A DNA stretch of 64,000 nucleotides from Balanoglossus misakiensis (lineage: Eukaryota; Animalia; Hemichordata). The position numbers were made by a program, and so were the translations under genes. A model generated the notes under the pieces. The model was given only the letters and a program-made list of their open reading frames with translations, ran no database searches and was not told the DNA's origin. The DNA lies in the NCBI GenBank assembly GCA_040954595.2, contig CM082587.2, forward strand, positions 8,049,705 to 8,113,704, in the 5' to 3' direction. How positions within the stretch are numbered: the first letter of the stretch is position 1; every line of letters starts with the position of its first letter. Below, piece by piece: positions 1 through 64,000 of this stretch.

Positions 1-750
1 TGTCTGATAATACTTTTTGCCCCACGTAGGCCACGTAGGCCTACTCTCAGTTTCACGATAGCCTAAAAATAACTTCCTAAGCTCCGTGTCGGACTGTAGG
101 CCTATCTTCATGTTGTACGAACCCACAGTGTGTACTTAATGCTTAGCCTGAATCCCCAATACTCCAACTGTGAAAGTTCAATTCTAACTGCGCAATATGA
201 GTAGCATCGCTCTATACGCTATTGGACAACCAACAAAAAACAGTACGTCACACTAGTATGATTGTTCGAGATCACCCTCATTGTCGTCGTTCCAAACCAC
301 TGAACGATCGCTTGGACAACTCACCATAGTTTTCAATTGTCTGATAATACTTTTTGCCCCACGTAGGCCACGTAGGCCTACTCTCAGTTTCACGGTAGCC
401 TAAAAATAATTTCCTAAGCTCCGTGTTGGGCTGTAGGCCTATCTTAGTGTTGTACGAACCCACAGTGTGTACTTAATGCTTCGCCTGAATCTCCAGAACT
501 CCAACTATGAAAGTTCAATACAAAATGCACAAAATGGAAAGCACCGCTCTACGCTATTGGACAACCAACAAAACCAGTACGTCACACTAGTATTGTTCGA
601 GATCACCCCATTGTCGTCGTTCCAAAACAATGAACGATCGCTTGGACAACTCACCATAGTTTTCAATTGTCTGATAGTACTTTTTGCCCCAGGTAGGCCT
701 GCTTTCACTTTCACGGTAGCCTAAAAATAATTTCCTAGGCTCGTGTTTGG
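1..750. repeat. Tandem repeat, ~330-337 bp unit, at least 2.2 copies, running off the left edge
   Basis: TGTCTGATA(A/G)TACTTTTTGCCCC restarts at 1, 338 and 668 with high identity between units. Confidence 0.92.
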
Positions 751-3099
751 AATTTAAAACAGATGAGAGACAATACCAAATGATACAATGTTAAAGGTGA
801 CATTATAACCCCAAAACGTATCGATCAGCAGTTGTAAATAAATTATCCACACATACCATATAATTAAGTTCATCCGGGCGTATTTTACAAATTTGGGGTC
901 CGATGTAGGCTTCAATTACAAAGAAATTTATCGTGATTAAAATCGCAGGTAGAACGCACCTTCGAGCGTCGTAGTTACAGGTACGAGGGACTTTTGATAG
1001 TGGAATAGGAAGCACTGAACACTAACAGTCTTTGTTTTCATTCCAACAAGATGGATTTTTCGCCACAACATGTAGAACCACAGTTAGGTGGCCATGCGAC
1101 AAAACAATTAGACACTCCCTATAGAACATATAAGGGTACAATGAAACGAAGAGTGATTGTAGGCCTTTAATAATAGGATTTCGTAGTAGCCAAAACAGAG
1201 TATAAATGTCTGTTCTCTACGGGTTTTAAAGGCGGGTTGCTGTTTACACGGTAAATTTATCAGCGTGACTGTAGACATGTTTGGCCCAACAACTATCGTG
1301 ATACTACAAGTCGACGGCGTCAATCTCGGTTTTCGCGCACTTAGTGGAGGCATGGGTTATAATTTTGAGACAGAGATCTCCATTTGTTCGAGGTCAGTAA
1401 TTCGATCAGTTGTGTGTAAGTGCAAGTTGGTGAAATCGGCATCTCATTGTACGGCTTAGCCCTTGAGGTCAGGCAGCTCAGCAGGTAAAGGTTATACTCA
1501 AGTTGTTGTATGTTCTAAGTGTAGGCCCCTGTACAAATAGTCACCGAACAAAGGATTAGAGTTTTCCCTCTTGTTAAGGATGTGTGGCTGAGACGAAAAC
1601 TTGGGTCGTCTGCATTCGTGGGTCATTCGGCTTCAAACGAGGTTGATGGCGGGTGGCAGGGAGAGCCTTTCTCAACACTGTAAGTGCGATAAAAGGTCCA
1701 CTACGCCCGTGGCCGACAGGTCTGTAGCTCTCAGCTATACAGTGCGGATTTGGGTAGTTTGTACCAAGGAAGGTAAACAGTGTCGTAAAATCGATAAAGT
1801 AACCATTGATAAACATCTGACGTGAAAGGTCATATCATAGAGTGAATAACTGAAGACGATGGAAGTTCGGAATATAAGGGTCATTATACTGAGATGTAAT
1901 TGATTTCAAATAATAAGGTTGTTATCTAAACGCATAATGTTATACATTTGTAGAAGTAGGTGAAGATACATTATTAATTTCACTTACCAACGATTAATGT
2001 GTACATGTACAGTATGCAACGCATTCTCGAGTTAAATAGACACGGAACCACCTGCTTGACTATTAATTATAATTTATGCAATAATCTTCAATAATTGAAC
2101 GCTGGAAAATTCGTATTTGGTATTTCATTTTAGTCTTACTCATCACTTTTGGTTTACCTTTTAAAATTTGCAGCACAGTCGAAACACTATGGGTAAAGAC
2201 TCGGTCAAAGTTTATCTCGCCTCGAACACGCTCTACTTGTACTAGATTGTACTCACTTGCTGGTGGGAGACTTTGGACTACATGCCCAATTATTTATGAG
2301 GCCACTCACCTCCTTACAAACAATGATGCTTTCTCTGCCGTTTGAATGAGTTTCTCGTCTGTATTTGAAATTCAAAGAAACCCCTTAGGCTACATGTCTA
2401 GAAAAAATCACTTTGTAGTTACTGAATACAAGAACACCAATAGCCACTACCCTGACACCCAAAAAACTAAGCACATGACTAACTCGCATTTGGCATTTAC
2501 AAACAAGTCATCCGCGAACGAGACTGGAAGGCGTTCGCGAACGAGGCTGGAAGGCGTGGCTTTCTGGTATGCAAATACAGATACAAATGGCTCTCGATAA
2601 CGAAGACACGTCGTCGAAGAGACTTCTCCGACTTAGCTTTATTATATTTACTGTAAAAGGACAGTTTTGGTGTGATGGTCGTGACAGACACTAGTATATA
2701 GTGTTGTGTCTTAATTCCCCTCGTCGACGGTAGTAACACCATCGTCCGTTCACACGTGCTCGCTCGACTAGATGCTGTCTCCTATTTTCCGGAGAGCAAT
2801 GGCGACCTTGGCGGGCGAAGCGCGAAGATGTGGCAACCAACACTTGGCATTTCTCTACTAGAGCACGTGTACTCTGGGCACCGTACTCCTCACGGGATCT
2901 GATTCACTCAGATCAGTACACGTCCTAGTGTTAATGCCGCATCATGTGTTGAGTGCGTAGCCACAGAGTGGCCAGAATGAAATGACAGTTTATTATCAGT
3001 CGGTACACATCATGACATTTTCGGCCTATATTTGGAGTGCATGAGTGTGCATGGGTGATAAACTTAATTAAGGACCCTGTATTAAGCTCGAAGTCAAAT

Positions 3100-4700
3100 A
3101 CAGAGCTAGGTTTTGGCATGCCATGCTGTTATTAGTTATAATACAATTTGGCATGGCATTTTCGTTAAGTTAAGAGCTAGGGGTGGCCAAACAATGCGTT
3201 TTATCAACCCCTACAGTACCCAACTAGGGGAGGGGAGGCCATGACATTTTACTGGTAGTAGTATCAGTTAAAGATCAAAGCAAGACGTTGACAGACATTT
3301 TACTAAACCAAGTACATGGCTTAGGAATGGGCATTACAGTTGATTAAATGTTTCAGTTCAGAACTAGGAAAGGGCATGACATTTTACTAACACTTCAAGT
3401 ACCAGTACAATTCTTGGGGTGGGAGTAACATTTTTATTTAACAACTATAGAGAAGCAGGGAGGGCATGACATTTTACTATGGGTTGTACTTTTAAAACGA
3501 GTGTTGGGCATGACATTTGACTAAGTTATAGTGCAGAACTATGAATGGGGGCATGACACTTTACTAACAGTTCAAGTACCAGTACAACCTTAGAGAATGG
3601 GCATAACATTTTTTTAACAACTAGAGAGAAAAGGGGGCATGACATTTTTATTATGAGTTTTAGTTCAAAGCGATTGTTGGGCATGGCATTTTACCAACAG
3701 TTCAAGTACATAGCAAGGCATGGCATTGTACTGCCATTTGATACAAGTACTATAATAATAAGTGTAACATTTAACAGTATTAGTGTTGAGTAGAGGAGGG
3801 ATGACATTGTTATTACTTAAAGGCAGGTAAGCTGTAACTTTTGGGATAATTTTTGTTTCAAACTGAACTACCATTAGTCCATGCAGATGAAGGCAGTGAA
3901 CTATACACAAGCATTATAAACCCTAAATATGAGTGCATATGCAAGTTTTAACCAGATAAATAATAAAGCTTTGCTGCAAGCGATTATGGCCGCCACCGTG
4001 GGAAAATGCAAGAAACAATGAAAATGTTGCATTTCAAGTTGTGAAACTTCATAAACAAAACATGATCTCATCCACTTGAGCTCATGGAAGTAAATGTTCA
4101 CCACTGAGACATCAGATTTTCATTTTTCATTGCAATATTGCACTTTTTTAAAAATTGCAGGAATTTTCGTTTTTCTTTAATTTTTGGCAATTTTGTCATA
4201 AATAAGTGTTGAGCTTGATATATTATCATGAAATAGCATTTAATAGACATAATTAAAAGCATATATGAGATTATTTAAAACTTTAATTTTTTATCCAGTT
4301 GCAGCTTACGTGCCTTTAATGTACAAAACTAGGGAGATAAGTTTTACTAACATTTTATAGAACACATTATTGGAGATGTGCACAAGTCAACCTGTTATCA
4401 GCAGGTGTAGTACTGAACTAGGGAAGCGGCATTTCATTATAAGTCACAGTAGAGAGCTGGGGTTGGCATAACATTTTACTTAATAGATTTGTACTAGTAC
4501 AAGGATAGGGATAGGAATATCATTTCATTAACAGCTGAAAAACATAACAGGAAGGGGGGGGGAGTATGACATTTTATGATTAGTTATATAGTTTCACTAT
4601 TGGTATAACATTTTAGTATCACACATTGTACAGAACTAGGAGCGGGCATTTCACTTTATTAACAGTGAGTCTTAGTACAGAGCATTTTTTCATGCAGTTG
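3100..4700. repeat. Degenerate ~55-60 bp tandem repeat
   Basis: Recurring AGAACTAGG...GGGCATGACATTTTACTAACAG-like motif; interrupted by the MITE at 3821-4315. Confidence 0.75.
3821..4315. mobile_element. Non-autonomous TIR element (Kolobok-type MITE)
   Basis: TTAA at 3817-3820 and 4316-4319; ends AGGCAGGTAAGCTGTAACT / AGTTGCAGCTTACGTGCCT are imperfect inverted repeats; TTAA TSD with purine termini is typical of Kolobok. Confidence 0.8.
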
Positions 4701-5039
4701 CGGTTTGCATGGTAACATTCAAAGCTTTTTTTTGTTATATTGTTTATGTTGATGCCATGTCAGATACCTCACGTGCAACTAGCACTGTTTCATGTACAAG
4801 TATTTTTCAGCAACAGTGTAGGTTTTGATGTCGAGTTCAGGATATACTCCCTTACAGTGTAAATCTTGCAAACTCATTTCATAGTCAACGCAAAAACAAG
4901 ACATTCGAAAAGGCTGACGATAAGTGTGTCATGGTGACCTATTCTTTTATTGGTCACGGTGTCGTATTATCAGTAGCGATCTGAAGAACAGAATGAAAAC
5001 TGATTCTGAAAAATGTCCTTTTATTTTTTAGGAATACCC

Positions 5040-5480
5040 CAGGTTCTTGTTGAGACGTTTCACAATAATCCACCCAATGGTATTGAGAGATCCATTAGTA
5101 ACTTTATTTCGTCAATTGTTGTTTCTTTAGATTTACCTCGTATAGCACATGGGCTTAAAATATGTAAACATCTCAGAAGTGTCAACAATTCATTTAAATA
5201 ATCAGGCGCCTGCCATGTAGTATTTTAAAACTCTGAACTGCAATAGAGTAATCAATTCTAAAATCTACAGACAACCAATGGAGAGTTAATGTCACCAGAG
5301 AATAAGAAGCAAATGTTACATCGACTCCTAAGATCACTCTACCAGCTCTTTTTCTGAAGTTATGTTGCTGATTGGTTTTCTAAGTATTGCCCCAAACAGT
5401 GCAACAATAGTCAATTACAGAAAGAACAAATTGCATTGTAAACCAGACAAATAGTACAGAACATCTTAGGTATAATCCAG
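5040..5480 (-). mobile_element. Degraded LINE (L2/CR1 group) ORF2 C-terminal fragment
   Basis: FVLSVIDYCCTVWGNT and downstream QAPDYLNEL motifs typical of the post-RT region; stops and frameshifts. Confidence 0.7.
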
Positions 5481-6339
5481 GGCGGTATGTCTTTTCAAGG
5501 TGTGTGAACCTAAATCGGTTAAGTATAGTCTTGTGGCTGGCATTACATTTGAAGACGCTTTTAAGGTGTCTCAAGTTGTTTCTTTCTATTTTAAATATTT
5601 TATTCACAAGCTGTAGGTGGCAATCCACCACTACAGTCATGTATGACGCTGACCATTTGCAAGATGTTTTGTGGTGGAATTAACTTGCAGCTCATTTCCC
5701 GGTGTACTTACAACCTGACATCAAAACAGATCATCAAATTCTTGTTGTACCGGTACAGTGTACTCCTAAATCTGTACCGGGCCTCTGTTTGGATGTCTGT
5801 CTAGCTTGACTTTAAAGATGGAGCTGACCATTCCAATCTTTACCTGTTGACATTAATATAATGTAACCATTATAGATGGATAACTTGATATAGAGGTTCA
5901 TGGGGTGACTCTAGTCAGACTTCTTCAAAATTTACCTATTTCTCCATCGTGAAATTTCAGAATCCAGTAATGATTTTTGTGGTATTTATGCTTTGACCTT
6001 TGGTGGCCATTTTCCAATGATTTTTCATCATTACTGAAGTACACCATTGACTACCTGATCCAGTTTTGTTGCAGTTACATTAGAAAATAATTCTGATGAA
6101 ATGGGAGTGACGCCATCTCATTTGTGGTATTTTGTGATATAATTATAGTAATAACCCTTTTTGCAGTCTGGTACAATTGGCAACATAACTCGCCTAAGGG
6201 CTCAATACTACCAGTATACATTGTATGTAGCCAGTTGTACAGAAAATTAGTGTACCGGTATATACCTGCCTGTAGTAGCTTATTGCTTAAATATCTTATG
6301 AGAAAAAAACAAAGCATGATAAGATTCCAAATGTAAACC

Positions 6340-7158
6340 TGAACGACGACCCATGGAATTTTTGAGTTCTCTGAGCTCAGCTTGAATACAATGTATACAA
6401 TGCTTTGATGCCATCAAAATTCACCCTTATATTTTCAGCTGCCACACAAGTGTGCATTTCTTGTATGTGGAGTATTAATACATGTACCTTGTTTTCTTTG
6501 TCTTTGTATAAGACTGACGATCCTACTCTCACCGTCTTGTCAGATTTGGCATCCACACCGTTGTAGGTTGCATATCTGCCATTTCCCATGTCACCCATGG
6601 TTATAACTTTGGGTCTTGGAAGAAGTCCAGTACCTGTTGGTGGTGTATGGGAAAATCCCTGGTTGGTGTTGTCTTGTTGTGATGGTGTTTGGTCTCGGTG
6701 CGGGTGGACCAGTTTACCTGGAAATTTAACTGCACCGGCTTCTTTGCCAAACAGGGTGTTTGTCAGTTTGTCACTGGTACATCCTCTCTATCATCAACAT
6801 CAATCTTGTCTACAACCACTCTGCCTTTATTATCAATCTTCTGTGAGTGCTCTCTATCGTCATTATTATCATCAGTCTTCCACACAGCCTGTCCATCTTC
6901 ATCCTCATACTTTTGATCTTTATCGAGAGTCCTTTCTACAACCTCTGTATCTTCACAATCAGCACTGATTTCAACATTATAAAGCAGAATTTTTCTTTTC
7001 TTGAATGGTAGGTTCTTTCCTGTGAAATCATCATTTGTTGTTGGTCTACTAGTATCATTTCCCTTCCTTTTGATAGATCTTGTTGTACTTGCAAGTTCAA
7101 ATTCCTGACTGTTGTAACGTTTCGGTTTTCTGCATTTACGCCGTGGGCGTTGAGACAT
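6340..7158 (-). pseudogene. Unidentified spliced coding remnant with basic NLS-like N-terminus and acidic tract, probably transposon-associated
   Basis: Acceptor TTTTCAG directly before MSQRPRRKCRKPKRY; D/E-rich ORF; frameshifted continuation (6377-6598); no family recognised. Confidence 0.35.
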
Positions 7159-7429
7159 CTGAAAATAAAATTGAAAACAGACTTCTGAATACAAGGTCAG
7201 CAAACACCTCATATTATATGATTTGCTATTTGAACTGTGAATATACACTCATCAGCAATATTAAGAACATTGTATTGTACACAGTTGCAAGATGAAAGGT
7301 AGCCAACTGTGTGACTGCATATATGTGTAATGGGGGCAAATCTTACAAATTCCTTTGTCATTATATGATAATCATGCTAAAAACCTATTAAAATCATTTT
7401 TCACTTATTTCATGCTAGGTAATATTTTC

Positions 7430-7631
7430 AATAGAAAATCTATTGACGGCTAGTTCAATGGAAATCATCTGTATAATTCTATAGAAAATAATATTCTATT
7501 TATTTTCTGTTGAAAATTAATAGAAGTCATCTGTAGAATTCTATAGAAAATAAATTTCTATTGATTTTCTATTGAATTCTACACGTTTCTATAGAGGTCT
7601 ATAGAGTTCTATAGAACCTTTTTCGTAAGGG
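7430..7631 (-). mobile_element. Probable terminus of a CMC/EnSpm-like DNA transposon with subterminal repeats
   Basis: Multiple (T)CTATAGAAAAT repeats in both orientations ending in TTTTCGTAAGGG (reverse complement CCCTTACGAAAA); partner end not found. Confidence 0.45.
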
Positions 7632-10140
7632 ACATGGCCACGGACACTTCCGGCATAGTGACTGATCCGCTGCAATGGCAGAATGGAGACGTTTTGACCG
7701 GAACGGTTGATGTCGGGAGATTGGCATTCACTGATGAACCGGCAGCTGACAGGGTTGGTTGATGGCTAGTTGATACCAATTGGCATCCACCACAGATTGA
7801 TGCCATTTTACTAAGAAACACATGTTTATAATAATAAGTCTTTATTACAGACAACCAAGTTTCCATACCAGTTATTTTTAGACATTTGAAATGATACCAC
7901 TGACTACATTGGTCACATGCTACACCAGTCCTGACTGTGCGACTGCATACTCCACATGGCCATGGAGACTTCCGGCGCTTTGACTGAACTGTTGAAGTGT
8001 CAGAGTTGATACGTTTTGACCGTGTTGGTTGATGGCTGGTTGATGTCGGGAGATTGGCATCCACTGATGAACCGGCAGCTGCAGTTGAGCCCGCTTGTGG
8101 TGACCGAGGTGGGTCGGAGTGTGGTTGAGGATGTAGTGGATCATGGGTAGTTGCATTGGATGTTGTACATTGTACTTGAACTTCTTGAATTATTGCTGGG
8201 ATGACATGTTGAATGTAGAAAGAGTCCAGGTTCGCTTTAACTTTTGCCCAGAAAGATTCGTTGAATGTCACTGGAATGATGATCAGTCCTTTGGTAGTGA
8301 ACACAACACAGTCACAGAGATGAACACCTGTTTCTGCCATTTGTACTTGAATCTGTGTATAATATTGGTGACTCTGAGATAATACGTAATGTCCTTGATC
8401 GTTGGTCTTTATATACGGAATGTCAGTTCCTGCAGCTTCTTGTGGGGACCTCTCTCTTGCTGTGAATGGACACTTGCACTCCAGGATTCGGGGCTCACAA
8501 CAATCACATGATACATTTCTGTCGGCTGACGCTCCTACGTGTGCATTTCCTGGGGCAACTTTCAACCCACATCGCTTTACGACCAGATTTTCTGTGGTGC
8601 TGCGACATGGCTTCTGTGTACCTTTCTACTGCTTCATCCTCTTTGTCCCGCCCCCATCTGATGGCTGGTGGAGGATTGGTGTGATACCACTGACTGCATT
8701 GGTCATATGCTACACCTGCAGTCCTGACTGTGCGACTACATACATGTATTCCACATGGCCATGGAGACTTCCTACGCTTTGACTGAAGTGTCAGAGTTGA
8801 TACGTTTTGACCGTGTTGGTTGATGGCTAGCTGATGTCGGGAGATTGGCATTCTCTGATGAACTGGCAGCTGCAGTTGAGCCCGCTTGTGGTGAGGTGGG
8901 TCGGAGTGTGGTTGAGGTTGTAGAGAAAGGGTGAGGTTGTAGGGGTTCATGGGTAGTTGCACTGGATGTTGTAGCCTGAACTTCTTGAATTATTGCTGGG
9001 ATGACATGTTGAATGTAGAAAGAGTCCAGGTTCGCTTTAACTTTGCCCCAAAATGATATGTTAAATGTCACTGGAATGATACGTCCCTTTGTAGTGTACC
9101 GGTACACAACTAAGTCAGAGATGAACACCTAGCACTAATAGTACAGCATTTTGCATGAAAATAGCAAGGAACGGACACTTTCTCACTGTTCTGCGAGAAC
9201 CATGCAAGAACAGATCCTCCCAATGAACACATTGTCATCTCTTTTGATGGCCACCACAGATGATAATGTACAATGACTCTTCCATCAGCTGAGGCACCAA
9301 TGTGAGAGTCTCCTGGACGAACTGACAATTAAGCCACTGTCCGCTGTACAACTAAATTTTTATGGCATGATGACATTGACTATAATGTATCTCTCAACAG
9401 CTATGTCTTCATTCTGTCTTCCCATCGTATTGGTGGTGGTGGATTTTTGTCGTTTATTTTGGAGTGTCGATCCTTTCATTGCATTCATGATTGTTCTGCA
9501 GGGGGTGTCTGACCTCTTCTCTCCATGAAGCGGTGAACAGCATGTATCTTTGATGCTGTCAATCTGTGTTGTCTGCGCTGTCAGGCATCAGCGCTACTCT
9601 GTTGCAGGCCGATGTTGTTGAGACCGCTGATGCTTGTTCAGAATCCATACTCTGTCGGATATTGTCTCAGAAAGTTCGGGGTGTGTCATCAGGTCATTTT
9701 CAGCCATGCATCTAAAGCCGCCACTTCAGTTACTGTTTCTGGATTTCTGGTACTGGTTGCCTCTTCAGGGAATTCTTCACATTCATGCTGTCTCTACTTC
9801 AACCTCATCAGACAATGCATCATGGGTTATTCCTGGACTGGGGTCAGCAAGGGCGGGGATCAAATGCACAAAAGATAGTGTCCCACACTTCCTGAGGATC
9901 AATCTCTGGATCACTTGGCAGGGCAGGTCTGAAGGGTACTTAGTCTATCTTGCCATGTTTTGGATGGTGTAAATCAATTTCATCCACAGTACCAGGCTCA
10001 GTCTTCTCTGAGTAGAAGTCATTCCAGGCGCATGGGAGGTCTGTACATGTATTTGGTTGGTTAACACCCAATTCCGTTGCACTTACTATTTTAAATAGTA
10101 ATGCACCAATATGGGTACATGCTTCACCCAACCTGTAACA
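7609..10140 (-). mobile_element. SWIM zinc finger - YqaJ/lambda-exonuclease - PHD finger gene (ISL2EU-type accessory ORF), partly duplicated and pseudogenised
   Basis: LGEACTHIGALLFKI...CTDLPCAWN (SWIM region); RLTAS, GASAD, ILECKCP, HQYYTQIQVQM (YqaJ); CGVC...VACDQCSQWYHFKC (PHD); second frameshifted YqaJ-PHD copy at ~8685-9600. Confidence 0.82.
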
Positions 10141-11456
10141 TATGAGAAGAAAGTCAAAATAAATACAGCTCAGAGAAACCAAAATAGGTAATTGGCAATG
10201 AAGTCAAATGCTCGCAAGTATAAATAATTGAAAGTATGACTACATGTAAATTCTTTAATGTATCACAACAATGACAATAAAACACTGTAAAAAAAGTTAC
10301 TCTTGCAAGTCGGTCAAACTGGTTTTGAAGGGCTGATAGCAACCTGCATGTTCGTCAGCTCCCCGGGCAAATTTCTTACAAGCAAGCCTTACTAAAGCCA
10401 AGGTTCCAAGGTCGCCACGATGACTATATTCAGTTGTTTTCTTTGACCTTGGTCAACCTCAAGTTGTGTGAATACAGATTTGGCTGTCATGAACTAATTA
10501 GGTGTGAAGGCCACAGAAATTAAGTAAAAAAAATGAGTAGGTTGTTTGTCGAAATGTTGTGAGCTGTTTGAAGTTGGCACGAATTAAAGTTTAGCAGCAT
10601 CTCCTGGCAATGTACTTCCAGTAGATGGTTAAAATTTGCACTCTGTGGCAGCATAGGGTCAAGTCCAGGAGAGAACAGCCATGGCAGAATCACTGGTGGT
10701 AATCTCTGACCTCGACTTGATGTCATCTAAAATCACAAGGACTGTATCCAGAGTGACCTTTGCTGAATTTGTCGGCATCTCATGCAAGCCAAATCAGAAG
10801 TACGCCCCCTCCATGTTGCGGCCAGTAATTGTCCCATGGGCCTTGCCGCTGAACTCGCTGGTATCATCGGTGTGCAGGGTAGTATGTTGCTTGCTGGTGT
10901 ACCGTGTACTGTGGCCAGCTGATGTTCTGCCAGCCAAAGTCGCCGCAGGTTTAGTTTGTCCACTGTTGATGGTGTTGGTACATGATTTGGTGTTTTTGGA
11001 GTGATAACGACACACACTGATTACTGGACCAATATGGCTGCTGGGAACATGATGTTGCAGCAAGGCATAGGGCATCTTGCCTTAGAGGTGTTTGCTATAC
11101 GATGGTATAATTTCGTTTGATTTTTTCTACAATTGACGTCAATGACTGACAGCCAATCCGAAGAATACTTTACTGTGTAATAATTTTGTAATTGGACAAT
11201 CAACAATATGCCGATGTATTGTAAATTTATAATCTTTAATTTCTTTTCTTTCTCAAAGATGTATAAACTCTGTAATTTCTTGTCTTGAGCTACGCCTCTC
11301 AACCAGAAATAAAGCCTTCTGACTCCCACTACTTCCGGTCTCAACGAGTCTATACTTTGATAGATCCATCTCACCTCTTTGCAACCGCAAAGTTAAATTG
11401 TCAGCATTACAAGCTGTAACACGGTATTTTTTCGAAACTCTTAGGAATGAAACCCT

Positions 11457-13996
11457 GGCGGAAGCTATACGCACGGTGTTTTTTGGTAGATTTTTTTTGG
11501 AGAATTGAAATAGATCGGCTATGACTTACTACCGGGGTAGAAAATAAACAGCTCACTGATGATTACTCGGTTTTTAATTAAACTAGAAGTGAAGCTTTAT
11601 GACAGGATGTAGATGGAATGCGAATTGCTTAATTTGGGAATTAGCATTCTCAAGTTCGTATAAAATAAACACTGAGTCACTAATTGTTCGCTGGAGTTTA
11701 TGATAGTCGGAAGCAGTTGTGCAAACATTTCACAAATACTTTTACAAAGATGTCGCAAGAAAACCGTGCATGTTTTCAAAGAGTCACATAATTGCACCCC
11801 GACTTTTGATTGTTCTGCGCTAATCGGTATCAATTAACACCAAGTGTCCCAACTACGGAATTATTCAATAGACAGCGTTTTTCGCTGAACAAGACAACTT
11901 CGACCCGATCAGACGTGAATTTGTGTTGCTCCGATTCCGTGCCCAAAACAAAATATTGATTACGTTTTCACTGATGTAAAAATAAACCACACGCAACCAT
12001 ACACATGTATTTAATATATTTATTTAAAAACCTATGAACTAAGTAAAAAAGAACTTAACAAAAACATAATAAAATTAAAAGTCAGTTAAAAGTCATGAAA
12101 AATAAAAGTAAAAACAAAACAGCTGAATGATTCCTCGCCCTGACTACTCTACCCTAACCCTAAGAAAAACACAATAAAATTAAATGTCGCCCTGACTACT
12201 CTAATCCCCCCCTTGAAATTTATTTTTGAATTCGGCCAGCGCCTTCTCTGCCATTTTCTTCTTTTGGCTGTTTTTGGCTTTTTCTGTCAGGTACTCGTGG
12301 AAACTGTTCTTTATTCCAGTGGGCACAAAGTTAATCTATAATGTAATCTTTTGCCACGATGTGTGAACACAGTGAATATTCTGGTCCCAGTCCAGAAAAT
12401 TTAAAATAACGTCCAAATGATTGGTCAACCGTAATTCATGTTTATAGTCAAAATAGTCCTACCTGAGTACCCTTGTTTTTTCTCAACCATAAAAAAATGA
12501 AAGTAGGCGTTTTGGGCCGGCGTCAGCTTCCCGCTTACACTGGATACGTAATGCCTTTCCAGGCGGTCCTTCAGGTCGTCGTCATCTATATCGTCCAGTG
12601 TGTTTGGCACCTACAAATTGGTCAACCGTAATTCATGTTTATAGTCAAAATAGTCCTACCTGAGTAGCCTTTATTCTTGTCAATCATAAAAAAATGAAAA
12701 TATGCGTTTTGGGCAGGCGTCAACTTTCCTCCGCTCACGCTGGACACATAATGCCTTTCCAGGCGGTCCTTTAGGTCTTCGTCGTTGATGTCTTCCAATG
12801 TGTTTGGAACCTTGGGTGGTGCCGACGTGGAAGGCAGGATGGAGCGAAAGACATTGGAGAACTTCTTCTTTTTTGGGGGCTCCGGTATGTCGTCGTCGCT
12901 TTCCGGCGCTGCCGCAGCCCGTTTTGATGCCTGGGCCTGAAGTTGATCAATCAGGCCCTCCATCTTCTCCATTTTTTCCTCCATTTTCTGCATCCTTTCC
13001 TTCATTTCTTTCAATGTGTCCACAGTAAACTCTTTCAGAACGTCAAAGGACGTGGTCATTTCCATATGGAAATCGTCAAATTGGTCTTCTTGGTAAGCCT
13101 GAAATCAAAAATATATACCACCAAAATTAAAAAGTAACCTTCACAGAAAAAAAATATCAATGATATAACATTATTAATTTGTTTACTCACCATTGTAAGA
13201 ACGGATAAAACTGGTAGATAGTATAAAACTGGAAAAAAAAATTCTGAAATCTGAAATGGGAAAAACGGTAGTATTCAACAATTAATCTCTTTAAGTCTAC
13301 ACAAAATGTAGTAAACTATCGTTAACGCGAAAGTTGGCGCTGAAGAAATTCACACGTCATCATATCAGAGTTAAGTTTTTCTCAGTGGATTCTGAAGTCT
13401 TTCACGTCGCATCAAATGAGCATCTATGTACTGTAAAAGGTGAAGTTCAGGCGAACAATAAACTAAGCGACAGCCAAATAAATGCAAAAATCAAAGATCG
13501 CGTAATTTTTGTATCAGTTGCCCGGTTTACATGCAAGCTGAAAAATTCAAATGGTCAACAAAATACAAAAATAAGATGTAAGTCTTTACCTTGGATACAC
13601 CCATGCGCACAACAGAACGGATAGGAGCTGACTGAAGTCTCAACTGTAAACACTAACCCTAAGAATGCATGATGCCAATTTGCATGGCAAAGCCACAGGA
13701 AAATATTGTGTCCAATCATAGCACACGGAGTTGTTTACCATTCCAAAGTTAGACTAGCCCAATAGTCGGACGGCCCGTTTCCCGTTACGTAACAGCCTAA
13801 CCCTGACCTTTGCCCTGACCGTCCGCTTATAGTATGCCGAATTGTCCGTTTATATACGTTCGGCATACACGCGACGGTTTCACCAACGGCGGAAGCTATA
13901 CGCACAGTGTTTTTGGGGTAGATTTTTTTTGGGGGGGGGGGGGGGGGGGCGAGGAAGAATTGAAATAGATCGGGGTAGAAAATAAAGAGCTCACTG
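11457..13996. repeat. Pair of ~100-bp direct repeats (11457-11558 and 13888-13996) enclosing a 2.3-kb unit
   Basis: GGCGGAAGCTATACGCAC...AGAATTGAAATAGATCGG...GGGGTAGAAAATAAA.AGCTCACTG present in both copies. Confidence 0.85.
12622..13193 (-). CDS. Orphan two-exon gene, ~159 aa, coiled-coil plus NLS; C-terminal part tandemly duplicated at 12425-12612
   Basis: ATG|GTGAGT at 13193-13185; acceptor TTTCAG|GCT at 13099 gives MAYQEDQFDDFHMEMTTSF...; heptad MKERMQKMEEKMEKMEGLIDQLQ; PPKKKK. Confidence 0.6.
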
Positions 13997-13999
13997 TTG

Positions 14000-15573
14000 G
14001 ACAACCTCAACCGACAGCTCTTCTTTCTTGACCCGCAGCTCTTCATTTTCCTGACAAAGGTTATGGAGTTGTTATTGCTTTAAACTCTCTCCTTGTGACT
14101 TGATTGCTGTCGCTGACTGACATCTGTTGACACTTGCTGCATATTCAATACTCCTCCTGGTCAGAGGGTCGCTTCAGTTTCTTGCTAAAGTGCTGCAGCA
14201 CGGCCTTGGTGGAATGCCATTAATGTCTTGCCCACTTCCAGCTGGGTGTTGAATTGCATTTTGATGTTCTCCATCTTGTTGACATGTTCTCTGAATTGGC
14301 TGTGCAACTTTGTTGGCCAGACTGTCGGTAGAAATTCCTCTTTGTAGGTTACTGCCATGTTGTTGGGTTCTTGTACCGGTGAAAGCCAACTCAACTGCCA
14401 AATTATGGAAGCACAGACCTGTGCTCAGACATGAACAAACAGCTGGCTCAGGGTACAAAGTGATTATATGTACCGGTACTCTGTTGCTAATGACACTTCG
14501 CACCGTAAATGATTTCGTCTGAGGTGACAACCCATTTATGCAGCTGGTCTCCACAGCCAAATTTGCCAGGGACATTTGGGACATGCGGTAGTTTTGTCCT
14601 CTTTCAACTTTTCCGGCAGAGATTAGGAGATTCTCCCTTGGTGTGCTGAATAATACTCACAATTGGCCAAAAATTTGGAAGGTCAACATAACCAACGTTC
14701 AGCCTTCCTCATTGCTTCAAACTCTGGCTTCAGATCGTAAAGCCGAAACCTTTAGATAGTGGGAGATTTGTATCTTTAACAAAAAGTCCCAGTATTTCCT
14801 TGGTTCCTGAGGCCAGCTCCTTCTGTGCTATTATGATTAACAGGTGTGGTATTTTCCAGATAAAGTCGTCGTGGTGCAGTGCCAGTTCATAAAGACTGAA
14901 TATTTCATTGTTTGTTATTTTTCTTTCTTTTCTGGCTGCATGAACTGTGTTTGCAACCTGCTTCAGATCTCTTGGTCTGTGACCACTTGCTGGCATTCTT
15001 TCTTGAAATTGATCATCTTGAGCTTTCTGGCTCTGCTTTTGTTTGTAGATATTGATAGGCTCTCTACCACTGTCAGCTTTGCCTCTTTAATCATGATATC
15101 ACACTTTTACAGGAATGAATGGTTAGTTGTTTACTTGCCTATCACCATGTTTGGAATCGTTGGCAAGCGTGTGATCACCAAGATAATGCAGGAGATAGTA
15201 GAGCTGTCAACGTCTTTGGCCAATTTTATTGGCTTAGAAGCAATACACTGGCTGCTTGAAACCTGACAAAGAGTCCTTCTTCCCATTAGGGTCCTTGAGA
15301 TAATAGTACCTCTTTAAAATGGCAGCCAGTGCCCACCTCTTCCACTGTCACCTATGGACACCCATCGATATTGGTCAAATCTGGAGTCCATGGCCATTTC
15401 TTCTTTATTTCGTTTTTGACCTGTACATGTACACTCTTCCCCTTTGGTTTGACAGCGCCGGGCTCGTTCATGATGTTTTCGTTATCATTCTGAGAGCCAA
15501 GAATGTCCTCAACCTTGCTCAAGGAGAAGTCTCTCTGCCTATCATTAATAAAATGTGTATTTGTAAGTGACAT
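14000..15573 (-). mobile_element. Mutator/MULE-like transposase pseudogene with internal deletion
   Basis: HYLGD...KHGD...PF and PRDLKQVAN N-terminal motifs; C-terminal SWIM CSCLSTGLCFH; DDE core largely missing; frameshifts. Confidence 0.65.
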
Positions 15574-16669
15574 CTGAAAAAAAATTACAGTCGTGTTAAA
15601 TAAAACCTATTTATGGAAACATTTAGAAGCGTTTACAACATTTGCTTTTTTACTGTCGTTGCAAGGAGGTGCTGAATGTGGTGAACGGACAAATGAGACA
15701 ACACTCTGACATGAAGTTAGGGTGGCCGGTAGTGTGGTGTTATGGCAGCCGATGTAATGTTTGGGTATTTTGACCACATAGAATGTCACATTTGAGATCA
15801 TTTCGATAACCCACCTCGAATCTGGTCTTCTTCTGTTTGACGTTTTCGAGAACGTCGGTGTCCCCGAGACGACTCAAGAGGTTTCGTACTAGCGCTGGGG
15901 CATCCATGAACGTTGTGAGATGGATAGAAAGATCGCATCTCCCCCCACTTTCCACATGCCCCATCATGAAACCAAGGGCGAGATTTATTTTAAATTGATG
16001 GGTTTAGTGCCTATATATTATATCCAGATAACATATGATTGTAAATCTGTAAGGTGATATCCGCCTGCTGTTTGAAAATTGTACACATCCAGCATGGGAT
16101 TTCCTAAACGGTGGCAGGACCTGATGTGTAACAAGTTTTTCACTGTATGTTGGTGCAATGTCTCCATCGTCGACACTGTCCAACACAGGCTCAAAAAGAT
16201 CAACCGAAAGAACGCCGCTGTTGCTTGGCTGACCACCACCACCAATCTGTGGTTCTATGCTTCCTTCAGCAACATCATCATCATGTCATCATTGCCATCA
16301 TCCTCTCATGGTGACTATGACTATGTTTCTTCAGTGCCTTGAATGATTTGAAAACTCGTTTGCACACTTGCACATCTGAAAGACACTGAGACAGACAGCT
16401 TTTTGTGTATTTTCAAATGGCTGACATGATGTGATTTTCTGTTGAACACCATGTCACAGATAGTGCATTTGTATTGGGTGTCCTGACGATGATGTACATT
16501 CCATGTTGTCCTTTTGGGAGAAGGTGCGGTCACAACTTGGACACTGAAACTGTTGACTATAACGTATCATTTCATTTTCGCCACCACCGTTACCTGTACT
16601 TTTGACATCATGTACTTTCTTCTCGTGTCTTGCCAAGTTGTCCTTGCGTGTAAAAGTAAAAGGCTCTCT

Positions 16670-16915
16670 ACCTGATACAGGTGCGAGGCTGCCCAGGGTA
16701 TGAAACCAAACATTTCTCGAGCCTAATAACTGACGGAATATTCTTTCTAAGTCTCATGCGATATTGCCGGGTCCCGTTGAAAACAGAGGGCTCGTCGTTA
16801 AACACGCACTTCCGTGTCGCCAGCACCGTACCATACCCCGACAGAATGTGCTGGACAAAGTTATCGTCCAGCTCATTATCGATGGAAAGAGCCGTTAAAA
16901 TAAGTTGTCCCGTAC
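16670..16915 (-). mobile_element. Tx1/L1-type ORF1 (ZCCHC3-like gag) fragment
   Basis: ELDDNFVQHILSGYGTV...FNGTRQYRMRLRKNIPS...VSYPGQPRTC, truncated at the first Cys of the zinc knuckle. Confidence 0.75.
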
Positions 16916-17709
16916 GTAGTTTGAGATCTCCAGGTCGTGTCTTGCGAGATCAAAGACAACAATCTTCTCCTTATTATAAGCATATGAGACGTCCTTACTA
17001 GCAGTTGTATCGGCCCAAAATGCATTATGCACGCACCGTAACCCTTGAGCCTGTTTCCCTGTTCATCAACGATGAACATTATCTGGCGGTCGTTCTGATT
17101 CTGCAACTGCTCAAATGCTTCTCTCCGCCAAGGTCTTAAAGGCTTTCCTCTGGAATTTGGCCTTCTTTGCTTCCAGGGTCTTTCTCTGGACTATATTGTC
17201 TGCGAAGTGTTGCACTTTGTTCTGGTATAAATAATAATGCTCCCCATGCTTCTCTACAAGTTGATCCTCATCAAGGTCAGGGTTGCTAAGTCCTTGATCA
17301 ATCAATCAAAAACATTTATATGGCGCCAATATCCAGAGAACTGTTCAGTGGCGACCAACTGGACTAGGTCTCTTCTTTGGCCGGGTTTGATGGACGTACC
17401 CTATTCCTGGAAATCACCGCCTTTACTGCAGAATTTTCGGTTGTCTACCGGACTGCAACGGGCCACTTCGCTTTGGCGCTTCAGTTGCAAGTACTGCCCT
17501 TGTAGGTGAGGTACTTGCTTGTTCTCGCCGACTTCCTTGCCTATGATGAGATACTGCAGCTTGTTTAGGTTGGCTAGTATAGCGTCGTACTCTTCCTGGG
17601 TCCAGTTATTCAGCATAAAACAAAAGCTCTTCCCGCGAACGTCTGGTCTTCTTCGGTACTGGCCGTATTCTCTTGGGAAGCCATCTCGAGTTGTTGGTTC
17701 AGCGTTCAA
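16915..17709 (-). pseudogene. rep: Endogenous CRESS DNA virus replication initiator (HUH endonuclease + SF3 helicase), decayed
   Basis: Motif I FCFMLNN, motif II IGKEVGE...PHLQG, motif III NRKFCSKGGDFQE*G, GQRRDL, LRPW...QNDRQIMFIVDEQGNRLKG (degenerate Walker A), AYNKEKIVVFDLAR (Walker B); premature TAG at 17401-17403 and frameshifts. Confidence 0.92.
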
Positions 17710-17802
17710 TTAGATATGAAGTGGTGCGCTCACAACATTATGCGCGGTTGAGCGTACGTATAGTGTACATTGTAATGCAAATTAGAGGTCAAACGTGAGG
17801 TG

Positions 17803-17845
17803 GCCACAGGTCAGGTGTGGGCTACAATTACCCCACACCTGTGGC
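17803..17845 (+). promoter_or_regulatory. CRESS-type rolling-circle origin stem-loop
   Basis: Perfect 10-bp stem CAGGTGTGGG (17812-17821) / CCCACACCTG (17832-17841), extendable by GCCA/TGGC; loop CTACAATTAC with nonamer TACAATTAC (1 mismatch to NANTATTAC); AGGT repeats just upstream; ~100 bp from the rep start. Confidence 0.82.
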
Positions 17846-20519
17846 AAGGGCTAGCGTGACAATGCCCGCCGTGCCCATTGCCCCCGATTCTTTTGTTTAC
17901 GGCTTTACTATTGGTCTGTAGCCTATCCTTTGGAGTGTTGTCCTCTTCTTCCCGCTTGTCTGTATGCTTGTCATCTTCTAGTTCTAAGGTATCGTCACCG
18001 TCTTCGGCGCCAAACCACATAGGATCTCCCCCGTCCACGAAGTCTTGTTCGAAGTGCCATCGAATTTTCTTGGCATGTCCTTGCGTGTAAAAGTCTTACA
18101 GCAACTGGCACACGACAGGCAGTTTTCACCATGGACGCTGTTGATATGGCGACATAAATCACCTGGTCTGGTAAATGTGCGAGTACAGTGGGGGCACGTT
18201 GATCGGCCTGCATCATTTTGCTCACCCTCTTCATGGACACCCAGGCGATTGGTGGTCTCACGAAGGTCCTGCAGATAAAATAGAGGATACATGTATACAC
18301 AATATCGGAAAAATTTGAACAAAAACATGGCGAAAAGTAACAACTCACCTCAGATAATGAGTACTTTGCCAAAGATGAAGACATAGGCTGTAGAGCTGAA
18401 AGAATACAAAATTATTCTATAGTTATACATACAATTTGTGTACATACAATTTTCCTGTCCATCTACTGGTGAATGTTTTAAAGGTAAACTAGTCTGCTTG
18501 GTGGACTTAGAAATGCTTAAATAATTGCACAGAGTTCTACGAAAACAAATTTAAAATTAATAATTGGATAAGAAGAGTTCAATACTTAAACACACTTCTT
18601 GTATATTTGATTATGCAAAGAAATGACACAGACACATGTGAGTTTGGCTTAAATGTGCCCGGGGGGGGGGGGGATGAGCTCACCTCTGACTGAGTGTTGT
18701 GGCAGGTCTGGGATGACACATGGTACTCAAGGAGAGCCAGCCACCACAGAGGCACCAGCCCAGACGTCATGGCAGTTGCCCTCCAAGACACAAGCCACCT
18801 GTTTGGCTTGGGCTGTGGAAGGTGTGCGTGTTAACCAGCTGGTATCTGCATGCACTGTAGTGACAACCCCAAGCTCCTTAATTTGATTTACTTCATAACA
18901 GCACGAAACAGTATACATAGGTGTGGGTGGGTGGGAGAAGATTGCTGCTTACTCGTCACTGCCACGTGGTAAAAGGAGTGAGTGGTCTCTGTCAGGCCTA
19001 CAGGAGACTTCGGTAACAGTAAATAAATACACTTGATGAAAGTTCTTGTCCGTGTCACTTCCCACATTAACACTATCTATACTAATGTATAATCGTAATA
19101 TTAAAATTACCCTTGTGTGTTAATAACTGAACTGGCAACTTTAACATTGTACACACATGACCATTGGCAAAGGGTATGATTGCTTCTCGTGCACAGTTGT
19201 CAACTCCAAACACCCTGTAATATGAATTTATAGCACATGTGAAAGATTTCAAGAATGATCAATGTGTGTCATAAATTTATCTGTGTGTATCATCTTAGTC
19301 TAGAATCTATCCGTTCGTAGTCGCATTCACCCTACTACCGTCTTGGAACGCCTAACCAAAATCTAGTAAGGCCATAAAAATGGTAATTTGAATGTGAATA
19401 GTCTCCAACTGAGCATTAATTCTTGACGATTTTTGTCTGACACTACAATTGTTTAAAAGAATACAATTACGTTGGCATCGTCGAAAGTAGATATCACTGT
19501 GCTATACCTACGTGTACAAGAAATTAGGCCAGAGGGTATATGGGTGGGTTTTTTGTAGGCACATTAAGAAAACACATCATTGTAACAGTATACGCATGAC
19601 CACTGGTGTATTCAGCTGATTGCTGATCAATTATTTTCGCCGCAGAGAAAATTCAAATGAGTATCCTGGTTGTATCGCATCAACTAATCAGAGTTATGTT
19701 TCAAACACCTAACACGTGTCCGCAAAAATAGGAATGTACACCGGCTATTTACAGACTGTCCAGTCAGCTGATGTCAAATGAATGAAGGAAGGAAGGAATG
19801 TATGAATGAATGAACGCATCTACAACGCACGCAAAAAGGAATGAAATAATACATGGGTGGATTCTTCACAAGTTGACATACGTGGCGTCTCTTCATAAAC
19901 CGTGTAAACATGTCAGACATACCGTATGTTAGTTATGAGTGAAGTGATCATTGTAAATGGAAAGATATTATTGATATTTGCGTATGTTTACCAATGCAGA
20001 GATTTCAGTGCCATGTAGCCCAACATTTGAAAGCATCTGACGTATTTTTATCCTGTGACACGTTTCCAAAGCCCCACTCTACCATCATTGTTCTGGTAGA
20101 GAGACGTGGCATGGATATGGTGGGAGTCATTATTTTTCACGGATGGTTTATGCCGTCAGTGGGATTCTGTCCAACGCCCACGATGTTCTGGAATTTCTCT
20201 TAGTAACGCAAAGTTATTCTGTGCAAAACGTACATTGGTGTTTCTTTTCTGTTAAAGAATCATGCATCAATTCAAAAGGTGACGTTTTCTCCGGAAAGAT
20301 TGGTCGTATAAAATGATTTTTCAATTACAGAATCTTTGACACAGCTTAGGAAGCATATCACACATAAAGCCAATATCTGAAATGGTGACTTCACTTGTGC
20401 GTGGTGCCCACATGGTTTTACCCCATAAATTAAAAGTGAAAAATTGGGACATAATGTATCTCAGTGGGCGATGATCTTAGTCCGATCAGGCGTTCCCTAA
20501 TTAGATAAAGACAGGACAT

Positions 20520-20527
20520 TATATAAA
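20520..20527 (+). promoter_or_regulatory. TATA box of the SRCR gene
   Basis: TATATAAA ~55 bp upstream of the signal-peptide ATG at 20578. Confidence 0.55.
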
Positions 20528-20577
20528 TTGCTACCACCCGTTGACGTTTATCAGTATCGTTCACTGAGCTAAACAGG

Positions 20578-23500
20578 ATGAAGGTAATTTTGCTGACGAT
20601 TTTCCTTGTTTGCATGTGTTTGGTTCAGGCATTGTCTCCCCATGAGCAGAAGAAGGCCATCCGTCAATTTTTCGGTAAGATATCAAAATAATATCACGTA
20701 TACATGGTAAAAAATTTATGTCGAATAATTTTCCGTAGTCCACTGAGATACCGGTAGTTCTGACATTCACTGCGGAAACACCAACACAAAAATGTGCAAC
20801 TTTCGTACAATTATTATTATTATTATATTATAAACTTTATTTCGGACTCATGGTCCATTTTACAGTAGGACTAATTAGTTGAAAGGGAAAAAAAATTACA
20901 TATATATCTAAATGACAAAAAGAAGCTTATTCCAAAGGCTCAAAGTGTCAGAATTAAAATACAATGTATCATGCACTTGCCGCACAATGACATTTTGGCA
21001 GTTATGTATTTGAAGATATTGCCAAGTACAATTTCTTGTGCGCAAATACTTCCTCTCCCATTCTTTTATTATCAAAATAGGCCCATGGGGGTTACAGCAG
21101 TATGGAAAGAAACAAGTAGGAGGTAAGGGAACGTGACAATTATCCACTGTTGGGAATTAACATCAGCAGGATGGTTTTGGGAAATGGCACTTAACACACA
21201 CACACAGAATTGTAATACATATATTGAGAGAAGATCTATCCTATCTAACATCAGAATCAACATTAATATTTAATATAATTATATAATCCCATAACATTTT
21301 TCTTTATTTAACGTCTTCAAGTTAATAAGACAAATACATTGCTAACACCTGTAAATGTGTACTGGTATCGTAGGCAGAACTGGCTTTATGGCAGCAGAAA
21401 TGTGTCAGTGCCGGTAGAATTATATTTGCTTTGCTTGTGTGCGTGTGTTTGGTTCGGCCATTCATCTTCATGGAGGTAAATTGCATGAAACGATAACATT
21501 AATAATCTTCGCTGCCTTTAAAATGACTATGATACCGGTAGATCGGGGATAATAGATTCTTCATAAAACTACACGTAATTATTATGAAAGTAGTCAAGCT
21601 GACAATCAATAACCATATGCTTTCATGTGGTGTCAAATAAACTATGTCTTACTATCAGTTAATTACGGTGGCCGATACCAACACTGCTCTGCTAATTATA
21701 CCTGCTCTGCTGTCGACCTGCTCTGCTATGCTAAGTCGACCTCCTCTGCTAACTTAATCTGCTCTGCTAAGTCAACCTCCTCTGCTAACTAAGATAGAAA
21801 GTTCAGACAGCGTCAGTCTGATAGTTACGAAATTAATTATTAAAACGTTCGTCGGCCTGTATAAAAAAGATAGCATATGATGCTTATATATACCTACTTT
21901 TGTACCAAAGAAAACTATGAATAAAGATACCAACCTGTTTCAGGTACTTCGAGCACCACATGGAACCCTGTGAGGCAACGCCTCGATGTAGTCAATTTCC
22001 CCCCTCTTAGGATAAGAACACCAACACTAGCCTACAACATGCAAAACCAAAGAGAATGCAGTTAGTTAATCATGGAATCCAGACTTAAACATTTAACTAA
22101 ACCAACATTATTCTGTGTCCTTCTCTACCCTAAAGTAACATTAGTGATACATTTGTCTTATAAATGATGTTTTAATGAGATGTTTTAGATACCGAAAAGG
22201 GATAACAGTTGTCCAAAGAACATTTGCATAACAGCAACAAGTAAGCAAATTTCTATTTTAAAATTGTGTTAACATATGATGCTAACATTTATTCTAGTGT
22301 TAAAATAATAGTAGAAAAAAATACATACAACAAAAACTGAGCAACATTTTAATTTTGATTATGTAGGAATGTGTAGTCCCATGGTTCAAAATATACAAAA
22401 GGATCTAAAAATAATCAAGGCACTTTCTATCTCACTTTATAACAGGTAAAATATTTGTTAACTTATTTTTCATGCAAAAAACAATGAACATCATGCAGGT
22501 AAATTAAACTTATTATATTCATTAGCCATGCATGCAGTTGGAAAAGCAATAATCATGAACAGAACACAGGGACCAAAGCATACTTTGACAGTTTGAGGTG
22601 GCTTCTTTCTCCTGGTATTTATTTTTTTAATCTCCAAAAATGTCCCTGTAAAAAAAAACAGTGGACATGAGCTTTATGAACCTACTTTACCACATTACTC
22701 ATCTCGTGACCACATTCGTGAAAATCGCGTCAAGGACACGGTGGGTGAGTTTTGACCAATTCCACATTTTCGCAGCTAAATTGCATATTTTTGGTAATTA
22801 CAACTTCATTTGAACAAAATCCCATCTGCAGCCACGCATAAATCAGCACACCAAATATCGAGGTGATACGCTAAGTGGTTTTCAAGTTTTTGATGTGGAT
22901 GGACATACACACATCCATACAGTCACAACCGATCCCATAATGTCCTATGGTATTAAATATACATATACCAAATGGGACCCAAAAACAGTTGTATACCTCT
23001 TCTTTTTCCCTTTCCTTCCCCTTTTCATATTGACTGGTTTACCGATACTTCTGAGCCAGAGACTTTCTTTGTTTCAATTCAAGGTTACCTAAACCAGACA
23101 CTTTTTTTTTCTCAAAATGGACAGTTTACTTACAAATCAGATGTGGTTACTGAACATGTGTTCTTAATTAATATAGAAAATGTGTATCTGTTTCTGTTAA
23201 AGACAGCATACTTACTATTTTGTCTAACTGGCAAAGGCGGCGTTGGTGGTGTGGGCGTCAACAGTTCCTCCCCCAAGTACTTCACGAAGTTTGCTGGGAA
23301 TGACCCAGCAAACTCCCTATCTCTCACTTTACCAATAAGCCATCCTCTTGGTTGTTGAGGGGTACCATGGAACTTCCATGGTAACCCCTCAACTTCAATG
23401 ATATCATCAGTTTTCATAGATATTTCACTACTGCTCTCTGCCATAAAAGTATGGCATACTCTGTACAGGAACATTATTTTCTGTTGGGAGATGAATAAAG

Positions 23501-26500
23501 ACATAAGACAACTTACAAGTCACAGAAACAGAGTGATCCATTAGTTTCATGACTTGATTATAATTATGCTTGGTGTGAATCCTGCTTGCTGATTGGCAAG
23601 AGCCAGGGTTTATATTCTCGACAAAAAAAATTGACCAAGAACAGTGAATAATTATAAAAAATGGAACACATACAAGAGATCACACCTTACTGGATGTGGG
23701 ATAACATGGATAAAGTCGTGCGACTTTAGAAATTCTATAACACTTCGCTCGGTGATTATTTCCCGCCAAATATACTAATTTTCACGTGAGAGGTCCTGCA
23801 CCCAAATACCCTCTGGCAGCCGTTTAACCTCTAAATATAACGTTTAGCCAATAGTCAGTCTAAGAAAAAAGACTCCTTGAAAAATCTTTCACGATATTTA
23901 TTTCATCATATTGGGCTGAACGGATCAGCAAATTTCCACAGAAAATGACGGGCAGCTACAGGCAGTAATTAGTAGGACCGCAAATAAAGTTTTGATTTCA
24001 AGGATTGGAAAGTGGGGAAACAATTGCCTCTAATTGCAGACGTTGTCGCCGCCTACAAAATCCGTATCTTTGAAACAAAATTTTATGGATAAGATATTCA
24101 TATATTATTTCTATTATCGCTTACAGCTTTCTCCGTTCGCCCAAATCAGTGTTCAAACTTCAGCAAGTCCGGCCGCATGTGAGACGAGCGTATGTTTGTT
24201 CGTAAGAAATGTACTCCAGTACTTCCGGTTAACTCAGCAGAGCAGGTCGACTTAGCATAGCAGAGCAGGTTGACAGCAGAGCAGGTATAGTTAGCAGAGC
24301 AGTGTCGGTATGGGCCACCGTAGTTAATACATGCTGACATTAATACCAAACTTCTGCAGATTATCAAACGTTTGCACCAGAAGAAACTTCTATTATCTTC
24401 TATTAATAACAATTGATGATCTATTTTCTTTCTTTCTAGATTGTTATTGTACTTGTAAGTATTACTCTGCATATTTTTTTTCAATTTCGAAAGTTTTCTG
24501 TGTCCATGTATGCACATAAAATAACTGGCACATCGTGCGATAGCAGCCGACGCTGGACTTAGAGATGGGTCAAGAGATGATGATTTAATTAGACACACAA
24601 TGTAAATTGCTCACTCAGTTAATACAAATTTCAACACATGATCAATTTTTAAACGAGGTGAACCTGGTATTAGCTATGTTTCATCTGCTCAGTCTCTACA
24701 GATCCGTGGTATGACGGAAAGTATTATTGTGCACAAAATAACTTTTAAATATATGCAATGTATGTATGGGAATTCTAAATGACAAAGTATAATTGAATAT
24801 AAATGAAAGTTGTATCCCTTTGTTTCATTATACCCTGTAGTATATTATAAAGTAGGGTAATGTGATAAACCATTGAATTGATTATTATTACTTTCAGTCA
24901 ACAAAGTTTTGCTTGGTTGGTTGGTTCACTATGTAATTTAGTTTCAATTCAACTTTGTTTTTATAATCAGCTGAAGAAGGCGACATTCGCTTGGTAGGCG
25001 GTTCGTCCGAGACAGAAGGCCGCGTCGAAATCTATCATCAAAATGAGTGGGGTACAGTTTGCGATGACGCCTTCGAAAACATTGATGCAGTCGTGGTGTG
25101 TCGTCAACTTGGCTACACGTAAGCTTATTTTTTATTTATATAGCACAGAAATTGACATCATCTGAATATAACGAGAACATTTGAGGAGTGGTTTATTTTC
25201 TTCGTTCTTACGCCTTGTTTCTGTCTTTCAATTGGCTTGCTGGCAAATGTATCATACAGGACCGGCAGCCTCAGACGAGATGACACTCACCTTTTAAGTA
25301 CACGGCCACTGTCAGACACGTTATGTTTCTTTTGATTTACAGGGGAGGTAGTAGTCTGCCAAGTGCATCTTTTGGACAAGGAACGGGCCAAATATGGCTA
25401 GATGATATTGGATGTAGCGGGAGTGAGAGCAGCCTAAGTGACTGTACACATCCTGAATGGGGAACTCACAACTGCCAGCATAGTGAAGATGTCGGAGTTT
25501 CATGTGAAGGTATTTACTTTTTGTTAACAATATTTTTGAAGTAATATCATCTTGTGTAACAGGCAGTAATGCAATGTGGTAACTTTATAGCTTATTCGTA
25601 TTTACTTTTTACAAAATGCTAATGAACCATAACAAGTATCTATAACGTCTTCTTCTCTTAAATTATTTTTATTTACAGTAGGCAGTCCATCAACAGGTAA
25701 GATATCCAAATTGAATGTGTAGCATTTCAATGTGTCATGGTCTGAACGAAACAGCGTCAGCAAAGAAGTTGCGAATTGTTCAAATGAATGTGATATTTTC
25801 ATCAAAAATTCAAGCCTATTTAAAAAAAAAGCTTTTTCCAGATCTTATTATATAAGTTAAATTAATCATTAATCCTTTTGGTCATCAAAGTTTTTTTTCG
25901 GTGGTGTACTGTTGTTTAGTTACAATTCAGTTTTCAATTGGCTTTTTAAAATCAGCTGAAGAAGGCGACATTCGTTTGGTGGGAGGTTCGTCCGAGACAG
26001 AAGGCCGCGTCGAAATCTATCATCAATATCAGTGGGGTACAGTTTGTGATGACTACTTTGAAGACATTGATGCAGTTGTGGTGTGTCGTCAACTTGGCTA
26101 CACGTAAGCTTGTTTTTTATTTGAATAGCACAGAAATTGACATCTTCTTAATATAACGAGAACATTAGAGAAGTAGTTTATTTTCTATGTTCTTGCCCCT
26201 TGTTTTCTGTCTTTTTATTAAAAATTTTCCCAGGTGAATACCTTTGGTGAAACCTGTTAATAATACACAGACAATCATGAAAATATACGTGCAACCTGCG
26301 GAGACAATGTTAACGTGACATTTGTCAATTTTGATTAAACTCGGTAGAATATAACTTTGTCTACGATGACATATGATTCAGATGGCGTATTTCCATCTGT
26401 ACAGTGAGACCCTGCCAAACGATATCGAATTAACTTGAAAAGATGATACATCATATTTGCTAAGGTGTGAATTGTAATGTAACAAACGTTATGATCAATG

Positions 26501-29500
26501 ATGTATATTTAGAAGTTATAAACAGCTAACCGCAGTCGCAGACAGGATTAGACTCTCGTTTTAAGTACACACAGAAATGTCACAGCCACTGTCAGACACG
26601 TTATGTCCATTTTATTTACAGGGGAGGTAGTAGTCTGTCAAGTGCATATTTTGGACAAGGATCGGGCCAAATATGGCTAGATGATATTGGATGTAGCGGG
26701 AGTGAGAGCAGCCTAAGTGACTGTACACATCCTGAATGGGGAACTCACAACTGCCAGCATAGTGAAGATGTCGGAGTTTCATGTGAAGGTATTTAGAGTT
26801 TGTTTACCGGTATAATAGTTTTGAAGTAATATCATCTTGTGTATCAGGCGATAATGCAATGTGGTAACTTTATAGCTTATTCTTATTTACTTTTTACAAA
26901 ATGCTAATGAACCATAAATAGTATTTTATAACGTCTTCTTCTCTTAAATTATTTTTATTTACAGTAGGCAGTCCGTCAACAGGTAAGACAATTCTTCATA
27001 TATGTTTTATCCAAATTGATTGTGTGGCATTTCCATGTTTTATGTTCTGAACGAAACAGTGTCCGCAAAAAAGTTGCGAATTTTTTGTAAATTTACGTTA
27101 ATTAATGTAATATTTTCATCAAAAATACGAGCCTATTTAAAAACAAGAACATTTCCATGATCTTATTATATAAGTTAAATTGATTATGATTACTTTCGGT
27201 CTTTGAAGTTTTGCTTGGTTGGTGTACTGTGTTATTTAGATTCAATTCAGTTTTCAATTGGCTTTTTAAAATCAGCTGAAGAAGGCGACATTCGCTTGGT
27301 GGGAGGTTCTTCCGAGACAGAAGGCCGCGTCGAAATCTATCATCAATATCAGTGGGGTACAGTTTGTGATGACGCCTTTGAAAACATTGATGCAGTCGTG
27401 GTGTGTCGTCAACTTGGCTACACGTAAGCTTATTTTGTATTTGAATAGCACAGAAATTGGCATTTGAGAAGTAGTTTATTTTCTTAGTTCTTACGCCTTG
27501 TTTTCTTTCCTGAATGAATTGAATACCTTTGGTGAAAACTTGTTAATAATACACAAACAAATATGAAAATATACTGACACTAGTAAGACAATACTAACCA
27601 CATGAAATTGGTCAATTTGAATCAAACTTGTTACAATATAACTTTTATCATTGAAGACGAAGTCCTAACAAAATCATTCAGTCCGTGTGTTTCCAACACT
27701 ACAGGGAGATACTGGCAAAAATATCGAAATAACTTTAAAATATGATACATCTCATTGTTTGCCATGGGTTATAAAAATAAACAAACATATTGCTCAATAT
27801 GTGTATTGTATAGCAGTTAAAATGTGTGTATACATATGTAGGCTTGCCATAGCAACTGTGTCATACAAGAAGCACAGTCGCAGACGAGATGACACTCACC
27901 TTTTAATCAAACACAGAAATGTCACAGCCACTGTCAGACACTTTAAGTTCATTTTACAGGGGAGGTAGTAGTCTGTCAAGTGCATCTTTCGGACAAGGAA
28001 CGGGCCAAATATGGCTAGATGATATTGGATGTAGCGGGAGTGAGAGCAGCCTAAGTGACTGTACACATCCTGAATGGGGAACTCACAACTGTCAGCATAG
28101 TGTAGATGTCGGAGTTTCATGTGAAGGTATTTAGTTTTTGTTGATAATAGTTTTGAAGTAATATCTTGTGCAACAGGCGATAATGCAATGTGGTAACTTT
28201 ATAGCTTATTCTTATTTACTTTTTACAAAATGCTAATGAACCATAACGAGTATTTTATAACGTCTTCTCCTCTTAAATTATTTTTATTTACAGTAGGCAG
28301 TCCATCATCAGGTAAGATATCCAAATTGATTGTGTGGCATTTCAATGTGTCATGGTCTGAACGAAACAGCGTCAGCAACGAAGTTGCGAATTGTTCAAAT
28401 GAATGTGATATTTTCATCAAAAATTCAAGCCTATTTTAAAAAAAAGCTTTTTCCAGATCGTATTATATAAGTTAAATTAATCATTAATCCTTTTGGTCAT
28501 CGAAGTTTTTTTTTGGTGGTGTACTGTTGTTTAGTTACAATTCAGTTTTCAATTGGCTTTTTAAAATCAGCTGAAGAAGGCGACATTCGTTTGGTGGGAG
28601 GTTCGTCCGAGACAGAAGGCCGCGTCGAAATCTATCATCAATATCAGTGGGGTACAGTTTGCGATGACTTCTTTGAAGACATTGATGCAGTTGTGGTGTG
28701 TCGTCAACTTGGCTACACGTAAGCTTATTTTTTATTTGAATAGCACACAAATTGACATTTGAGAAGAAGTATATTTTCTTAGTTCTTACACCTTGTTTTC
28801 TTTCCTGAATGAATACCTTTGGTGAAAACTTGTTAATAACACACAAACAATTATGAAAATATACTGACACTAGTGAAACAATACTAACCACATGAAATTG
28901 GTCAATTTGAATTAATTTTGTTACAATATAACTTTTATCATTGAAGACATAAGTCCTAACGCAATAATTCAGTTGGCATGTTTCCAACACAGGGAGATAC
29001 TGGCAAACAATATCAAAATAACTTGAAAATAGGATACATCTCATTGTTTGCCATGGTTAATAAAAATATACAAACGTATTGCTCAATATGTGTATTGTAT
29101 AGCAGTTAAAATGTGTGTATACATATACACATGTAGGCTTGCCATAGCAACTGTGTCATACAAGAAGCACAGTCGCAGACGGGATGAGACTCGCCTTTTA
29201 AGTACACACAGAAATGTCACAGCCACTGTCAGACACGTTATGTTCATTTTATTTACAGGGGAGGTAGTAGTCTGTCAAGTGCATCTTTTGGACAAGGAAC
29301 GGGCCAAATATGGCTAGATGTTATTGGATGTAGCGGTAGTGAGAGCAGCCTAAGTGACTGTACACATCCTGAATGGGGAACTCACAACTGCCAGCATAGT
29401 GAAGATGTCGGAGTTTCATGTGAAGGTATTTAGTTTTTGTTAACAATAGTTTTGAAGTAATATTTTGTGCAACAGGCGATAATGCAATGAGGTAACTTTA

Positions 29501-32500
29501 CAGCGTATTCTTATTTACTTTTTACAAAATGCTAATGAACCATAACGAGTATTTTATAACGTCTTCTTCTCTTAAATTTTGATTTACATTAGGCAGTAAT
29601 ATCTTGTGCAACAGGCGATAATGCAATGAGGTAACTTTACAGCGTATTCTTATTTACTTTTTACAAAATGCTAATGAACCATAACGAGTATTTTATGACG
29701 TCTTCTTCTCTTAAATTATTTTTATTTACAGTAGGCAGTCCATCAACAGGTAAGATATCCAAATTGATTGTGTGGCATTTCAATGTGTCATGGTCTGAAC
29801 GAAACAGCGTCAGCAACGAAGTTGCGAATTGTTCAAATGAATGTGATATTTTCATCAAAAATTCAAGCCTATTTAAAAAAAAGCTTTTTCCAGATCTTAT
29901 TATATAAGTTAAATTAATCATTAATCCTTTTGGTCATCGAAGTTTTTTTCGGTGGTGTACTGTTGTTTAGTTACAATTCAGTTTTCAATTGGCTTTTTAA
30001 AATCAGCTGAAGAAGGCGACATTCGTTTGGTGGGAGGTTCGTCCGAGACAGAAGGCCGCGTCGAAATCTATCATCAAAATGAGTGGGGTACAGTTTGTGA
30101 TGACTACTTTGAAGACATTGATGCAGTTGTGGTGTGTCGTCAACTTGGCTACACGTAAGCTTATTTTTTATTTGAATAGCACAGAAATTGACATCATCTG
30201 AATATAACGAGAACATTTGAGAACTAGTTTTTTTTCTTAGTTCTTACGCCTTGTTTCTGTCTTTTTATTACTACTTTCCTAAACGAATACCTTTGGTGAA
30301 AACTTGTTAATAATAGACAGACAATTATGATAATATACAGACACTAGCGAGACACTACTAACCCCATGACATTTGTTAACTTCGATTAAACTCTTTACAA
30401 TATAACTTTTGTCTTTGATAACATATGCACTAACAAAATTATTCGGTTTGCATGTTTCCAACTGTACAGGGAGACACTCTCAAACTATATCCAAATTACA
30501 TGAAAATATGATACATCTCATTGTTTGCCATGGTATGCATTTTAATATATATAAACAAACACATTGGTCAATGATGTATATTGTATAGGAGTTGAAATTT
30601 GTGCATACCTAGGCTTTCTGTAACAACTGTGTCATACAGGAACCATAGTATCAGACGGGATAAGACTCGCCTTCTAAGTACACACAGAAATGTCACAGCC
30701 ACTGTCAGACACGTTATGTTCATTTTATTTACAGGGGAGGTAGTAGTCTGTCAAGTGCATATTTTGGACAAGGATCGGGCCAAATATGGCTAGATGATAT
30801 TGGATGTAGCGGGAGTGAGAGCAGCCTAAGTGACTGTACACATCCTGAATGGGGAACTCACAACTGCCAGCATAGTGAAGATGTCGGAGTTTCATGTGAA
30901 GGTATTTAATTTTTGTTAACAATATTTTTGAAATGATATCATCTTGTGTAATAGGCGATACTGCAATGTGATAACCGTAAGGCGTATTCGTATTTACTTT
31001 TTACGAAATTCTAATGCACCATGATGAGTATTTTCTAACGCAATCTTCTCTTAAATTTTGATTTACATTAGGCAGTCCGTCGACAGGTAATATATCTTCA
31101 TATATGTTCTATCCAAATTGACTGTGTGGCATTTTCTAAAGGAAACAAGCCAGAAAAAAAGCTGGAATTTTTGGAAATTCATGTCGATGAATGTAATATT
31201 TCCATCAAAAATACGAGCCTATTTAAAAAACAACCGCATTTCCATGATCTTATTACATAAGTTAAATTGATCATGATTACTTTCAGTCAACGAAGTTTTG
31301 CTTGGTTGGTGTACTGTATCATTTGTTTTCAACTAAGCTGTGTTTTTATAATCAGCTGAAGAAGGCGACATTCGCTTGGTAGGCGGTTCGTTCGAGACAG
31401 AAGGCCGCGTCGAAATCTATCATCAAAATGAGTGGGGTACAGTTTGTGATGACTACTTTGAAGACATTGATGCAGTCGTGGTGTGTCGTCAACTTGGCTA
31501 CACGTAAGCTTATTTTGTATTTGAATAGCACAGAAATTGACATCTTCTTAATATAACGAGAACATAAGAGAAGTAGTTTATTTTCTATATTCTTGCCCCT
31601 TGTTTTCAGTCTTTTTATTAAAAATGTTCCCAGATGAATACCTTTGGTGAAACCTGTTAATAATACACAGACAATCATGAAAATATACGTGCACTAGCGG
31701 AGACAATGTTAACGTGACATTTGTCAACTTTGATTAAACTCGGTAGAATATAACTTTGTCTTCGATGACGTATGATTCAGATGGCGTATTTCCATCTGTA
31801 CAGTGAGACCCTGCCAAACGATATCGAATTAACTTGAAAAGATGATACATCATATTTGCTAAGGTGTGAATTGTAATGTAACAAACGTTATGATCAATGA
31901 TGTATATTTAGAAGTTATAAACAGCTAACCGCAGTTGCAGACGAGATGACACTCACGTTTTAAGTACACACACAAAGGTCATAGCCACTGTCAGACACGT
32001 TCCGTTAATTTTTCAGGGGAGGCAGTTTTCGGTCAAGTGCATATTTCGGACAAGGATCGGGCCAAATATGGCTAGATGATATTGGCTGTATAGGATGTGA
32101 GAGCAGCCTAAGTGACTGTACACATCCTGAATGGGGAACTCACAACTGCCAGCATAGTGAAGATGTCGGAGTTTCATGTGAAGGTATATACTTTCTGTTT
32201 TAATAGTTTTGAAATGATATATTGTTGGTAATAATTCTGTGTGCTGACTTTATAACTTATTCTTATTTACTTTTTAACAAAATGCTAATAAAAGGTATTG
32301 TTTTTAAATTCTGTTGATTTATAGGAGGCAGCCCGTAAACAGGTGAGATTAATCTTATTAATAAGCTAAGTATAGTAAACATTTAATTTGAATTTACAAT
32401 ATTATTTATGCCCAAAGACAGCATTTCTAGCCAGTTTTAGCAATCAAAGTTTAACTTAAAATAAATATCCAACTTGAGCATATTGCCAGCGTAAGTTAAT

Positions 32501-32933
32501 AAAAGTTCACAAATAGACGATTTTCTGTTAATTGTGAGATCTCGCGAGATTTGCTAAATTACCGCAGAACTGGTTGTTTTCAAAGAAATACTAATTGAAA
32601 TTAAGTGCAGAGTGTAACAGAAATATTAAACTATGTATACTATATCACATGATGAACCATGCGATTTGATTAATTTTCCTGTGTGAAATAACAATGTCCT
32701 CCCTTTTAAACTGCCTTGCATATGAGGTCTCACAAGATCTCGTGAAGATCAAAAAATACTCTACAGGAAAGTAACTTCTGTAGGCGCGTGCGTCACAATT
32801 CAAATTACTTATCTCACCAATGTTTATATACTAGGACACCCAATGTAATGTTTTCTTTTGGCAGATACAGATATTCAAGTTAAATGTAAACTTGATTTGC
32901 GTTTCAGGCTACAATGCTGTACCGGGAACCTAG
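20578..32933 (+). CDS. Secreted multi-SRCR (DMBT1-like) protein with six tandem SRCR domains
   Basis: Signal exon 20578-20674 [18 protein letters not shown]...G|GTAAG (phase 1; linkage to the array inferred); six copies of exon A (IRLVGG...GRVEIYH..WGTVCDD, from 24971, ~25956, ~27275, ~28571, ~30007, ~31356), exon B (IWLDDIGC...[13 protein letters not shown]) and a linker micro-exon; stop at 32336-32338 or 32931-32933; AATAAA at ~32938 and ~33136. Confidence 0.88.
21664..24322. mobile_element. Non-autonomous IS3EU-like TIR element carrying host-gene sequence
   Basis: 6-bp TSD GTTAAT (21658-21663, 24323-24328); ~90-bp TIRs TACGGTGGCC.ATACC.ACACTGCTCTGCTA with CTGCTCTGCTA subrepeats; TAY termini and 6-bp TSD match IS3EU. 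Confidence 0.85.
23216..23474 (-). pseudogene. Captured exon encoding a PI3K p85 regulatory subunit-like SH3 domain plus proline-rich tail
   Basis: YRVCHTF...[12 protein letters not shown]...GWLIGK...[12 protein letters not shown]...[11 protein letters not shown] resembles p85 GWLNG...GDFPGTYVEYIG...PPTPKPRPPRPLPV; AG at 23482-23481 and GTAAG at 23215-23211. Confidence 0.75.
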
Positions 32934-33508
32934 CTTGAATAAAGGACACCCGTCACAGCTGCAGTTATAATGGAATTCAATGAAGTGGAGTCGCATAACT
33001 TGTGCCTTCTATCTACTTCTGCTATGTATCTTTCTGAACATCCATTTATCGGTTACAGTGTTGATTTAGTGTAAAAGTATTGAATGTTTCTTTCGCACTG
33101 TGCAATCATTCTTTTATGCTGACTCTAAAAAGGGAATAAACAGATAATTATGCATCAAGTTCGTTTGTGCAGTCTATATTTAACAATGCATTAATTATGA
33201 TTGAAGAATGAGTGGTAATGTAAATGTCCTTTTAAAAGTCGTTGAACATGCGCGTTACCATACTGTCCTAAAATGATGATTTAAAAAAAAATGCATGATC
33301 TCATAAATTCTTTCAGGACACGGATGCAAATTCAGTTCATAACTGGTTTCTGTGTGTTTTGCATTTTCTGTATAAATGAATTAAGGAGTGAAAGAATGAA
33401 TATGTACATGAGTAAGTAAGAAAGTAAATATACAAATAAATAAATAAAATGATTGTCTCCAAAGTGAATGTGAATGTCACCACAAGCTTCTTTTAGTTCC
33501 AGTATACA

Positions 33509-33842
<334 letters not shown>

Positions 33843-34589
33843 CTATTGTTATTGTTAAAGAAAGTATTATAATGTGATTTATAAGGCTCGTTCATGTCCG
33901 AGAAACGTCGTATGATATCAGATTGTCTGATGTCCCCTCTTCGTTGAGTCTATTTAAAGTGTGACTGTGGGCTGCATCAGATGACTCATAGTTGAATAGT
34001 AGTGTGATGCGGCTCAACGAAAGGGTAATATCAGGCGATAACATATTTATGAATGCCCATGCCCACCTCTATAAAGGAAATCCCCGAAAAATCCTCCTTA
34101 AATTACTTAGTAGGCCCAAATGAACACAGAACGGAAGTTGATAGTATAGAAATCGTACTTTTTATTCAGAATTTAGGAGTGATACAATTTATTTCATGCA
34201 TTTTGTATATCCTTTGAATTCGTATTGTAAACCAGATTTGTAACAATTTCGTTTACCTTTTATATAGGCCATATATGTTAATACAAACATTATAATGTGT
34301 GTTTTCTGTATTTTTAATTGCACTCCACTGGCGTATCTAGTCCTGAGTAAGCATATTGATTATTGGCATATTGGTTACTTTTTAGGGCAAAACATATTGT
34401 TGTCAGATTTATTGTTTAGGTGGCCATATATATACCTAAGAAACAACTGGTTTGCAATTTATCTTCAATTTGATGAGATGAACAAAAGTCTGCTGCCTTT
34501 AGGATAACACCATCCCCTTTCTGGACAACAGCGTTTATTACTCATGAAGAGAGCCAACATATTATTCAACACATTAGCGCTGGCAACTT

Positions 34590-37500
34590 TCAGTTAACAG
34601 GTTCATTTTCTTGTACGTCGTCGTAGGCACCACTCATGTTAACATACATCTAAGTAGATGAAAATAAAAAATTAAGAATATATTATTTCATGCATACTGC
34701 TGATTGGGGTAATAATACAGCTACGTCGTTGGGTATTAGTCTTCTTTCATAAAAAATAACTGTCATGAATCAAAATACGACAGCTGCTTTTGTTTATCTA
34801 GTTTGAGATGGGGTGCAGCGGTTTCGTAAGGTTGGTTATAATTGGTCAGTTCGTTGATCAAGTCTCAACCAATAGCCAACAGGCGCATCAATGTTTTGTT
34901 TTCATGTGAGGATAGGCGGCCTTCGAAGACGCTGCCAATTGCCCTCACCAGTTACGCGACACTGTCTGAACTAACCATGTGGTAATCAAAGATTTGGCGG
35001 ATGTCCTTGTCTTCTGCTTTTGATGTGAATGTTACAAATTGAACACAGAATACCCAAAGATACCTGTTTCGAAAATAAGCACATTTACTACATCTACGGT
35101 TGAAAATGACGAAAAAATCAGCATCACCTCCTCCTTTTCAAATTCTTTGAGGTCACCGATAAGTTGACTGAAGGATGGTCGTCTGCTTGACATCTCCGAC
35201 CAACAGTTCACCATTAAGACGTATCTAATAATGGAGAGACGGCCATTTAGGTGTAAAATGAGACAAGCAAATTGGATAGCTAGTTTTCTGTATTTCGTTT
35301 TTGGCATTTACGTGCATGTCTTAGAGTCTGTTCATTTGCCCCTTGTATCATTCTGTAACACACAATCGCCGGCCCCTCGACTTAATTGACTGATATGTGC
35401 GTGCCTGATTTGCACACTATGTAATATTAGATTCCCCCAGGTCTGCCAAATTGGTGTCTGCATATTCTTGTCTATTCCTATTCACCCGACTCTCGCTGCA
35501 TGTTAGTTTACTCACAAATCGCTATTGCAGTGCCTAGGTTTGCTCATTCGACCACCCTGCCGAACGCTTTCGATAACTTCATTCGATGACATACCAGGAT
35601 ATGGTGTGTTGCCTAGACAAAGAACAGAAGTTATTGACAGAGCGATGATGGCGTCCCATAAATGGATAACGGAATATTTCATAAAATGGTTAATTAACGG
35701 GAATTCTATACCAAGAAAAACCCTATTCCAAGTCCCACAATGCAATGCGCGCCGGTATAGGCTAGTATTAGCTGGACACCCTGCCTGAAGTTCACATATC
35801 CATCATCGGTATATTACACATTTGTAGTAGTATTTGGCATCTTCGTCTAAAGTAATGTAATTTATAAACTGGAATCTTTATTTTACTATGTTATCACTCG
35901 ATATACAGTTTTAGAAACACCCTTGAGTAACCGGGAAGGCGTCTATAAATGTAGGTGATGCAAATCCAGGCTATTAACCAGGATATTGTTGTAGTCCCTC
36001 ACCTAAAGTGACGATCTCCCACACAACCACACCAAATGACCAGACATCACTCTTTGTAGAATACTCAGCTGACAACAACGTTTCCGGTGCCATCCAACGT
36101 ACCAGGAGATCGTTCTTGGGAACAATTAGAACAAACCGCAAGTTCATTACCATTACAAATCAACATTAGTGTGCGACGTCCACGGTTGTAAACTCTCGAT
36201 CATGCTATATAAAGCAAACAGTTCCAAACTTCTGATGAGGATGTTAATCAAATCGTCTTAATTATACTATGCCTTGTTAATACCTGATTGTTCTCCAGAT
36301 CTTCTCCCAATGTTCTGTGACGTCGACCGAAGTTTGTAACTTTACAAGTCCTGTTTGCATCCAGTAACACGTTTCTTGCAGCCAAATCGCCATGAACACA
36401 CTGATGAAAGAAGCAAACATGCAGTTATGTAATAATTATTTGTCGATTCAATTCTGGCTTTTACTTCGTGCTAGGGGGTCAAATTACATTATAATTACTG
36501 CATTCTGGGTAAAAGGTCGACAAAGCACTGTAGTAAGAGTTTGAAGAAATATATTAATTGTATTTCATGACTTCCTTTGGTCATTGTCTTTGTAGTAAGC
36601 ATATTAAACTCGTTCATTTCTTTCGCATTTGGCTACTTTTTATGTTGCTAAGTTTCAGAAAGACCCAGTATCACCTATAAACATTCATTTCAAAAGATGA
36701 CAATAATCAGCCATCTTGAAATTAATTTGACCCCTTATGAGATTTCATCACTCACCTAGGTAGCAAAACATATTTAAGGTAGCGAGAATAGTATCTGTGG
36801 ACACCTTCCCATTTTTTTGCACAATTCTACTGCATCCACAAATACTCAGCACTATGTTCCAGGCAAAACGAGGGTGGTACCCCTTGTTAATAAAAGCACA
36901 CAGGTCTTGCCTGCTTAATAATTCATGATTTTAAATTGATGTATTTTCGTACCTCCTTTGATGACAAGTATTCCATTCCACTGGCAATGTGCCTGGCAAA
37001 GGTCATGACGTCATCGCTAGTCATGGCAACTGCTTTCATGGCGGGCTCGCCATTACTATATGTTTTTGATTCACGGGCAACGTTTTTCAGGTACTTCTGC
37101 AAATTACCGAGTGACATGAAGTCCATCAAAATGTATTGCGGCTCTGAAATTACAGAATGCAATTAATGTGTATGTATCTGGAAAAAAAACTGATGAGACG
37201 CACCACAATTTAAAATAACTATACACGTCCTACTTTGAAAGATCTCATCTTTGGACGATGTTATCTTCATTTTGACAGCTTACGAAAAACACAGGGATAT
37301 AAACTACAGCGACTGATAATACACGCCAAGCATGGGAGTACAAAAATGCTTAATTTGAAAAACAGCATGCAATAAAACTACCTGTCTGACTGCAACATCC
37401 TCTAATACACACAATGTGTTCATGTTGGCCAATACGTTTAAGTAAATCCAGTTCAGCCGCAAGTTTTCTTCTGTCGTCTTCGGAAGCGTTCTCTGTATTC

Positions 37501-40500
37501 GAAAAACATAGAACATGCAAAGCCTGTTGTGAGGTATATGATCCCAACCATGCATTCCTCCCAGAAATGTCAACTTATATATGCTGTTTAGTTCCACATT
37601 TCCAGAATATTAGGCCTTATAAACGATGTATGCAATATGTAAGTAATTCGTGTATACCGGTAGACATACCCAGCTAATTTAATTCCAACCACATGGCTGT
37701 ATGGGTGTAGGCGTAAGTGCCTTACCTTTCGCCATCTTCAGTGCCAATACAGTCACACCATCTTTACCCGCGAAGTCACGTGCCTCAGCTTTGAAGACTG
37801 CGCCGAATGAGCCTTCGCCGATAAGACCCCCCTTACTGACGTACTCTCGCGGACGTACTTTCGAGTGTCTACACCTTTTAAACAGTACAACAACAACGAT
37901 GGCGATGCAGGCGACGATCAAAGCGCTGATGGTAGAAACAGCAATTGTGGAAACATAGGATGATGTCGACTTCACTGTCATGGAAAATAATCCAAAAAAT
38001 GTGTCCATCAGGTATTTAAATATTATATTCCGTAACATTGTGAACATTTCTTAAAGCACCGTTTGGCGATTATTAGCCTAAAATGTATTCCATTGATCAA
38101 AAGGTACAACCGCAGGCAAATTGGCACTTTGCATTCATCGAATTAAACGGCGTCGCACCATTCCATCTTTCATTCTCCCTGTTTCCAACATTGGAGTATT
38201 GGCAACATCCCCATTAATGTGATAGTGACGAAAGTCACCGATTCGACATTCTTAATTGCAACAAAAACTTGTTTTGCAACATGCAACAACTGTACAACCA
38301 CAACAACCATCACCAAGTAAAGTGCACACGCCCTCCCTCCTGCACATCAAATCTTCGAATGTTAAACAATGAATACCACTGCAATCAAAATCTTGCAAAA
38401 TGACTTACACTTGACCGTGACCTCGACTGAGGGACTGCCAGTCTCCTGTTCACTTCCGTCGTAAAACTGGGTCACTGACCTACAACTATAATCACCGTCC
38501 ATCCACAACTCAGCGTTTTCGATTGTGAAGACATGTGACGTTGCATCTGCGACCTTTACTACGAATGTGCCGCTGGTGTTGGTCTGACACACGCTAAGCT
38601 GGTAAGGATCTGGATTTCCATCACGGGCCGTACACTCTATCACCAAGTCAGAACCTTCGACCACTTGCTCTCGTTGTACCAGGATTGAAACGTCTGATGC
38701 ATCTGTACACGGATAGAGAGAACCGACGGCAATCAAAATCCTTATGGTAATCAACTGTGCCTAAAATCCGTCTGCCTGTCTGTCTTTGTTTGTTTATGTA
38801 TATACGTCTGTACGTGTCTGTCTGTCTGCCTGCCTGCGTGCCTGCCTGTCTGTCTGTCTGTATGTACGTGTACGCACGCACGTACGTATGTATGTATTTA
38901 TGTATGTATCTATGTAGCTATGTATATCTATGTAGCCATGTATATCTATGCATCTATGTATGTATTAGACCGCTGGGTGGTATGTAGGTTTTTTTTCAAA
39001 TACTGTGGCTAGGCTGTACTTACATTCCACAATCAATTCAAGACTCTTCTCGGCCACCATAGTGGAATTATCATACAGACGGTTAGTCGCCACGCACATA
39101 AAGGAGCCGGCATCTGTTTTGGCGGCGTTTCCAATGGTGTAACTCGCTCCATCGTAAATTTCCTGCCCGTCCCTAAACCATTCCACGTCGGAAGCCGTTG
39201 GATTGGCATCTACCAGACATTCTAGGGTGACTAGCTCACCTTCTTTGGCGCGTACTTCATCACTGGCAAACATGATTTCTGGACCGTCTGTAATGTAGAC
39301 AGATACAACTTTGGCCTTAAAAACCCTTTACGGTTGTTTATACCATTTTCAGGAATGGGAAGCCAAGAAAACGTATAATATCGAAATCGTATATTAATTC
39401 CTTGTGACAAGCAAGACTAGTGTAGTTATAAGATATCCAGTAGTGCCGAGATTGTAATTGTTGAAATAGTAAAGAGAACATTACATTCACACAAGTAATA
39501 TAATTTATTAAATTAAACGAAAAATGTGACTTACACTGTACATTAATTACAATTTCTTTTTTACAGGTCAATATCGATGACTGTTCGTCTGTGAGGGACG
39601 GGTGTTCTAATCTGCAATCAAACCGGGCACCATTCTCGGTCTTGTCGAGGGTTGTGGTGAGGTCGTTCATCATTCCGGTCACTCTCTTCTCCTCAACGCC
39701 GTTCTTATACCAAACCAAATCGCCAAATGATGACAACATACACACAAGGGTGATCTCTTCGTCTTCAATCGTCGTGTAGCCAGGTTGTACGCTGCACTCT
39801 GGCCCATTTACTACGTGGGCAAATTCAACAGATGGTTCGTAAATTTAGAAATAGTGATTGTGGTGTGTGGTGTTACTGGTATGTGTTTGCATTATTTACC
39901 CTTTTCTCCGGTTTGCTTGAAATATGACTATTATATGTGAAAGTTAGCACCAATATACGTTCAATGCGGGCGATCAATAAGCATTACGTGAGGTCTTGCT
40001 GCAGGAAGTGAAGGAACATATAATTCACTTCATCACTCATGAAAATAACGTTTGCACAGGTTGCCAGACAATGCATGTTACTGTTGTTGTATTATACTAC
40101 CCTAAATTATTTTCAAACGTTACTTTTTACTAATAATTAATCTCCGTGCTTAAAATTGTACATATACCACTTACTTTTCATAAATTCCACGACGAAAATG
40201 TGCCGTCAAAATGTCGTATACTTACCAATTACAGAAAGGTTGGCTTTGGCGAATATTGATGAATCGAAGAACTCCTGACATGCGTAGATGTCCGACAGCT
40301 CGGGTGTCGCCCTCAATACCTTCAAGTGAAACTCGTACTGGGTGTCGTCCCCGACAATTTCGTAGACGTCGCTGTCGTCCACCGTTCGATCCAGGGATAT
40401 CCTGGTGCTTCCTTTCATCCACACAACCGCCGGGGGCGCACTCACGAAAGAACAGTTGAGCTGGACCGTATCGTTGGTGAGGGCAATGGTATCGCTTGGT

Positions 40501-43500
40501 CGCTCCTTGAAAACGTCTTGCTGCGTCACTGAAAAAGAGGAACAAAACATGAAATGTATGGAAAATGTTAGAGAAGATATAATCCAAGGGCTATATAGTT
40601 GTATACAGCACAGTCTGTGTTGAGTGACTGTGTCTATAGCGTTATCTACTAATAATAACCCGTCCGAAAACTTCTTGGTTATAAACAATCGCATATCACA
40701 GGGAAAATTGATGTTATGTGGTCAGATCATGAAAATAATGTTGATAACCCTTCCGTACTGTCACCATGATTAGACAATACAATTATAAACATTTTGCAAG
40801 TCCCTCACACCCAGCATCAAATCTCCACCCAGTGTCTGCTCTAAATTAAACGAATGACTTAAACTTTGAAATAAGTCGATATATGCCTCTTACATGTGAA
40901 AATTCGCACCAATGTACGTGTCAAAGTGGGCGATTAGTGAAGAAGCATAACGTTGCGTCTTGCCACAGAAAGTGAAGCATGGGTACATAAATTATACACT
41001 TCATCACTCATGAAAATAACGTTTGCGCAGGTTGCCAGACAATGTCTATTAAAGTTGTTTTGTTATACTGCCCTAAACGATTTTGAAACGTATGACTTTT
41101 TTCTCATAATGTAATGTAAAATTGTACATGTAGTACTTTTTCCATAAATTCGTCAACGTAAAGATATCGTAATATACTTACCAATTACAGACAGGTTGGC
41201 TTTGGCGGAAATTGACGAATCGAAGAAGTCCTCACACGCGTAGATGTCAGACAGCTCGGGTGTCGCCCTCAACAGCTTCAAGTGAAACTCATTCTGGGTG
41301 TCGTCACCGACAATTTCGTAGACGTCGCTGTCGTCCACCGAGCGATCCAGGGATATCCTGGTGCTTCCTTTCAGCCAAATCACCGCCGAGGGCGCACTCA
41401 CGAAAGAACAGTTGAGCTGGACCGTGTCGTTTGCGAGGGCAATGGTGTCGCTTGGTCGCTCCTTAAAAACGTCTTGCTGCGTCACTGGAAAAGAGGAACA
41501 AAACATGAAATTTATGGAAAATGTTAGAGAAGATATAATCAAAGGGCTATGCAGTTTTGTTAATAGGGTGACATATTAAAAAGCAAAAACCACACGATGG
41601 CTTCAAGTTCAGCTTGTATTTTTTTGTCATTTACTCCACTGACTATAGTTATGTACGTACGTACGCACGCACCTATGTATCTATGTACATGTATGTATCT
41701 ATGTATATCTATGTAGCCATGTATATCTATGCATCTATGTATGTATTAGACCGCTGTGTGGTATGTACTTTTTTCAAATACTGTGGCTAGGCTGTACTTA
41801 CATTCCACAATCAATTCAAGACTCTTCTCGGCAACCATAGTGGAATTATCATACAGACGGTTAGTCGCCACGCACATAAAGGAGCCGGCGTCTGTTTTGG
41901 CGACATTTCCAATGGTGTAACTCGCTCCATCGTAAATTTTCTGCTCGTCTCTAAACCATTCCACGTCGGAAGCCGTTGGGTTGGCATCTACCAGACATTC
42001 AAGGGTGACTAGCTCACCTTCTTGGGCGCGTACTTCATCACTGGCAAACATGATTTCTGGACCGTCTGTAATGTAGACAGATACAACTTTGGCCTTAAAA
42101 ACCCTTTACGGTTGTTTATACCATTTTCAGGAATGGGAAGCCAAGAAAACGTATAATATCGAAATCGTATATTAATTCCTTGTGACAAGCAAGACTAGTG
42201 TAGTTATAAGATATCCAGTAGTGCCGAGATTGTAATTGTTGAAATAGTAAAGAGAACATTACATTCACACAAGTAATATAATTTATTAAATTAAACGAAA
42301 AATGTTACTTACACTGTACATTAATTACAATTTCTTTTTTACAGGTCAATATCGATGACTGTTCGTCTGTGAGGGACGGGTGTTCTAATCTGCAATCAAA
42401 CCGGGCACCATTCTCGGTCTTGTCGAAGGTTGTGGTGAGGGTGTTTATCATTTCGGTCACTCTCTTCTCCTCAACACCGTTCTTATACCAAACCAAATCG
42501 CCAAATGATGACAACATACACACAAGGGTGATCTCTTCGTCTTCAATCGTCGTGTAGCCAGGGTGTACGCTGCACTCTGGCCCATTTACTACGTGGGCAA
42601 ATTCAACAGATGGTTCGTAAATTTAGAAATAGTGATTGTGGTGTGTGGTGTTACTGGTACGTGTTTGCTTTATTTACCTTTTTCTCCGGTTTGTGTGAAA
42701 TATGACTATTATATGTGAAAGTTAGCACCAATATAGGTTCTAAGCCGGCGACCAAGAAGCATAACGTGGGGGTCTTGCTGGAGAAAGTGAAGGAACATAC
42801 AGATATAATACACTTCATCACTCATGAAAATAACGTTTGCACAGGTTGCCAGACAATGCATGTTACTGTTGTTGTATTATACCACCCTAAATTATTTTCA
42901 AACGTTACTTTAAACTAATAATTAATCTCCGTGTGTAAGATTGTACATATACCACTTCTTTTCATAAATTCCACGACGAAAATGTGCCGTCAAAATATCG
43001 TATACTTACCAATTACAGACAGGTTGGCTTTGGCGGAAATTGACGAATCGAAGAAGTCCTCACACGCGTAGACGTCAGACAGCTCGGGTGTCGCCCTCAA
43101 CAGCTTCAAGTGAAACTCATTCTGGGTGTCGTCACCGACAATTTCGTAGACGTCGCTGTCGTCCACTGAGCGATCCAGGGATATCCTGGTGCTTCCTTTC
43201 ATCCAAGTCACCGCCGAGAGCACACTCACGAAAGAACAGGTGAGCTGGACCGTGTCGTTGGCGAGGGCAATGGTGTCGCTTGGTCGCTCCTTGAAAACGT
43301 CTTGCGTCACTGAAAAAGAGGAACAAAACATGGAAAATGTTAGAGAAGATATAATCCAAGGGCTATGCAGTTTTGTTAATAGGGTGACTTATTAAAAAGC
43401 AAAACCACACGATGGCTTCAAGTTCAGCTAGAATTTGTTTGTAATTTACTTCACTGACTATAGTTGTGGACAGCACAGTCTGTGTTGAGTGACTGTGTAT

Positions 43501-44019
43501 AGCGTTATCTACTTACAATAACCTATCGGAAAACAACCGCATATCACAGGGAAAATGGATGTTATGTGGGCAGATCATGAAAATAATGTTGATAACCCTT
43601 CCCTACTGTCACCATGAATAGACAATACAATTAAAAATATTTTGCAAGTCCCTCACACCCAGCATCAAAACTCCACCCAGTGTCTGCTCTAAATTAAACG
43701 AATAACTTAAAGTTTGAAATAAGTCGATATAACACTTCCTTATTTCTATCATGGTTGGATTATACAGTGTCCATCCATTTTTAGTTCATTAGTAACTCAG
43801 AAATCACTTGATATTTATGTCAGAATTTGCCACTTCATTTCAGTTTATATCCAGCCATACTTCCCAATTCCAAATTTCATGACGTGAACTAAACTTAATC
43901 AGTGACACAATTGCAACTGAAAGACTTCATGCTTGGTGTGACTTACCTGCTGGTTGAGCAAACAAGACAATGATGCACATAAGACGTACGGACACGGAGG
44001 GTGGTAATTTTTCCATCAT
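34590..44019 (-). CDS. Ig-domain receptor tyrosine kinase-like protein (FGFR/RET-related fold), probable pseudokinase
   Basis: Signal exon 44019-43947 [24 protein letters not shown]; eight Ig exons 43310-38410; TM plus IGEGSFGAV...ALK exon ~37978-37725; [11 protein letters not shown] exon 36400-36284; RWMAPE...SDVWSFG; PYPGM; CW...RPSF; last exon [19 protein letters not shown]. Confidence 0.9.
38765..38965. repeat. Compound microsatellite (GTCT/GCCT/GTAT)n
   Basis: Direct reading; partial copy at ~41650-41745. Confidence 0.85.
38900..43730. repeat. Recent intragenic tandem duplication of the Ig exon block (~2.75-kb offset)
   Basis: ~38920-40890 is nearly identical to ~41690-43730, including introns; extra first-type Ig exon at 41180-41487. 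Confidence 0.9.
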
Positions 44020-45382
44020 GCTCCCTTTCAAGTTCTGTCCACCGATGTTCTTCGCCGATTCTGTTCGACAGTGGGTCTTGGGTATAGCCTGCTGGCAGAA
44101 TGACACTCCGAGGCGAGAGGGCTACTAAGAGTCCTGTATGTTTTACTCGCTCAATCTGTAATTGATTCGAAGGTTCCGGGTGCAAGTGTGTGCTCAGAAA
44201 CGTGATCACCAAGGTCACTGACCAAATATCAAAGGCAAATAGTATTAGGTTGAATAAAAACTCACACCGTGCACGCACTCTTATGGCCGATAGTCACAGA
44301 TTAATATCATCACCAATGGGTTTTGAAACACAAATGTATGAAGGTTGTATATGTTGTAGGTTATCACTGACTCAAATTTAGTTTTTAATACTGACTTGTG
44401 TGGGTCATGTTGAGATATGAAAAATTAATGATTAATCCTCTAGCCTCTACACATAAACTGACATAAAGCGTCTTTTGGCCGCAGGTATCATTAGCGGAAC
44501 TGTGAATGAAAACAATATAATATTCCACCTTTATCGCTATTTCGAAATCCATATTTTTCGTCTGATCTACTCCCGTATCTAGCTTATGAAATTGTCGTTT
44601 TATTTAGTTTAATCGGAGCCCATCACTGTTCGGTATTTCGTTTGCCGTTGTTGCGTAATTTCGGTGATTACACAGAGGCAGTACAGAAAACAAATATCCT
44701 TCATCGCGCACAGTGTTTACAATGAATTCAAAGTCCACATCGCTACTTGTGTCACAAACTTTGTTGGCGCTCTTCGACGCTCGACAGTAGATAGTACATC
44801 GTGATGGCCTTCAGAGAGATTTTATTGTCTAGTTAAAACAGTAATCAGTGCAAGTAAGAATACAGAATAACACGTTCACCATTTTGTTTTGTACGTACCT
44901 GCTGACATGATTGTATACTAAGAATTAACGTATAAGCATGCATACACACAGACAGACTTGGACTGATCATAATGAGGCTGCATTAACATATAGGGCCTAT
45001 ATGAAAGCTAGACCGCCAAACACTTAAATACTTGACAATTTGGCACGACATTGTTACAAGTCTGATTTACAATTCGATTTCAAAGAATATATAATATGCA
45101 TGAAATAAATTTTATACCTCCTAAATGCTGAATAAAAAGTATGATTTCTATACTATCAACTTCCTTTCTGTGTTCATGTGGGCTGATACGAAATGGCGTA
45201 AAGTACGATTACTTGTACTCAAAATGACAAACTAGATCACACTTTTCTAATAAAATCCACGTAATAAAGCTCTGAGATATTCATGATTGTATACATATAC
45301 ATGTATGTCGTACAGACATGTTCACTGCTGCTTGGGCGAATCATTGACCAGTTGATTCCAATGTCCCCACACAGTGCACATT

Positions 45383-48300
45383 TTACTTCACACAGGATTC
45401 GCTGGGCTCGAGTGTGAAGTCCTCCTTTCGAACTTCTATCATCATAGTAAATGCCAACGCAAACATGAAGGCCTGTATATTAGACATAAAGAAGTCTGAG
45501 TTAATTCAATAGATGTGACTGAATTAATGAAAGTACATGTATGACTTTCTCCAAAGTAGGGAGTTTGGAATCATCAAAGCTCACTTTAAACATGACACAA
45601 TATCATCAATTATACATATATGATAAGTATTTGCCCGTCAGCTAGAAATTTGAATGCCAACGGACTGCGTCTGACGTCATTTGATATCGAAAAAAGTGAT
45701 TTATATCAAACCCATTTGGTGAACTTTTACAGTTAAATCTTACTCACATTTTTCAAATCCTGCTTGTCGTTCCCACTCAGTAGCGTCACAAGTAAAAATT
45801 GCATGACGAGTACGATCTCTACAAATATGGTGTAGTCTCCAATGCTGTTTGTAAACACACCAGTGAATTGAATATTATTTACTGGAATTGCGAATTCACC
45901 AGCAGTGAATGACGTCAGATGGGTGCAGTGGCATATTGTGTAGTCGCTTCTTGATAACTGCAGATCTGGCTGAAAGTATACAATAGATAGAACAATCCAA
46001 CATTAAACCGTCTGTCCCTCATCCCCCCTCCCCTCCCTCCTTCCCCACTCGAACACACATTCATACATTCATGCACACGAATGATTATGTTATCATACAC
46101 TCTGGATATTAGAATACGGAAATCATCACCTCACCCCCACCACCACCACCACCACCACCACAATCATACGCCTACATGTATACCACATCTTACCCAGCAT
46201 CCATCCGTTTGCCATTTCTGGTTCACCTCGTTCCAGTACAAGCACGATACATATGACAACGAAAGTGTAATGGAGTGACTGGTAACGTTCTCGTCATTTT
46301 CGGCTATATAAACAACAAATGGAATGGAACGCGTAAAAACAATGCCAAAATTGACCTCATTTATGTACGGATTGTGATAAAAATTTGTAAAACCAACAAA
46401 ATATCTTAAATAGTTTTTGTCTAATACTATAAGAGATTGCAAAAGAATCCTCATATAGCAGATCATGAATGATACCAATTACGGTGGCACGTTTGGGTAA
46501 GGAGTAATGGCAAATATGTTGGATAGTAAACCAGCTCACACAGCAATACAATGCAATAGCGTTTGCCATGGTATTCTCCATTAATTTAATTAACAGTGCA
46601 GTGCTGTCAGCGGTGACTTGCCTGAATAATATATACCCTGTCCCTGTCAGGTGGCTTTTGTCTAATTTCAGGATCATACTTCTGATATGGTTGAAATGAT
46701 ACTAATTACTATACGACATTTGTCTTACCAATGCCTATTGAGAAGAAGTGGAATTGCTCGTCGGAGATGTTGACAGTCAATATTTGGACAGAGCCACCCG
46801 GGACCTTCCAGTGATTGTCGTAAACGGTTTTGTTGGGTGTTTCGTCGACTCGATGGTAAACGTCGTACTGCACGCCGGCCACGTCGGAGTCGGCGGAAAC
46901 TTTCATCACTTGAGCTGGAACGGTCACATTTGCATAAAACTCTGCTGTGCCACTAGCTTGTAAATTGAGACGCTGCTTGACACTTGAAGCATTCGCCACG
47001 CTGCTGATATTGATGGTGTACACATCGCTGGTTTGGACGAGTTGGCTAGTTTTGTCCAATGTTTCGAATGTCACCACTGGGAGTAACCTCAACTCTCTCG
47101 GAGATTGACATTGGTGAGGGTTAATCATCGATCCAATGAACTTGACCAAAGAGAAAACGCTTTGTGAGCATTGGGGTAAACAAAATTCGAAATCGTTGTA
47201 TTCATTTATTTCATGAAAGCAGAATATGCCAGTCAAAAGGTGAAAGGTGCGTACACTGCAACAGTGTGAGGTGAATATTTTTTGCCAAAAGAATTGAACA
47301 GTTCCAGGTATAGACAAACGTATGATGGCTAGTACTTTTACCTTGCTGGAAATGTTCACCAATGATCTGCTGGAGTTACCAGAGGATATGGAGAACCCGC
47401 CAGCTTCAGCACGCTGTCTAATACCACTCAAGTCACCGTCCTTCTCGTACGTTGCTACATTAGCCTCTAACATTCGTGACGTGTACTCGATACTGGTATG
47501 ATCCACACCCACATCCGGGGTCTTAATCAGCAAGGCCGTTTTGTTCAGACAGACATCTATCGCTTCTGACAGCAACGATATTAGACGAGCATCCTTTGAA
47601 TTCGAGAAGAAGAAAAAACAGCAAGTTGTGTTGGGTGTTCGGATATACCGCTTCGCTTTTCTCCCTGATTTTTTTTCCAGCATATCATTATCAGAATGCA
47701 AATGTAAAGGTATTGGAAAAATCTACCATCAAATCTACGTCACCAAATTAAAAGATTGGGTTTTACAGTTTATATTTAGAGAACAAAATCACTAACATTG
47801 AAACTATGTGGCCTGAAACTACCTATTTTCCGCGTTGTGTGATTTCTCCACGCTATGTCTTTAACCTGCAGTGTCTGGATTAATTACTTAACGCGGAGTG
47901 GACCAACACGCAAGTCGGGGTGAAATCGCACGACGCAGATAATTGGTACTTTCGGGCTACCGTGTGAAACAGTACTTACATCATCGCTACAAGTAACTTC
48001 AGTCGTTTGAGTAAGTGTGAGGCGATTTGCTTCGAATATATTAGAAGATGATTGAAACAGATCTGTAATATGGTAGAATGTGATAAAATTTAAACATCTT
48101 TTCACTGAACTGCCATTATATAAATAAAACAAAATAATTCGTAAAATTGCTACAAAGCGCGATTAATTATCCCATGATGGTAATATTACCACAGCATGTA
48201 AAATGTTAGTTCTCTGGGAGTGATTTTCGTGGTGTATACTTCAATGTGATTTTACAGAAAATTGTTCCTTGCGGGATCTGTAGTAAATTTGGCAAATGGT

Positions 48301-51300
48301 ACGTACCCTCTGAGGTTGTTACGACCGAAGTTTTGTTATCTATATCGATAACTGGATTAATGGCCAGGACTAGATCATGAATGAGTTCTGCCCCGATCAT
48401 CTAAAGCGGGAGAAAATATACGATACGATAGAGGTCATATCATGGAATAGTCAGTTACAAGCAGCCATGCTTTCTTAAAACTTAAAAGCTAGAAAAAATA
48501 TGACAATTGAAACCGTAATCGTAGCAATATATAATTAAGGGAAAACTTTTAAACAAAACTCGATCATTGAAACTTTCATAAATATAAACCTGAGTTTCTT
48601 GCACGAGTTCTTCGGGCGATCTGAACGATGTTACACTTAAAAGTGTCTGGGCGGTTTTCTCGGCACACGTCGATTCACATTGACTGGCATTGTAGCCTGA
48701 CGACAACACATCCATTAGCAAAGATCTAGCCTGCAATTGAAGAGTTTAAAATATACATTTCGTTTGAATGGGAACGATATACTACAATTGCTAATTCATG
48801 ACTTCTGTTAACTGTTTTACCAATGCGCCACTCCATGTGTGCAACAAACACATATCTATACCAATTTCTTTTGAGCTGGGGAAATGTTGAGATTTGATGG
48901 ACGGACCAAGCATACAACAAATATTCTATAAATTAATTAATTTAATTTTCATGAAACTTTGAGCGTCATTCTGTAAAACTTTGAGCGTCATTCTATACTT
49001 TTCTTTGTATAATAACATAAGTGACTACTAAGTGGCCTACAGTATCCGGATAAACATTTAATTTCTTATGCGAACGGACTAAACTTACAACAAATATGCA
49101 ATACGTTCCATAAGATCTGAAAAGAGGTGAATTGAGACTATAATTGACTACCATTATCTACCTGTTGTATTGCCTCCGTGACTGCTTCGGTTTTACCCTA
49201 GTTGAAAAAAAAAATATGTGTTAGAAATCATGGGCATTTGTCCATGGTAATTGGCCTTCAGAAATCAATAATCCCGACAAAAACAACACATTGTACGACA
49301 TAATTAATGTGTCGTACATTATGCCAAGTACATTATGCAGTATAATGTGTCCTAGTATAGTACTAAAAGACAATACTTTCGTACATCTAAGGCAAATACC
49401 GTATACATCTAAAATAATTTGTTATCAATTGAAGGCGTGAATCCAATCCAAGTAAGAGATTAATACAAAAAAATAGTTTGACTAACTTCATTAAAGGTGT
49501 TGATTGTATCAGCAACAACGCTGACTGTATTTAGTACCAAACTTCTGTCGATTGATCCAGAGTCAAAGTCGAAGTTCAGTACTTGTCTTTCAAGGTTTTC
49601 CACCAGCACAACAAATTCAAGTTCACTTGACGACGGTGCTACTTGTGGACCAAAGACCTAGAAATCAGAGAAGTAAATAGACAGTTTTGCTGTGGAGTTT
49701 TAAACATTCTGTTATATTAAATAATGGCTCCTTTTTCAGACAATGTCGTTCAACTTAAAATTTTGAAATATTTCTCACCAATATTATCATAACCTCAACC
49801 GTTGCTTCAAACGGTAGTTTAAATCAATTAAATCACGTTTGATTTCCTTTAAACCAGATTTGTGCGGCATTATTATAATTTCCCGCTGAGGGACACACAA
49901 CCATGCATTTATATCACCAAGACCAGCAGAGAGTTGAGAATTTGTGAATTCCCAAAATAATTTGTATAAAGTGAATGTCTCTCACACACCTGCGTGTCAA
50001 AATTATACGTTGCATAGTCGCCATACATGTCGACGATTCGAAAGAGTAATCGCACAGTGTAATTGTTTTCTTGTTTGCCAATCGGTAGGTATAATGCAGG
50101 AAATGATGAATTGGCACTGATGTACACAATTTGACCAACTGCGTCTGAGGGCGTATGGCTGGCTCTGAGTTCATAGGTCAACCCCACAGCATTGTTGTTG
50201 GTGTCAGCGCGGGATTCTGAACACTGCAGCGTGGTGTTTCCTTCGTCTGTCCAATCAAAGCACGTTGCGTAGAACTCATCCAGGACAGCACCTTTGGGCA
50301 AGAATACAAACATCATCCGATGATAAGAGGGATAGTCAGCAAAGGGTATGGCGATGACTGTATGTTGCCTACTTAGACCCATAGCATCTGGCAAGCAAGT
50401 TCCTGCATCAATATATAGAGCTTCGGTATTCGGGTTGTAGTATCGCCTGCCGGACACGACTTTTTTCTAATTGTCCATGTGGGTCACCGTATTTATTTTC
50501 GACCAACGAGACATATCTACAGCATGATGATCATTCCAAAATCTAGACTTTCTACGTTTCTAGTTTCCAAAGATGTCAGAATGTTATAGGGATAACAATT
50601 AACCACCTTACCAGTTTCGCGGTTCACTTCACAATGGCCACCGAATGGAGGTTCGTTATGACAAGCTGCAAACAAACATGTGAATTCATTATAAGGTCGC
50701 AATTCTTTCATACAAACATAAGAGTGCATATTAATTGATCACGTTTGCTTTCCTTTGCTTATATTTGACATCAAAATACGCTGAAATTTGACGGCCGAAG
50801 AGGACTTTGTTTACAAGTTGAAAGAAGTTCCGGTTGATGACGTCAGAAGTATGGCAATAACAATATAGCTTGCTCCATAATACCCTAGTGCTGACGTCAT
50901 ACTACGGTAATACGTGGAGATTGTGTATGTGATAACTATAATTACGTGGATTCTACGAACTGGTTTAGATTTTTTTTGCTGGTCCTGCACTGCATAAGTT
51001 TTCCACCCAGCCTTAAATTGGACAAGTGTCATACCTTCTTTAACAACCACAGTAAAGGAACAGTTTGCTTCATTGTCACAGTCATCCACTGCTGTACACG
51101 TTACCAGCTTCGTACCGATGTTGAAAATCGTCCCTGTGTTGGGCTCGCAAGTTACGGCGACGCTGGACTCTCCGTCGTCTGTGGCTGTTGGCAGTAGCCA
51201 TGTCACATTCCTGGAGTTCTCATACGTCTTTACAACTTGGTCACCGGGGCAGTTGCTTAGCACAGGAGCTGTACTCTCTGGAAGATCAGATATTATTCCC

Positions 51301-54300
51301 GCATAATTAGTTTTGTGAAGTTTCAATGGAGACTTTCTACTAAATGTGAAACCTTCCTCGCCACAATGCTACTGAGTACCGTGTCTAAATCTTAAGTATA
51401 CTCGGTATCTGATGTTAAGGTACGGTCTGATTTCGAATATTGTAATCTTCCTGATTAAATCAAAGAATGTTCCATACTAAAGAAAACAGGGTGCTGCAAT
51501 CTTACTTTTCAGTTTTGGGGTCTAAAATGTTATTGGGAAATGCTGAGTCGGTACTGATGTCGTACTCTTAATGATACATTTTTTGTTTTCATAAAAATTG
51601 TTGAATTGTATTTTTTCACACAAAAATCAAGTAGAACAGTGAAATGTAAGTATAATACCGTAATCGTGTTCTATGCCCTTTTAGCTTGATGTTCATATTT
51701 CTTTTACTTTTTCCTTTAAAGGGACAAAGTCTCTCTCTCGCTGCCCTGTTTTCCATTAATTATATTTGATACAAGACACCGTTTGTTATTCTACATGTGG
51801 ATATATAGTGAATGAACGTTCAACCACACACAACTTCCATTCCTCTTATAGACAGGAGAGTGAAAAAAATCGCCAAAATGAATAATCGGTCTTTACCATT
51901 TATTCATTTTGGCGAGTTTTTACTCTCATATCATACAAGTGGGATGGAAGTTTTGTGTGGTTGATCATTGATTCACTATATATCCACATTTACATTAACA
52001 TAAATGGTGTCTTGTATCAAACATAATTAATGGAAAAGGGGCAGCTGGAGAGAGACTTTGTCCCTTTAACTACATTACAATTTATCCACAAATCCATGAA
52101 ATTATATCATTCTTATAATGAACGAAGCAGCCAACCGTTGCGTAGACCGGGCATGGCAGCAACTGAAGATCCTAGTAGGTCGTGGCGACTGCAGTGGGGT
52201 TTGCGCTGGTATGGGAGGACATATTCTCATCAAGGGGGACACCCCCGCGGGGCAAAGACCACTTCCCCTTTCCTGTTTTTCTTTGTGCACAAAAGTACTC
52301 TCAAACACTTAAATAATATAAAACGCCATTGAAATGTTTTGAGGACGAAACTGTTTCTGAGAATCCTTCCCGGAGGCGCCTACCACCGACCTTTAGTTAT
52401 TTCGCAAGCAGGATAAGTCTCATGTTGGCAAGTTTTGTCGTTCCATTTACCATCCTCGAATGTACCGGTATGCACACAATCTTCATTACCAAACGCATTA
52501 TTGGGTTCTTCAATCTCCCAGAAGTCAGCGTTAAATTCTGCGATTTCACCGGTTATCCAACGAAATTGACCAGAGTCACCAACCTATGGTGAAAAGGGAT
52601 TATAATAATTTCAACTAAGCCAATCAATTTCACCAGACGTCGGTGTAATATTTAAGCAATAAAACACCCCCAGCCATGGTATACCACGAGATTTTGACCA
52701 GTTCATGGAGTTGAACTGGTCAAAATCGAGTGGTATACCATGGCTGGGAGTGTTTTATTGCTATTATATTATGCCAGTATATTGAAACTTTGCATAAAAC
52801 ATTTTTAAAAGGCATTTTCTTTGACTATGATATATGACTGTGGTATACGGCTAATATATCACGGTCACGTGTCGTGTCTCGACCAATCAAATAGCGTGAT
52901 TTACACCATCAATATACTGGTATAATATAATTATGGATATTATTAAATATATAAATTAGCGGTTAGTCGATGGAACACTGCATTATATCTCCCTGTTCCA
53001 ACAGCACTTTCACTTTGTTGGCCTGCTGCCCTGCAGGGTATATTTTCTTTCCTGAGGCCAGACATTTCAATGTGTAGAAGCCTATCCAAGCATTGCCATG
53101 GTTATCTGTGTTTCGGAATTTTAATCAGCTTTGCCAGTATTTTTTCTCAATGAAAATATTTATGGTAACCTGACATTTCAGCACCATATGCCGAAATGGG
53201 CAGAACCATGAAATCGGACGTTTTAAAATAAAAAAATAAGCTTTAAATAATCGCATACATTCTTTTAATTATGCCTATCACGACAAAATTCAACTTAGTA
53301 GCCGCCAAACTAGCAACACCGTATTTCATTGATGCCAGCGGCAAGTTGTCTCTGAAAGTGTAACAACGTCAAAATTTAGTAGACAAAGAGGCGCCCCCAT
53401 CCCAATTGCGCAGTTGAAGTTAGAATTTTCCATAACAAGTTTTACTAGTAACCTCAAAGTAATAAACACGTCAAAGTGTACATCACGTTTGGGCTTTTCG
53501 AAATGGGAAACAGAGGAACAAGAACACGTATATACTAATCATGAATACCTAACAAACACGTTGAATAATCCAGACCTGAAAATTTCACAAAGTATACTGT
53601 CCGTTAGAAAAATCCAGACTGAGTCAAGACATTCATTAAACATTATACTTCTATGTTTATCATCATAGAAAGGCCTCAGACACCTCCATATGCTGTCTGG
53701 CACAAAGGCAGTCATTATAATGTATAAAGAAATCATGTTCTCCGATGATTTCAAATGTGGAAAACCACGGCGATCAACGTACTCGAATGATAATCAGCTC
53801 TCGCCAGGGCAGACTCATACTTGTCCAGCTCATCCATTAAACGTATCAATGTACTCACATCTCGCTCTAGCCCAATCCAGTATTGATTGAATGGTTTCAA
53901 TTGGTTGAAACTGCTAAACTTAGACGGGGATTTTAACACTACCAGCGTTGAATCTGTTGACGCACAGAACTCTTTGGCCTGTGGATTTGTCATCTCTTCG
54001 TTATGAAACAGGTAGCACATGCCTGCGGTTTGGTCGAATACCCAACCATTTGGGCAACCTGAAACAAAGGTAATACAGATATCATATGGGACTTCAGTTT
54101 TCACGCAAGTTGAGACGTTGTGAACCGGCGTATAAGAGCCAAGGAATGCGAGAGTAGTCGATTGAGCCGTCATGACCGCAATACGCTCGAAGGACTAACG
54201 TATCAAACTGCAATCGCAACCTCATACTGTGATGGGAATGCAACTGTGGTCAGAGATTGTGAAATTAGCACTTCTTGTTATACCTTAAAAGCTGACTGGG

Positions 54301-54554
54301 TTCTACGGGCTACCACTGTCTTAACTATGAAATGAACGTATACTCTTACAATCGCATGCTTGTCATAATTCGCTCAGTTCACAGAATTGTCTTGAAATGG
54401 GTTTCTTTTGGATGAACGGACCTGAGCATTTAAACTATAATTTGCCTGCCCAAGACGTTAACGACATTATTAGAAACGGACATTTAGGAAAAAGGTAAAA
54501 CTTACACTGATTTTGACATTCTGTAATGTGAAGGCTAACCAATATGATGAGCAT
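45383..54554 (-). CDS. PKD1-like/REJ receptor (C-type lectin, HYR, partial REJ, GAIN/GPS, TM), lacking PLAT and channel domains
   Basis: CPNGW...CYLF...YWIGL (CTL); APVLSNCP...VTW..PTATD...CSFTVVV (HYR); PPFGGHCEV and F..TC.DW.D (REJ); CLYWNE..QKWQTDGC and TICHCTHLTSF (GPS) followed by a hydrophobic helix; exon chain and terminal exon partly inferred. Confidence 0.8.
51720..52065. mobile_element. Palindromic MITE (Kolobok-type)
   Basis: TTAA at 51716-51719 and 52066-52069; ~170-bp arms AGGGACAAAGTCTCTCTC.../...GAGAGAGACTTTGTCCCT form a nearly full-length hairpin. Confidence 0.88.
52655..52762. repeat. ~108-bp near-perfect hairpin, likely a non-autonomous transposon remnant
   Basis: AGCAATAAAACAC.CCCAGCCATGGTATACCAC..GATTTTGACCAGTTCA paired with its reverse complement across a short loop. 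Confidence 0.8.
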
Positions 54555-55229
54555 CAACGGCAGCACGTATATCAAAGGTTTTTCAGAGGACTTCATTTTG
54601 TTAGCAACCTCTTCAAATCGTGCCCTGGAATAACTGATAGCAACTGGTGAGCACAGGTTTTGTAATTAGCGAAATGGTCATGTTTAATTAATTAATAGTT
54701 AAGCTATGAATAAATAATGTCTACTTGGCTTGATTTGGTATAAGAAAGTATTGACTTGAACTACTTAATTAAGTGCAAGAACAGAAGTCCCCTTGGGTAG
54801 GTTAAGCGGGTACTACATGCATTATTTATGTGTTAACGCTTTGTGTTCTGGAATTTGCACATACATTTCATTTCATTTTAACAATCAATATGCGCTTTCA
54901 AACGTGACGGGATGAGTATTGCTGACCGACATCAAGCAATGAATGCGGAATCGCCTAGCCTTCCAGCATTTGAACCAATAATATCAATTGCAATATGGAC
55001 ATTTGCAGAAGTAGAAGACCCATTAAAATTAATTACAGTGGTCAATGTGTTATGTTTTTTTCCCTATAGTGTATGCTCCCAGGGGAGCAACTTACATTTA
55101 TTAAAACGTGAAAACAAAGACTAAAACAGGGTTTCGCCGTTTTGATTTCAATAAAATAACTACTTTACATTTTCTATACAGACTTTATAACCTAAAGAAT
55201 TGCGATTTGAAGAAAGTGGCAATGGATAG

Positions 55230-55800
55230 ATTGGTTTCACAGTATGTTTGTGTGGGATACCATCAGTGCCAATACCATGATGGAACACTTTGGCACAGAA
55301 CATGACAAACTGCTCCTTGAATGGAGGGGAGATGTAGAAGATGACTTCAGGAAAGAGCGAGCGCTGGAAAGCAAACTTGAGCAAGAGCAAAACAGTTCAA
55401 GCCCTGCATCAGCTTTACATTGCTCAGAGATGGAAAACCAGCTGCAGCAATTTAGATAGAAAATGCACCCTGGATACTCATTTACTGGGAATAATGTAGA
55501 CATCCGGTACCAGGTGCAGACAAATGACAATAGCAAACCAAAACAAAGACCACCACCTTACAATATGGCTGCATACAAAAACAGGGTGTCAGGAAACCAT
55601 CTCCCAGACAACAAACCGATCGCAGAAATTGGTAGTCTGTCATTAACACGTTTCCGGCCAAGTGAAGAAGACCACCAGTTGTTGGTCGATGAGATGTCAC
55701 TGCTTGTCGTTTGGACGTGGACCAGAGCTGGCAAAATATGGTGACCATGTTTAAAAGATGACCAGTCATGAAAACATGCAAAGATTGCTTCTGACCCAAA
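55230..55800 (+). mobile_element. Decayed DUF6589-like (AcademH-type) transposase fragment
   Basis: GYSFTGNNVDI...YNMAAYKNRVSGNHLPD resembles the N-terminal GDNxD...RV..HL motif of these proteins; stop at 55457-55459. Confidence 0.5.
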
Positions 55801-56249
55801 CATAAACGTAAGAATTCTGAGATTTGTCAACAATATAAGTCAGCTACTCTACGGATTGGAATGTCGACTTGCTGTGATGGAACAAAAGCTGCATCAGTCA
55901 ACTGAACGAATGCGTGCTAGCCTGTCTCTGCTCAGAAAGGATGAATTGGATAATTTTTGAGTCGTGAGGGGTTCGATCATTGAGGTAGAAATACAGCATA
56001 AAATAATTATCAGAAATTTGATGGTACATTGAACTATTAAGCATAATTAAACAAAATACTGAAATAAATTATATTCGGGAGAGAATCATCTGTGAATATC
56101 AATTCTAAATGACATTAGCCTGTTTTAGTGTTTTTGTAGGATAAACTTTGTTGCCAGTTAGCCTATTGATATTGAAATGAGTTCATGGATATTTTAATGC
56201 ACGCACGCGCATGTGACAAGACCCGCTTTTGAAATCATAATATTAAACC

Positions 56250-56459
56250 GGGCCTTTCTTTCCCTGCAAATAAGATGGCAGATATATGACCCAGGAGGTA
56301 ATAGAACTACTGAATACGGATCCAGCGTTTAGGAGTCCACGAGACAGGATACAATCAGCAGATGTTGTAATGATTGACGAAATCTCCATGGTAAATAAAC
56401 TGTGATTGTGTCTATCCAAAATGTGATAATATACCGCGTCGGTGTTGTTGATTAACTAT

Positions 56460-56498
<39 letters not shown>

Positions 56499-56820
56499 TT
56501 AACATAACAGCCAAATGAATCTCTCGACAGATAAGCAAAAAGATATTCGAACAGTTCGAAGAAATTTGTCGCCGGGTTGGGAAAAACCCATTGTCCTTCG
56601 GAGGAATTCAAATATCGCCAGCGGCGACTGTTTTCAACTGCCACCTGTGGCTAATCCACGTTTTGGGGACGAGGGGGAGATCTGTTTTCAGTCAGACCAT
56701 AGACCCTATGGTCAGACGTTCTTCTGAAATTCCACCATGTTAATTTAACAAAAGTCCATCTGCAATCACACACACACTTCTCATTAATACTGTACGGGAG
56801 ACAGCCCTTGGTTATATCAT
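56250..56820 (+). pseudogene. PIF1-family helicase fragment
   Basis: RIQSADVVMIDEISM (Walker B) and FGGIQ...SGDCFQLPPV (motif III); frameshifted and interrupted by (TTTA)n. Confidence 0.82.
56456..56500. repeat. (TTTA)n microsatellite
   Basis: Direct reading. Confidence 0.95.
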
Positions 56821-57552
56821 AGACCCTAGAGAAACATCAAACATCTGTAAGTATAGAAAACTGTATTGCCCAAACTACCTTTTGTCGGTGTCGACTGGGA
56901 AGATTGCAGCATACAAAAAGAAAAAATCCAAAATCACTTTCACTGCAAAATATACCAATGTGATATTTGCAATCATCAGAGTTTGAATTGACAGACAACA
57001 AAGTATACCAGCTGTAACAAAACCAAAGAATTGGCTGCCCACTTATACTGTGATGTCATTTCTCACGTCTGGCTAATACCATAAGGATTACAATCAGTGA
57101 TGTAATGGATCGAATGGGATTGCCAAAAGTGTCAGAATCCATACACTGGATCATCCAACAGGGGATACATCCGATGTATCCCCTGTTGGAATATGTACGC
57201 CCTCAGGCGTATTATAAAGACAAGCAGACAGACAAAGGTGTTTTGCTTTTCATTTATCATATTCAAACAGGAAAACGCCGTAGTTTCAGTGTTTATTGGC
57301 CATGCACTTCTGAGTCCCCGTGTATAAACTCAGGTTGACGTACTTGCATATCTGTTGGTTGCGTAATCAGTGTATGTCTGTCTGTGTGATTACTTGGTTT
57401 ATTTTAAATATCTATAAATGCAAGGCTATCGATACGTCTCATTCTTCCTCGATTGCGATCAGCATTTTGTGTAAGATTTGTACGTACGCCGGCCTGACTG
57501 TTAGCTGTGGTGAAATCAGTAAGTGGTTTGCGCAGGCGTTTCTATACCAGTG

Positions 57553-60500
57553 ATGGCCGCCGAGAAAACACGGTTAGTGCATTTGTGTGTATTTACTATA
57601 ATATTAACTTAAGGGGAGTTGCACCGGCCACAGAAGCGGTAATCAATATCTCTCAGTGTTGAGGGGTCGCTAAACTCTACCTGTACCACTAGCCCTGAAC
57701 AGCTTAAGGGCAAAGGTCAATTTGTGAGCTAAATGGTCACAAAGTAGTCATCATCGCCCGTTTTTCATAGCATCACGCAACGTCATTGGCTCGACTACAG
57801 TCTCCCTTTATCAAGATTTCACCAACGATAGTATACTGTACATGCATCTTGCTGATGTTGATAAAGTGATCACATCCTTGACAAGTCAATGCCAAAGAAA
57901 ATGGGTAAGATGTTCGTGGGTATAGATTGCAACAGTGTGTTGACTGATGATAACAAGTTGCGATTGGGTGTAAAATAAAGTCACGGGAAATGATCGTGGT
58001 ATTACTCAAGCTGTATTCTGAACTTTATGATGGTGTCAAAGCAGACTGCCTTCAGACTGCCTTCATCAGCCTTTCCCTTACCAAAGCATGTGTTGCCTAC
58101 GTACCATTCATAATCACTAGACGACATGACGGGTTATCTAAGTAAGACACAAAGAAGTTGTATGTCTCCACAAATGTGTCACTACACTTTTTGCAGACGA
58201 CGAATCATGCGAATGAAGTTGTCGAATGATTCAAGTTCCGCACGTGCACTGACTCACATTGCCAAATCGTAATCTTTCCTGTTTCTTTCCCAACAGCTGT
58301 GGCCGAAAGATTGTCGGTTGTATCACCCCAATATGTAATAATTAACCCAATATGTAATACTAACCCAATATGTAATAACACCTTAACCCAATATGTAATA
58401 CTAACCCAATATGTAATAACACTTAACCCAATATGTAATACTAACCCAATATGTAATAACACTTAACCCAATATGTAATAAACTTTAATTCTACATGAAA
58501 TAACGTTAATTCTACATGAAAAAAAAACGTTATTGGTTAACCCTATATCTAATAAACTTTAATTCTACATGAAATAACGTTAATTCTACACGAAAAAAAC
58601 GTTATTAGTTAACCCTATATGTAATAAACGTTAACCCTATATGTAATAAACTTTAGTTCTACATGAAATAACGTTAATTCTACATGAAAAAAAACGTTAT
58701 TGGTTAACCCTATATCTAATAAACTTTAATTCTACATGAAATAACGTTAATTCTACACGAAAAAAACGTTATTAGTTAACCCTATATGTAATAAACGTTA
58801 ACCCTATATGTAATAAACTTTAGTTCTACATGAAATAACGTTAATTCTACATAAAAAATACGTTATTAGTTAACCCTATATGTAATAAACTTTAATTCTA
58901 CATGAAATAACGTTAATTCTACATGAAAAAAACGTTATTAGTTAACCCTATATGTAATAAACTTTAGTTCTACATGAAATAACGTTAATTCTACATAAAA
59001 AAATACGTTATTAGTTAACCCTATATGTAATAAACTTTAACCCAATATGTAACACTAACCCAATATGTAATACACCTTGTAATAACACCTTAACCCAATA
59101 TGTAACACTAACCCAATATGTAATAACACCTTAACCCAATATGTAATACTAACCCAATATGTAATAACATTTTAACCCAATATGTAATAACACTGCCCTA
59201 ATGTATTTTAATGCTAAGCTAAATGAAATACACCAAATCAATATGAAATTATATCTCAATATGAATTAAAATCCTTACTAAACATGGTTTAAAACTAAAC
59301 TCAATGTTTTTCATTAACCCAATATGTAATAACACTTAACCCAATATGTAATGGTAAAGGTGGCTTGTATTTTTTTTTACGGGGGGGGGGGGGTACATTT
59401 GTCTTTCTGGGAAAAGACCATAATATTATTTCATCTATTTTCAATAGCGGTTGTGATAGATGGGGGAAACCCTATTGTTTAACATACTTCCCGCTTAACC
59501 CAACGAATTACTTGCAAGTTCCAGTAGCATTTGATAGTCCTGGTAAAGTTAACATAGTGATAGATTTACCTAACCTTTACAGCCACATGAAATCAAGGTA
59601 AATTTTGTTGTTTGAACCTCTACCTTTATGCTATATTTCGCAAAACTATTACTATCGGCAGTTAGTATACGGATCCACCCACCCGGGGACTGCAACCACC
59701 GGGCTAATTCTCCACATTTATCCCGTATCACCCGAGGTGGGGAGGCCGCGGGGGTACGTTGGGGTTAGAAAATAAAGGGTGCGAAACTGCAATTTTGTGG
59801 ACTCAAAAGCACAAGTTTTGTGGCAAAAGTATGTGAACCCCTAAACGTTTTTTTAAAAAAGATGACCCCCCCCCCCCCCCCGCGTTTGGACTTCAAAATT
59901 ACGAAAGGTATACTTGACGCGTAAGGCGTTCAAGTGTTCAATATCAGTATCTGTTTCCCTTTTGACGGACAAGTAGTGTGCACGGATGGTAAAGTGTAAC
60001 CCCGCCCCCATCTGTACAAGTGAGGGTTGAAGTGTCCTGATGTATATGGCTTCATTAATACATCAAATTCTCTGTCTAAAATTTGGAAATTTTCCATGTC
60101 AATTATGTGTCCTGGGTATTCTCTGTATATGTCTGGAAGCTTCCATCTGAGACAATATGTTGATGTCACGCATGCGTACACAACTTGATTTCACTACTTT
60201 TATAAAGACTTGAGTTTTACTTCAACTCTATTGGGTTAATATTACATATTCAAACACATTAGGGCAGTGTTATTACATATTGGGTTAAAGTGTTATTACA
60301 TATTGGGTTAGTATTACATATTGGGTTAAGGTGTTATTACATATTGGGTTAGTATTACATATAGGGTTAAGGTGTTATTACATATTGGGTTAGTATTACA
60401 TATAGGGTTAAGGTGTTATTACATATTGGGTTAGTGTTACATATTGGGTTAAGTGTTATTACATATTGGGTTAGTGTTACATATTGGGTTAAAGTTTATT

Positions 60501-61017
60501 TCATACAGGGTTAACGTTTATTACATATAGGGTTAACTAATAACATATTTTTCATGTATAATTAACGTTATTTCATGTAGAATTAAAGTTTATTACCTAT
60601 AGGGTTAACGTTTATTACATATTGGGTTAGTATTACATATTGGGTTAAGGTGTTATTACATATTGGGTTAGTATTACATATTGGGTTAAGGTGTTATTAC
60701 ATATTGGGTTAGTATTACATATAGGGTTAATTATTACATATTGGGGTGATACAGTCGGTCTGGTTGCGCTGGTGACACTTTTCGTGCTCACCGTGGCGGC
60801 TGGCATAACCGCCGTGCTGTTGCTTGCTTCCAGCGACGATGAGGGCGCCGGATACACGTACTCCAGGGCGGCCGTGGCAGCTGACAATGGCCAGTGTTCC
60901 CAGGTGGGAAGGTATGGCAGTAAATGTACCATTAGCTTTTAAATTCGTATATTCAGAGACCACCATTTTAACGGTAATATACAAGGTTGGCTTAGAAAAG
61001 TCCCAGCAACTTAACAC

Positions 61018-61056
<39 letters not shown>

Positions 61057-64000
61057 ACCGTTTGATGAGTCACTGTCCCCTAAAAGCACTTTGCAACGTA
61101 TTATAATATTTGGACAGAGATATCTTGATGGGAGGAGGTTCTGCGGTGGATGCTGCCATTTCATCCATGTTGTGTATCGGCGTTGTGCACTGTGATAGCG
61201 CAGGTAGGACATTTCTTAGCCTCGATGATTATAGCGGGGGGGGGGGGTGCTCCGCAACCCACCGCTACAAGGCCAAAGTACAAGCAATTTGCTGTTCCAC
61301 TTACCGATGCCGGCCCAGTGGTACGAGTTCGACTCTTACGACCGGTAACCTGCTAGCGCTGTTCTCCATCCCTTAAAAATGCCGATAAATCCACCACATT
61401 TCCAACGGAAATTCAACCTCATCCGCCATCTTTAATGGTCACGTGAAGTATCCGAACACATCTGGTGCACACGTTACGTTGCCGTCGAAGTGATCTGTCA
61501 TTGGCTAGATCTCAAATTGCCCTACATTTGCTAAGGTTTTAGCTTTTATTCATGATCGTCAATTCAAAGCAATATACATATTAACCCCTACAGGCATAGG
61601 CGGTGGATTTTTCATGACGGTACACAACAAGGAGGATGGGAAAACCGAAGTCATCGACGCCAGGGAAACAGCGCCATCACAAGCTAACCAAACGATGTTT
61701 GTGGAGCAGCCGGAAAGGTCAAGGGAAGGCAAGTTCATGAAGTTATTTCTGTGGTCCACTTGGCATTTGAAGCTTTTTTTTATAAAACCCATACTTCCGT
61801 GACGTCATGATCAAAATCGTGGTTTAAATCATGCCGTTATTGACTTTCCGACCGACGGAATCTGTGGAGCATGTTCTTTTACGCTTACGTTACGCAGGTT
61901 TTCGTTTAAACACACGGAATAGCTTTTGTTATAACAATAGTTTCACGTCACTTGCAAAATAATATGCAGACTATATTTAATCACAAAAATCACGTGACTG
62001 GTTCCACACAGCTAATCTTTATTTCAGTACAAAGACCGTCTTTGGTTTAAGCATATTACGTTGTTTTTACCAATATTTTCACGACTCGTTCATTACAGGT
62101 GGCTTGGCGGTGGCCACACCCGGTGAACTGCGCGGGTACTGGGAAGCTCATCGACGATACGGCAAGCTGCAATGGAAACAACTGTTTCAACCCGCCATTA
62201 GTATCGCCACTGAGGGTTTCGAGATTGGCGCCTCCCTCGCCAAATCGATCAGGGATTCTGAAGCGTCCGTAAGAAAGGACCCAGGGCTAAGGTAAGTCTA
62301 GTCAATTTTAGCCAAACTATAGAGCCTTCATGATTCGACATGCTGCACTGCCAGTTACAATTTGACCAAATTATTTTATCTAATTTAGACGCAACTTATG
62401 GCCATTTTGTACAGTCTGGTAGCGATGCGTTATAACATTTAAATAAAAACTATGGCGATTATCATATTTTCCATTTTAAAAGCGAATAATCTAAACTTGC
62501 ATTTATGAATAAGAGGGAGGGTTTGAGACTGATTGTGAGGTGCGTACTGCGTTCAAAAGCTTCACACTTTTTCAAGTCTATGTCATATTTCTTTTTCATT
62601 ACAATTGAAAATCATCTCCAGTGATCTCTTTCTGAACGAAGACGGGTCGTTGAAAGTGGAGGGCGATCTTTGCACAAATGAACTCCTCGCCGAGACACTG
62701 CAGAAAATCGCTGAGGAGGGACCCGATTATTTTTACACGGGAGAGTTTGCCTCATTGACGGTACACGAAGTGTCCGAAGAGCAAGGTTTGTAGGCGCTTG
62801 TAACAGTCTGTAGTTTAAAGTTTAAAGGGCGGCGATCGTCTTATGCCCATGCGCCAAACCAGGCACTCTGGTTACAAAGATTGTATACAGTCAGTGCCAT
62901 AAGGGAGTGTACTGTCCTAACAACAGACAAGATGGCGACGACCATAGTCTGTGTCAGACACCGGGAAAGACAACAAATTGGCTGAAAAGAAGGAACAAAA
63001 GTAAAGTCTACTTTTGCGTTGCGCATGAAATATGGAAGGTAGCGAAGGCAGTCCGTTATTTGAATGCGTCGGACGCAAAAGTTGCAGTTGGATTGGACGT
63101 AATGATTGTACACACGAAATTATGCACATGCGCATAAGATGATCGTCAGCCCACGGATGGTTCTTGGTTTCATTTGGTAATAAAGTCGGCCAGACTAATA
63201 CTAGTACATACTCAATCATGTATTTTTGGTATTACACGTATAGGCTACCAGTTAGAGTTGTCAAAAGAAAACAAAACATATCCATTCATCCATTCAACAA
63301 CAAACATAATTTTGAATTCTTAATGTATGATTCTTTTCAAGGTGGCATTCTAACTCTATCCGACCTCGTGAACTACACGGTCGCGATCAAAGAGCCGCTG
63401 CAGATAGATTTTGCCGGTTATACTGTTGTTACAGCGCCGCCACCGTCAAGCGGTGCCGTGGTTTTGATGCTGCTCAATATTATGGACGGTATAATAATAA
63501 TATCTTGTTAATAGAAACTCTTTTTTATGATAGAATACAACATACCAGAGGCGTTTTAAAAACAGTAACTCTCCATTTTAAAAGGATATCATGAGTACAA
63601 TGGGATACTTGAAGGGACCAATCAAAACACTCATGGACACAAACCAAACAGTCGTATATGAATATGCATGCGCAATTGCACAACTGAAATTCATGCCCAG
63701 AAAATGTACCATGTATTCCTAAAGGATAGACTGTCCCTAAAATTAGGCCAGGTATATAGGCTTTGTTTCCGTTCATGACCGCTGTAACATTACACTGAGT
63801 TTTCAAAAACTGCACCCAGTCAATAAAACCACATCGCATACTGTTTTAATTACTAGATTAACTGCCTTGGGTGAGATATACTGACCTTGATGGATTTATA
63901 ATAACTGAAAAATGCCTTTGTTTTTGTTTCAAATTTAGCCTTTGACCTTTCGGAGATGGACATGTCAAACACAGAGAAAACAGTGCGTACTTACCATCGA
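57553..64000 (+). CDS. GGT1: Gamma-glutamyl transpeptidase / glutathione hydrolase 1-like; exon 2 interrupted by a foldback element; gene continues past the window
   Basis: Exon 1 ATGGCCGCCGAGAAAACACG|GTTAGT; exon 2 CGRKIVG//LVALVTLF...AAVAADNGQCSQVGR; DILMGGGSAVDAAI; GIGGGFFM...IDARETAP; GGLAVATPGELRG; APPPSSGAV. Confidence 0.9.
58319..60753. mobile_element. Foldback-type non-autonomous DNA transposon with minisatellite arms
   Basis: 6-bp TSD GTCGGT (58313-58318, 60754-60759); termini TGTATCACCCCAATATG / CATATTGGGGTGATACA; arms built from AACCCAATATGTAATA and TTAATTCTACATGAAA repeats in inverted orientation; non-coding centre. Confidence 0.93.
61018..61055. repeat. (GAT)n microsatellite in a GGT intron
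   Basis: Direct reading. Confidence 0.95.

Follow-up and report, generated by a model that had tools for sequence, protein, structure and literature searches.

How does the DNA of a circular single-stranded DNA virus come to lie inside an animal gene, joined to a piece of a retrotransposon? The route by which such viruses enter animal genomes is usually assumed, with end joining as the proposal for ssDNA-virus EVEs (PMC3205384), and the ends of the insertions are rarely readable. The locus analysed here is one where the target, its duplication and the two junctions can all be read, so that a mechanism can be tested. The window, by which we mean the whole 64-kb stretch of Balanoglossus misakiensis DNA that was analysed, consists of animal DNA and contains exons of REJ, immunoglobulin-like and gamma-glutamyltransferase type, as well as YqaJ and PHD domains at 7612-8625. 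Within it, 1418 bp intervene between two copies of a 19-mer. This insert is decayed, and in it the origin and rep of a CRESS virus are joined to a piece of LINE ORF1 (Table 1).

Table 1. Features of the insert and its target (positions in the window)
Feature	Position	Strand	Basis or remark
Target-site duplication copy 1, 19 bp	16639..16657	.	Exact repeat
Target-site duplication copy 2, 19 bp	18076..18094	.	Exact repeat; on the minus strand its last 5 nt would overlap with the incoming DNA
5' part of the target gene, with a complete C2H2 finger plus the N-half of the split one	18095..18268	-	Pfam zf-C2H2, E 1.3e-5
3' part of the target gene (pseudogene), with the C-half of the split finger plus more fingers over three frames	16300..16638	-	
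Decayed coding region downstream of the fingers	14200..15400	-	Probably Mutator-like transposase, from its motifs
Last 5 nt of the insert, which match duplication positions 2-6 and give the junction a 6-nt tandem repeat	16658..16662	-	
Piece of a LINE ORF1 (L1/Tx1-type), truncated on both sides, from the RRM-like region to the first zinc knuckle	16658..16898	-	
Broken CRESS rep with endonuclease motifs I-III, a linker and the helicase up to a little beyond Walker B	16916..17690	-	
Origin-like hairpin	17803..17845	+	Arms of 14 bp, complementary except for a 5-bp tandem duplication
Acidic open frame, 87 codons	17811..18075	-	Opens with G-H-A-K across the junction, consistent with an ORF1 continuation

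A 19-bp duplication in a broken zinc-finger gene

The initial annotation had described an exact 19-bp target-site duplication around the insert, and the present analysis confirms it. By direct sequence comparison the two copies are identical. They form the longest exact repeat within 15500-19500, a region in which all of 200 shuffles gave repeats of at most 14 nt. The same 19-mer could have been naturally shared between fingers, which would have removed the need for a duplication. This case was examined and does not apply: the next-best match within 16300-18300, located in the adjacent finger, reaches only 13/19, so the 19-mer is not a repeat naturally common to fingers.

On the minus strand the order is the N-half of a C2H2 finger (CASCCK), the 19-mer, the insert, the 19-mer again and the C-half of the finger (NLARHEKKVH), and Pfam zf-C2H2 was matched on both frames flanking the insert. 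An exact 19-mer at the two halves of one finger supports the earlier view of a single insertion with a true target-site duplication. That the insert splits a complete C2H2 finger is correct as far as the halves are concerned, which flank both copies, but the zinc-finger gene is itself frameshifted. It is a broken gene, with fingers in three frames, that leads into decayed coding sequence. The decayed region, probably a Mutator-like transposase by its motifs, gave no Pfam match in any of three frames. A splice-acceptor-like site in the sequence would mark the exon start of the 5' part of the target gene.

The viral part of the insert

The Rep encoded by the insert has homology to both an HUH endonuclease and an SF3 helicase, the combination that characterises CRESS-virus endogenous elements. 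Pfam Viral_Rep matched with an E of 1.6e-5, just under the curated cut-off, and a profile of 15 top Reps (294 positions) matched the insert over positions 5-240 in three stretches (iE 2e-26, 9e-15 and 4e-16). The gene carries three frame changes (near 17350-17275, 17160 and 17040) and a stop codon at 17401-17403, and from motif II to motif III it has lost about 14 codons. Phe occupies the position of the motif III tyrosine, while 18 of the 22 invariant residues are kept. The start of rep would lie near 17690. The contents first listed for the insert, an acidic ORF, an origin hairpin, rep and an ORF1 piece, are all present, but the rep is broken and without its last ~50 codons. A capsid gene was not found in the insert.

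The origin-like hairpin folds with a z of -3.5 on the minus strand and only -1.7 on the plus strand. Its loop holds a nonanucleotide-like sequence at 17823-17831, on the strand opposite rep, with one mismatch to the consensus NANTATTAC. With that one mismatch, an origin stem-loop with nonanucleotide is a second feature of CRESS-virus endogenous elements found here.

Relatives of the Rep are numerous. When one rep frame, its stops replaced by X, was used in a HMMER search, 1,337 proteins passed E<=0.001, and the best 150 of these were listed. Nine of the ten closest Reps looked up are encoded on contigs of 1.1-3.1 kb and one on a contig of 61.6 kb. Locus scans covered the best 80 of 489 and the best 80 of 342 relatives. 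Among 165 related loci, the closest three (L086, L037 and L030) are ambisense genomes of 2.1-2.5 kb with the nonanucleotide on the strand opposite rep. This is the minority polarity among the 165 loci (30 loci vs 100), and the hairpin of the insert shares it. The Rep of L086, an unclassified CRESS virus, is among the closest (P0003; 49% over the endonuclease part). Unlike the insert, all three genomes are intact and have a capsid gene, and they are without LINE or acidic frame. Circular relatives (n=104) have a median length of 2029 nt, compared to 1418 bp for the insert, and five of them, at 1.0-1.3 kb, carry rep only.

Two Rep queries, run in word-based searches of proteins, yielded no related protein among 31 and 33 candidates, and a viral-contig scan with the helicase piece yielded no relative. 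The sole match to the hairpin-arm pattern, locus L166, is without Rep or ORF1 and is due to chance.

The LINE part and the acidic frame

Judging from its sequence, the host part is a LINE ORF1 of L1/Tx1 type. Between 16898 and 16671, 38 of 78 residues (49%) are identical to a zf-CCHC protein of the sea urchin Lytechinus pictus (P0002), the one relative found among 112 candidates, which points to a marine invertebrate, probably an echinoderm or kin, as host. Of the element only an ORF1 piece is present, and it is by reverse transcriptase and endonuclease phylogeny that the Tx1 clade is told from other L1-group LINEs. In the Atlas, the piece scores 0.93 against a cluster in which 18% of the members carry RRM_1, and its neighbours are RRM, DUF4780, PRE_C2HC and zf-CCHC clusters. 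A viral-contig scan with the ORF1 piece found no relative. The boundary between ORF1 and rep falls somewhere in 16885-16915. The presence of rep and origin alongside a LINE ORF1 piece supports the earlier suggestion of a virus/retroelement chimera.

The acidic frame has no match in Pfam, the Atlas or the viral contigs, and its likeness to the acidic tail of the sea urchin protein is weak (19 of 300 shuffles were as good). Two other identities were tried. A permuted Rep C-terminus is rejected: the arginine-finger score of the frame, -7.4, lies below those of all 125 true tails, and its best tail alignment was equalled by 31 of 300 shuffles. Among 124 related Rep tails, 12 have at least 40 aa and 3 of those are acidic, and none matches. 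A rep-only (alphasatellite-like) circle, in which the whole rep closes on the origin and the acidic frame is the Rep C-terminus, does not fit either. As a second identity, the frame could shadow a capsid start that is rich in Arg and inverted, and twin priming would then be suggested. This is not supported, as 94 of 200 shuffles did as well as the best capsid alignment. A codon model favours the acidic frame by 9.5-12.4 log units; all 48 capsid starts score above the insert in this model, and the segment is atypical of both classes. The acidic frame is therefore probably not an inverted capsid start.

Junctions and the fit of the two ends

At the ORF1-end junction, the 6-nt tandem repeat would represent microhomology with slippage. 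The 5-nt match to the duplication at this junction has a null of 0.007 (200,000 random ends), and of 0.13 under a looser rule that accepts a match anywhere within ~25 nt and on either strand. Together with the overlap proposed within the other copy of the duplication, both junctions would show 5-nt overlaps with the target.

The two ends of the insert also seem to fit each other. Beyond the first knuckle cysteine the ORF1 piece continues for 22 nt, as C-I-R-stop-R-A-F, and the next residues required by a CxxCxxxxH knuckle are G-H. At the opposite junction, with the last 5 nt of the duplication included, a long open frame reads G-H-A-K, for which the sea urchin protein has G-H-E-A-K. G-H codons at one of the 7 admissible offsets have a chance of 0.011, or of 0.0035 in a given frame, and G-H-(x)-A-K occurs at 1 of 128,000 window positions, namely this junction. 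The two ends hence appear to be neighbours in the ORF1 frame, i.e. the order of the insert would be circularly permuted, a relation that was previously unnoticed. Neighbouring parent ends are the mark of an opened circle, and this leads to the circle reading.

The knuckle is imperfect, with a stop at the second cysteine, one spare base and A-K one codon early, and its last cysteine and the further knuckles are missing. The test of the fit was devised after the sequence had been seen and uses few letters. The case for a circular form is this end fit, with a chance of ~0.01 noticed post hoc. Furthermore, the insert begins with 7 nt that repeat the adjacent flank in inverted orientation (null 0.010), and such copying could account for them with no circle involved.

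Origin of the insert

We give a probability of about 0.5 to the following explanation: a virus-plus-LINE circle of ~1.4 kb, opened inside the ORF1 zinc knuckle, was copied into the zinc-finger gene by microhomology-guided synthesis that duplicated the target. The duplication and the parts, with their order and breaks, are seen in the sequence, and the steps that follow are proposed. Viral and LINE DNA would have recombined into a capsid-less circle, either in the course of an infection or when an older virus-LINE locus in the chromosome looped out. A free 3' end in the zinc-finger gene would then have annealed to the circle via 5 nt and been extended once round. The new end would have re-annealed via 4-5 nt at a site in the target some 18-19 nt upstream. 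A slip of 6 nt and further copying would then produce the duplication. Insert and target would have decayed afterwards, and the inserted copy is probably inert.

Further observations agree with a circle. There is no poly(A), the closest Reps are encoded on small contigs, and the three closest loci share the polarity of the hairpin. The implied virion strand is the strand that such a primer would copy, a 1-in-2 coincidence, and the size of the insert falls within the 1.24-1.57 kb range of geminivirus-host minicircles (PMC6293997). Besides the weak points of the knuckle fit and the inverted 7-mer, it counts against a circle that the acidic frame is only weakly like the tail of the sea urchin protein, that a single ORF1 relative was found, and that none of the 165 loci shows such a hybrid. 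As in hybrid virus-host minicircles, a viral origin is combined with host-derived DNA at subgenomic size. Decay and duplication indirectly favour a joining of insert and host DNA in the germ line. More tentatively, the insert may be the germ-line fossil of a hybrid minicircle from a CRESS infection of a marine invertebrate, which would have captured a LINE fragment, been propagated by a helper virus and been copied whole into the chromosome.

It is unlikely, though worth weighing, that a LINE reverse transcriptase made a linear chimera, by priming internally on ORF1 RNA at a target nick, jumping to viral RNA or DNA and ending in a duplication. Duplications of 19 bp are of the size made by LINEs, and a long target-site duplication is what canonical L1/Tx1 target-primed insertion leaves. 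ORF1 and rep lie on one strand, with ORF1 at the 3' end, as such a chimera would have them. RNA-virus EVEs made by LINEs, with duplications, have been described (Katzourakis & Gifford 2010, PMC2987831; PMC3205384). However, neither end of the insert has a poly(A) or other 3' tail (no A-run within the last 40-43 nt exceeds 1-2 nt) and the LINE part breaks off within ORF1, so the target-primed LINE insertion raised by the initial annotation does not fit in its canonical form. In addition, the copy would have passed through the origin and beyond, exceeding a rep mRNA, and the knuckle fit of both ends would be left to chance.

Next in rank, and doubtful, is the end joining of a linear piece of an older decayed virus-LINE locus, or of separate fragments, into a staggered break. 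The junction repeats would then be locally templated filler, in agreement with the inverted 7-mer at one junction (null 0.010) and the 5-nt direct match at the other, and the route is the usual proposal for ssDNA-virus EVEs (PMC3205384). A heavily broken rep between exact copies of the duplication also speaks for an older viral locus. Yet, an exact 19-mer still has a probability of 0.09-0.2 at 4-6% decay per copy, so that no two-step history is required, and G-H-A-K would have arisen by chance at the exact knuckle position. The same figures mean that the insertion is neither dated nor shown to be recent. To call it datable, as had been done, was too strong, because 19/19 identity only bounds the divergence between the copies to <14.6% (95%).

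An undescribed Rep-based mobile family in animals, Replitron- or Helitron-like, had also been put forward, and we consider it improbable. The insert does hold both origin and rep, rep-only circles of 1.0-1.3 kb exist among the circular relatives (5/104), multi-copy rep EVEs are reported from some invertebrates (PMC3198968), and Replitron-1 makes variable duplications (PMC10288648). On the other hand, no second copy of the insert is present within the 64-kb window, the origin is internal instead of terminal, and the rep is broken and truncated by the LINE piece. The insert retains remnants of a fused helicase, which the Reps of Replitrons are without (PMC10288648). No pairing of rep and ORF1 was seen in the 165 loci or in 356 proteins; as the locus scans covered the best 80 of 489 and the best 80 of 342 relatives, the missing hybrids are weak evidence. 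Finally, an assembly chimera or a natural repetition of the 19-mer between fingers is highly improbable, given that other fingers match it at 13/19 at most, that each copy adjoins, to the letter, one half of the same finger, and that the many rep lesions are unlike a contaminating live virus.

Implications

Whichever way it arose, the insert is real, and for a chimeric EVE it is unusually legible. If the circle reading is true, virus-host hybrid circles of animals would be a route for the viral movement of transposon DNA. If, more specifically, the insert is a minicircle fossil, animal CRESS viruses would pick up, carry and re-deposit host retrotransposon DNA, and the locus would show the integration step that is only predicted for plant minicircles. 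If the circle reading is false, a well-defined chimeric EVE in a dead gene remains, which is of modest interest.

Comparison with known systems

Degraded rep EVEs of animals are known, and several of them lie in genes or transposons of the host (Liu et al. 2011, PMC3198968). CRESS viruses are found in echinoderms (PMC5113903). Like the insert, the animal CRESS rep EVEs have a degraded rep and no capsid gene (PMC3198968, PMC2987831). The insert differs from them in its retained origin, the fused LINE ORF1 and the apparently permuted order. Target duplications are described for RNA-virus EVEs (PMC2987831, PMC3205384). An animal CRESS EVE with a target duplication, or a virus-LINE circle, was not found in open-access main texts, and the tables and figures of Liu et al. 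may hold such cases.

Replitrons share with the insert a CRESS-related HUH Rep and, in Replitron-1, variable duplications (Craig 2023, PMC10288648). They are without helicase, have short terminal direct repeats and are multi-copy (PMC10288648), none of which is shown for the insert.

The hybrid virus-host minicircles seen with Beet curly top Iran virus (Catoni et al. 2018, PMC6293997) are closer in build. They too measure 1.2-1.6 kb, combine the viral origin hairpin and flanking viral DNA with host DNA, and are capsid-less. They are plant minicircles, found in beet, and episomal, with integration only predicted, and their host part is AT-rich, non-coding and not transposon-derived. The insert, in contrast, is from an animal, carries a LINE-derived coding piece, keeps most of rep and is integrated, and its circularity is a proposed one.

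Insertions via circular DNA intermediates are large segmental duplications of host DNA only, with no viral origin (PMC7450558). What they have in common with the insert is a permuted order with only microhomologies or short indels at the junctions, and permuted order together with microhomologies is a published sign of circular intermediates (PMC7450558).

Repeats at and around the insert

Close to the boundary between rep and the LINE ORF1 fragment, the insert carries a 9-mer that also occurs, unchanged, in the target where the duplication ends. This match is probably due to chance, because Rep codons account for most of the 9-mer.

The partial duplicates of the YqaJ-PHD region, together with a 195-bp tandem duplication (86%), belong to the decayed transposon-like cluster surrounding the target. 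Further along, an inverted repeat encloses 2.7 kb, within which lies an exon that we take to be SH3-like; this arrangement is possibly that of a non-autonomous DNA transposon, or of short elements that lie as a pair. A tandem array begins at exons which are presumably SRCR-like. Approximately 1 kb apart and oppositely oriented, a pair of AT-rich tandem arrays resembles the long subterminal repeats of a single element.

Repeats and associated features, in window positions
Feature	Position	Length	Identity
9-mer shared with target	16903-16911	9 nt	identical
YqaJ-PHD partial duplicates and 195-bp tandem duplication	7600-9900; 12420-12812		70-82%; 86% (tandem duplication)
Inverted repeat arms	21659-21757; 24229-24327	99 bp	92%
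Enclosed exon	23130-23519		
Tandem array	24873-32356	units of ~1.3 kb	78-89%
AT-rich tandem arrays	58327-59193; 60271-60745		

Relatives of the Rep

Among the proteins related to the Rep of the insert, P0013, a close relative, is encoded on a contig of 61.6 kb and may itself represent a further endogenous copy. P0044 is 664 aa long, with Rep forming its C-terminal half. Five of the 104 circular relatives (L113, L130, L148, L151 and L155) are circles of 1024-1342 nt encoding only rep, and these are alphasatellite-like replicons in metagenomes.

Follow-up and report, generated by a model that had tools for sequence, protein, structure and literature searches.

A decayed CRESS virus rep gene in Balanoglossus misakiensis, probably captured together with LINE-like DNA

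The window, by which we mean the whole 64-kb stretch of Balanoglossus misakiensis contig CM082587.2 that was analyzed, contains a broken rep gene, the likely origin hairpin of a single-stranded DNA (ssDNA) virus of CRESSV4/5 grade and a likely fragment of a LINE ORF1, all between two copies of a 19-bp duplication. We consider it probable that this composite sequence derives from what was likely one germ-line capture and has been inherited as dead DNA. The first-pass annotation had placed rep at 16915..17709; the gene does lie there, but the span is slightly too long, the probable start codon being found in a third frame at 17684. The features, listed in the sense of rep, are as follows.

18095..18270, minus strand: upstream half of host repeat-family C2H2 zinc-finger coding sequence (Pfam zf-C2H2, E=1.3e-5)
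18076..18094: upstream copy of the 19-bp exact direct repeat, a likely target-site duplication
16658..18075, minus strand: composite insert (1,418 bp), bounded on either side by the 19-bp duplication
17842..18075: 234-bp upstream segment, probably of viral origin and either intergenic or an acidic reading frame in the sense of rep
17812..17841, plus strand: origin-like hairpin with a 10-bp stem and the loop CTACAATTAC, on the strand opposite rep
16916..17684, minus strand: rep pseudogene, in pieces and 3'-truncated
17356..17637, minus strand: HUH nuclease piece, with motif I, motif II, motif III carrying Phe for Tyr, and a GQRRDL linker
17297..17353: host repeat of 57 bp inside rep, with a tail of short units and present in high copy number (from depth and loose ends)
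17150..17296, minus strand: oligomerization-domain piece, in another frame
17053..17145, minus strand: helicase piece with LRPW and DRQIMFIVDEQGN, reaching as far as the broken Walker A
16916..17041, minus strand: Walker B part of the helicase (AY..., VVFDLAR, NY), ending at the truncation; 21/42 identical to the related Rep P0008
16658..16915, minus strand: ORF1-like gene fragment, presumably of L1/Tx1 type, from the RNA-binding region and ending just before the first CCHC knuckle, in the same sense as rep
16639..16657: downstream copy of the 19-bp exact direct repeat
16454..16638, minus strand: downstream half of the zinc-finger coding sequence (Pfam zf-C2H2, E=1.2e-6)

In the sense of rep, the insert thus reads 234-bp stretch, origin-like hairpin, rep and ORF1-like fragment. 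The 19-mer at its ends occurs only twice across the 64-kb window, and the longest match was at most 14 in 2000 shuffles and at most 13 in 2000 real zone pairs. On translation, the upstream flank gives one complete finger followed by the two cysteines and the Phe of a split finger, and the downstream flank gives the Leu and the two His of that finger, with further fingers after it. The 19-mer was also considered as a product of tandem zinc-finger repeats; this origin was ruled out because the flanks supply complementary halves of one C2H2 finger. The zinc-finger flanks are multi-copy in the host, as seen from their high depth in public contigs, and the zinc-finger gene seems to contain a short intron with GT-AG ends at about 18270-18340. 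The 19 bp agree with the target-site duplication expected of LINE-mediated endogenous viral elements (EVEs). The 3' poly(A) and mRNA-like extent of a LINE-retroposed EVE were not found: the last part of the insert is an interior piece of ORF1, and the insert takes in the hairpin and the DNA upstream of it, beyond an mRNA-like extent. The insert ends carry neither a poly(A) tail nor the canonical L1 cut motif, so that LINE involvement is putative.

Several other elements were observed in the window. Positions 6000-18350 consist of long, decayed, mostly minus-strand coding DNA resembling mobile elements, including a YqaJ-like exonuclease with a PHD finger (7609-8625), a duplicated 196-bp segment (12420-12812) and a SWIM-like CxC..CxH motif (near 14400). 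Inverted repeats of 99 bp (21659-21757 and 24229-24327), 2.5 kb apart with an SH3 exon between them, possibly delimit a non-autonomous DNA transposon. They are followed by an array of about six diverged 1.3-kb units (24950-32300), an Ig-domain receptor kinase-like gene with tandemly duplicated Ig exons (37600-43400, minus strand), pieces of a PKD/REJ-like gene with REJ, HYR and C-type lectin exons (46700-54200), and a foldback-like element with long inverted arms of 18-41-bp TAACCC-containing tandem units (58320-60780). The Ig, REJ, HYR, C-type lectin and SH3 domains of the exons around the insert point to an animal, probably an invertebrate.

All Rep motifs quoted in the first-pass annotation were recovered on the minus strand within 16916-17625. 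FCFMLNN (17625-17605), IGKEVGE (17544-17524), PHLQG (17511-17497), FCSKGGDF (17433-17410), LRPW (17139-17128) and DRQIMFIVDEQGN (17091-17053) share one frame, and VVFDLAR (16960-16940) is in a different frame from LRPW and DRQIMFIVDEQGN. A profile of intact relatives matched the place of rep with iE 8.5e-34 and 5e-14 and gave no other match below iE 2 in the 64-kb window; this motif set is not a product of chance. The suggested check against Pfam profiles gave a match for one domain only. The nuclease piece matched Viral_Rep with E=1.2e-5 and 25.9 bits, just short of the cut-off of 26, but the helicase pieces had no match to RNA_helicase, a profile that only 4/11 of the intact relatives match. 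The nuclease piece also matched solved circovirus Rep domains (E about 3e-6) and, in a HMMER search of 1.84 billion proteins, 790 at E<=0.001, whereas a word-index homologue search with the same piece gave no match.

The gene is disabled at many points, as had in part been noticed at first reading. HUH motifs I and II are present; motif III has Phe where 171/175 intact Reps with a nanovirus-type helicase have Tyr, and we read this Phe as decay of the catalytic Tyr. A stop codon (17401-17403) lies inside the nuclease piece, an in-frame gap of ~12 codons separates motifs II and III, the pieces are set in different frames by further frameshifts, and a 5' frameshift probably follows the start codon. 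Walker A had been described as eroded; it is indeed damaged, but by a frameshift that cuts through it and removes the lysine core rather than by substitution, and the Walker B region is kept. At 16916, rep ends about 50 residues short of its relatives, with motif C and the Arg finger beyond the truncation. The adjoining 258-bp ORF1-like fragment matched P0265, a protein with zf-CCHC (56%, E 3.6e-15), and weakly RBD_ZCCHC3 (E 0.13). Depth and variant contigs indicate that it is multi-copy in the host; its L1/Tx1 label is one that we assume from domain architecture.

To assess whether the insert is inherited, we used contigs from three public runs of one sample in one study, two of which contain 41% and 33% of the sampled words. 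The contigs designated X2 bridge the left end of the insert (16409-16725), the joint between rep and ORF1 (16853-17326) and the right end (17800-18181), at a depth of 31-36 vs 36-38 for nearby flank contigs; X1 depth was less tidy, with 64-138 on the viral part vs 48. Three X2 contigs of the viral part differ from the window in 31/1,315 letters (2.4%), the listed flank contigs in 0-1%, and the two copies share only some of their breaks. The X2 copy is therefore another allele or paralogue and not the window's own reads. An empty-site joint was not seen among the contigs of this one sample, which weighs neither way. In each of the three runs, contig depth over the 57-bp repeat within rep rose to thousands, and loose ends occurred on either side of it; within the 64-kb window, this repeat had no second copy. 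Because X2 contigs reach 30 letters into it from each side, one short of the threshold for bridging, it is likely older than the split between the two copies. We take it to resemble the 3' end of a LINE or SINE.

The insert is inherited and is not contamination, because a divergent copy bridges both ends at flank-like depth. This result, together with a duplication that splits a host zinc finger, upholds the earlier reading of a germ-line CRESS record. That reading had named contamination as one circumstance that would overturn it. CRESS viruses are, according to parts of PMC6069186, common contaminants of invertebrate assemblies, and the contig comparison covers one sample; an exogenous virus misassembled into a host scaffold would nevertheless not account for the split finger, the many disabling lesions, the host repeat inside rep and the bridged junctions, so that we attach hardly any probability to this explanation and regard it as effectively refuted. 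An HUH Rep in a eukaryotic chromosome beside other mobile DNA might also be a domesticated Replitron- or Helitron-like transposon, mobile by means of its own Rep. We consider this very unlikely, given that the window holds one copy, at an X2 depth like that of single-copy flank (X1, as above, is less clear), that the hairpin is internal and not terminal, and that the Rep nests among viral Reps in trees. Furthermore, HUH strand transfer is not expected to give a 19-bp duplication.

The nuclease and the helicase of the window Rep resemble different virus groups, as the first-pass annotation had proposed. Against nanovirus/alphasatellite and circo/cyclovirus references that we labeled from their sequences, the nuclease scored 53-57 bits to circo/cycloviruses vs 10.6 and 29.9 bits to nanoviruses and alphasatellites, and the helicase scored 23/18 bits to the latter vs <=1 bit to the former. 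The suggestion that this combination is unusual did not hold. Among the best 150 nuclease matches, 99 were at least 240 aa long, with a pattern-based Walker A of nanovirus type in 32, of circovirus type in 48 and of neither in 19. An alignment of 11 nanovirus-type Reps, which were picked by likeness to the window and all share its helicase motifs, gave a profile that scored about 116 bits with the nuclease and oligomerization domains of PCV2 vs 69 bits with a nanovirus nuclease, and had no match to the PCV2 ATPase. With this profile, 3,767 of the 7,997 proteins scored reached E<=1e-30. Three of the 120 matches listed were classified to genus, and all three belong to the Anicreviridae (order Mulpavirales, which is also that of the Nanoviridae); one of them, Otevirus soksuewis, is the Palaemonetes shrimp virus, assigned to CRESS4 in a part of the PMC5923481 supplement. 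The nuclease was closer to circo/cycloviruses than to nanoviruses/alphasatellites in 3/3 Anicreviridae and in 58/58 Reps with a nanovirus-type helicase, the latter count being biased upward because these Reps were collected via the window nuclease or the relatives' profile.

The three classified Anicreviridae alone suffice, by their scores, to mark the domain mix as ordinary. As these and the 58 tested Reps score like the window, a circovirus-like nuclease with a nanovirus-like helicase is, on sequence comparison, the standard build of the CRESSV4/5 grade and not a special hybrid. The split was already reported in 2011 in sections of PMC3198968, where nanovirus-like Reps group with circovirus-like ones in N-terminal but not in C-terminal trees, and in parts of PMC5923481 CRESS4 and CRESS5 are presented as coherent groups with a basal position relative to nanoviruses and alphasatellites. 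The domain mix teaches nothing new. Among the related sequences, locus L003 has the same motif mix as the window Rep, L001, L002 and L004 are distant and uninformative, and P0049 (664 aa) is a complete nanovirus-type Rep fused behind about 300 unrelated residues.

To place the two domains, 429 Reps were reduced to 349 by removal of near-duplicates, and 101 were aligned. The related Reps P0155 and P0008 ranked 4 and 5 of 349 for the nuclease and 1 and 2 for the helicase, and the top-20% matches common to both domains numbered 14/69 vs 13.6 expected, i.e., were at chance. In the helicase tree, the window was on the nanovirus-type side (100/99 branch), with the P0155/P0008 group (93/74) and outside nanoviruses plus alphasatellites (99/96). 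A CRESSV5-like clade with an FxDIPR-like Walker B (100/100) excluded it; the CRESSV5 label of this clade was inferred from one row in a part of the PMC5923481 supplement. Within a 43-row helicase set, the window paired with P0147 (94/88), showing that the nearest neighbor shifts between taxon sets. Approximately unbiased (AU) tests gave p=0.043 (marginal) when the helicase was forced into nanoviruses plus alphasatellites and p=0.0003 when it was forced with P0011/P0062. The nuclease tree was largely star-like and paired the window with P0011/P0062, two Reps whose helicases are of circovirus type. The eight best matches of the oligomerization piece were Reps with a nanovirus-type helicase, though weak (best E 0.002).

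The separate trees that had been proposed thus divide the domains between two sets of neighbors but do not establish separate histories, and they bear on the possibility that the donor Rep was a lineage-specific recombinant, with a nuclease from kin of P0011/P0062 and the oligomerization and helicase domains from the CRESSV4/5 grade. The nuclease was sister to P0011/P0062 in 3/3 trees (support 97/87, 86/83 and 77/87), the helicase cannot join that pair, shared top matches of the two domains are not enriched, and such swaps occur often, parts of PMC5923481 giving about 71% of unclassified Reps as chimeric. We nevertheless regard a recombinant donor as rather unlikely. Grouping of the nuclease with P0008/P0155/P0156 was not rejected (p=0.156, and 0.248 with the mixture model), support dropped under the mixture model (the last of the three values), and the window nuclease is decayed and long-branched over 91 columns. 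The donor was in any case probably not a true circovirus: forced grouping of the nuclease with circo- plus cycloviruses, although narrowly not rejected (p=0.071), was absent from the best trees. Such a recombinant would be one more of hundreds of known chimeras.

With regard to classification, the window has neither a circovirus-type helicase (GxxGxGKS, DDF) nor a nuclease of nanovirus/alphasatellite type, and its helicase lies outside the nanovirus plus alphasatellite clade. It does combine the circovirus-like nuclease score, nanovirus-type helicase and FDLxR Walker B of Anicreviridae/CRESSV4. The three named Anicreviridae did not form one clade in any tree, and the window did not join them; in the full-length tree, it was amid nanovirus-type Reps and outside the group holding 2/3 of them. 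The window rep is thus likely of CRESSV4/5 grade, next to the Anicreviridae; PMC9615429 and PMC8780604 contributed nothing to its placement. The proposal of an unclassified lineage gains weak support from that position, but the full-length tree leaves the placement loose on the nanovirus-type side.

The nature of the donor replicon also depends on the hairpin and the DNA upstream of it. The hairpin nonamer matches TAGTATTAC at 7/9 positions and differs at 2/9, and 22/26 nt match the origin of the virus contig L014. Folding gave z values of -2.9 on the plus and -4.9 on the minus strand, with a weaker value (-1.7) when a wider stretch was folded. In related loci, TAGTATTAC was the commonest nonamer (26/64 hairpin matches), and 25/64 hairpin matches were opposite rep. 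The 234-bp stretch had no match in the Pfam, related-locus or related-Rep comparisons, Rep ends included. No capsid gene was recognizable in these 234 bp. An alternative donor would be a circle of about 1.3 kb, a satellite or segment, that encoded Rep but no capsid protein and was opened in the helicase region; the acidic frame would then be the C-terminal tail of Rep. A frame in the sense of rep is open for 88 codons, is 20% acidic and stops at the hairpin base; 21/159 related Reps have tails of at least 50 residues, several of them acidic; an Arg-rich cap start was not found on the plus strand; and the size would fit. We hold this donor to be improbable, since the acidic frame has no sequence match to any Rep end, the cap gene of the virus L281 begins about 350 nt from its hairpin, beyond the 234 nt kept here, a cap-like gene lies opposite rep in 53/80 related loci, and the nonamer is opposite rep as in the ambisense L281. 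Decidedly improbable is the compound reading, namely, that such an alphasatellite-sized circle of an animal virus system was the donor and that a LINE enzyme stitched its DNA to ORF1 in one event. If true, the germ line of an invertebrate would have preserved a satellite-like CRESS replicon, and the insert would directly document the capture of an ssDNA virus with the help of a LINE. Parts of PMC6186406 already describe Rep-only circles obtained from invertebrate samples.

For the preferred reading, that of a single capture of viral and LINE-like DNA, we propose the following course. The rolling-circle mechanism of Rep is established; in the living virus, Rep would have nicked the nonamer hairpin via the motif III Tyr, and the SF3 domain would have unwound the circle. 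The 19-bp duplication points to a staggered break, for which a LINE endonuclease was probably responsible; viral DNA joined to LINE ORF1 DNA would have filled this break, giving rise to the duplication. The viral template was presumably genomic DNA and not rep mRNA, because the hairpin and the sequence upstream of it came along. Integration catalyzed by Rep at its nick site was considered and ruled out, because 234 bp lie between the hairpin and the upstream end of the insert. The position of the ORF1 piece, at the 3' end and in the sense of rep, suggests that LINE machinery or LINE cDNA was present at the break; we hold LINE-assisted capture in one event to be about as probable as simple end-joining, whether of two separate fragments or of one already joined. 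The subsequent decay is seen in the stop, the frameshifts, the deletions the loss of the catalytic Tyr and the Walker A lysine, and the insertion of the 57-bp host repeat.

Among known viruses, the Anicreviridae (Mulpavirales, Cressdnaviricota), represented by Otevirus soksuewis, Uewvirus yahnais and Delphin virus 1, show the same motif set and score pattern as the window and have in common with it the Walker B context AYxxExIVxFDLxR...NY. Unlike them, the window rep is a dead chromosomal fragment and is nearer to unclassified Reps with DRxILFVVD (P0155, P0008, P0147). L281, the unclassified 2,467-nt ambisense circle that encodes P0008, is a top-5 match to the window for both domains and carries its hairpin immediately before rep, the nonamer being on the strand opposite rep, as in the window. 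It differs in its intact 297-aa Rep, its cap gene and its canonical TAGTATTAC, and is about 45-50% identical in the conserved pieces. Two further Reps of CRESSV4/5 grade, P0196 and P0066, were found on contigs of 670,825 and 61,630 nt and are probably further endogenous copies in other eukaryotes. The hosts of CRESSV1-6 were not known when these groups were defined (a section of PMC6668415), and those of the Anicreviridae are given, in parts of PMC11945456, only broadly as invertebrates and vertebrates. A verified copy in the germ line gives direct evidence of entry into animal germ cells by the DRxILFVVD subgroup of the CRESSV4/5 grade.

Endogenous CRESS or circovirus-like rep elements are described in sections of PMC3198968 and PMC6069186 from lancelets, molluscs, crustaceans and other hosts. 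Like the window, they are rep derived, divergent and outside established families; the window differs from the elements described there in that it retains the hairpin and both insertion ends, with the duplication and a split host motif. In the part of the literature covered, we found no report of an element of Anicreviridae grade that combines a duplication with a piece of LINE ORF1, and we make no claim of absence. According to parts of PMC3205384, ssDNA EVEs arise when viral DNA is end-joined, and LINE-1 accounts for duplications accompanied by poly(A). With LINE-1-mediated EVEs such as EBLN, in the account given there, the window has in common a target-site duplication of L1-like length; it differs in its lack of poly(A) and its inclusion of non-mRNA viral sequence. 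With its ends intact (19-bp duplication, split finger and ORF1 fragment), the insert is a useful case for the study of ssDNA virus integration. In CVe-Carnivora-4, as presented in parts of 10.1101/207399, a rep fossil is likewise joined to non-LTR retrotransposon DNA; that element is circoviral and present in 10-20 copies, whereas the rep in the window is of CRESSV4/5 grade, seems to be single and adjoins an interior part of ORF1. Taken together, these comparisons identify the insert as a well-documented further example of the already known endogenous CRESS rep elements.

Follow-up and report, generated by a model that had tools for sequence, protein, structure and literature searches.

Genome layouts of CRESS-DNA viruses are denoted by type numbers, which tell whether the origin lies opposite rep. 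Layouts with the origin opposite rep are given by type for echinoderm-associated viruses (PMC5113903). Endogenous relatives are also on record: Rep-like elements have been described in many animals, some of them inside host genes or transposons (Liu 2011, PMC3198968), and four vertebrate cases are described as keeping both rep and cap, with carnivore elements fused to LINE-1 (Dennis 2019, PMC6372831). The isopod elements are described as having no obvious target-site duplications (Theze 2014, PMC4231630), and whole CRESS genomes are reported as integrated in the protists Entamoeba and Giardia (Kinsella 2020, PMC7493932). In the titles and abstract openings of openly accessible papers that we searched, there was no report of the element described here or of a target-site-duplicated CRESS/LINE chimera.

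The present locus lies in a 64-kb stretch of animal DNA (hereafter, the window), which holds exon-sized Ig, SH3, REJ, HYR and C-type lectin pieces. It has an HUH domain, remnants of an SF3 helicase and a stem-loop next to rep, is joined to host DNA and inherited, and is a further CRESS endogenous viral element whose insertion history is well resolved (Table 1). A 19-bp direct repeat bounds an insert of 1,418 bp, which reads on the minus strand as 230 nt (18075-17846), the origin, rep (17685 to ~16916) and ~258 nt of LINE-like sequence. The preliminary description had seen the origin and rep and had overlooked the target-site duplication and the LINE-like piece.

Table 1. Features of the insertion and its flanks (positions in the window).
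Feature	Position	Strand	Remarks
Second half of interrupted C2H2 finger	16610..16638	-	host flank
Left copy of perfect 19-bp direct repeat	16639..16657		100% identity; host zinc-finger coding sequence
Likely non-LTR retrotransposon ORF1 fragment	16658..16915	-	RRM-like stretch into zinc knuckle; cut inside ORF1
Broken rep	16916..17685	-	HUH endonuclease part 17404-17646, central part, Walker A region, Walker B
Short high-copy host repeat	17297..17353		depth spike, loose ends at both edges
Four AGGT hexamers	17785..17817	+	third and fourth form the stem bulge and 5-prime arm
Origin hairpin	17803..17845	+	perfect stem 17812-17821 / 17832-17841; extended stem with 5-nt bulge
Nonamer TACAATTAC	17823..17831	+	A at position -4 (17826)
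Three TGCCC copies	17863..17883	+	3-prime of stem; 2.6% of random window stretches
Possible decayed capsid fragment	17972..18073	+	gap-free 34-residue match, 10 identities, to residues 101-134 of the L085 capsid-like ORF
Right copy of 19-bp direct repeat	18076..18094		spanned by contig X2 record 16 (17800-18181)
Host C2H2 fingers	18095..18196	-	one whole finger and first half of the interrupted one; Pfam zf-C2H2 25.8 bits, cut-off 25.2

The element is joined to host DNA and inherited. Two runs (X1 and X2) of one sample (S1), both from one study, contain the stretch; no RNA data set was listed as containing it, which has no bearing on expression. Among the contigs, X1 record 1 and X2 record 9 cross the left junction, X2 record 14 crosses from rep into the LINE-like piece, and X2 record 16 crosses the right junction. 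The S1 contigs differ by ~1-3% from the window and show signs of two alleles, so S1 is probably another individual. One of them, X1 record 7 (17800-17928), has a single difference, at 17885, and therefore carries the window nonamer. Contig depth, which is only a rough guide, is flat and single-locus-like over rep (64-138 in X1, 31-35 in X2).

At the junctions, the host flanks together with one copy of the repeat make a complete C-x2-C-x12-H-x4-H finger, which follows another whole finger. Because one copy restores the finger, we read the 19-bp repeat as a target-site duplication. No empty-site joint was among the sample contigs listed, which are short and say nothing of fixation, so the pre-insertion state is deduced from the restored reading frame. 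The finger flank is multicopy: X1 depth is 1,600-1,740 at 18062-18185, whereas rep has 64-138. At 12400-16600 and 18095-18900 (minus strand) the frames are decayed, contain cysteine/histidine clusters, have high contig depth and gave no Pfam hit; in these we recognise what we take to be a SWIM-like motif. The DNA that received the insertion was probably an old transposon.

Other features of the window were recorded in passing. At 7609-8989 (minus strand), YqaJ recombinase and PHD finger frames lie in a partly duplicated stretch that is likely a decayed DNA transposon or virus-like element. A tandem array of ~1.35-kb units with 78-89% identity occupies 24873-32292, Ig-domain exons are duplicated locally at 38362-43731 (minus strand), and AT-rich minisatellite blocks at 58319-60753 form a large inverted repeat. 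The REJ, HYR and C-type lectin exons at 46709-54194 (minus strand) suggest a polycystin/REJ-like gene.

The rep gene is broken by a stop codon, frameshifts, an internal deletion relative to its relatives and a repeat insertion. Similarity to the best relative (297 residues) ends near residue 246, and the last ~50 helicase residues are lost. The HUH domain is present (Pfam Viral_Rep E 1.6e-5, 25.5 bits, just below the cut-off of 26), and the N-terminal piece matched 1,526 proteins at E<=0.001, the best at 5e-15. What is left of the SF3 helicase is a Walker A region and a Walker B that match relatives in separate frames; a homologue search with the Walker B piece found none, which is weak evidence, and a scan of viral contigs with the window rep piece as a single protein gave no matches. 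The inserted repeat, 57 nt long with a short tetranucleotide tail, entered rep after integration and resembles the 3-prime end of a LINE or SINE.

We searched 1.84 billion representatives with the rep N-terminal piece and took the best 150 of the 1,526 matches; eleven relatives that also matched the central and helicase pieces were aligned, and at least 79 viral and at least 79 metagenome loci were fetched. Among the listed loci, L084 and L085 scored best against the window rep pieces (164 and 163 bits, the next 120). The collections searched contained no close relative, Rep identity reaching ~42-47% at best among the listed matches. In a FastTree phylogeny of 122 rows, with SH-like support only, the window rep grouped with L084, P0035 and P0066 (support 98), inside a wider group of 21 rows (support 85) in which 5 of 7 DNA loci have an antisense origin. 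Seventeen rows with WxDGY, which we take as the label of the circovirus helicase type, formed a separate side of a branch with support 100, the window rep being of the other helicase type. The relatives' profile matched circovirus Rep structures with 112 bits against 64 for two Rep chains of 94-95 residues, presumably nanovirus chains. Two further observations concern the collections themselves. OP947160.1 (Pinkberry virus LS07-2018-MD00, 19.6 kb, from a phage collection) encodes a full-length Rep of the window type with 31% identity, matched in two places. L007, L051 and L088 have Rep matches at two positions and may be tandem or chimeric assemblies.

The stretch between rep and the left repeat is likely a fragment of a LINE ORF1. 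Its boundary with rep is approximate (16895-16925). The first Atlas hit (0.93) was a cluster of which 18% of the members carry RRM_1, PRE_C2HC and zf-CCHC came lower in the list, and neither Pfam nor PDB gave support. We tentatively assign it to the ORF1 proteins of non-LTR retrotransposons. Its depth is raised and several variant contigs exist. The ORF1-like frame reaches the repeat, and the junction there is without poly(A) or a LINE 3-prime end; of the marks of a LINE product, the insert has the target-site duplication (19 bp, perfect) and lacks the LINE 3-prime end and poly(A).

On the other side of the origin, a weak capsid match was the best among 403 ORFs (E 0.013). Of 300 shuffles, 14 scored as well against some ORF and none as well against the L085 ORF, and we lean towards reading 17972-18073 as a putative capsid remnant. 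Further homologues of the capsid-like ORF for building a profile were not found. An acidic frame of 87 codons is open on the opposite (minus) strand of the same region; a homologue search and Atlas were both empty for it, which is weak evidence. A unisense layout with this acidic frame as the capsid end was considered and set aside, as the frame had no homologue and the nearest relatives are ambisense.

The origin itself is well preserved in outline. The 10-bp perfect stem (17812-17821 with 17832-17841) closes a 10-nt loop, CTACAATTAC (17822-17831), and a DNA fold gives 14 bp across 17803-17845 with the 5-nt bulge, which confirms the stem originally claimed. The nonamer is on the plus strand and rep on the minus strand, as had also been proposed, and L084 and L085 share this arrangement: both carry TAGTATTAC in a 10-11 bp stem on the strand opposite rep and just upstream of it, with a divergent capsid-like ORF. 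The comparison with relatives that the preliminary description had called for, made here with the two best-scoring ones, agrees with it on both rep strand and origin strand. Across the 158 listed loci, 125 had a hairpin, 119 of them distinct, with 89 on the rep strand and 30 opposite; the stems are 7-14 bp long. The window hairpin lies 177 nt from rep motif I; in the 25 listed relatives whose origin is antisense, this distance is 4-264 nt. The hairpin agrees with the relatives in position, strand, stem length (10 bp) and closing bases, supporting its identification as a CRESS-virus origin hairpin. The likeness to nanovirus and alphasatellite origins that had been pointed out proved generic: TTAC is followed by C in 114 of the 119 listed hairpins, so CRESS origins in general show it, and the genes of nanovirids are virion-sense. 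At 17775-17782, on the way from the hairpin to the start of rep, lies ATGCAAAT, which we take to be an octamer motif and possibly part of a viral promoter.

By analogy with known origins, the nick site would fall between 17829 and 17830 (position numbering around the nick as in PMC7826260). The window loop has A at -4 and A at +1, so the Watson-Crick -4/+1 pair that accompanies a functional NANTATTAC-type nonamer cannot form. T stands at -4 in all 119 distinct hairpins of the listed relatives; when hairpins with a different base at -4 were looked for specifically, they turned up in 4 of 158 listed loci, all with 7-bp stems and beside a canonical hairpin. T-4 and T-1 are described as the most preferred positions, T-4 pairing with A+1, in a source that also calls Reps promiscuous (PMC7826260). 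A second source states that Reps need the -4/+1 pair: with T-4A, kfast of the duck circovirus Rep fell from 7.42 to 0.047 per min in Mn (~160-fold, in vitro) and from 1.67 to <0.01 per min in Mg (PMC9973303). According to the same source, 23 of 21,566 predicted origins (0.11%) are without the pair, some through error, and one case, a smacovirus origin with A in both places, is reported as genuine. The suggestion that an intact Rep might still nick the site in trans is therefore unlikely to hold, since with A in both positions the pair on which Reps depend is lost. By this analogy, the origin is predicted to be a very poor Rep substrate, and efficient nicking by the cognate Rep would be quite improbable. 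The A at -4 probably arose after integration. Because the key base predicts near-absent cutting, the hairpin is likely an inherited molecular fossil and not a live element; a well-kept stem can thus conceal an origin predicted to be dead. A minus-strand nick register, which keeps the -4/+1 pair, was rejected because +2 would be G where Reps bury C, and because stem closure in the relatives fits the plus strand instead.

The four AGGT repeats named in the preliminary description are present in the hexamers given, starting at 17786, 17798, 17808 and 17813. Four copies of one 4-mer in 43 nt, a stretch picked after the repeats had been seen, occur in 1.4% of random window stretches (5% at 61 nt). 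Alleles differ by a 9-nt indel at 17791 that overlaps the second hexamer. Among the 112 listed relatives with enough flank, none has four copies of a 4-mer on the 5-prime side and 4 have three copies (9.5% at random). On the 3-prime side of the stem, at least two copies of a 5-mer occur in 82 of the 112 (45% at random) and at least three in 12 (1.5% at random). The proposed reading of the AGGT repeats as iterons is thus doubtful, because the relatives' repeats lie 3-prime, two of the copies make up the stem and bulge, and one overlaps the indel; we consider it rather unlikely that these candidates are true iterons. The TGCCC copies are alternative iteron candidates, or may be the start of the decayed capsid gene. 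The block common to the second contig described below takes in the AGGT copies and not the TGCCC copies, which favours the earlier reading.

Taken together, these data make the following history probable: the likely disabled origin of an unclassified CRESS-DNA virus sits in a 1,418-bp composite insertion that likely patched a 19-nt staggered germline break and has since decayed. In the virus, Rep would have nicked the plus strand in the hairpin loop, and the genome was probably ambisense, with rep and cap divergent. A 19-nt staggered chromosome break in the animal germline would then likely have been repaired in a single event that filled it with viral DNA and LINE-derived sequence, the break probably being made or patched by non-LTR retrotransposon machinery. 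Such machinery is suggested by the 19-nt duplication and by a LINE-like piece oriented as rep. The insert would afterwards have decayed, the A at -4 probably arising in that period. That intergenic viral DNA was integrated, as had been suspected, is borne out: the origin and 230 nt beyond it lie within the insertion, so the integrant exceeds a rep mRNA. As a rep mRNA is not expected to include these parts, viral DNA or else a long read-through transcript probably served as template. On balance, within this explanation, we prefer capture of viral replicative DNA by retrotransposon machinery to its alternative, the end-joining of two DNA scraps. The process was not ordinary retrotransposition, since the LINE-like piece stops inside ORF1 without a tail; an ORF1-internal LINE end and a missing poly(A) fit poorly with ordinary target-primed reverse transcription and count against our explanation. 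Rep itself would not have made the junctions: the nick site coincides with neither of them, lying ~245 nt inward of the right one and ~1,170 nt away from the left one, so Rep strand transfer fails to explain the ends.

The main rival to single-event patching is that the virus had inserted earlier at another site, next to a LINE or within one, and that a 1.4-kb piece of that composite was later copied here by templated break repair or retrotransposition, the origin still being a fossil. In favour of such a secondary copy, the LINE piece is cut inside ORF1, carnivore circovirus elements fused to LINE-1 are described as later copied (PMC6372831), and the sample contains a second origin-like contig. 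That contig, however, matches the origin block only and then differs, and the flat, single-locus-like depth of rep (64-138 in X1, 31-35 in X2) shows no near-identical donor; we consider a secondary copy unlikely.

The second origin-like contig, X1 record 6, is 230 nt long at a depth of 250; it aligns to 17777-17845 with 7 differences, beyond which its right flank is unlike the window. Its depth exceeds that of the locus, and summed depth is up only over the bins 17752-17875, with a left edge at ~17761 computed from bin means. The contig may represent a further fossil left by a related virus, a common region that is shared, or virus in free form. These facts bear on whether TACAATTAC is the natural origin of the virus lineage, the ~85-nt block 17761-17845 being a common region of several genome components, satellites or non-autonomous copies that a cognate Rep could still nick in trans. 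For this speak the shared block followed by divergence, the depth rise confined to 17752-17875, a block that takes in the AGGT repeats and leaves out the TGCCC repeats, the natural non-pairing origin reported in PMC9973303, and the placing of iterons on the rep side in geminiviruses and on both sides in nanovirids (PMC10653810). Nevertheless, the -4/+1 pair is absent from just 0.11% of predicted origins (PMC9973303), and among the listed relatives no hairpin of 119 lacks T at -4, the 4 exceptions in 158 loci all being 7-bp stems beside a canonical hairpin. Moreover, scans of viral contigs with two patterns with A at -4 found 4 and at least 120 stretches, and none of the 124 loci listed was Rep-linked (tblastn, six Reps); a pattern for the right arm of the stem gave 0 matches in viral contigs. 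A naturally deviant common region is thus very unlikely. We give a low probability to a broader picture, in which a small genomic family of CRESS origin modules (~85 nt of AGGT repeats and hairpin, with differing flanks) carries a natural non-canonical nonamer from a multi-component or satellite-bearing animal virus, the locus being a LINE-assisted capture at base resolution.

It is extremely improbable that the hairpin arose by chance or belongs to a small host repeat lying beside a rep fossil: the bare 9-mer is at chance level (2 in the window; at least 2 in 35 of 100 shuffles), its sequence falls outside the four origin motifs compiled in 10.1101/2020.02.27.967703 (NANTANTAN, NAKWRTTAC, TAWWDHWAN and TRAKATTRC), folding energy is modest (z -1.5 and -2.0) and an extra copy of the origin block exists in the sample, but a stem-enclosed nonamer with at most one mismatch from NANTATTAC occurs once in the 64-kb window whether the stem cut-off is 7, 8 or 10 bp, and one with a 10-bp stem in 3 of 150 shuffled windows before adjacency to rep is required, while Rfam had 0 matches over 16000-19000 and position, strand, stem length and closing bases fit the relatives. 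Hardly any weight falls, likewise, on Rep-driven rolling-circle strand transfer by a Replitron- or Helitron-like transposon: an HUH Rep and a hairpin do lie within one element, and Replitron-1 insertions are described as able to have variable target-site duplications (PMC10288648), but the nick site is at neither junction, the direct repeats are host coding sequence and not element termini, rep is single-locus by depth, and the SF3 helicase remnants found here are described as absent from Replitrons (PMC10288648).

The locus can now be set against the known systems. Its closest counterparts, L084 (2,467 nt, circular; protein P0008) and L085, have a Rep of the same ~295-aa type with a nanovirus-like Walker B. 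They differ from it in their Rep sequence (~42-47% identity), in having the canonical TAGTATTAC, in showing no similarity in intergenic DNA, and in the distance from origin to motif I, which is 47-65 nt against 177 nt in the window. Members of the Nanoviridae and Alphasatellitidae resemble the locus in a stem-loop whose loop carries TTAC on its 3-prime side, and in a helicase with D-hydrophobic-x-R, which we take to be the Walker B motif. In contrast to nanovirid ORFs, which are virion-sense and one per circle (PMC10653810), the window rep is antisense to the nonamer, so the virion-sense Rep on a one-ORF circle that marks these families is not seen. Replitrons likewise bring a CRESS-related HUH domain, with a hairpin and direct repeats nearby, into eukaryotic genomes; they are described as having no helicase and their own terminal repeats (PMC10288648), whereas the window has helicase remnants and repeats of host sequence. 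As in the Entamoeba and Giardia integrations, non-coding viral DNA came in with rep, but those are near-whole genomes assumed to be Rep-mediated (PMC7493932), and the window holds a partial genome in an animal, with junctions off the nick site. The long duplication, the LINE-like scrap and the position of the junctions favour break repair or retrotransposon help over Rep-mediated insertion here.

Like the endogenous CRESS and circovirus-like elements of animals, the locus is a decayed rep fossil in an animal genome. Unlike the endogenous circovirus elements, it derives from a virus that was not a circovirus by helicase type. Since endogenous CRESS elements with intergenic DNA and LINE fusions have already been published, we regard the locus as a worked example and not as a new system. 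It links a metagenomic CRESS lineage (L084, P0035, P0066) with an animal host that is most likely an invertebrate. Compared with the animal elements cited above, it has both junctions resolved by a perfect 19-bp duplication and unites origin, rep and a LINE-like piece in one bounded insert, an unusually clean record of CRESS DNA entering the germline.

Follow-up and report, generated by a model that had tools for sequence, protein, structure and literature searches.

The locus examined here raises the question of whether an SH3 exon lying in reverse orientation within an SRCR gene is the cargo of a DNA transposon and, if so, from which gene it was derived. In the window (the whole 64,000-nucleotide stretch of Balanoglossus misakiensis contig CM082587.2 that was analysed), the host gene has a signal-peptide-like exon 1 (20578–20674, plus strand) upstream of the element and an exon 2 (24971–25119, plus strand) downstream of it, the latter encoding the first half of the first SRCR domain, as judged by a Pfam SRCR match on the paralogous exon. 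Exon 1 splices in frame to position 24971, and the element therefore lies antisense in intron 1, as the initial annotation had proposed. The SRCR gene most likely removes this copy along with intron 1 on splicing. None of the 9 contig joints listed skips the element to give an empty site, but because contigs drop rare variants, this is no proof of fixation.

The element occupies positions 21664–24322 (2,659 bp) and has ends of the IS3EU/GingerRoot type. Its left inverted end (94 nt) begins with TACGG and leads into 18-nt subterminal CTGCTCTGCT repeats (21664–21790), and its right inverted end (24229–24322, 94 nt) finishes with CCGTA; the two are identical at 87 of 94 positions and differ at 7. 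TACGGTGGCC is located at 21664, and its inverse copy finishes at 24322. An exact 6-bp duplication, GTTAAT, lies directly outside both ends (21658–21663 and 24323–24328), the chance of such a match for a given 6-mer being 5e-4. The 16-nt end motif occurs at only two sites in the window when up to three mismatches are allowed, namely the two element ends, and had no matches in metagenome, prokaryote, or viral contigs. According to two sources, IS3EU elements are defined by TA..TA and TAYGG..CCRTA termini, inverted repeats of >30 bp, and a 6-bp duplication (PMC10045372; PMC12730594), all of which are found here; the former also treats IS3EU and GingerRoot as one lineage, and the group has been reported from acorn worm (PMC11934779). 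A TTAA duplication of the piggyBac/Kolobok type was rejected since it leaves the first bases mismatched, whereas the 6-bp reading gives matching ends. Another TAYGG pair with a 6-bp duplication in the window (35095/49403) has an inverted repeat of at most 6 nt and was attributed to chance.

No transposase was found in the element, in which the longest stop-free frame is 133 aa, nor was any remnant of a transposase or a HECT domain. A Pfam scan of 19 element peptides yielded a single meaningful match, that of the SH3 exon (one other reached E 0.083), and there were no Rfam matches. Because the element has no transposase, its membership of IS3EU is assigned from its ends only. The combination of IS3EU-type ends and a 6-bp duplication in a transposase-free element, as initially annotated, was thus confirmed, and, as in Pack-TIR elements, these ends and the duplication surround genic sequence other than transposase.

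The SH3 exon (exon A; 23216–23480, minus strand) is intact, with an acceptor at 23481 and a phase-1 donor at 23215. Its ATG at 23474 opens 86 codons encoding a p85-type SH3 domain and a proline-rich tail that ends in a PxxPxR motif, in agreement with the initial description of an intact SH3 and polyproline exon with its own ATG. The Pfam match (SH3_9, E 1.4e-5) is below the curated cut-off. The fold is of p85 type: the top PDB profile match is the p85-alpha SH3 (37.3 bits versus 29.8 for the next family), and this domain also ranks first, narrowly, in Foldseek. A near-perfect 40-bp palindrome lies within the SH3 coding sequence (23354–23393; z −6.5, 0/200 shuffles). A p85-type SH3 at the N-terminus with a proline-rich region after it is the arrangement of PI3K p85 (PIK3R1/2 type), the N-terminus of which likewise has its start codon directly before an SH3 with a long loop insert. 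Unlike PI3K p85, however, exon A represents an offshoot subtype that carries an (L/V)PW motif and has no further p85 domain. Among 17 relatives checked, this motif is present in 5 others, and the DSG(Y/I)xxS motif, which exon A lacks, follows the SH3 in 8. In a tree from a short alignment, exon A falls outside the canonical p85 N-termini (support 91/84), and a clade uniting it with three canonical-type p85 N-termini was rejected on such an alignment (p-AU 0.002), the group tested having been chosen after a first tree had been seen.

Acorn-worm gene models provide the two best named matches of the exon A subtype (E 1.5e-19 and 7.4e-7), one being stand-alone and the other fused to a HECT ligase. 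The related acorn-worm loci are LOC100367875 (XP_077865469.1) and XP_077863811.1, of which the closest to exon A is XP_077865469.1, a 146-aa model without further p85 domains. In tblastn searches with nine relatives, two of which have such domains, no C1, SAM, SH2, or iSH2 sequence was detected in the window, the SH3 exon being the only meaningful match; a lone SH3 is expected for a fragment, but it does not establish derivation from p85 itself. No longer relatives emerged from the searches, which is weak evidence, and no related loci were found in metagenome, prokaryote, or viral contigs. An Atlas search returned generic SH3 clusters only, and no named family was found for the subtype. By sequence comparison, the domain is closest to an offshoot p85-type subfamily and not to canonical p85.

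The remaining gene-like segments of the element are less readily connected with p85. A putative non-coding, CpG-rich first exon (23686–23796, minus strand; donor at 23690 or 23685) contains an E2F-like motif at 23759 (TTTCCCGCCAAA) and an E-box at 23782; there are 7 occurrences of the shorter E2F-like motif across the window. The upstream donor and TTTCCCGCCAAA reported in the initial annotation are thus present, but 23687–23796 has a computed mean depth of >100 times the flank in contigs, and because it lies in such highly repeated DNA, the promoter-like motif is likely to be transposon sequence. Putative exon B (22584–22645, minus strand; 62 nt) would encode a basic peptide, and its acceptor is the highest-scoring one in the element; its donor is deleted in one contig class, and its slight resemblance to the acorn-worm homolog's tail is not significant (492/5000 shuffles). 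Putative exon C (21935–22031, minus strand; 97 nt) is open in the frame of exon B and has no homology; as its variants (4/12 synonymous in the open frame) show no codon-position bias, it is not supported as coding. Both small exons keep frame with the SH3 exon, in line with the initial annotation, but no p85-like protein match was found in the element outside the SH3 exon, and a p85 origin for them was not confirmed. A 4-residue word found both in the frame of the upstream exon and in the acorn-worm N-terminus was dismissed as chance (121/4566 control windows score as well). A nested very-high-copy repeat with a CATA-type tail, overlooked in the initial annotation (about 22700–23010), was also identified; it extends over approximately 22698–23011, as delimited by depth bins, at ~1,500 times the flank depth in X1.

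Public contigs suggest that several copies exist, on the basis of both depth and sequence classes. Depth sums, which are rough values from one sample label of one study and not copy numbers, fall from the arms (~10–40 times the flank, including the right arm at 23900–24228 common to a larger element family) to exon A (~2.5–8 times). Such a step would be expected if the cargo-bearing elements form a subfamily of a larger family, and it implies that most family members are without exon A. Exon A itself is found in at least three classes that differ from this copy by about 7–13%, although the contigs are too short to place these classes inside or outside elements. One contig class (18/275 letters different) has its start at 21790, where it abuts the left subterminal repeats. 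Another, at about flank depth, differs at 23/171 letters without gaps, including 29 nt of intron, and is a candidate for the parent. With 40 of the 56 variant rows listed, the diverged classes show an excess of synonymous changes (19/37 of those listed; pN/pS about 0.3–0.4). Changes private to the other classes are 15 synonymous and 9 non-synonymous (p 3e-4); those private to this copy, 5 changes only, are 2 and 3, respectively (p 0.42), with no such excess. In the deepest class (305.6 in X1), 5/6 private changes are synonymous, an excess equally compatible with selection acting on a mobile lineage and with selection acting on a host gene. The element is probably a low-copy Pack-type element of which this copy is drifting.

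On balance, we favour, by a modest degree of confidence, a single non-autonomous IS3EU/GingerRoot-type insertion whose p85-type SH3 exon was copied at the DNA level from a host offshoot family. In this scenario, repair or template switching would have brought exon A, some adjoining intron, and perhaps exon B into a small non-autonomous family member, which would then have multiplied to a few copies and, after the capture, was probably mobilised by a transposase supplied from another genomic site. That two unrelated insertions, or a chance repeat pair, bracket a host gene fragment is highly improbable: the ends do belong to a many-copy family and differ at several positions, but the exact duplication outside both (p ~5e-4), their correct orientation, and the lack of a third end motif in the window argue for one insertion, as initially annotated, and a native reversed SH3 gene would be unlikely to have diverged copies abutting the same subterminal repeats. 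The initial annotation further held that the 5′ end of a p85 gene had been captured; the p85-type SH3 stands, but the promoter and the p85 source are not borne out, given the offshoot subfamily and the repeated DNA. If the promoter and first exons of canonical p85 had been captured recently, to yield a free SH3 decoy or antisense RNA, the p85-type SH3, its proline-rich tail, and its own ATG would be accounted for. Human p85-alpha dimerises by binding of its SH3 to its proline-rich region (PMC4518712), so that a free SH3 fragment could by analogy compete. The motif differences, the rejected canonical grouping, the lack of other p85 domains in the window, and the repeated promoter motif nonetheless speak against this capture, which we consider very unlikely, and since the copies differ by 7–13%, capture was not recent.

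A more serious alternative, possible though not probable, is that the autonomous IS3EU family itself has long carried the SH3 exon as a passenger under selection, either as the front end of a second gene encoding a HECT ligase or as a stand-alone mini-gene. By this account, the 2.7-kb copy would have arisen by internal deletion, with the right arm retained together with its promoter and the first exons. The gene begins at one arm and reads inwards from a highly repeated promoter-like region, and the synonymous excess extends to all diverged classes. An acorn-worm model joins the first half of the same SH3 (24/47 identical) to a G2E3-like HECT domain, and fungal IS3EU elements carry TET/JBP and alpha-kinase genes. 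Conversely, the fusion is represented by one ‘low quality’ model that contains half of the SH3, exon depth is below that of the arms, and neither a HECT or transposase remnant nor, as weak evidence, a longer relative was found. No published link between IS3EU and HECT was found in the literature searched. Under the favoured capture from a host offshoot family, the CpG-rich right arm could act as the promoter of an RNA spliced to exon A, the product of which would be an SH3 and proline-rich peptide of about 110–150 aa; this copy most likely drifts as a passenger, and it is doubtful that it makes a useful protein.

Gene pickup by the IS3EU/GingerRoot lineage is already known in plants and fungi, which weakens the initial statement that no IS3EU examples were known. 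In Selaginella (clubmoss), 22 of 77 GingerRoots contain gene fragments that are 79–98% like the parent, introns included, and the transposase is usually lost (PMC6839031). Among fungi, captured TET/JBP genes are found in IS3EU elements of rust fungi and truffle (PMC12730594). The present element has the same ends, inverted repeats, and 6-bp duplication as this lineage, but at 2.7 kb and without transposase it is smaller than intact GingerRoots (3.9–12.9 kb). As in the fragment-bearing Selaginella elements, a probable host exon and flanking intron lie inside the ends with no transposase, and their likeness range covers the exon A classes; it differs from them in residing in an animal genome and in its intact cargo exon, which has its own ATG and a synonymous excess among copies. 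The TET/JBP-carrying elements and Styx (PMC10853768) are likewise IS3EU elements with an extra non-transposase gene, but they are autonomous and carry whole passenger genes, whereas this element is non-autonomous with one small signalling domain. Animal Pack-TIRs, which also enclose a captured host segment and may form chimeric RNA, were mostly hAT and Tc1/mariner elements in one survey (4/370 multicopy, median 224 bp; PMC8277862), the text and the 12 searched supplement files of which do not name IS3EU or Ginger.

The element provides a clear-cut case, from an animal, of gene-fragment cargo in the IS3EU/GingerRoot lineage, which has been little studied; it is apparently multicopy, which is rare in that survey, and it points to an offshoot p85-type SH3 subfamily. 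A bolder reading, which we think unlikely, is that IS3EU elements of acorn-worm-like animals have over a very long period carried a p85-derived SH3–proline-rich module, maintained by purifying selection, either as a stand-alone decoy in the PI3K pathway or as the targeting front end of a HECT ubiquitin ligase belonging to the element itself. If this were true, a transposon would have taken a growth-signalling adaptor and would be keeping a host signalling domain under selection.

The element is a real and tidy transposon occupying 21664–24322 (2,659 bp); the coordinates first reported for it had taken in the flanking duplications. It starts with TACGGTGGCC and ends with the inverse of TACGGTGGCC, the first 94 nt of the two ends are alike at 87 positions, and both ends pass into 18-nt subterminal repeats. 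A GTTAAT duplication immediately flanks both ends (chance match of a given 6-mer, ~5e-4), confirming the inverted ends and 6-bp duplication of the initial annotation. Because the duplication is exact and the end motif occurs at just two sites in the 64-kb window, both being the element ends, one insertion is much more likely than two, which disfavours the independent insertions that the initial annotation had named as its refutation. The reported lack of a transposase also holds: the longest stop-free frame in the element is 133 aa, and 19 element peptides gave no meaningful match to Pfam except for exon A, the SH3 exon. Contigs of two sequencing runs, X1 and X2, link subterminal repeats to an element end on the opposite strand (window 21768/24323), which hints at copies nested or arranged in tandem at other genomic sites.

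In PMC10045372, TA..TA ends characterise complete IS3EU families, whose duplications are usually 6 bp long, and a single lineage (bootstrap 99%) unites IS3EU with GingerRoot; PMC12730594 gives the IS3EU termini as TAYGG..CCRTA. All three end features (termini, inverted repeats and 6-bp duplication) were found in the element, and the proposed IS3EU-like assignment thus stands on its ends. Scans of metagenome, prokaryote and viral contigs with the end motif yielded 0 matches. Acorn worm is listed among IS3EU carriers in PMC11934779. The initial annotation knew of no capture by IS3EU elements. Published accounts describe host fragments including introns in 22 of 77 GingerRoots (PMC6839031), TET/JBP and alpha-kinase genes carried by IS3EU (PMC12730594), and two coding sequences gained by Styx (PMC10853768). 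For animals, the corresponding section of PMC6839031 reports transposase matches only, the name IS3EU is absent from the searched portions of the text and supplement of an animal Pack-TIR survey (n=370, multicopy in 4; PMC8277862), and a search of the openly accessible literature, Repbase reports aside, turned up no published animal IS3EU that had captured a host exon.

The sequence at 20578–20674 encodes a signal-peptide-like start and is joined in frame by splicing to the first SRCR exon, at 24971. The element sits in the intron between 20674 and 24971 with its cargo on the strand opposite to the SRCR gene, so that the antisense position in intron 1 is upheld. One X2 contig spans the left junction (21004–21699, with 18 other letters) and another the right (24282–24466), indicating that a second haplotype carries the insertion; the three runs come from the same study and carry a single sample label. 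A decayed partial copy of SRCR exon 1 (33 nt, 85% alike) lies a short way 5' of the element at 21430–21476, and at 24873–32356 and 38869–43731 there are tandem duplications of SRCR exon pairs and of Ig-domain exons whose introns are conserved. Elsewhere, 51716–52069, 52646–52771 and 58319–60753 hold two MITE-like palindromes and a pair of tandem-repeat arrays in inverted orientation, and a minus-strand frame at 16671–16949, weakly similar to ZCCHC3 (E 0.13), is possibly a decayed retrotransposon ORF1.

Exon A (23480–23216, minus strand) has its own ATG at 23474, 86 codons, a Pfam SH3_9 match (E 1.4e-5, below the curated cut-off) and a PxxPxR motif closing its tail, and is intact as described. 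Deletions of 2 and 3 nt directly 5' of the ATG in two contig classes are consistent with its use as the start codon. A near-perfect 40-bp palindrome (23354–23393; z -6.5; 0/200 shuffles) lies within the SH3 coding sequence and spans the loop bearing the PW motif. Exons A, B (22645–22584) and C (22031–21935) join as one open frame. Of the small exon-like segments reported initially, exon B is plausible, its acceptor being the top-scoring one in the element under a simple scoring matrix, but exon C is unsupported, since its variants show no codon bias. None of 768 control peptides matches the acorn-worm tail better than exon B, which shares the top rank, but 492 of 5000 shuffles score as high; one contig class is without the donor of exon B (joint 22578–22622).

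Contig depths, which are rough, inflated by contig overlaps and give no copy number, were 119–132 (X1) and 34–47 (X2) in the flanks, 313–570 and 125–354 at exon sites, and 1,603–5,160 (X1) in the right arm. The computed mean depth of ~15,000 (X1) and ~9,700 (X2) marks 23687–23796 as repeat DNA rather than a unique gene promoter, and the promoter-like motif located there loses its reading as a captured gene promoter. A nested repeat at 22698–23011, with a depth near 190,000 in X1 (~1,500 times the flank) and a CATA-type tail, may resemble Helentron-associated short elements. Every part of exon A is represented by at least three classes, one window-like and the others differing from the window copy at 10/131, 11/129, 11/127 and 23/171 letters; one class lacks 1 bp at 23222. 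Alignment of a further, more distant relative is confined to 23344–23396, in X1 and X2 alike, around the palindrome; when translated manually, the 30-letter loose ends of this relative contain no stop and stay in register with the SH3.

The selection analysis started from 40 of 56 variant rows, of which two were removed, one intronic and one upstream; a further site had two alleles, one left unassigned, and 37 distinct coding changes remained. Synonymous changes accounted for 19 of the 37 vs 21–29% expected (p 6e-5 to 3e-3), with pN/pS ~0.3–0.4. With two three-state sites set aside and classes delimited by matching depths rather than phased sequence, the changes private to the window copy were 2 synonymous and 3 non-synonymous (p 0.42), and those on other classes 15 and 9 (p 3e-4). 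These variants indicate that the exon family has been under protein-level constraint; the changes private to the window copy do not show it for that copy.

The proposed p85-like origin is retained in part. PEX13 and p85 SH3s match exon A by itself about equally, but a profile of exon A and five relatives places p85-alpha clearly first (37.3 bits vs 29.8 for the next), and the p85-alpha SH3 is the first Foldseek row for the predicted model (pLDDT 80) by a small margin. Exon A shares an (L/V)PW motif with 5 of 17 relatives checked, all without the DSG(Y/I)xxS motif found in 8; four have neither. The DSG(Y/I)xxS group was treated as canonical p85 because one member carries SH2 and iSH2 domains and another C1 and SAM. 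In trees from this short alignment, exon A falls among p85-like SH3s but outside the canonical group, the AU test rejects a topology constrained to unite it with three canonical-type rows (p-AU 0.002), and the PW relatives have no real support as a clade. A tblastn search of the window with nine relatives detected no p85-like sequence beyond the SH3 exon.

A non-autonomous IS3EU-type element would have acquired the exon at the DNA level and then transposed in trans a few times. As the main alternative, the exon would be an old passenger of the autonomous IS3EU family. A protein search gave 33 matches among 1.84 billion representatives, the best being acorn-worm XP_077865469.1 (146-aa model; 53%, E 1.5e-19). 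In another acorn-worm model, XP_077863811.1, the SH3 is represented by its first half, fused to a G2E3-like HECT domain; this model may mark an IS3EU element with the same exon and strengthens the passenger explanation. Together with the gene content, the protein matches point to an acorn-worm-like deuterostome as the probable host. That a p85-derived SH3 and proline-rich module has long ridden on IS3EU under purifying selection we consider unlikely. After uptake by a non-autonomous element, the cargo could be transcribed from the right arm, which is rich in CpG (observed/expected 0.9–1.2 at 23664–24263), and the putative product would combine an SH3 with its own ligand motif. Dimerisation of p85-alpha involves its SH3 and proline-rich region (PMC4518712), so that a decoy role for such a product would be conceivable.

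Follow-up and report, generated by a model that had tools for sequence, protein, structure and literature searches.

An inserted element of 2,435 nt splits exon 2 of a gamma-glutamyltranspeptidase (GGT) gene in a 64,000-nucleotide stretch of Balanoglossus misakiensis DNA (hereafter, the window, the coordinates of which are used throughout). This raises the question of whether the filled copy of the gene has been disabled or whether the element is, instead, spliced from the message as a newly gained intron. An earlier note on this DNA had offered a knockout allele and an intron gain as the two possibilities. Both outcomes were aptly chosen but they are not equally likely, given how common the coincidence of frame is, how weak the splice sites are and the stem in which they are predicted to lie. 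The filled copy is probably a recent, heterozygous loss-of-function allele created by a foldback insertion, with the empty site being present in the same sample.

The split gene and the inserted element

The identity of the host gene was considered by scanning five stretches against Pfam, three of which, namely, all three scanned among exons 3-8, contained G_glu_transpept. The two stretches without this match were a frame inside the element and the half-exon encoding the signal anchor, the latter of which matches the N-terminus of the human GGT1 heavy chain (E 0.00072). When the element and one copy of the duplicated target site were removed, 327 stop-free codons spread over eight exons were obtained up to the end of the window, beyond which the gene extends; the exon borders were set by hand, and the 327-codon frame depends on them. 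The insertion enlarges exon 2 from 174 to 2,615 nt. The exons downstream, previously described as looking intact, keep an open frame through the window end (Table 1). Intron 4 begins with GC at 61729 (AAG/GCAAGT), making this a GC-AG intron, as demanded by the reading frame.

Table 1. Positions of the GGT exons, the inserted element and its flanking duplication in the window.
Feature	Position	Strand	Evidence
Predicted GGT exon 1, with ATG, 20 nt of coding sequence and a phase-2 donor (57573)	57553-57572	+	Phase fits exon 2, giving an open frame
GGT exon 2, 5' part	58297-58318	+	Strong native acceptor 58296, 98th percentile of 6728 AGs
Left GTCGGT copy, holding candidate donor GT 58317-58318	58313-58318	+	
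Non-autonomous foldback-type DNA element	58319-60753	.	Left junction in X1 contig record 6
Left arm, made up of a 25-nt end, units of 18/22/23 nt and seven units of 72-74 nt	58319-59212	+	
Middle domain, 1035 nt	59213-60247	.	Six-frame translation, Pfam, Rfam
Right arm: same unit types as left, one 72-nt unit	60248-60753	-	
Right GTCGGT copy, the G of which completes candidate acceptor AG 60753-60754	60754-60759	+	
GGT exon 2, 3' part, encoding the signal anchor and the first conserved strand	60760-60911	+	GGT1 match
GGT exons 3-5	61118-61203, 61594-61728, 62099-62291	+	Open frame
GGT exons 6-8	62622-62785, 63342-63488, 63939-window end	+	Open frame

The element begins with TGT, ends with ACA and is flanked by a GTCGGT target site duplication. 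When direct repeats of 3-14 nt were compared at the flanks, a match was obtained at a length of 6 only, random agreement of two such 6-mers having a probability of ~3e-4. The termini are mutually reverse-complementary, with a single mismatch in the first 103 nt. The arms, of unequal length (left, 894 nt; right, 506 nt) and unequal content of long units, are composed of tandem units that resemble the terminal 25 nt of the element. The middle domain includes a G run at ~59381 and a C run at ~59866. Six-frame translation of this domain revealed no transposase, its 100-residue stop-to-stop frame gave no Pfam match, and an Rfam match was likewise not obtained. No further copy was found within the 64-kb window. 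Still, at least three loose-end matches, as counted among 12 of 20, have different flanks at the element end, pointing to a dispersed family. The hexamers beside the ends of two other copies are GTTGTT and AGCCCC, while the flank of a third ends in GGT. Together with GTCGGT, the flanking hexamers hint at a possible purine-N4-pyrimidine target, as judged from very few copies and with the duplication length there being presumed. Summed depth at the element end was 2142 in run X1 and 24588 in run X2, values that do not give a copy number, as units of the end recur in the arms.

Repeat-built inverted arms, a target site duplication, a transposase-free middle and dispersed copies are the features of a foldback-type TIR element, and the element is an ordinary young foldback insertion, non-autonomous in nature. 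Its earlier description as a foldback element is borne out by the inverted, repeat-built arms, and all of the coordinates given at that time proved correct on re-examination.

In sea urchins, foldback elements are known as TU. Like Drosophila FB, Tetris and Galileo, the present element combines long inverted arms of tandem units, present in unequal numbers, with a non-coding middle domain lacking a transposase, this being the foldback architecture described in PMC4079207, where a sea-urchin foldback is also cited. The same source reports duplications of 8-10 bp for Tetris and assigns most foldbacks to Mutator; the present element differs from these in its 6-bp duplication and TGT..ACA ends. 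With IS3EU/GingerRoot, found in animals, it shares the 6-bp duplication (one copy examined); its TG..CA ends are a minority form there, reported for 5 of 77 GingerRoot elements (PMC6839031; PMC10045372). Ends in that group are mostly TA..TA and TIRs span 100-150 bp, unlike the 506- and 894-nt repeat-built arms, without a transposase, seen here. Nonetheless, the combination of TG..CA ends and a 6-bp duplication would make IS3EU/GingerRoot the best lead. Ginger1 and Ginger2 have TGT termini in common with this element, yet membership is ruled out by the 6-bp duplication and the TGTAT end, given the 4-bp duplication and TGTNR end reported in PMC2836005; a 6-bp duplication is listed for Ginger2 in PMC6839031, in conflict with PMC2836005 and PMC10045372 (4-5 bp). 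Polinton/Maverick elements, with AG ends and a 6-bp duplication, are ruled out by the TG..CA ends. No described family of the same build was encountered in the literature searched, comprising mostly open papers, with Repbase and Dfam lying outside that search, and no claim of absence is made.

Sequencing evidence for the filled and the empty site

Contigs at or near the locus were available from three runs, all of a single sample and none of RNA. The comparison covered positions 56600-58350 of the window, where run X3 contributed no contig, and the right junction is known from the window alone. Record 6 from X1 (83 nt; depth 20.8) carries both intron 1 and element sequence across the left junction and agrees with the window at every letter, showing that the insertion is real on this side. 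Record 7 from X1 (341 nt; depth 38) runs from intron 1 and departs from the window at 58318, its next 30 letters being identical to 60760-60789, i.e., it carries a single GTCGGT hexamer without a footprint, as expected of the empty site that the earlier note had proposed be sought in the other haplotype. Record 15 from X2 likewise ends at 58318.

Neighboring contigs at the GGT locus presented depths of 36-40, while contigs from other loci presented depths of 37.6, 39.7, 30.1 and 21.2. Although contig depth is a rough measure, a depth of ~40 likely reflects both chromosomes and one of ~21 a single chromosome. The filled left junction is found at about half the depth of the empty site, and the insertion is therefore likely heterozygous and hence young. 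That the sample contains both forms also accords with the earlier view of a probably recent event. The sample is possibly the source of the window, and does not serve as independent evidence on insertion frequency.

The empty contig shares intron sequence with one difference in 57 nt, and it differs from the filled contig by one letter upstream, presumably at 58292 given the geometry of the contigs. Somatic excision is an unlikely origin of the empty form, considering its full depth, the absent footprint and this one-letter difference upstream. Between 56600 and 58291, same-sample contigs show ~1% substitutions relative to the window, along with a 24-nt indel at 57149 and a 4-nt indel at 58139, reflecting high heterozygosity; exon 1 contains no differences among these contigs.

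The candidate splice junction

The GT at 58317-58318, the AG at 60753-60754 and the predicted product with one extra valine are as described previously. Joining the two sites adds 3 nt, in frame and without introducing a stop codon, and leaves the hydrophobicity of the anchor basically unchanged (2.68 vs. 2.69). A second GT, absent from the earlier note and lying within the element at 58320, likewise keeps the frame when joined to 60754, in this case adding 6 nt.

The frequency with which such geometry arises by chance was considered by virtual insertion, in which the element ends were placed at each of 876 positions in the GGT frame. An in-frame, stop-free GT..AG pair was obtained at 317 of these sites (36%), including 245 of the 267 targets that begin with G. 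Such pairs are common because an element with TGT..ACA ends and a 6-bp duplication carries a GT at its second and third positions and gains an AG if the target begins with G. When the GT was required to lie inside the duplication, an in-frame pair was seen at 54 of the 876 sites (6%), with the exact geometry of the observed insertion appearing at 19 of the 876. The in-frame GT..AG thus hardly exceeds chance, being expected at 6-36% of sites.

Splice-site strength was scored with weight matrices derived from 29 donors and 24 acceptors hand-picked from genes in the window, some with provisional exon borders. That both candidate sites are weak, as proposed earlier, was confirmed by their low scores relative to the window's own introns. 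Donor 58317 scored -5.6, lower than every one of the 29 native donors, the leave-one-out scores of which span -1.3 to 8.8; it falls in the 44th percentile of 8179 GTs and is 126th among the 188 of the enlarged exon. Acceptor 60754 scored -1.4, below 23 of the 24 natives, in the 72nd percentile of 6728 AGs and ranking 20 of 80 in the enlarged exon; it is preceded by 6 pyrimidines in 14 nt, as compared to 7-13 in natives. A branch-like YTRAY motif is found 24 nt upstream of this AG, with no intervening AG, in a test that is insensitive, scoring only 2 of the 7 native GGT acceptors as positive at -18 to -45. Stronger acceptors in or after the right arm are found at 60508, 60602 and 60833, the last of which, a cryptic acceptor in the 3' part of exon 2 (score 2.5; 96th percentile of AGs), falls beyond the arm stem. 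The exon's own acceptor, at 58296, is undamaged, with a score of 3.9. In the right arm (60300-60712), a donor-like 9-mer with a score of 3.3, within the native range, occurs at least eight times on the plus strand; these copies could serve as cryptic donors inside the element.

Predicted pairing with U1 was more favorable to donor 58317. Its duplex energy of -4.8 kcal/mol is among the top 13% for 4179 GTs and equals or surpasses that of 2 of the 29 native donors; the site is 38th of the 187 in the exon and the best-pairing GT of the interval 58300-59212. Pairing involves a 1x2 loop, corresponding to the asymmetric-loop-psi register, which was demonstrated in human minigenes (PMC4856993). The intron side of donor 58317 is that of the oligo for which this register was validated (Table 2 of PMC4856993), and the calculated pairing is the same. 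In the same program, however, that oligo gave -8.7 kcal/mol, the donor being weaker because its positions -2 and -3 are unpaired. Moreover, PMC4856993 predicts use of this register for 115 of 201,541 human donors and reports that a PIK3R4 donor of this type was abolished by -2C in a human minigene; donor 58317 has C at -2. The GT at 58320 pairs with U1 at just -1.3 kcal/mol.

The terminal 111 nt of the arms are predicted to form a duplex of -175.8 kcal/mol. Stems that cover splice sites are known to inhibit their use. Pairing of the arms would, as suggested earlier, bring the ends together, but the predicted stem reaches 4 nt into the duplication and encloses both the GT and the AG, which counts against splicing. 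Over the 11 nt of the donor, arm pairing was calculated at -9.8 kcal/mol, as compared to -4.8 kcal/mol for U1.

Predicted fate of the filled allele

A transposase encoded elsewhere and acting in trans would have made the insertion, as the anatomy of the element suggests, with the tandem units of the arms perhaps corresponding to repeated transposase sites, as was proposed for Galileo (PMC4079207). The first in-frame stop in a message retaining the element is TAA 58343-58345, at codon 23, and the left arm contains 10 AATAAA motifs, i.e., 11 per kb, vs. 1 per kb in the window. Transcripts of the filled allele would mostly end prematurely at this cluster, decay by virtue of the early stop or skip exon 2, the last of which would preserve the frame at the expense of the anchor and the first conserved strand. 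Enzyme would be supplied by the empty allele, thereby sheltering the loss.

The main rival, namely, an intron gain in progress, in which efficient splicing from 58317 to 60754 yields a working enzyme with one added valine, is decidedly unlikely. By this route, U1 would engage the donor through the asymmetric-loop register while transcription has yet to reach the right arm. The in-frame, stop-free product with its anchor hydrophobicity kept, the intron side shared with the validated oligo, the lead of 58317 over the other GTs of 58300-59212 in U1 pairing and the branch-like motif at -24 are consistent with such an event, as are introners on record that add codons and co-opt both sites (PMC9860276; PMC12130899). 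Several points weigh against it: the donor is calculated to pair less strongly than does the oligo and bears the -2C that abolished a donor of a register predicted to be rare; arm pairing is predicted to be stronger than that of U1 on the same 11 nt; the candidate AG is transcribed only once both arms exist; better acceptors are found nearby; and a single locus is involved, at which the in-frame coincidence is of a common sort.

Partial rescue of the filled allele would likewise be unlikely, whether through splicing of exon 1 to 60833, giving an anchor-less, in-frame GGT, or through leaky use of 58317 or 58320, giving a little normal-like enzyme. The exon 1-60833 junction is in frame and stop-free, its product loses the hydrophobic segment (peak of 1.57 vs. 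2.69) and 60833 is a high-ranking acceptor clear of the arm stem; the 58320 junction also preserves the frame. Against this, the stronger native acceptor at 58296 remains available, the U1 pairing of 58320 is slight and an anchor-less GGT is expected not to enter the secretory route, as would be the case for GGT1 without its signal anchor. It is more improbable still, and indeed barely credible, that the empty form represents a second, near-identical GGT copy or that the filled form is a fixed pseudogene or an assembly error. While such readings draw on the roughness of contig depths and on the reliance of the right junction on the window, the filled left junction was seen in a contig, the empty contig shares intron sequence with a single difference in 57 nt, the flanks have the depth seen in contigs of other, unrelated loci, in keeping with one diploid locus, and the GGT frame downstream of the insertion is open.

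The preferred reading, that of a young transposon, from a foldback family with a less usual type of ends and duplication, disabling one copy of a metabolic gene, is of little weight in itself. There is a small chance that an intron has been caught at birth in an animal; a segregating 2.4-kb foldback would then be spliced in frame, with the target supplying the GT and the terminal TGTAT of the element the rest of a non-canonical U1 register. Were this true, TGT..ACA elements with 6-bp duplications would be pre-adapted introners, offering an in-frame GT..AG in a third of exonic insertions. With filled and empty alleles in one animal, the first step in transposon-driven intron gain could be measured directly, in terms of splicing efficiency and allele-specific expression, neither of which fixed introners permit. 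Even so, a spliced element would add one more case to a process already known, with its value lying in the polymorphism.

Introners (Gozashti et al., 2022, 2025) share with this element TIRs and a duplication, splice sites partly derived from that duplication and a frame-keeping GT..AG at the junctions. Their recruitment of sites in part from the duplication, with extra codons being tolerated, was reported in PMC9860276, and introners that co-opt sites and add codons also appear in PMC11282704. Families co-opting both sites include one of four copies in sea urchin (~0.9 kb, non-LTR) and a hAT family of six copies in the tunicate Styela (PMC12130899, supplement file 8, with 12 of the 14 supplementary files covered). 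Introners are, however, RNA-checked families of spliced introns found at several loci, whereas here, a single exonic copy is seen in DNA alone, with weak sites in a long stem. As an introner, the element presents the geometry only.

Elsewhere in the window, a cluster of frames resembling mobile elements spans 6400-18400, including a YqaJ recombinase with a PHD finger at 7609-8625 (minus strand), a partial duplicate thereof at 8682-9130 and a C2H2-like frame near 17984-18349. At 17401-17709 (minus strand), a fragment resembles the replication protein of circular ssDNA viruses; its match to Pfam Viral_Rep (E 1.6e-05) falls slightly under the cut-off, and it is probably derived from an endogenous virus or carried by a transposon. 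A tandem array of ~1.3-kb units, 78-89% alike, occupies 24873-32356. On the minus strand, an Ig-domain gene with kinase-like 3' exons lies at 36900-43950, with its Ig exons being tandemly duplicated (38869-40600 vs. 41652-43372, 94% alike), while one or more polycystin-1/REJ-like genes with C-type lectin, HYR and REJ domains are found at 45700-54550.
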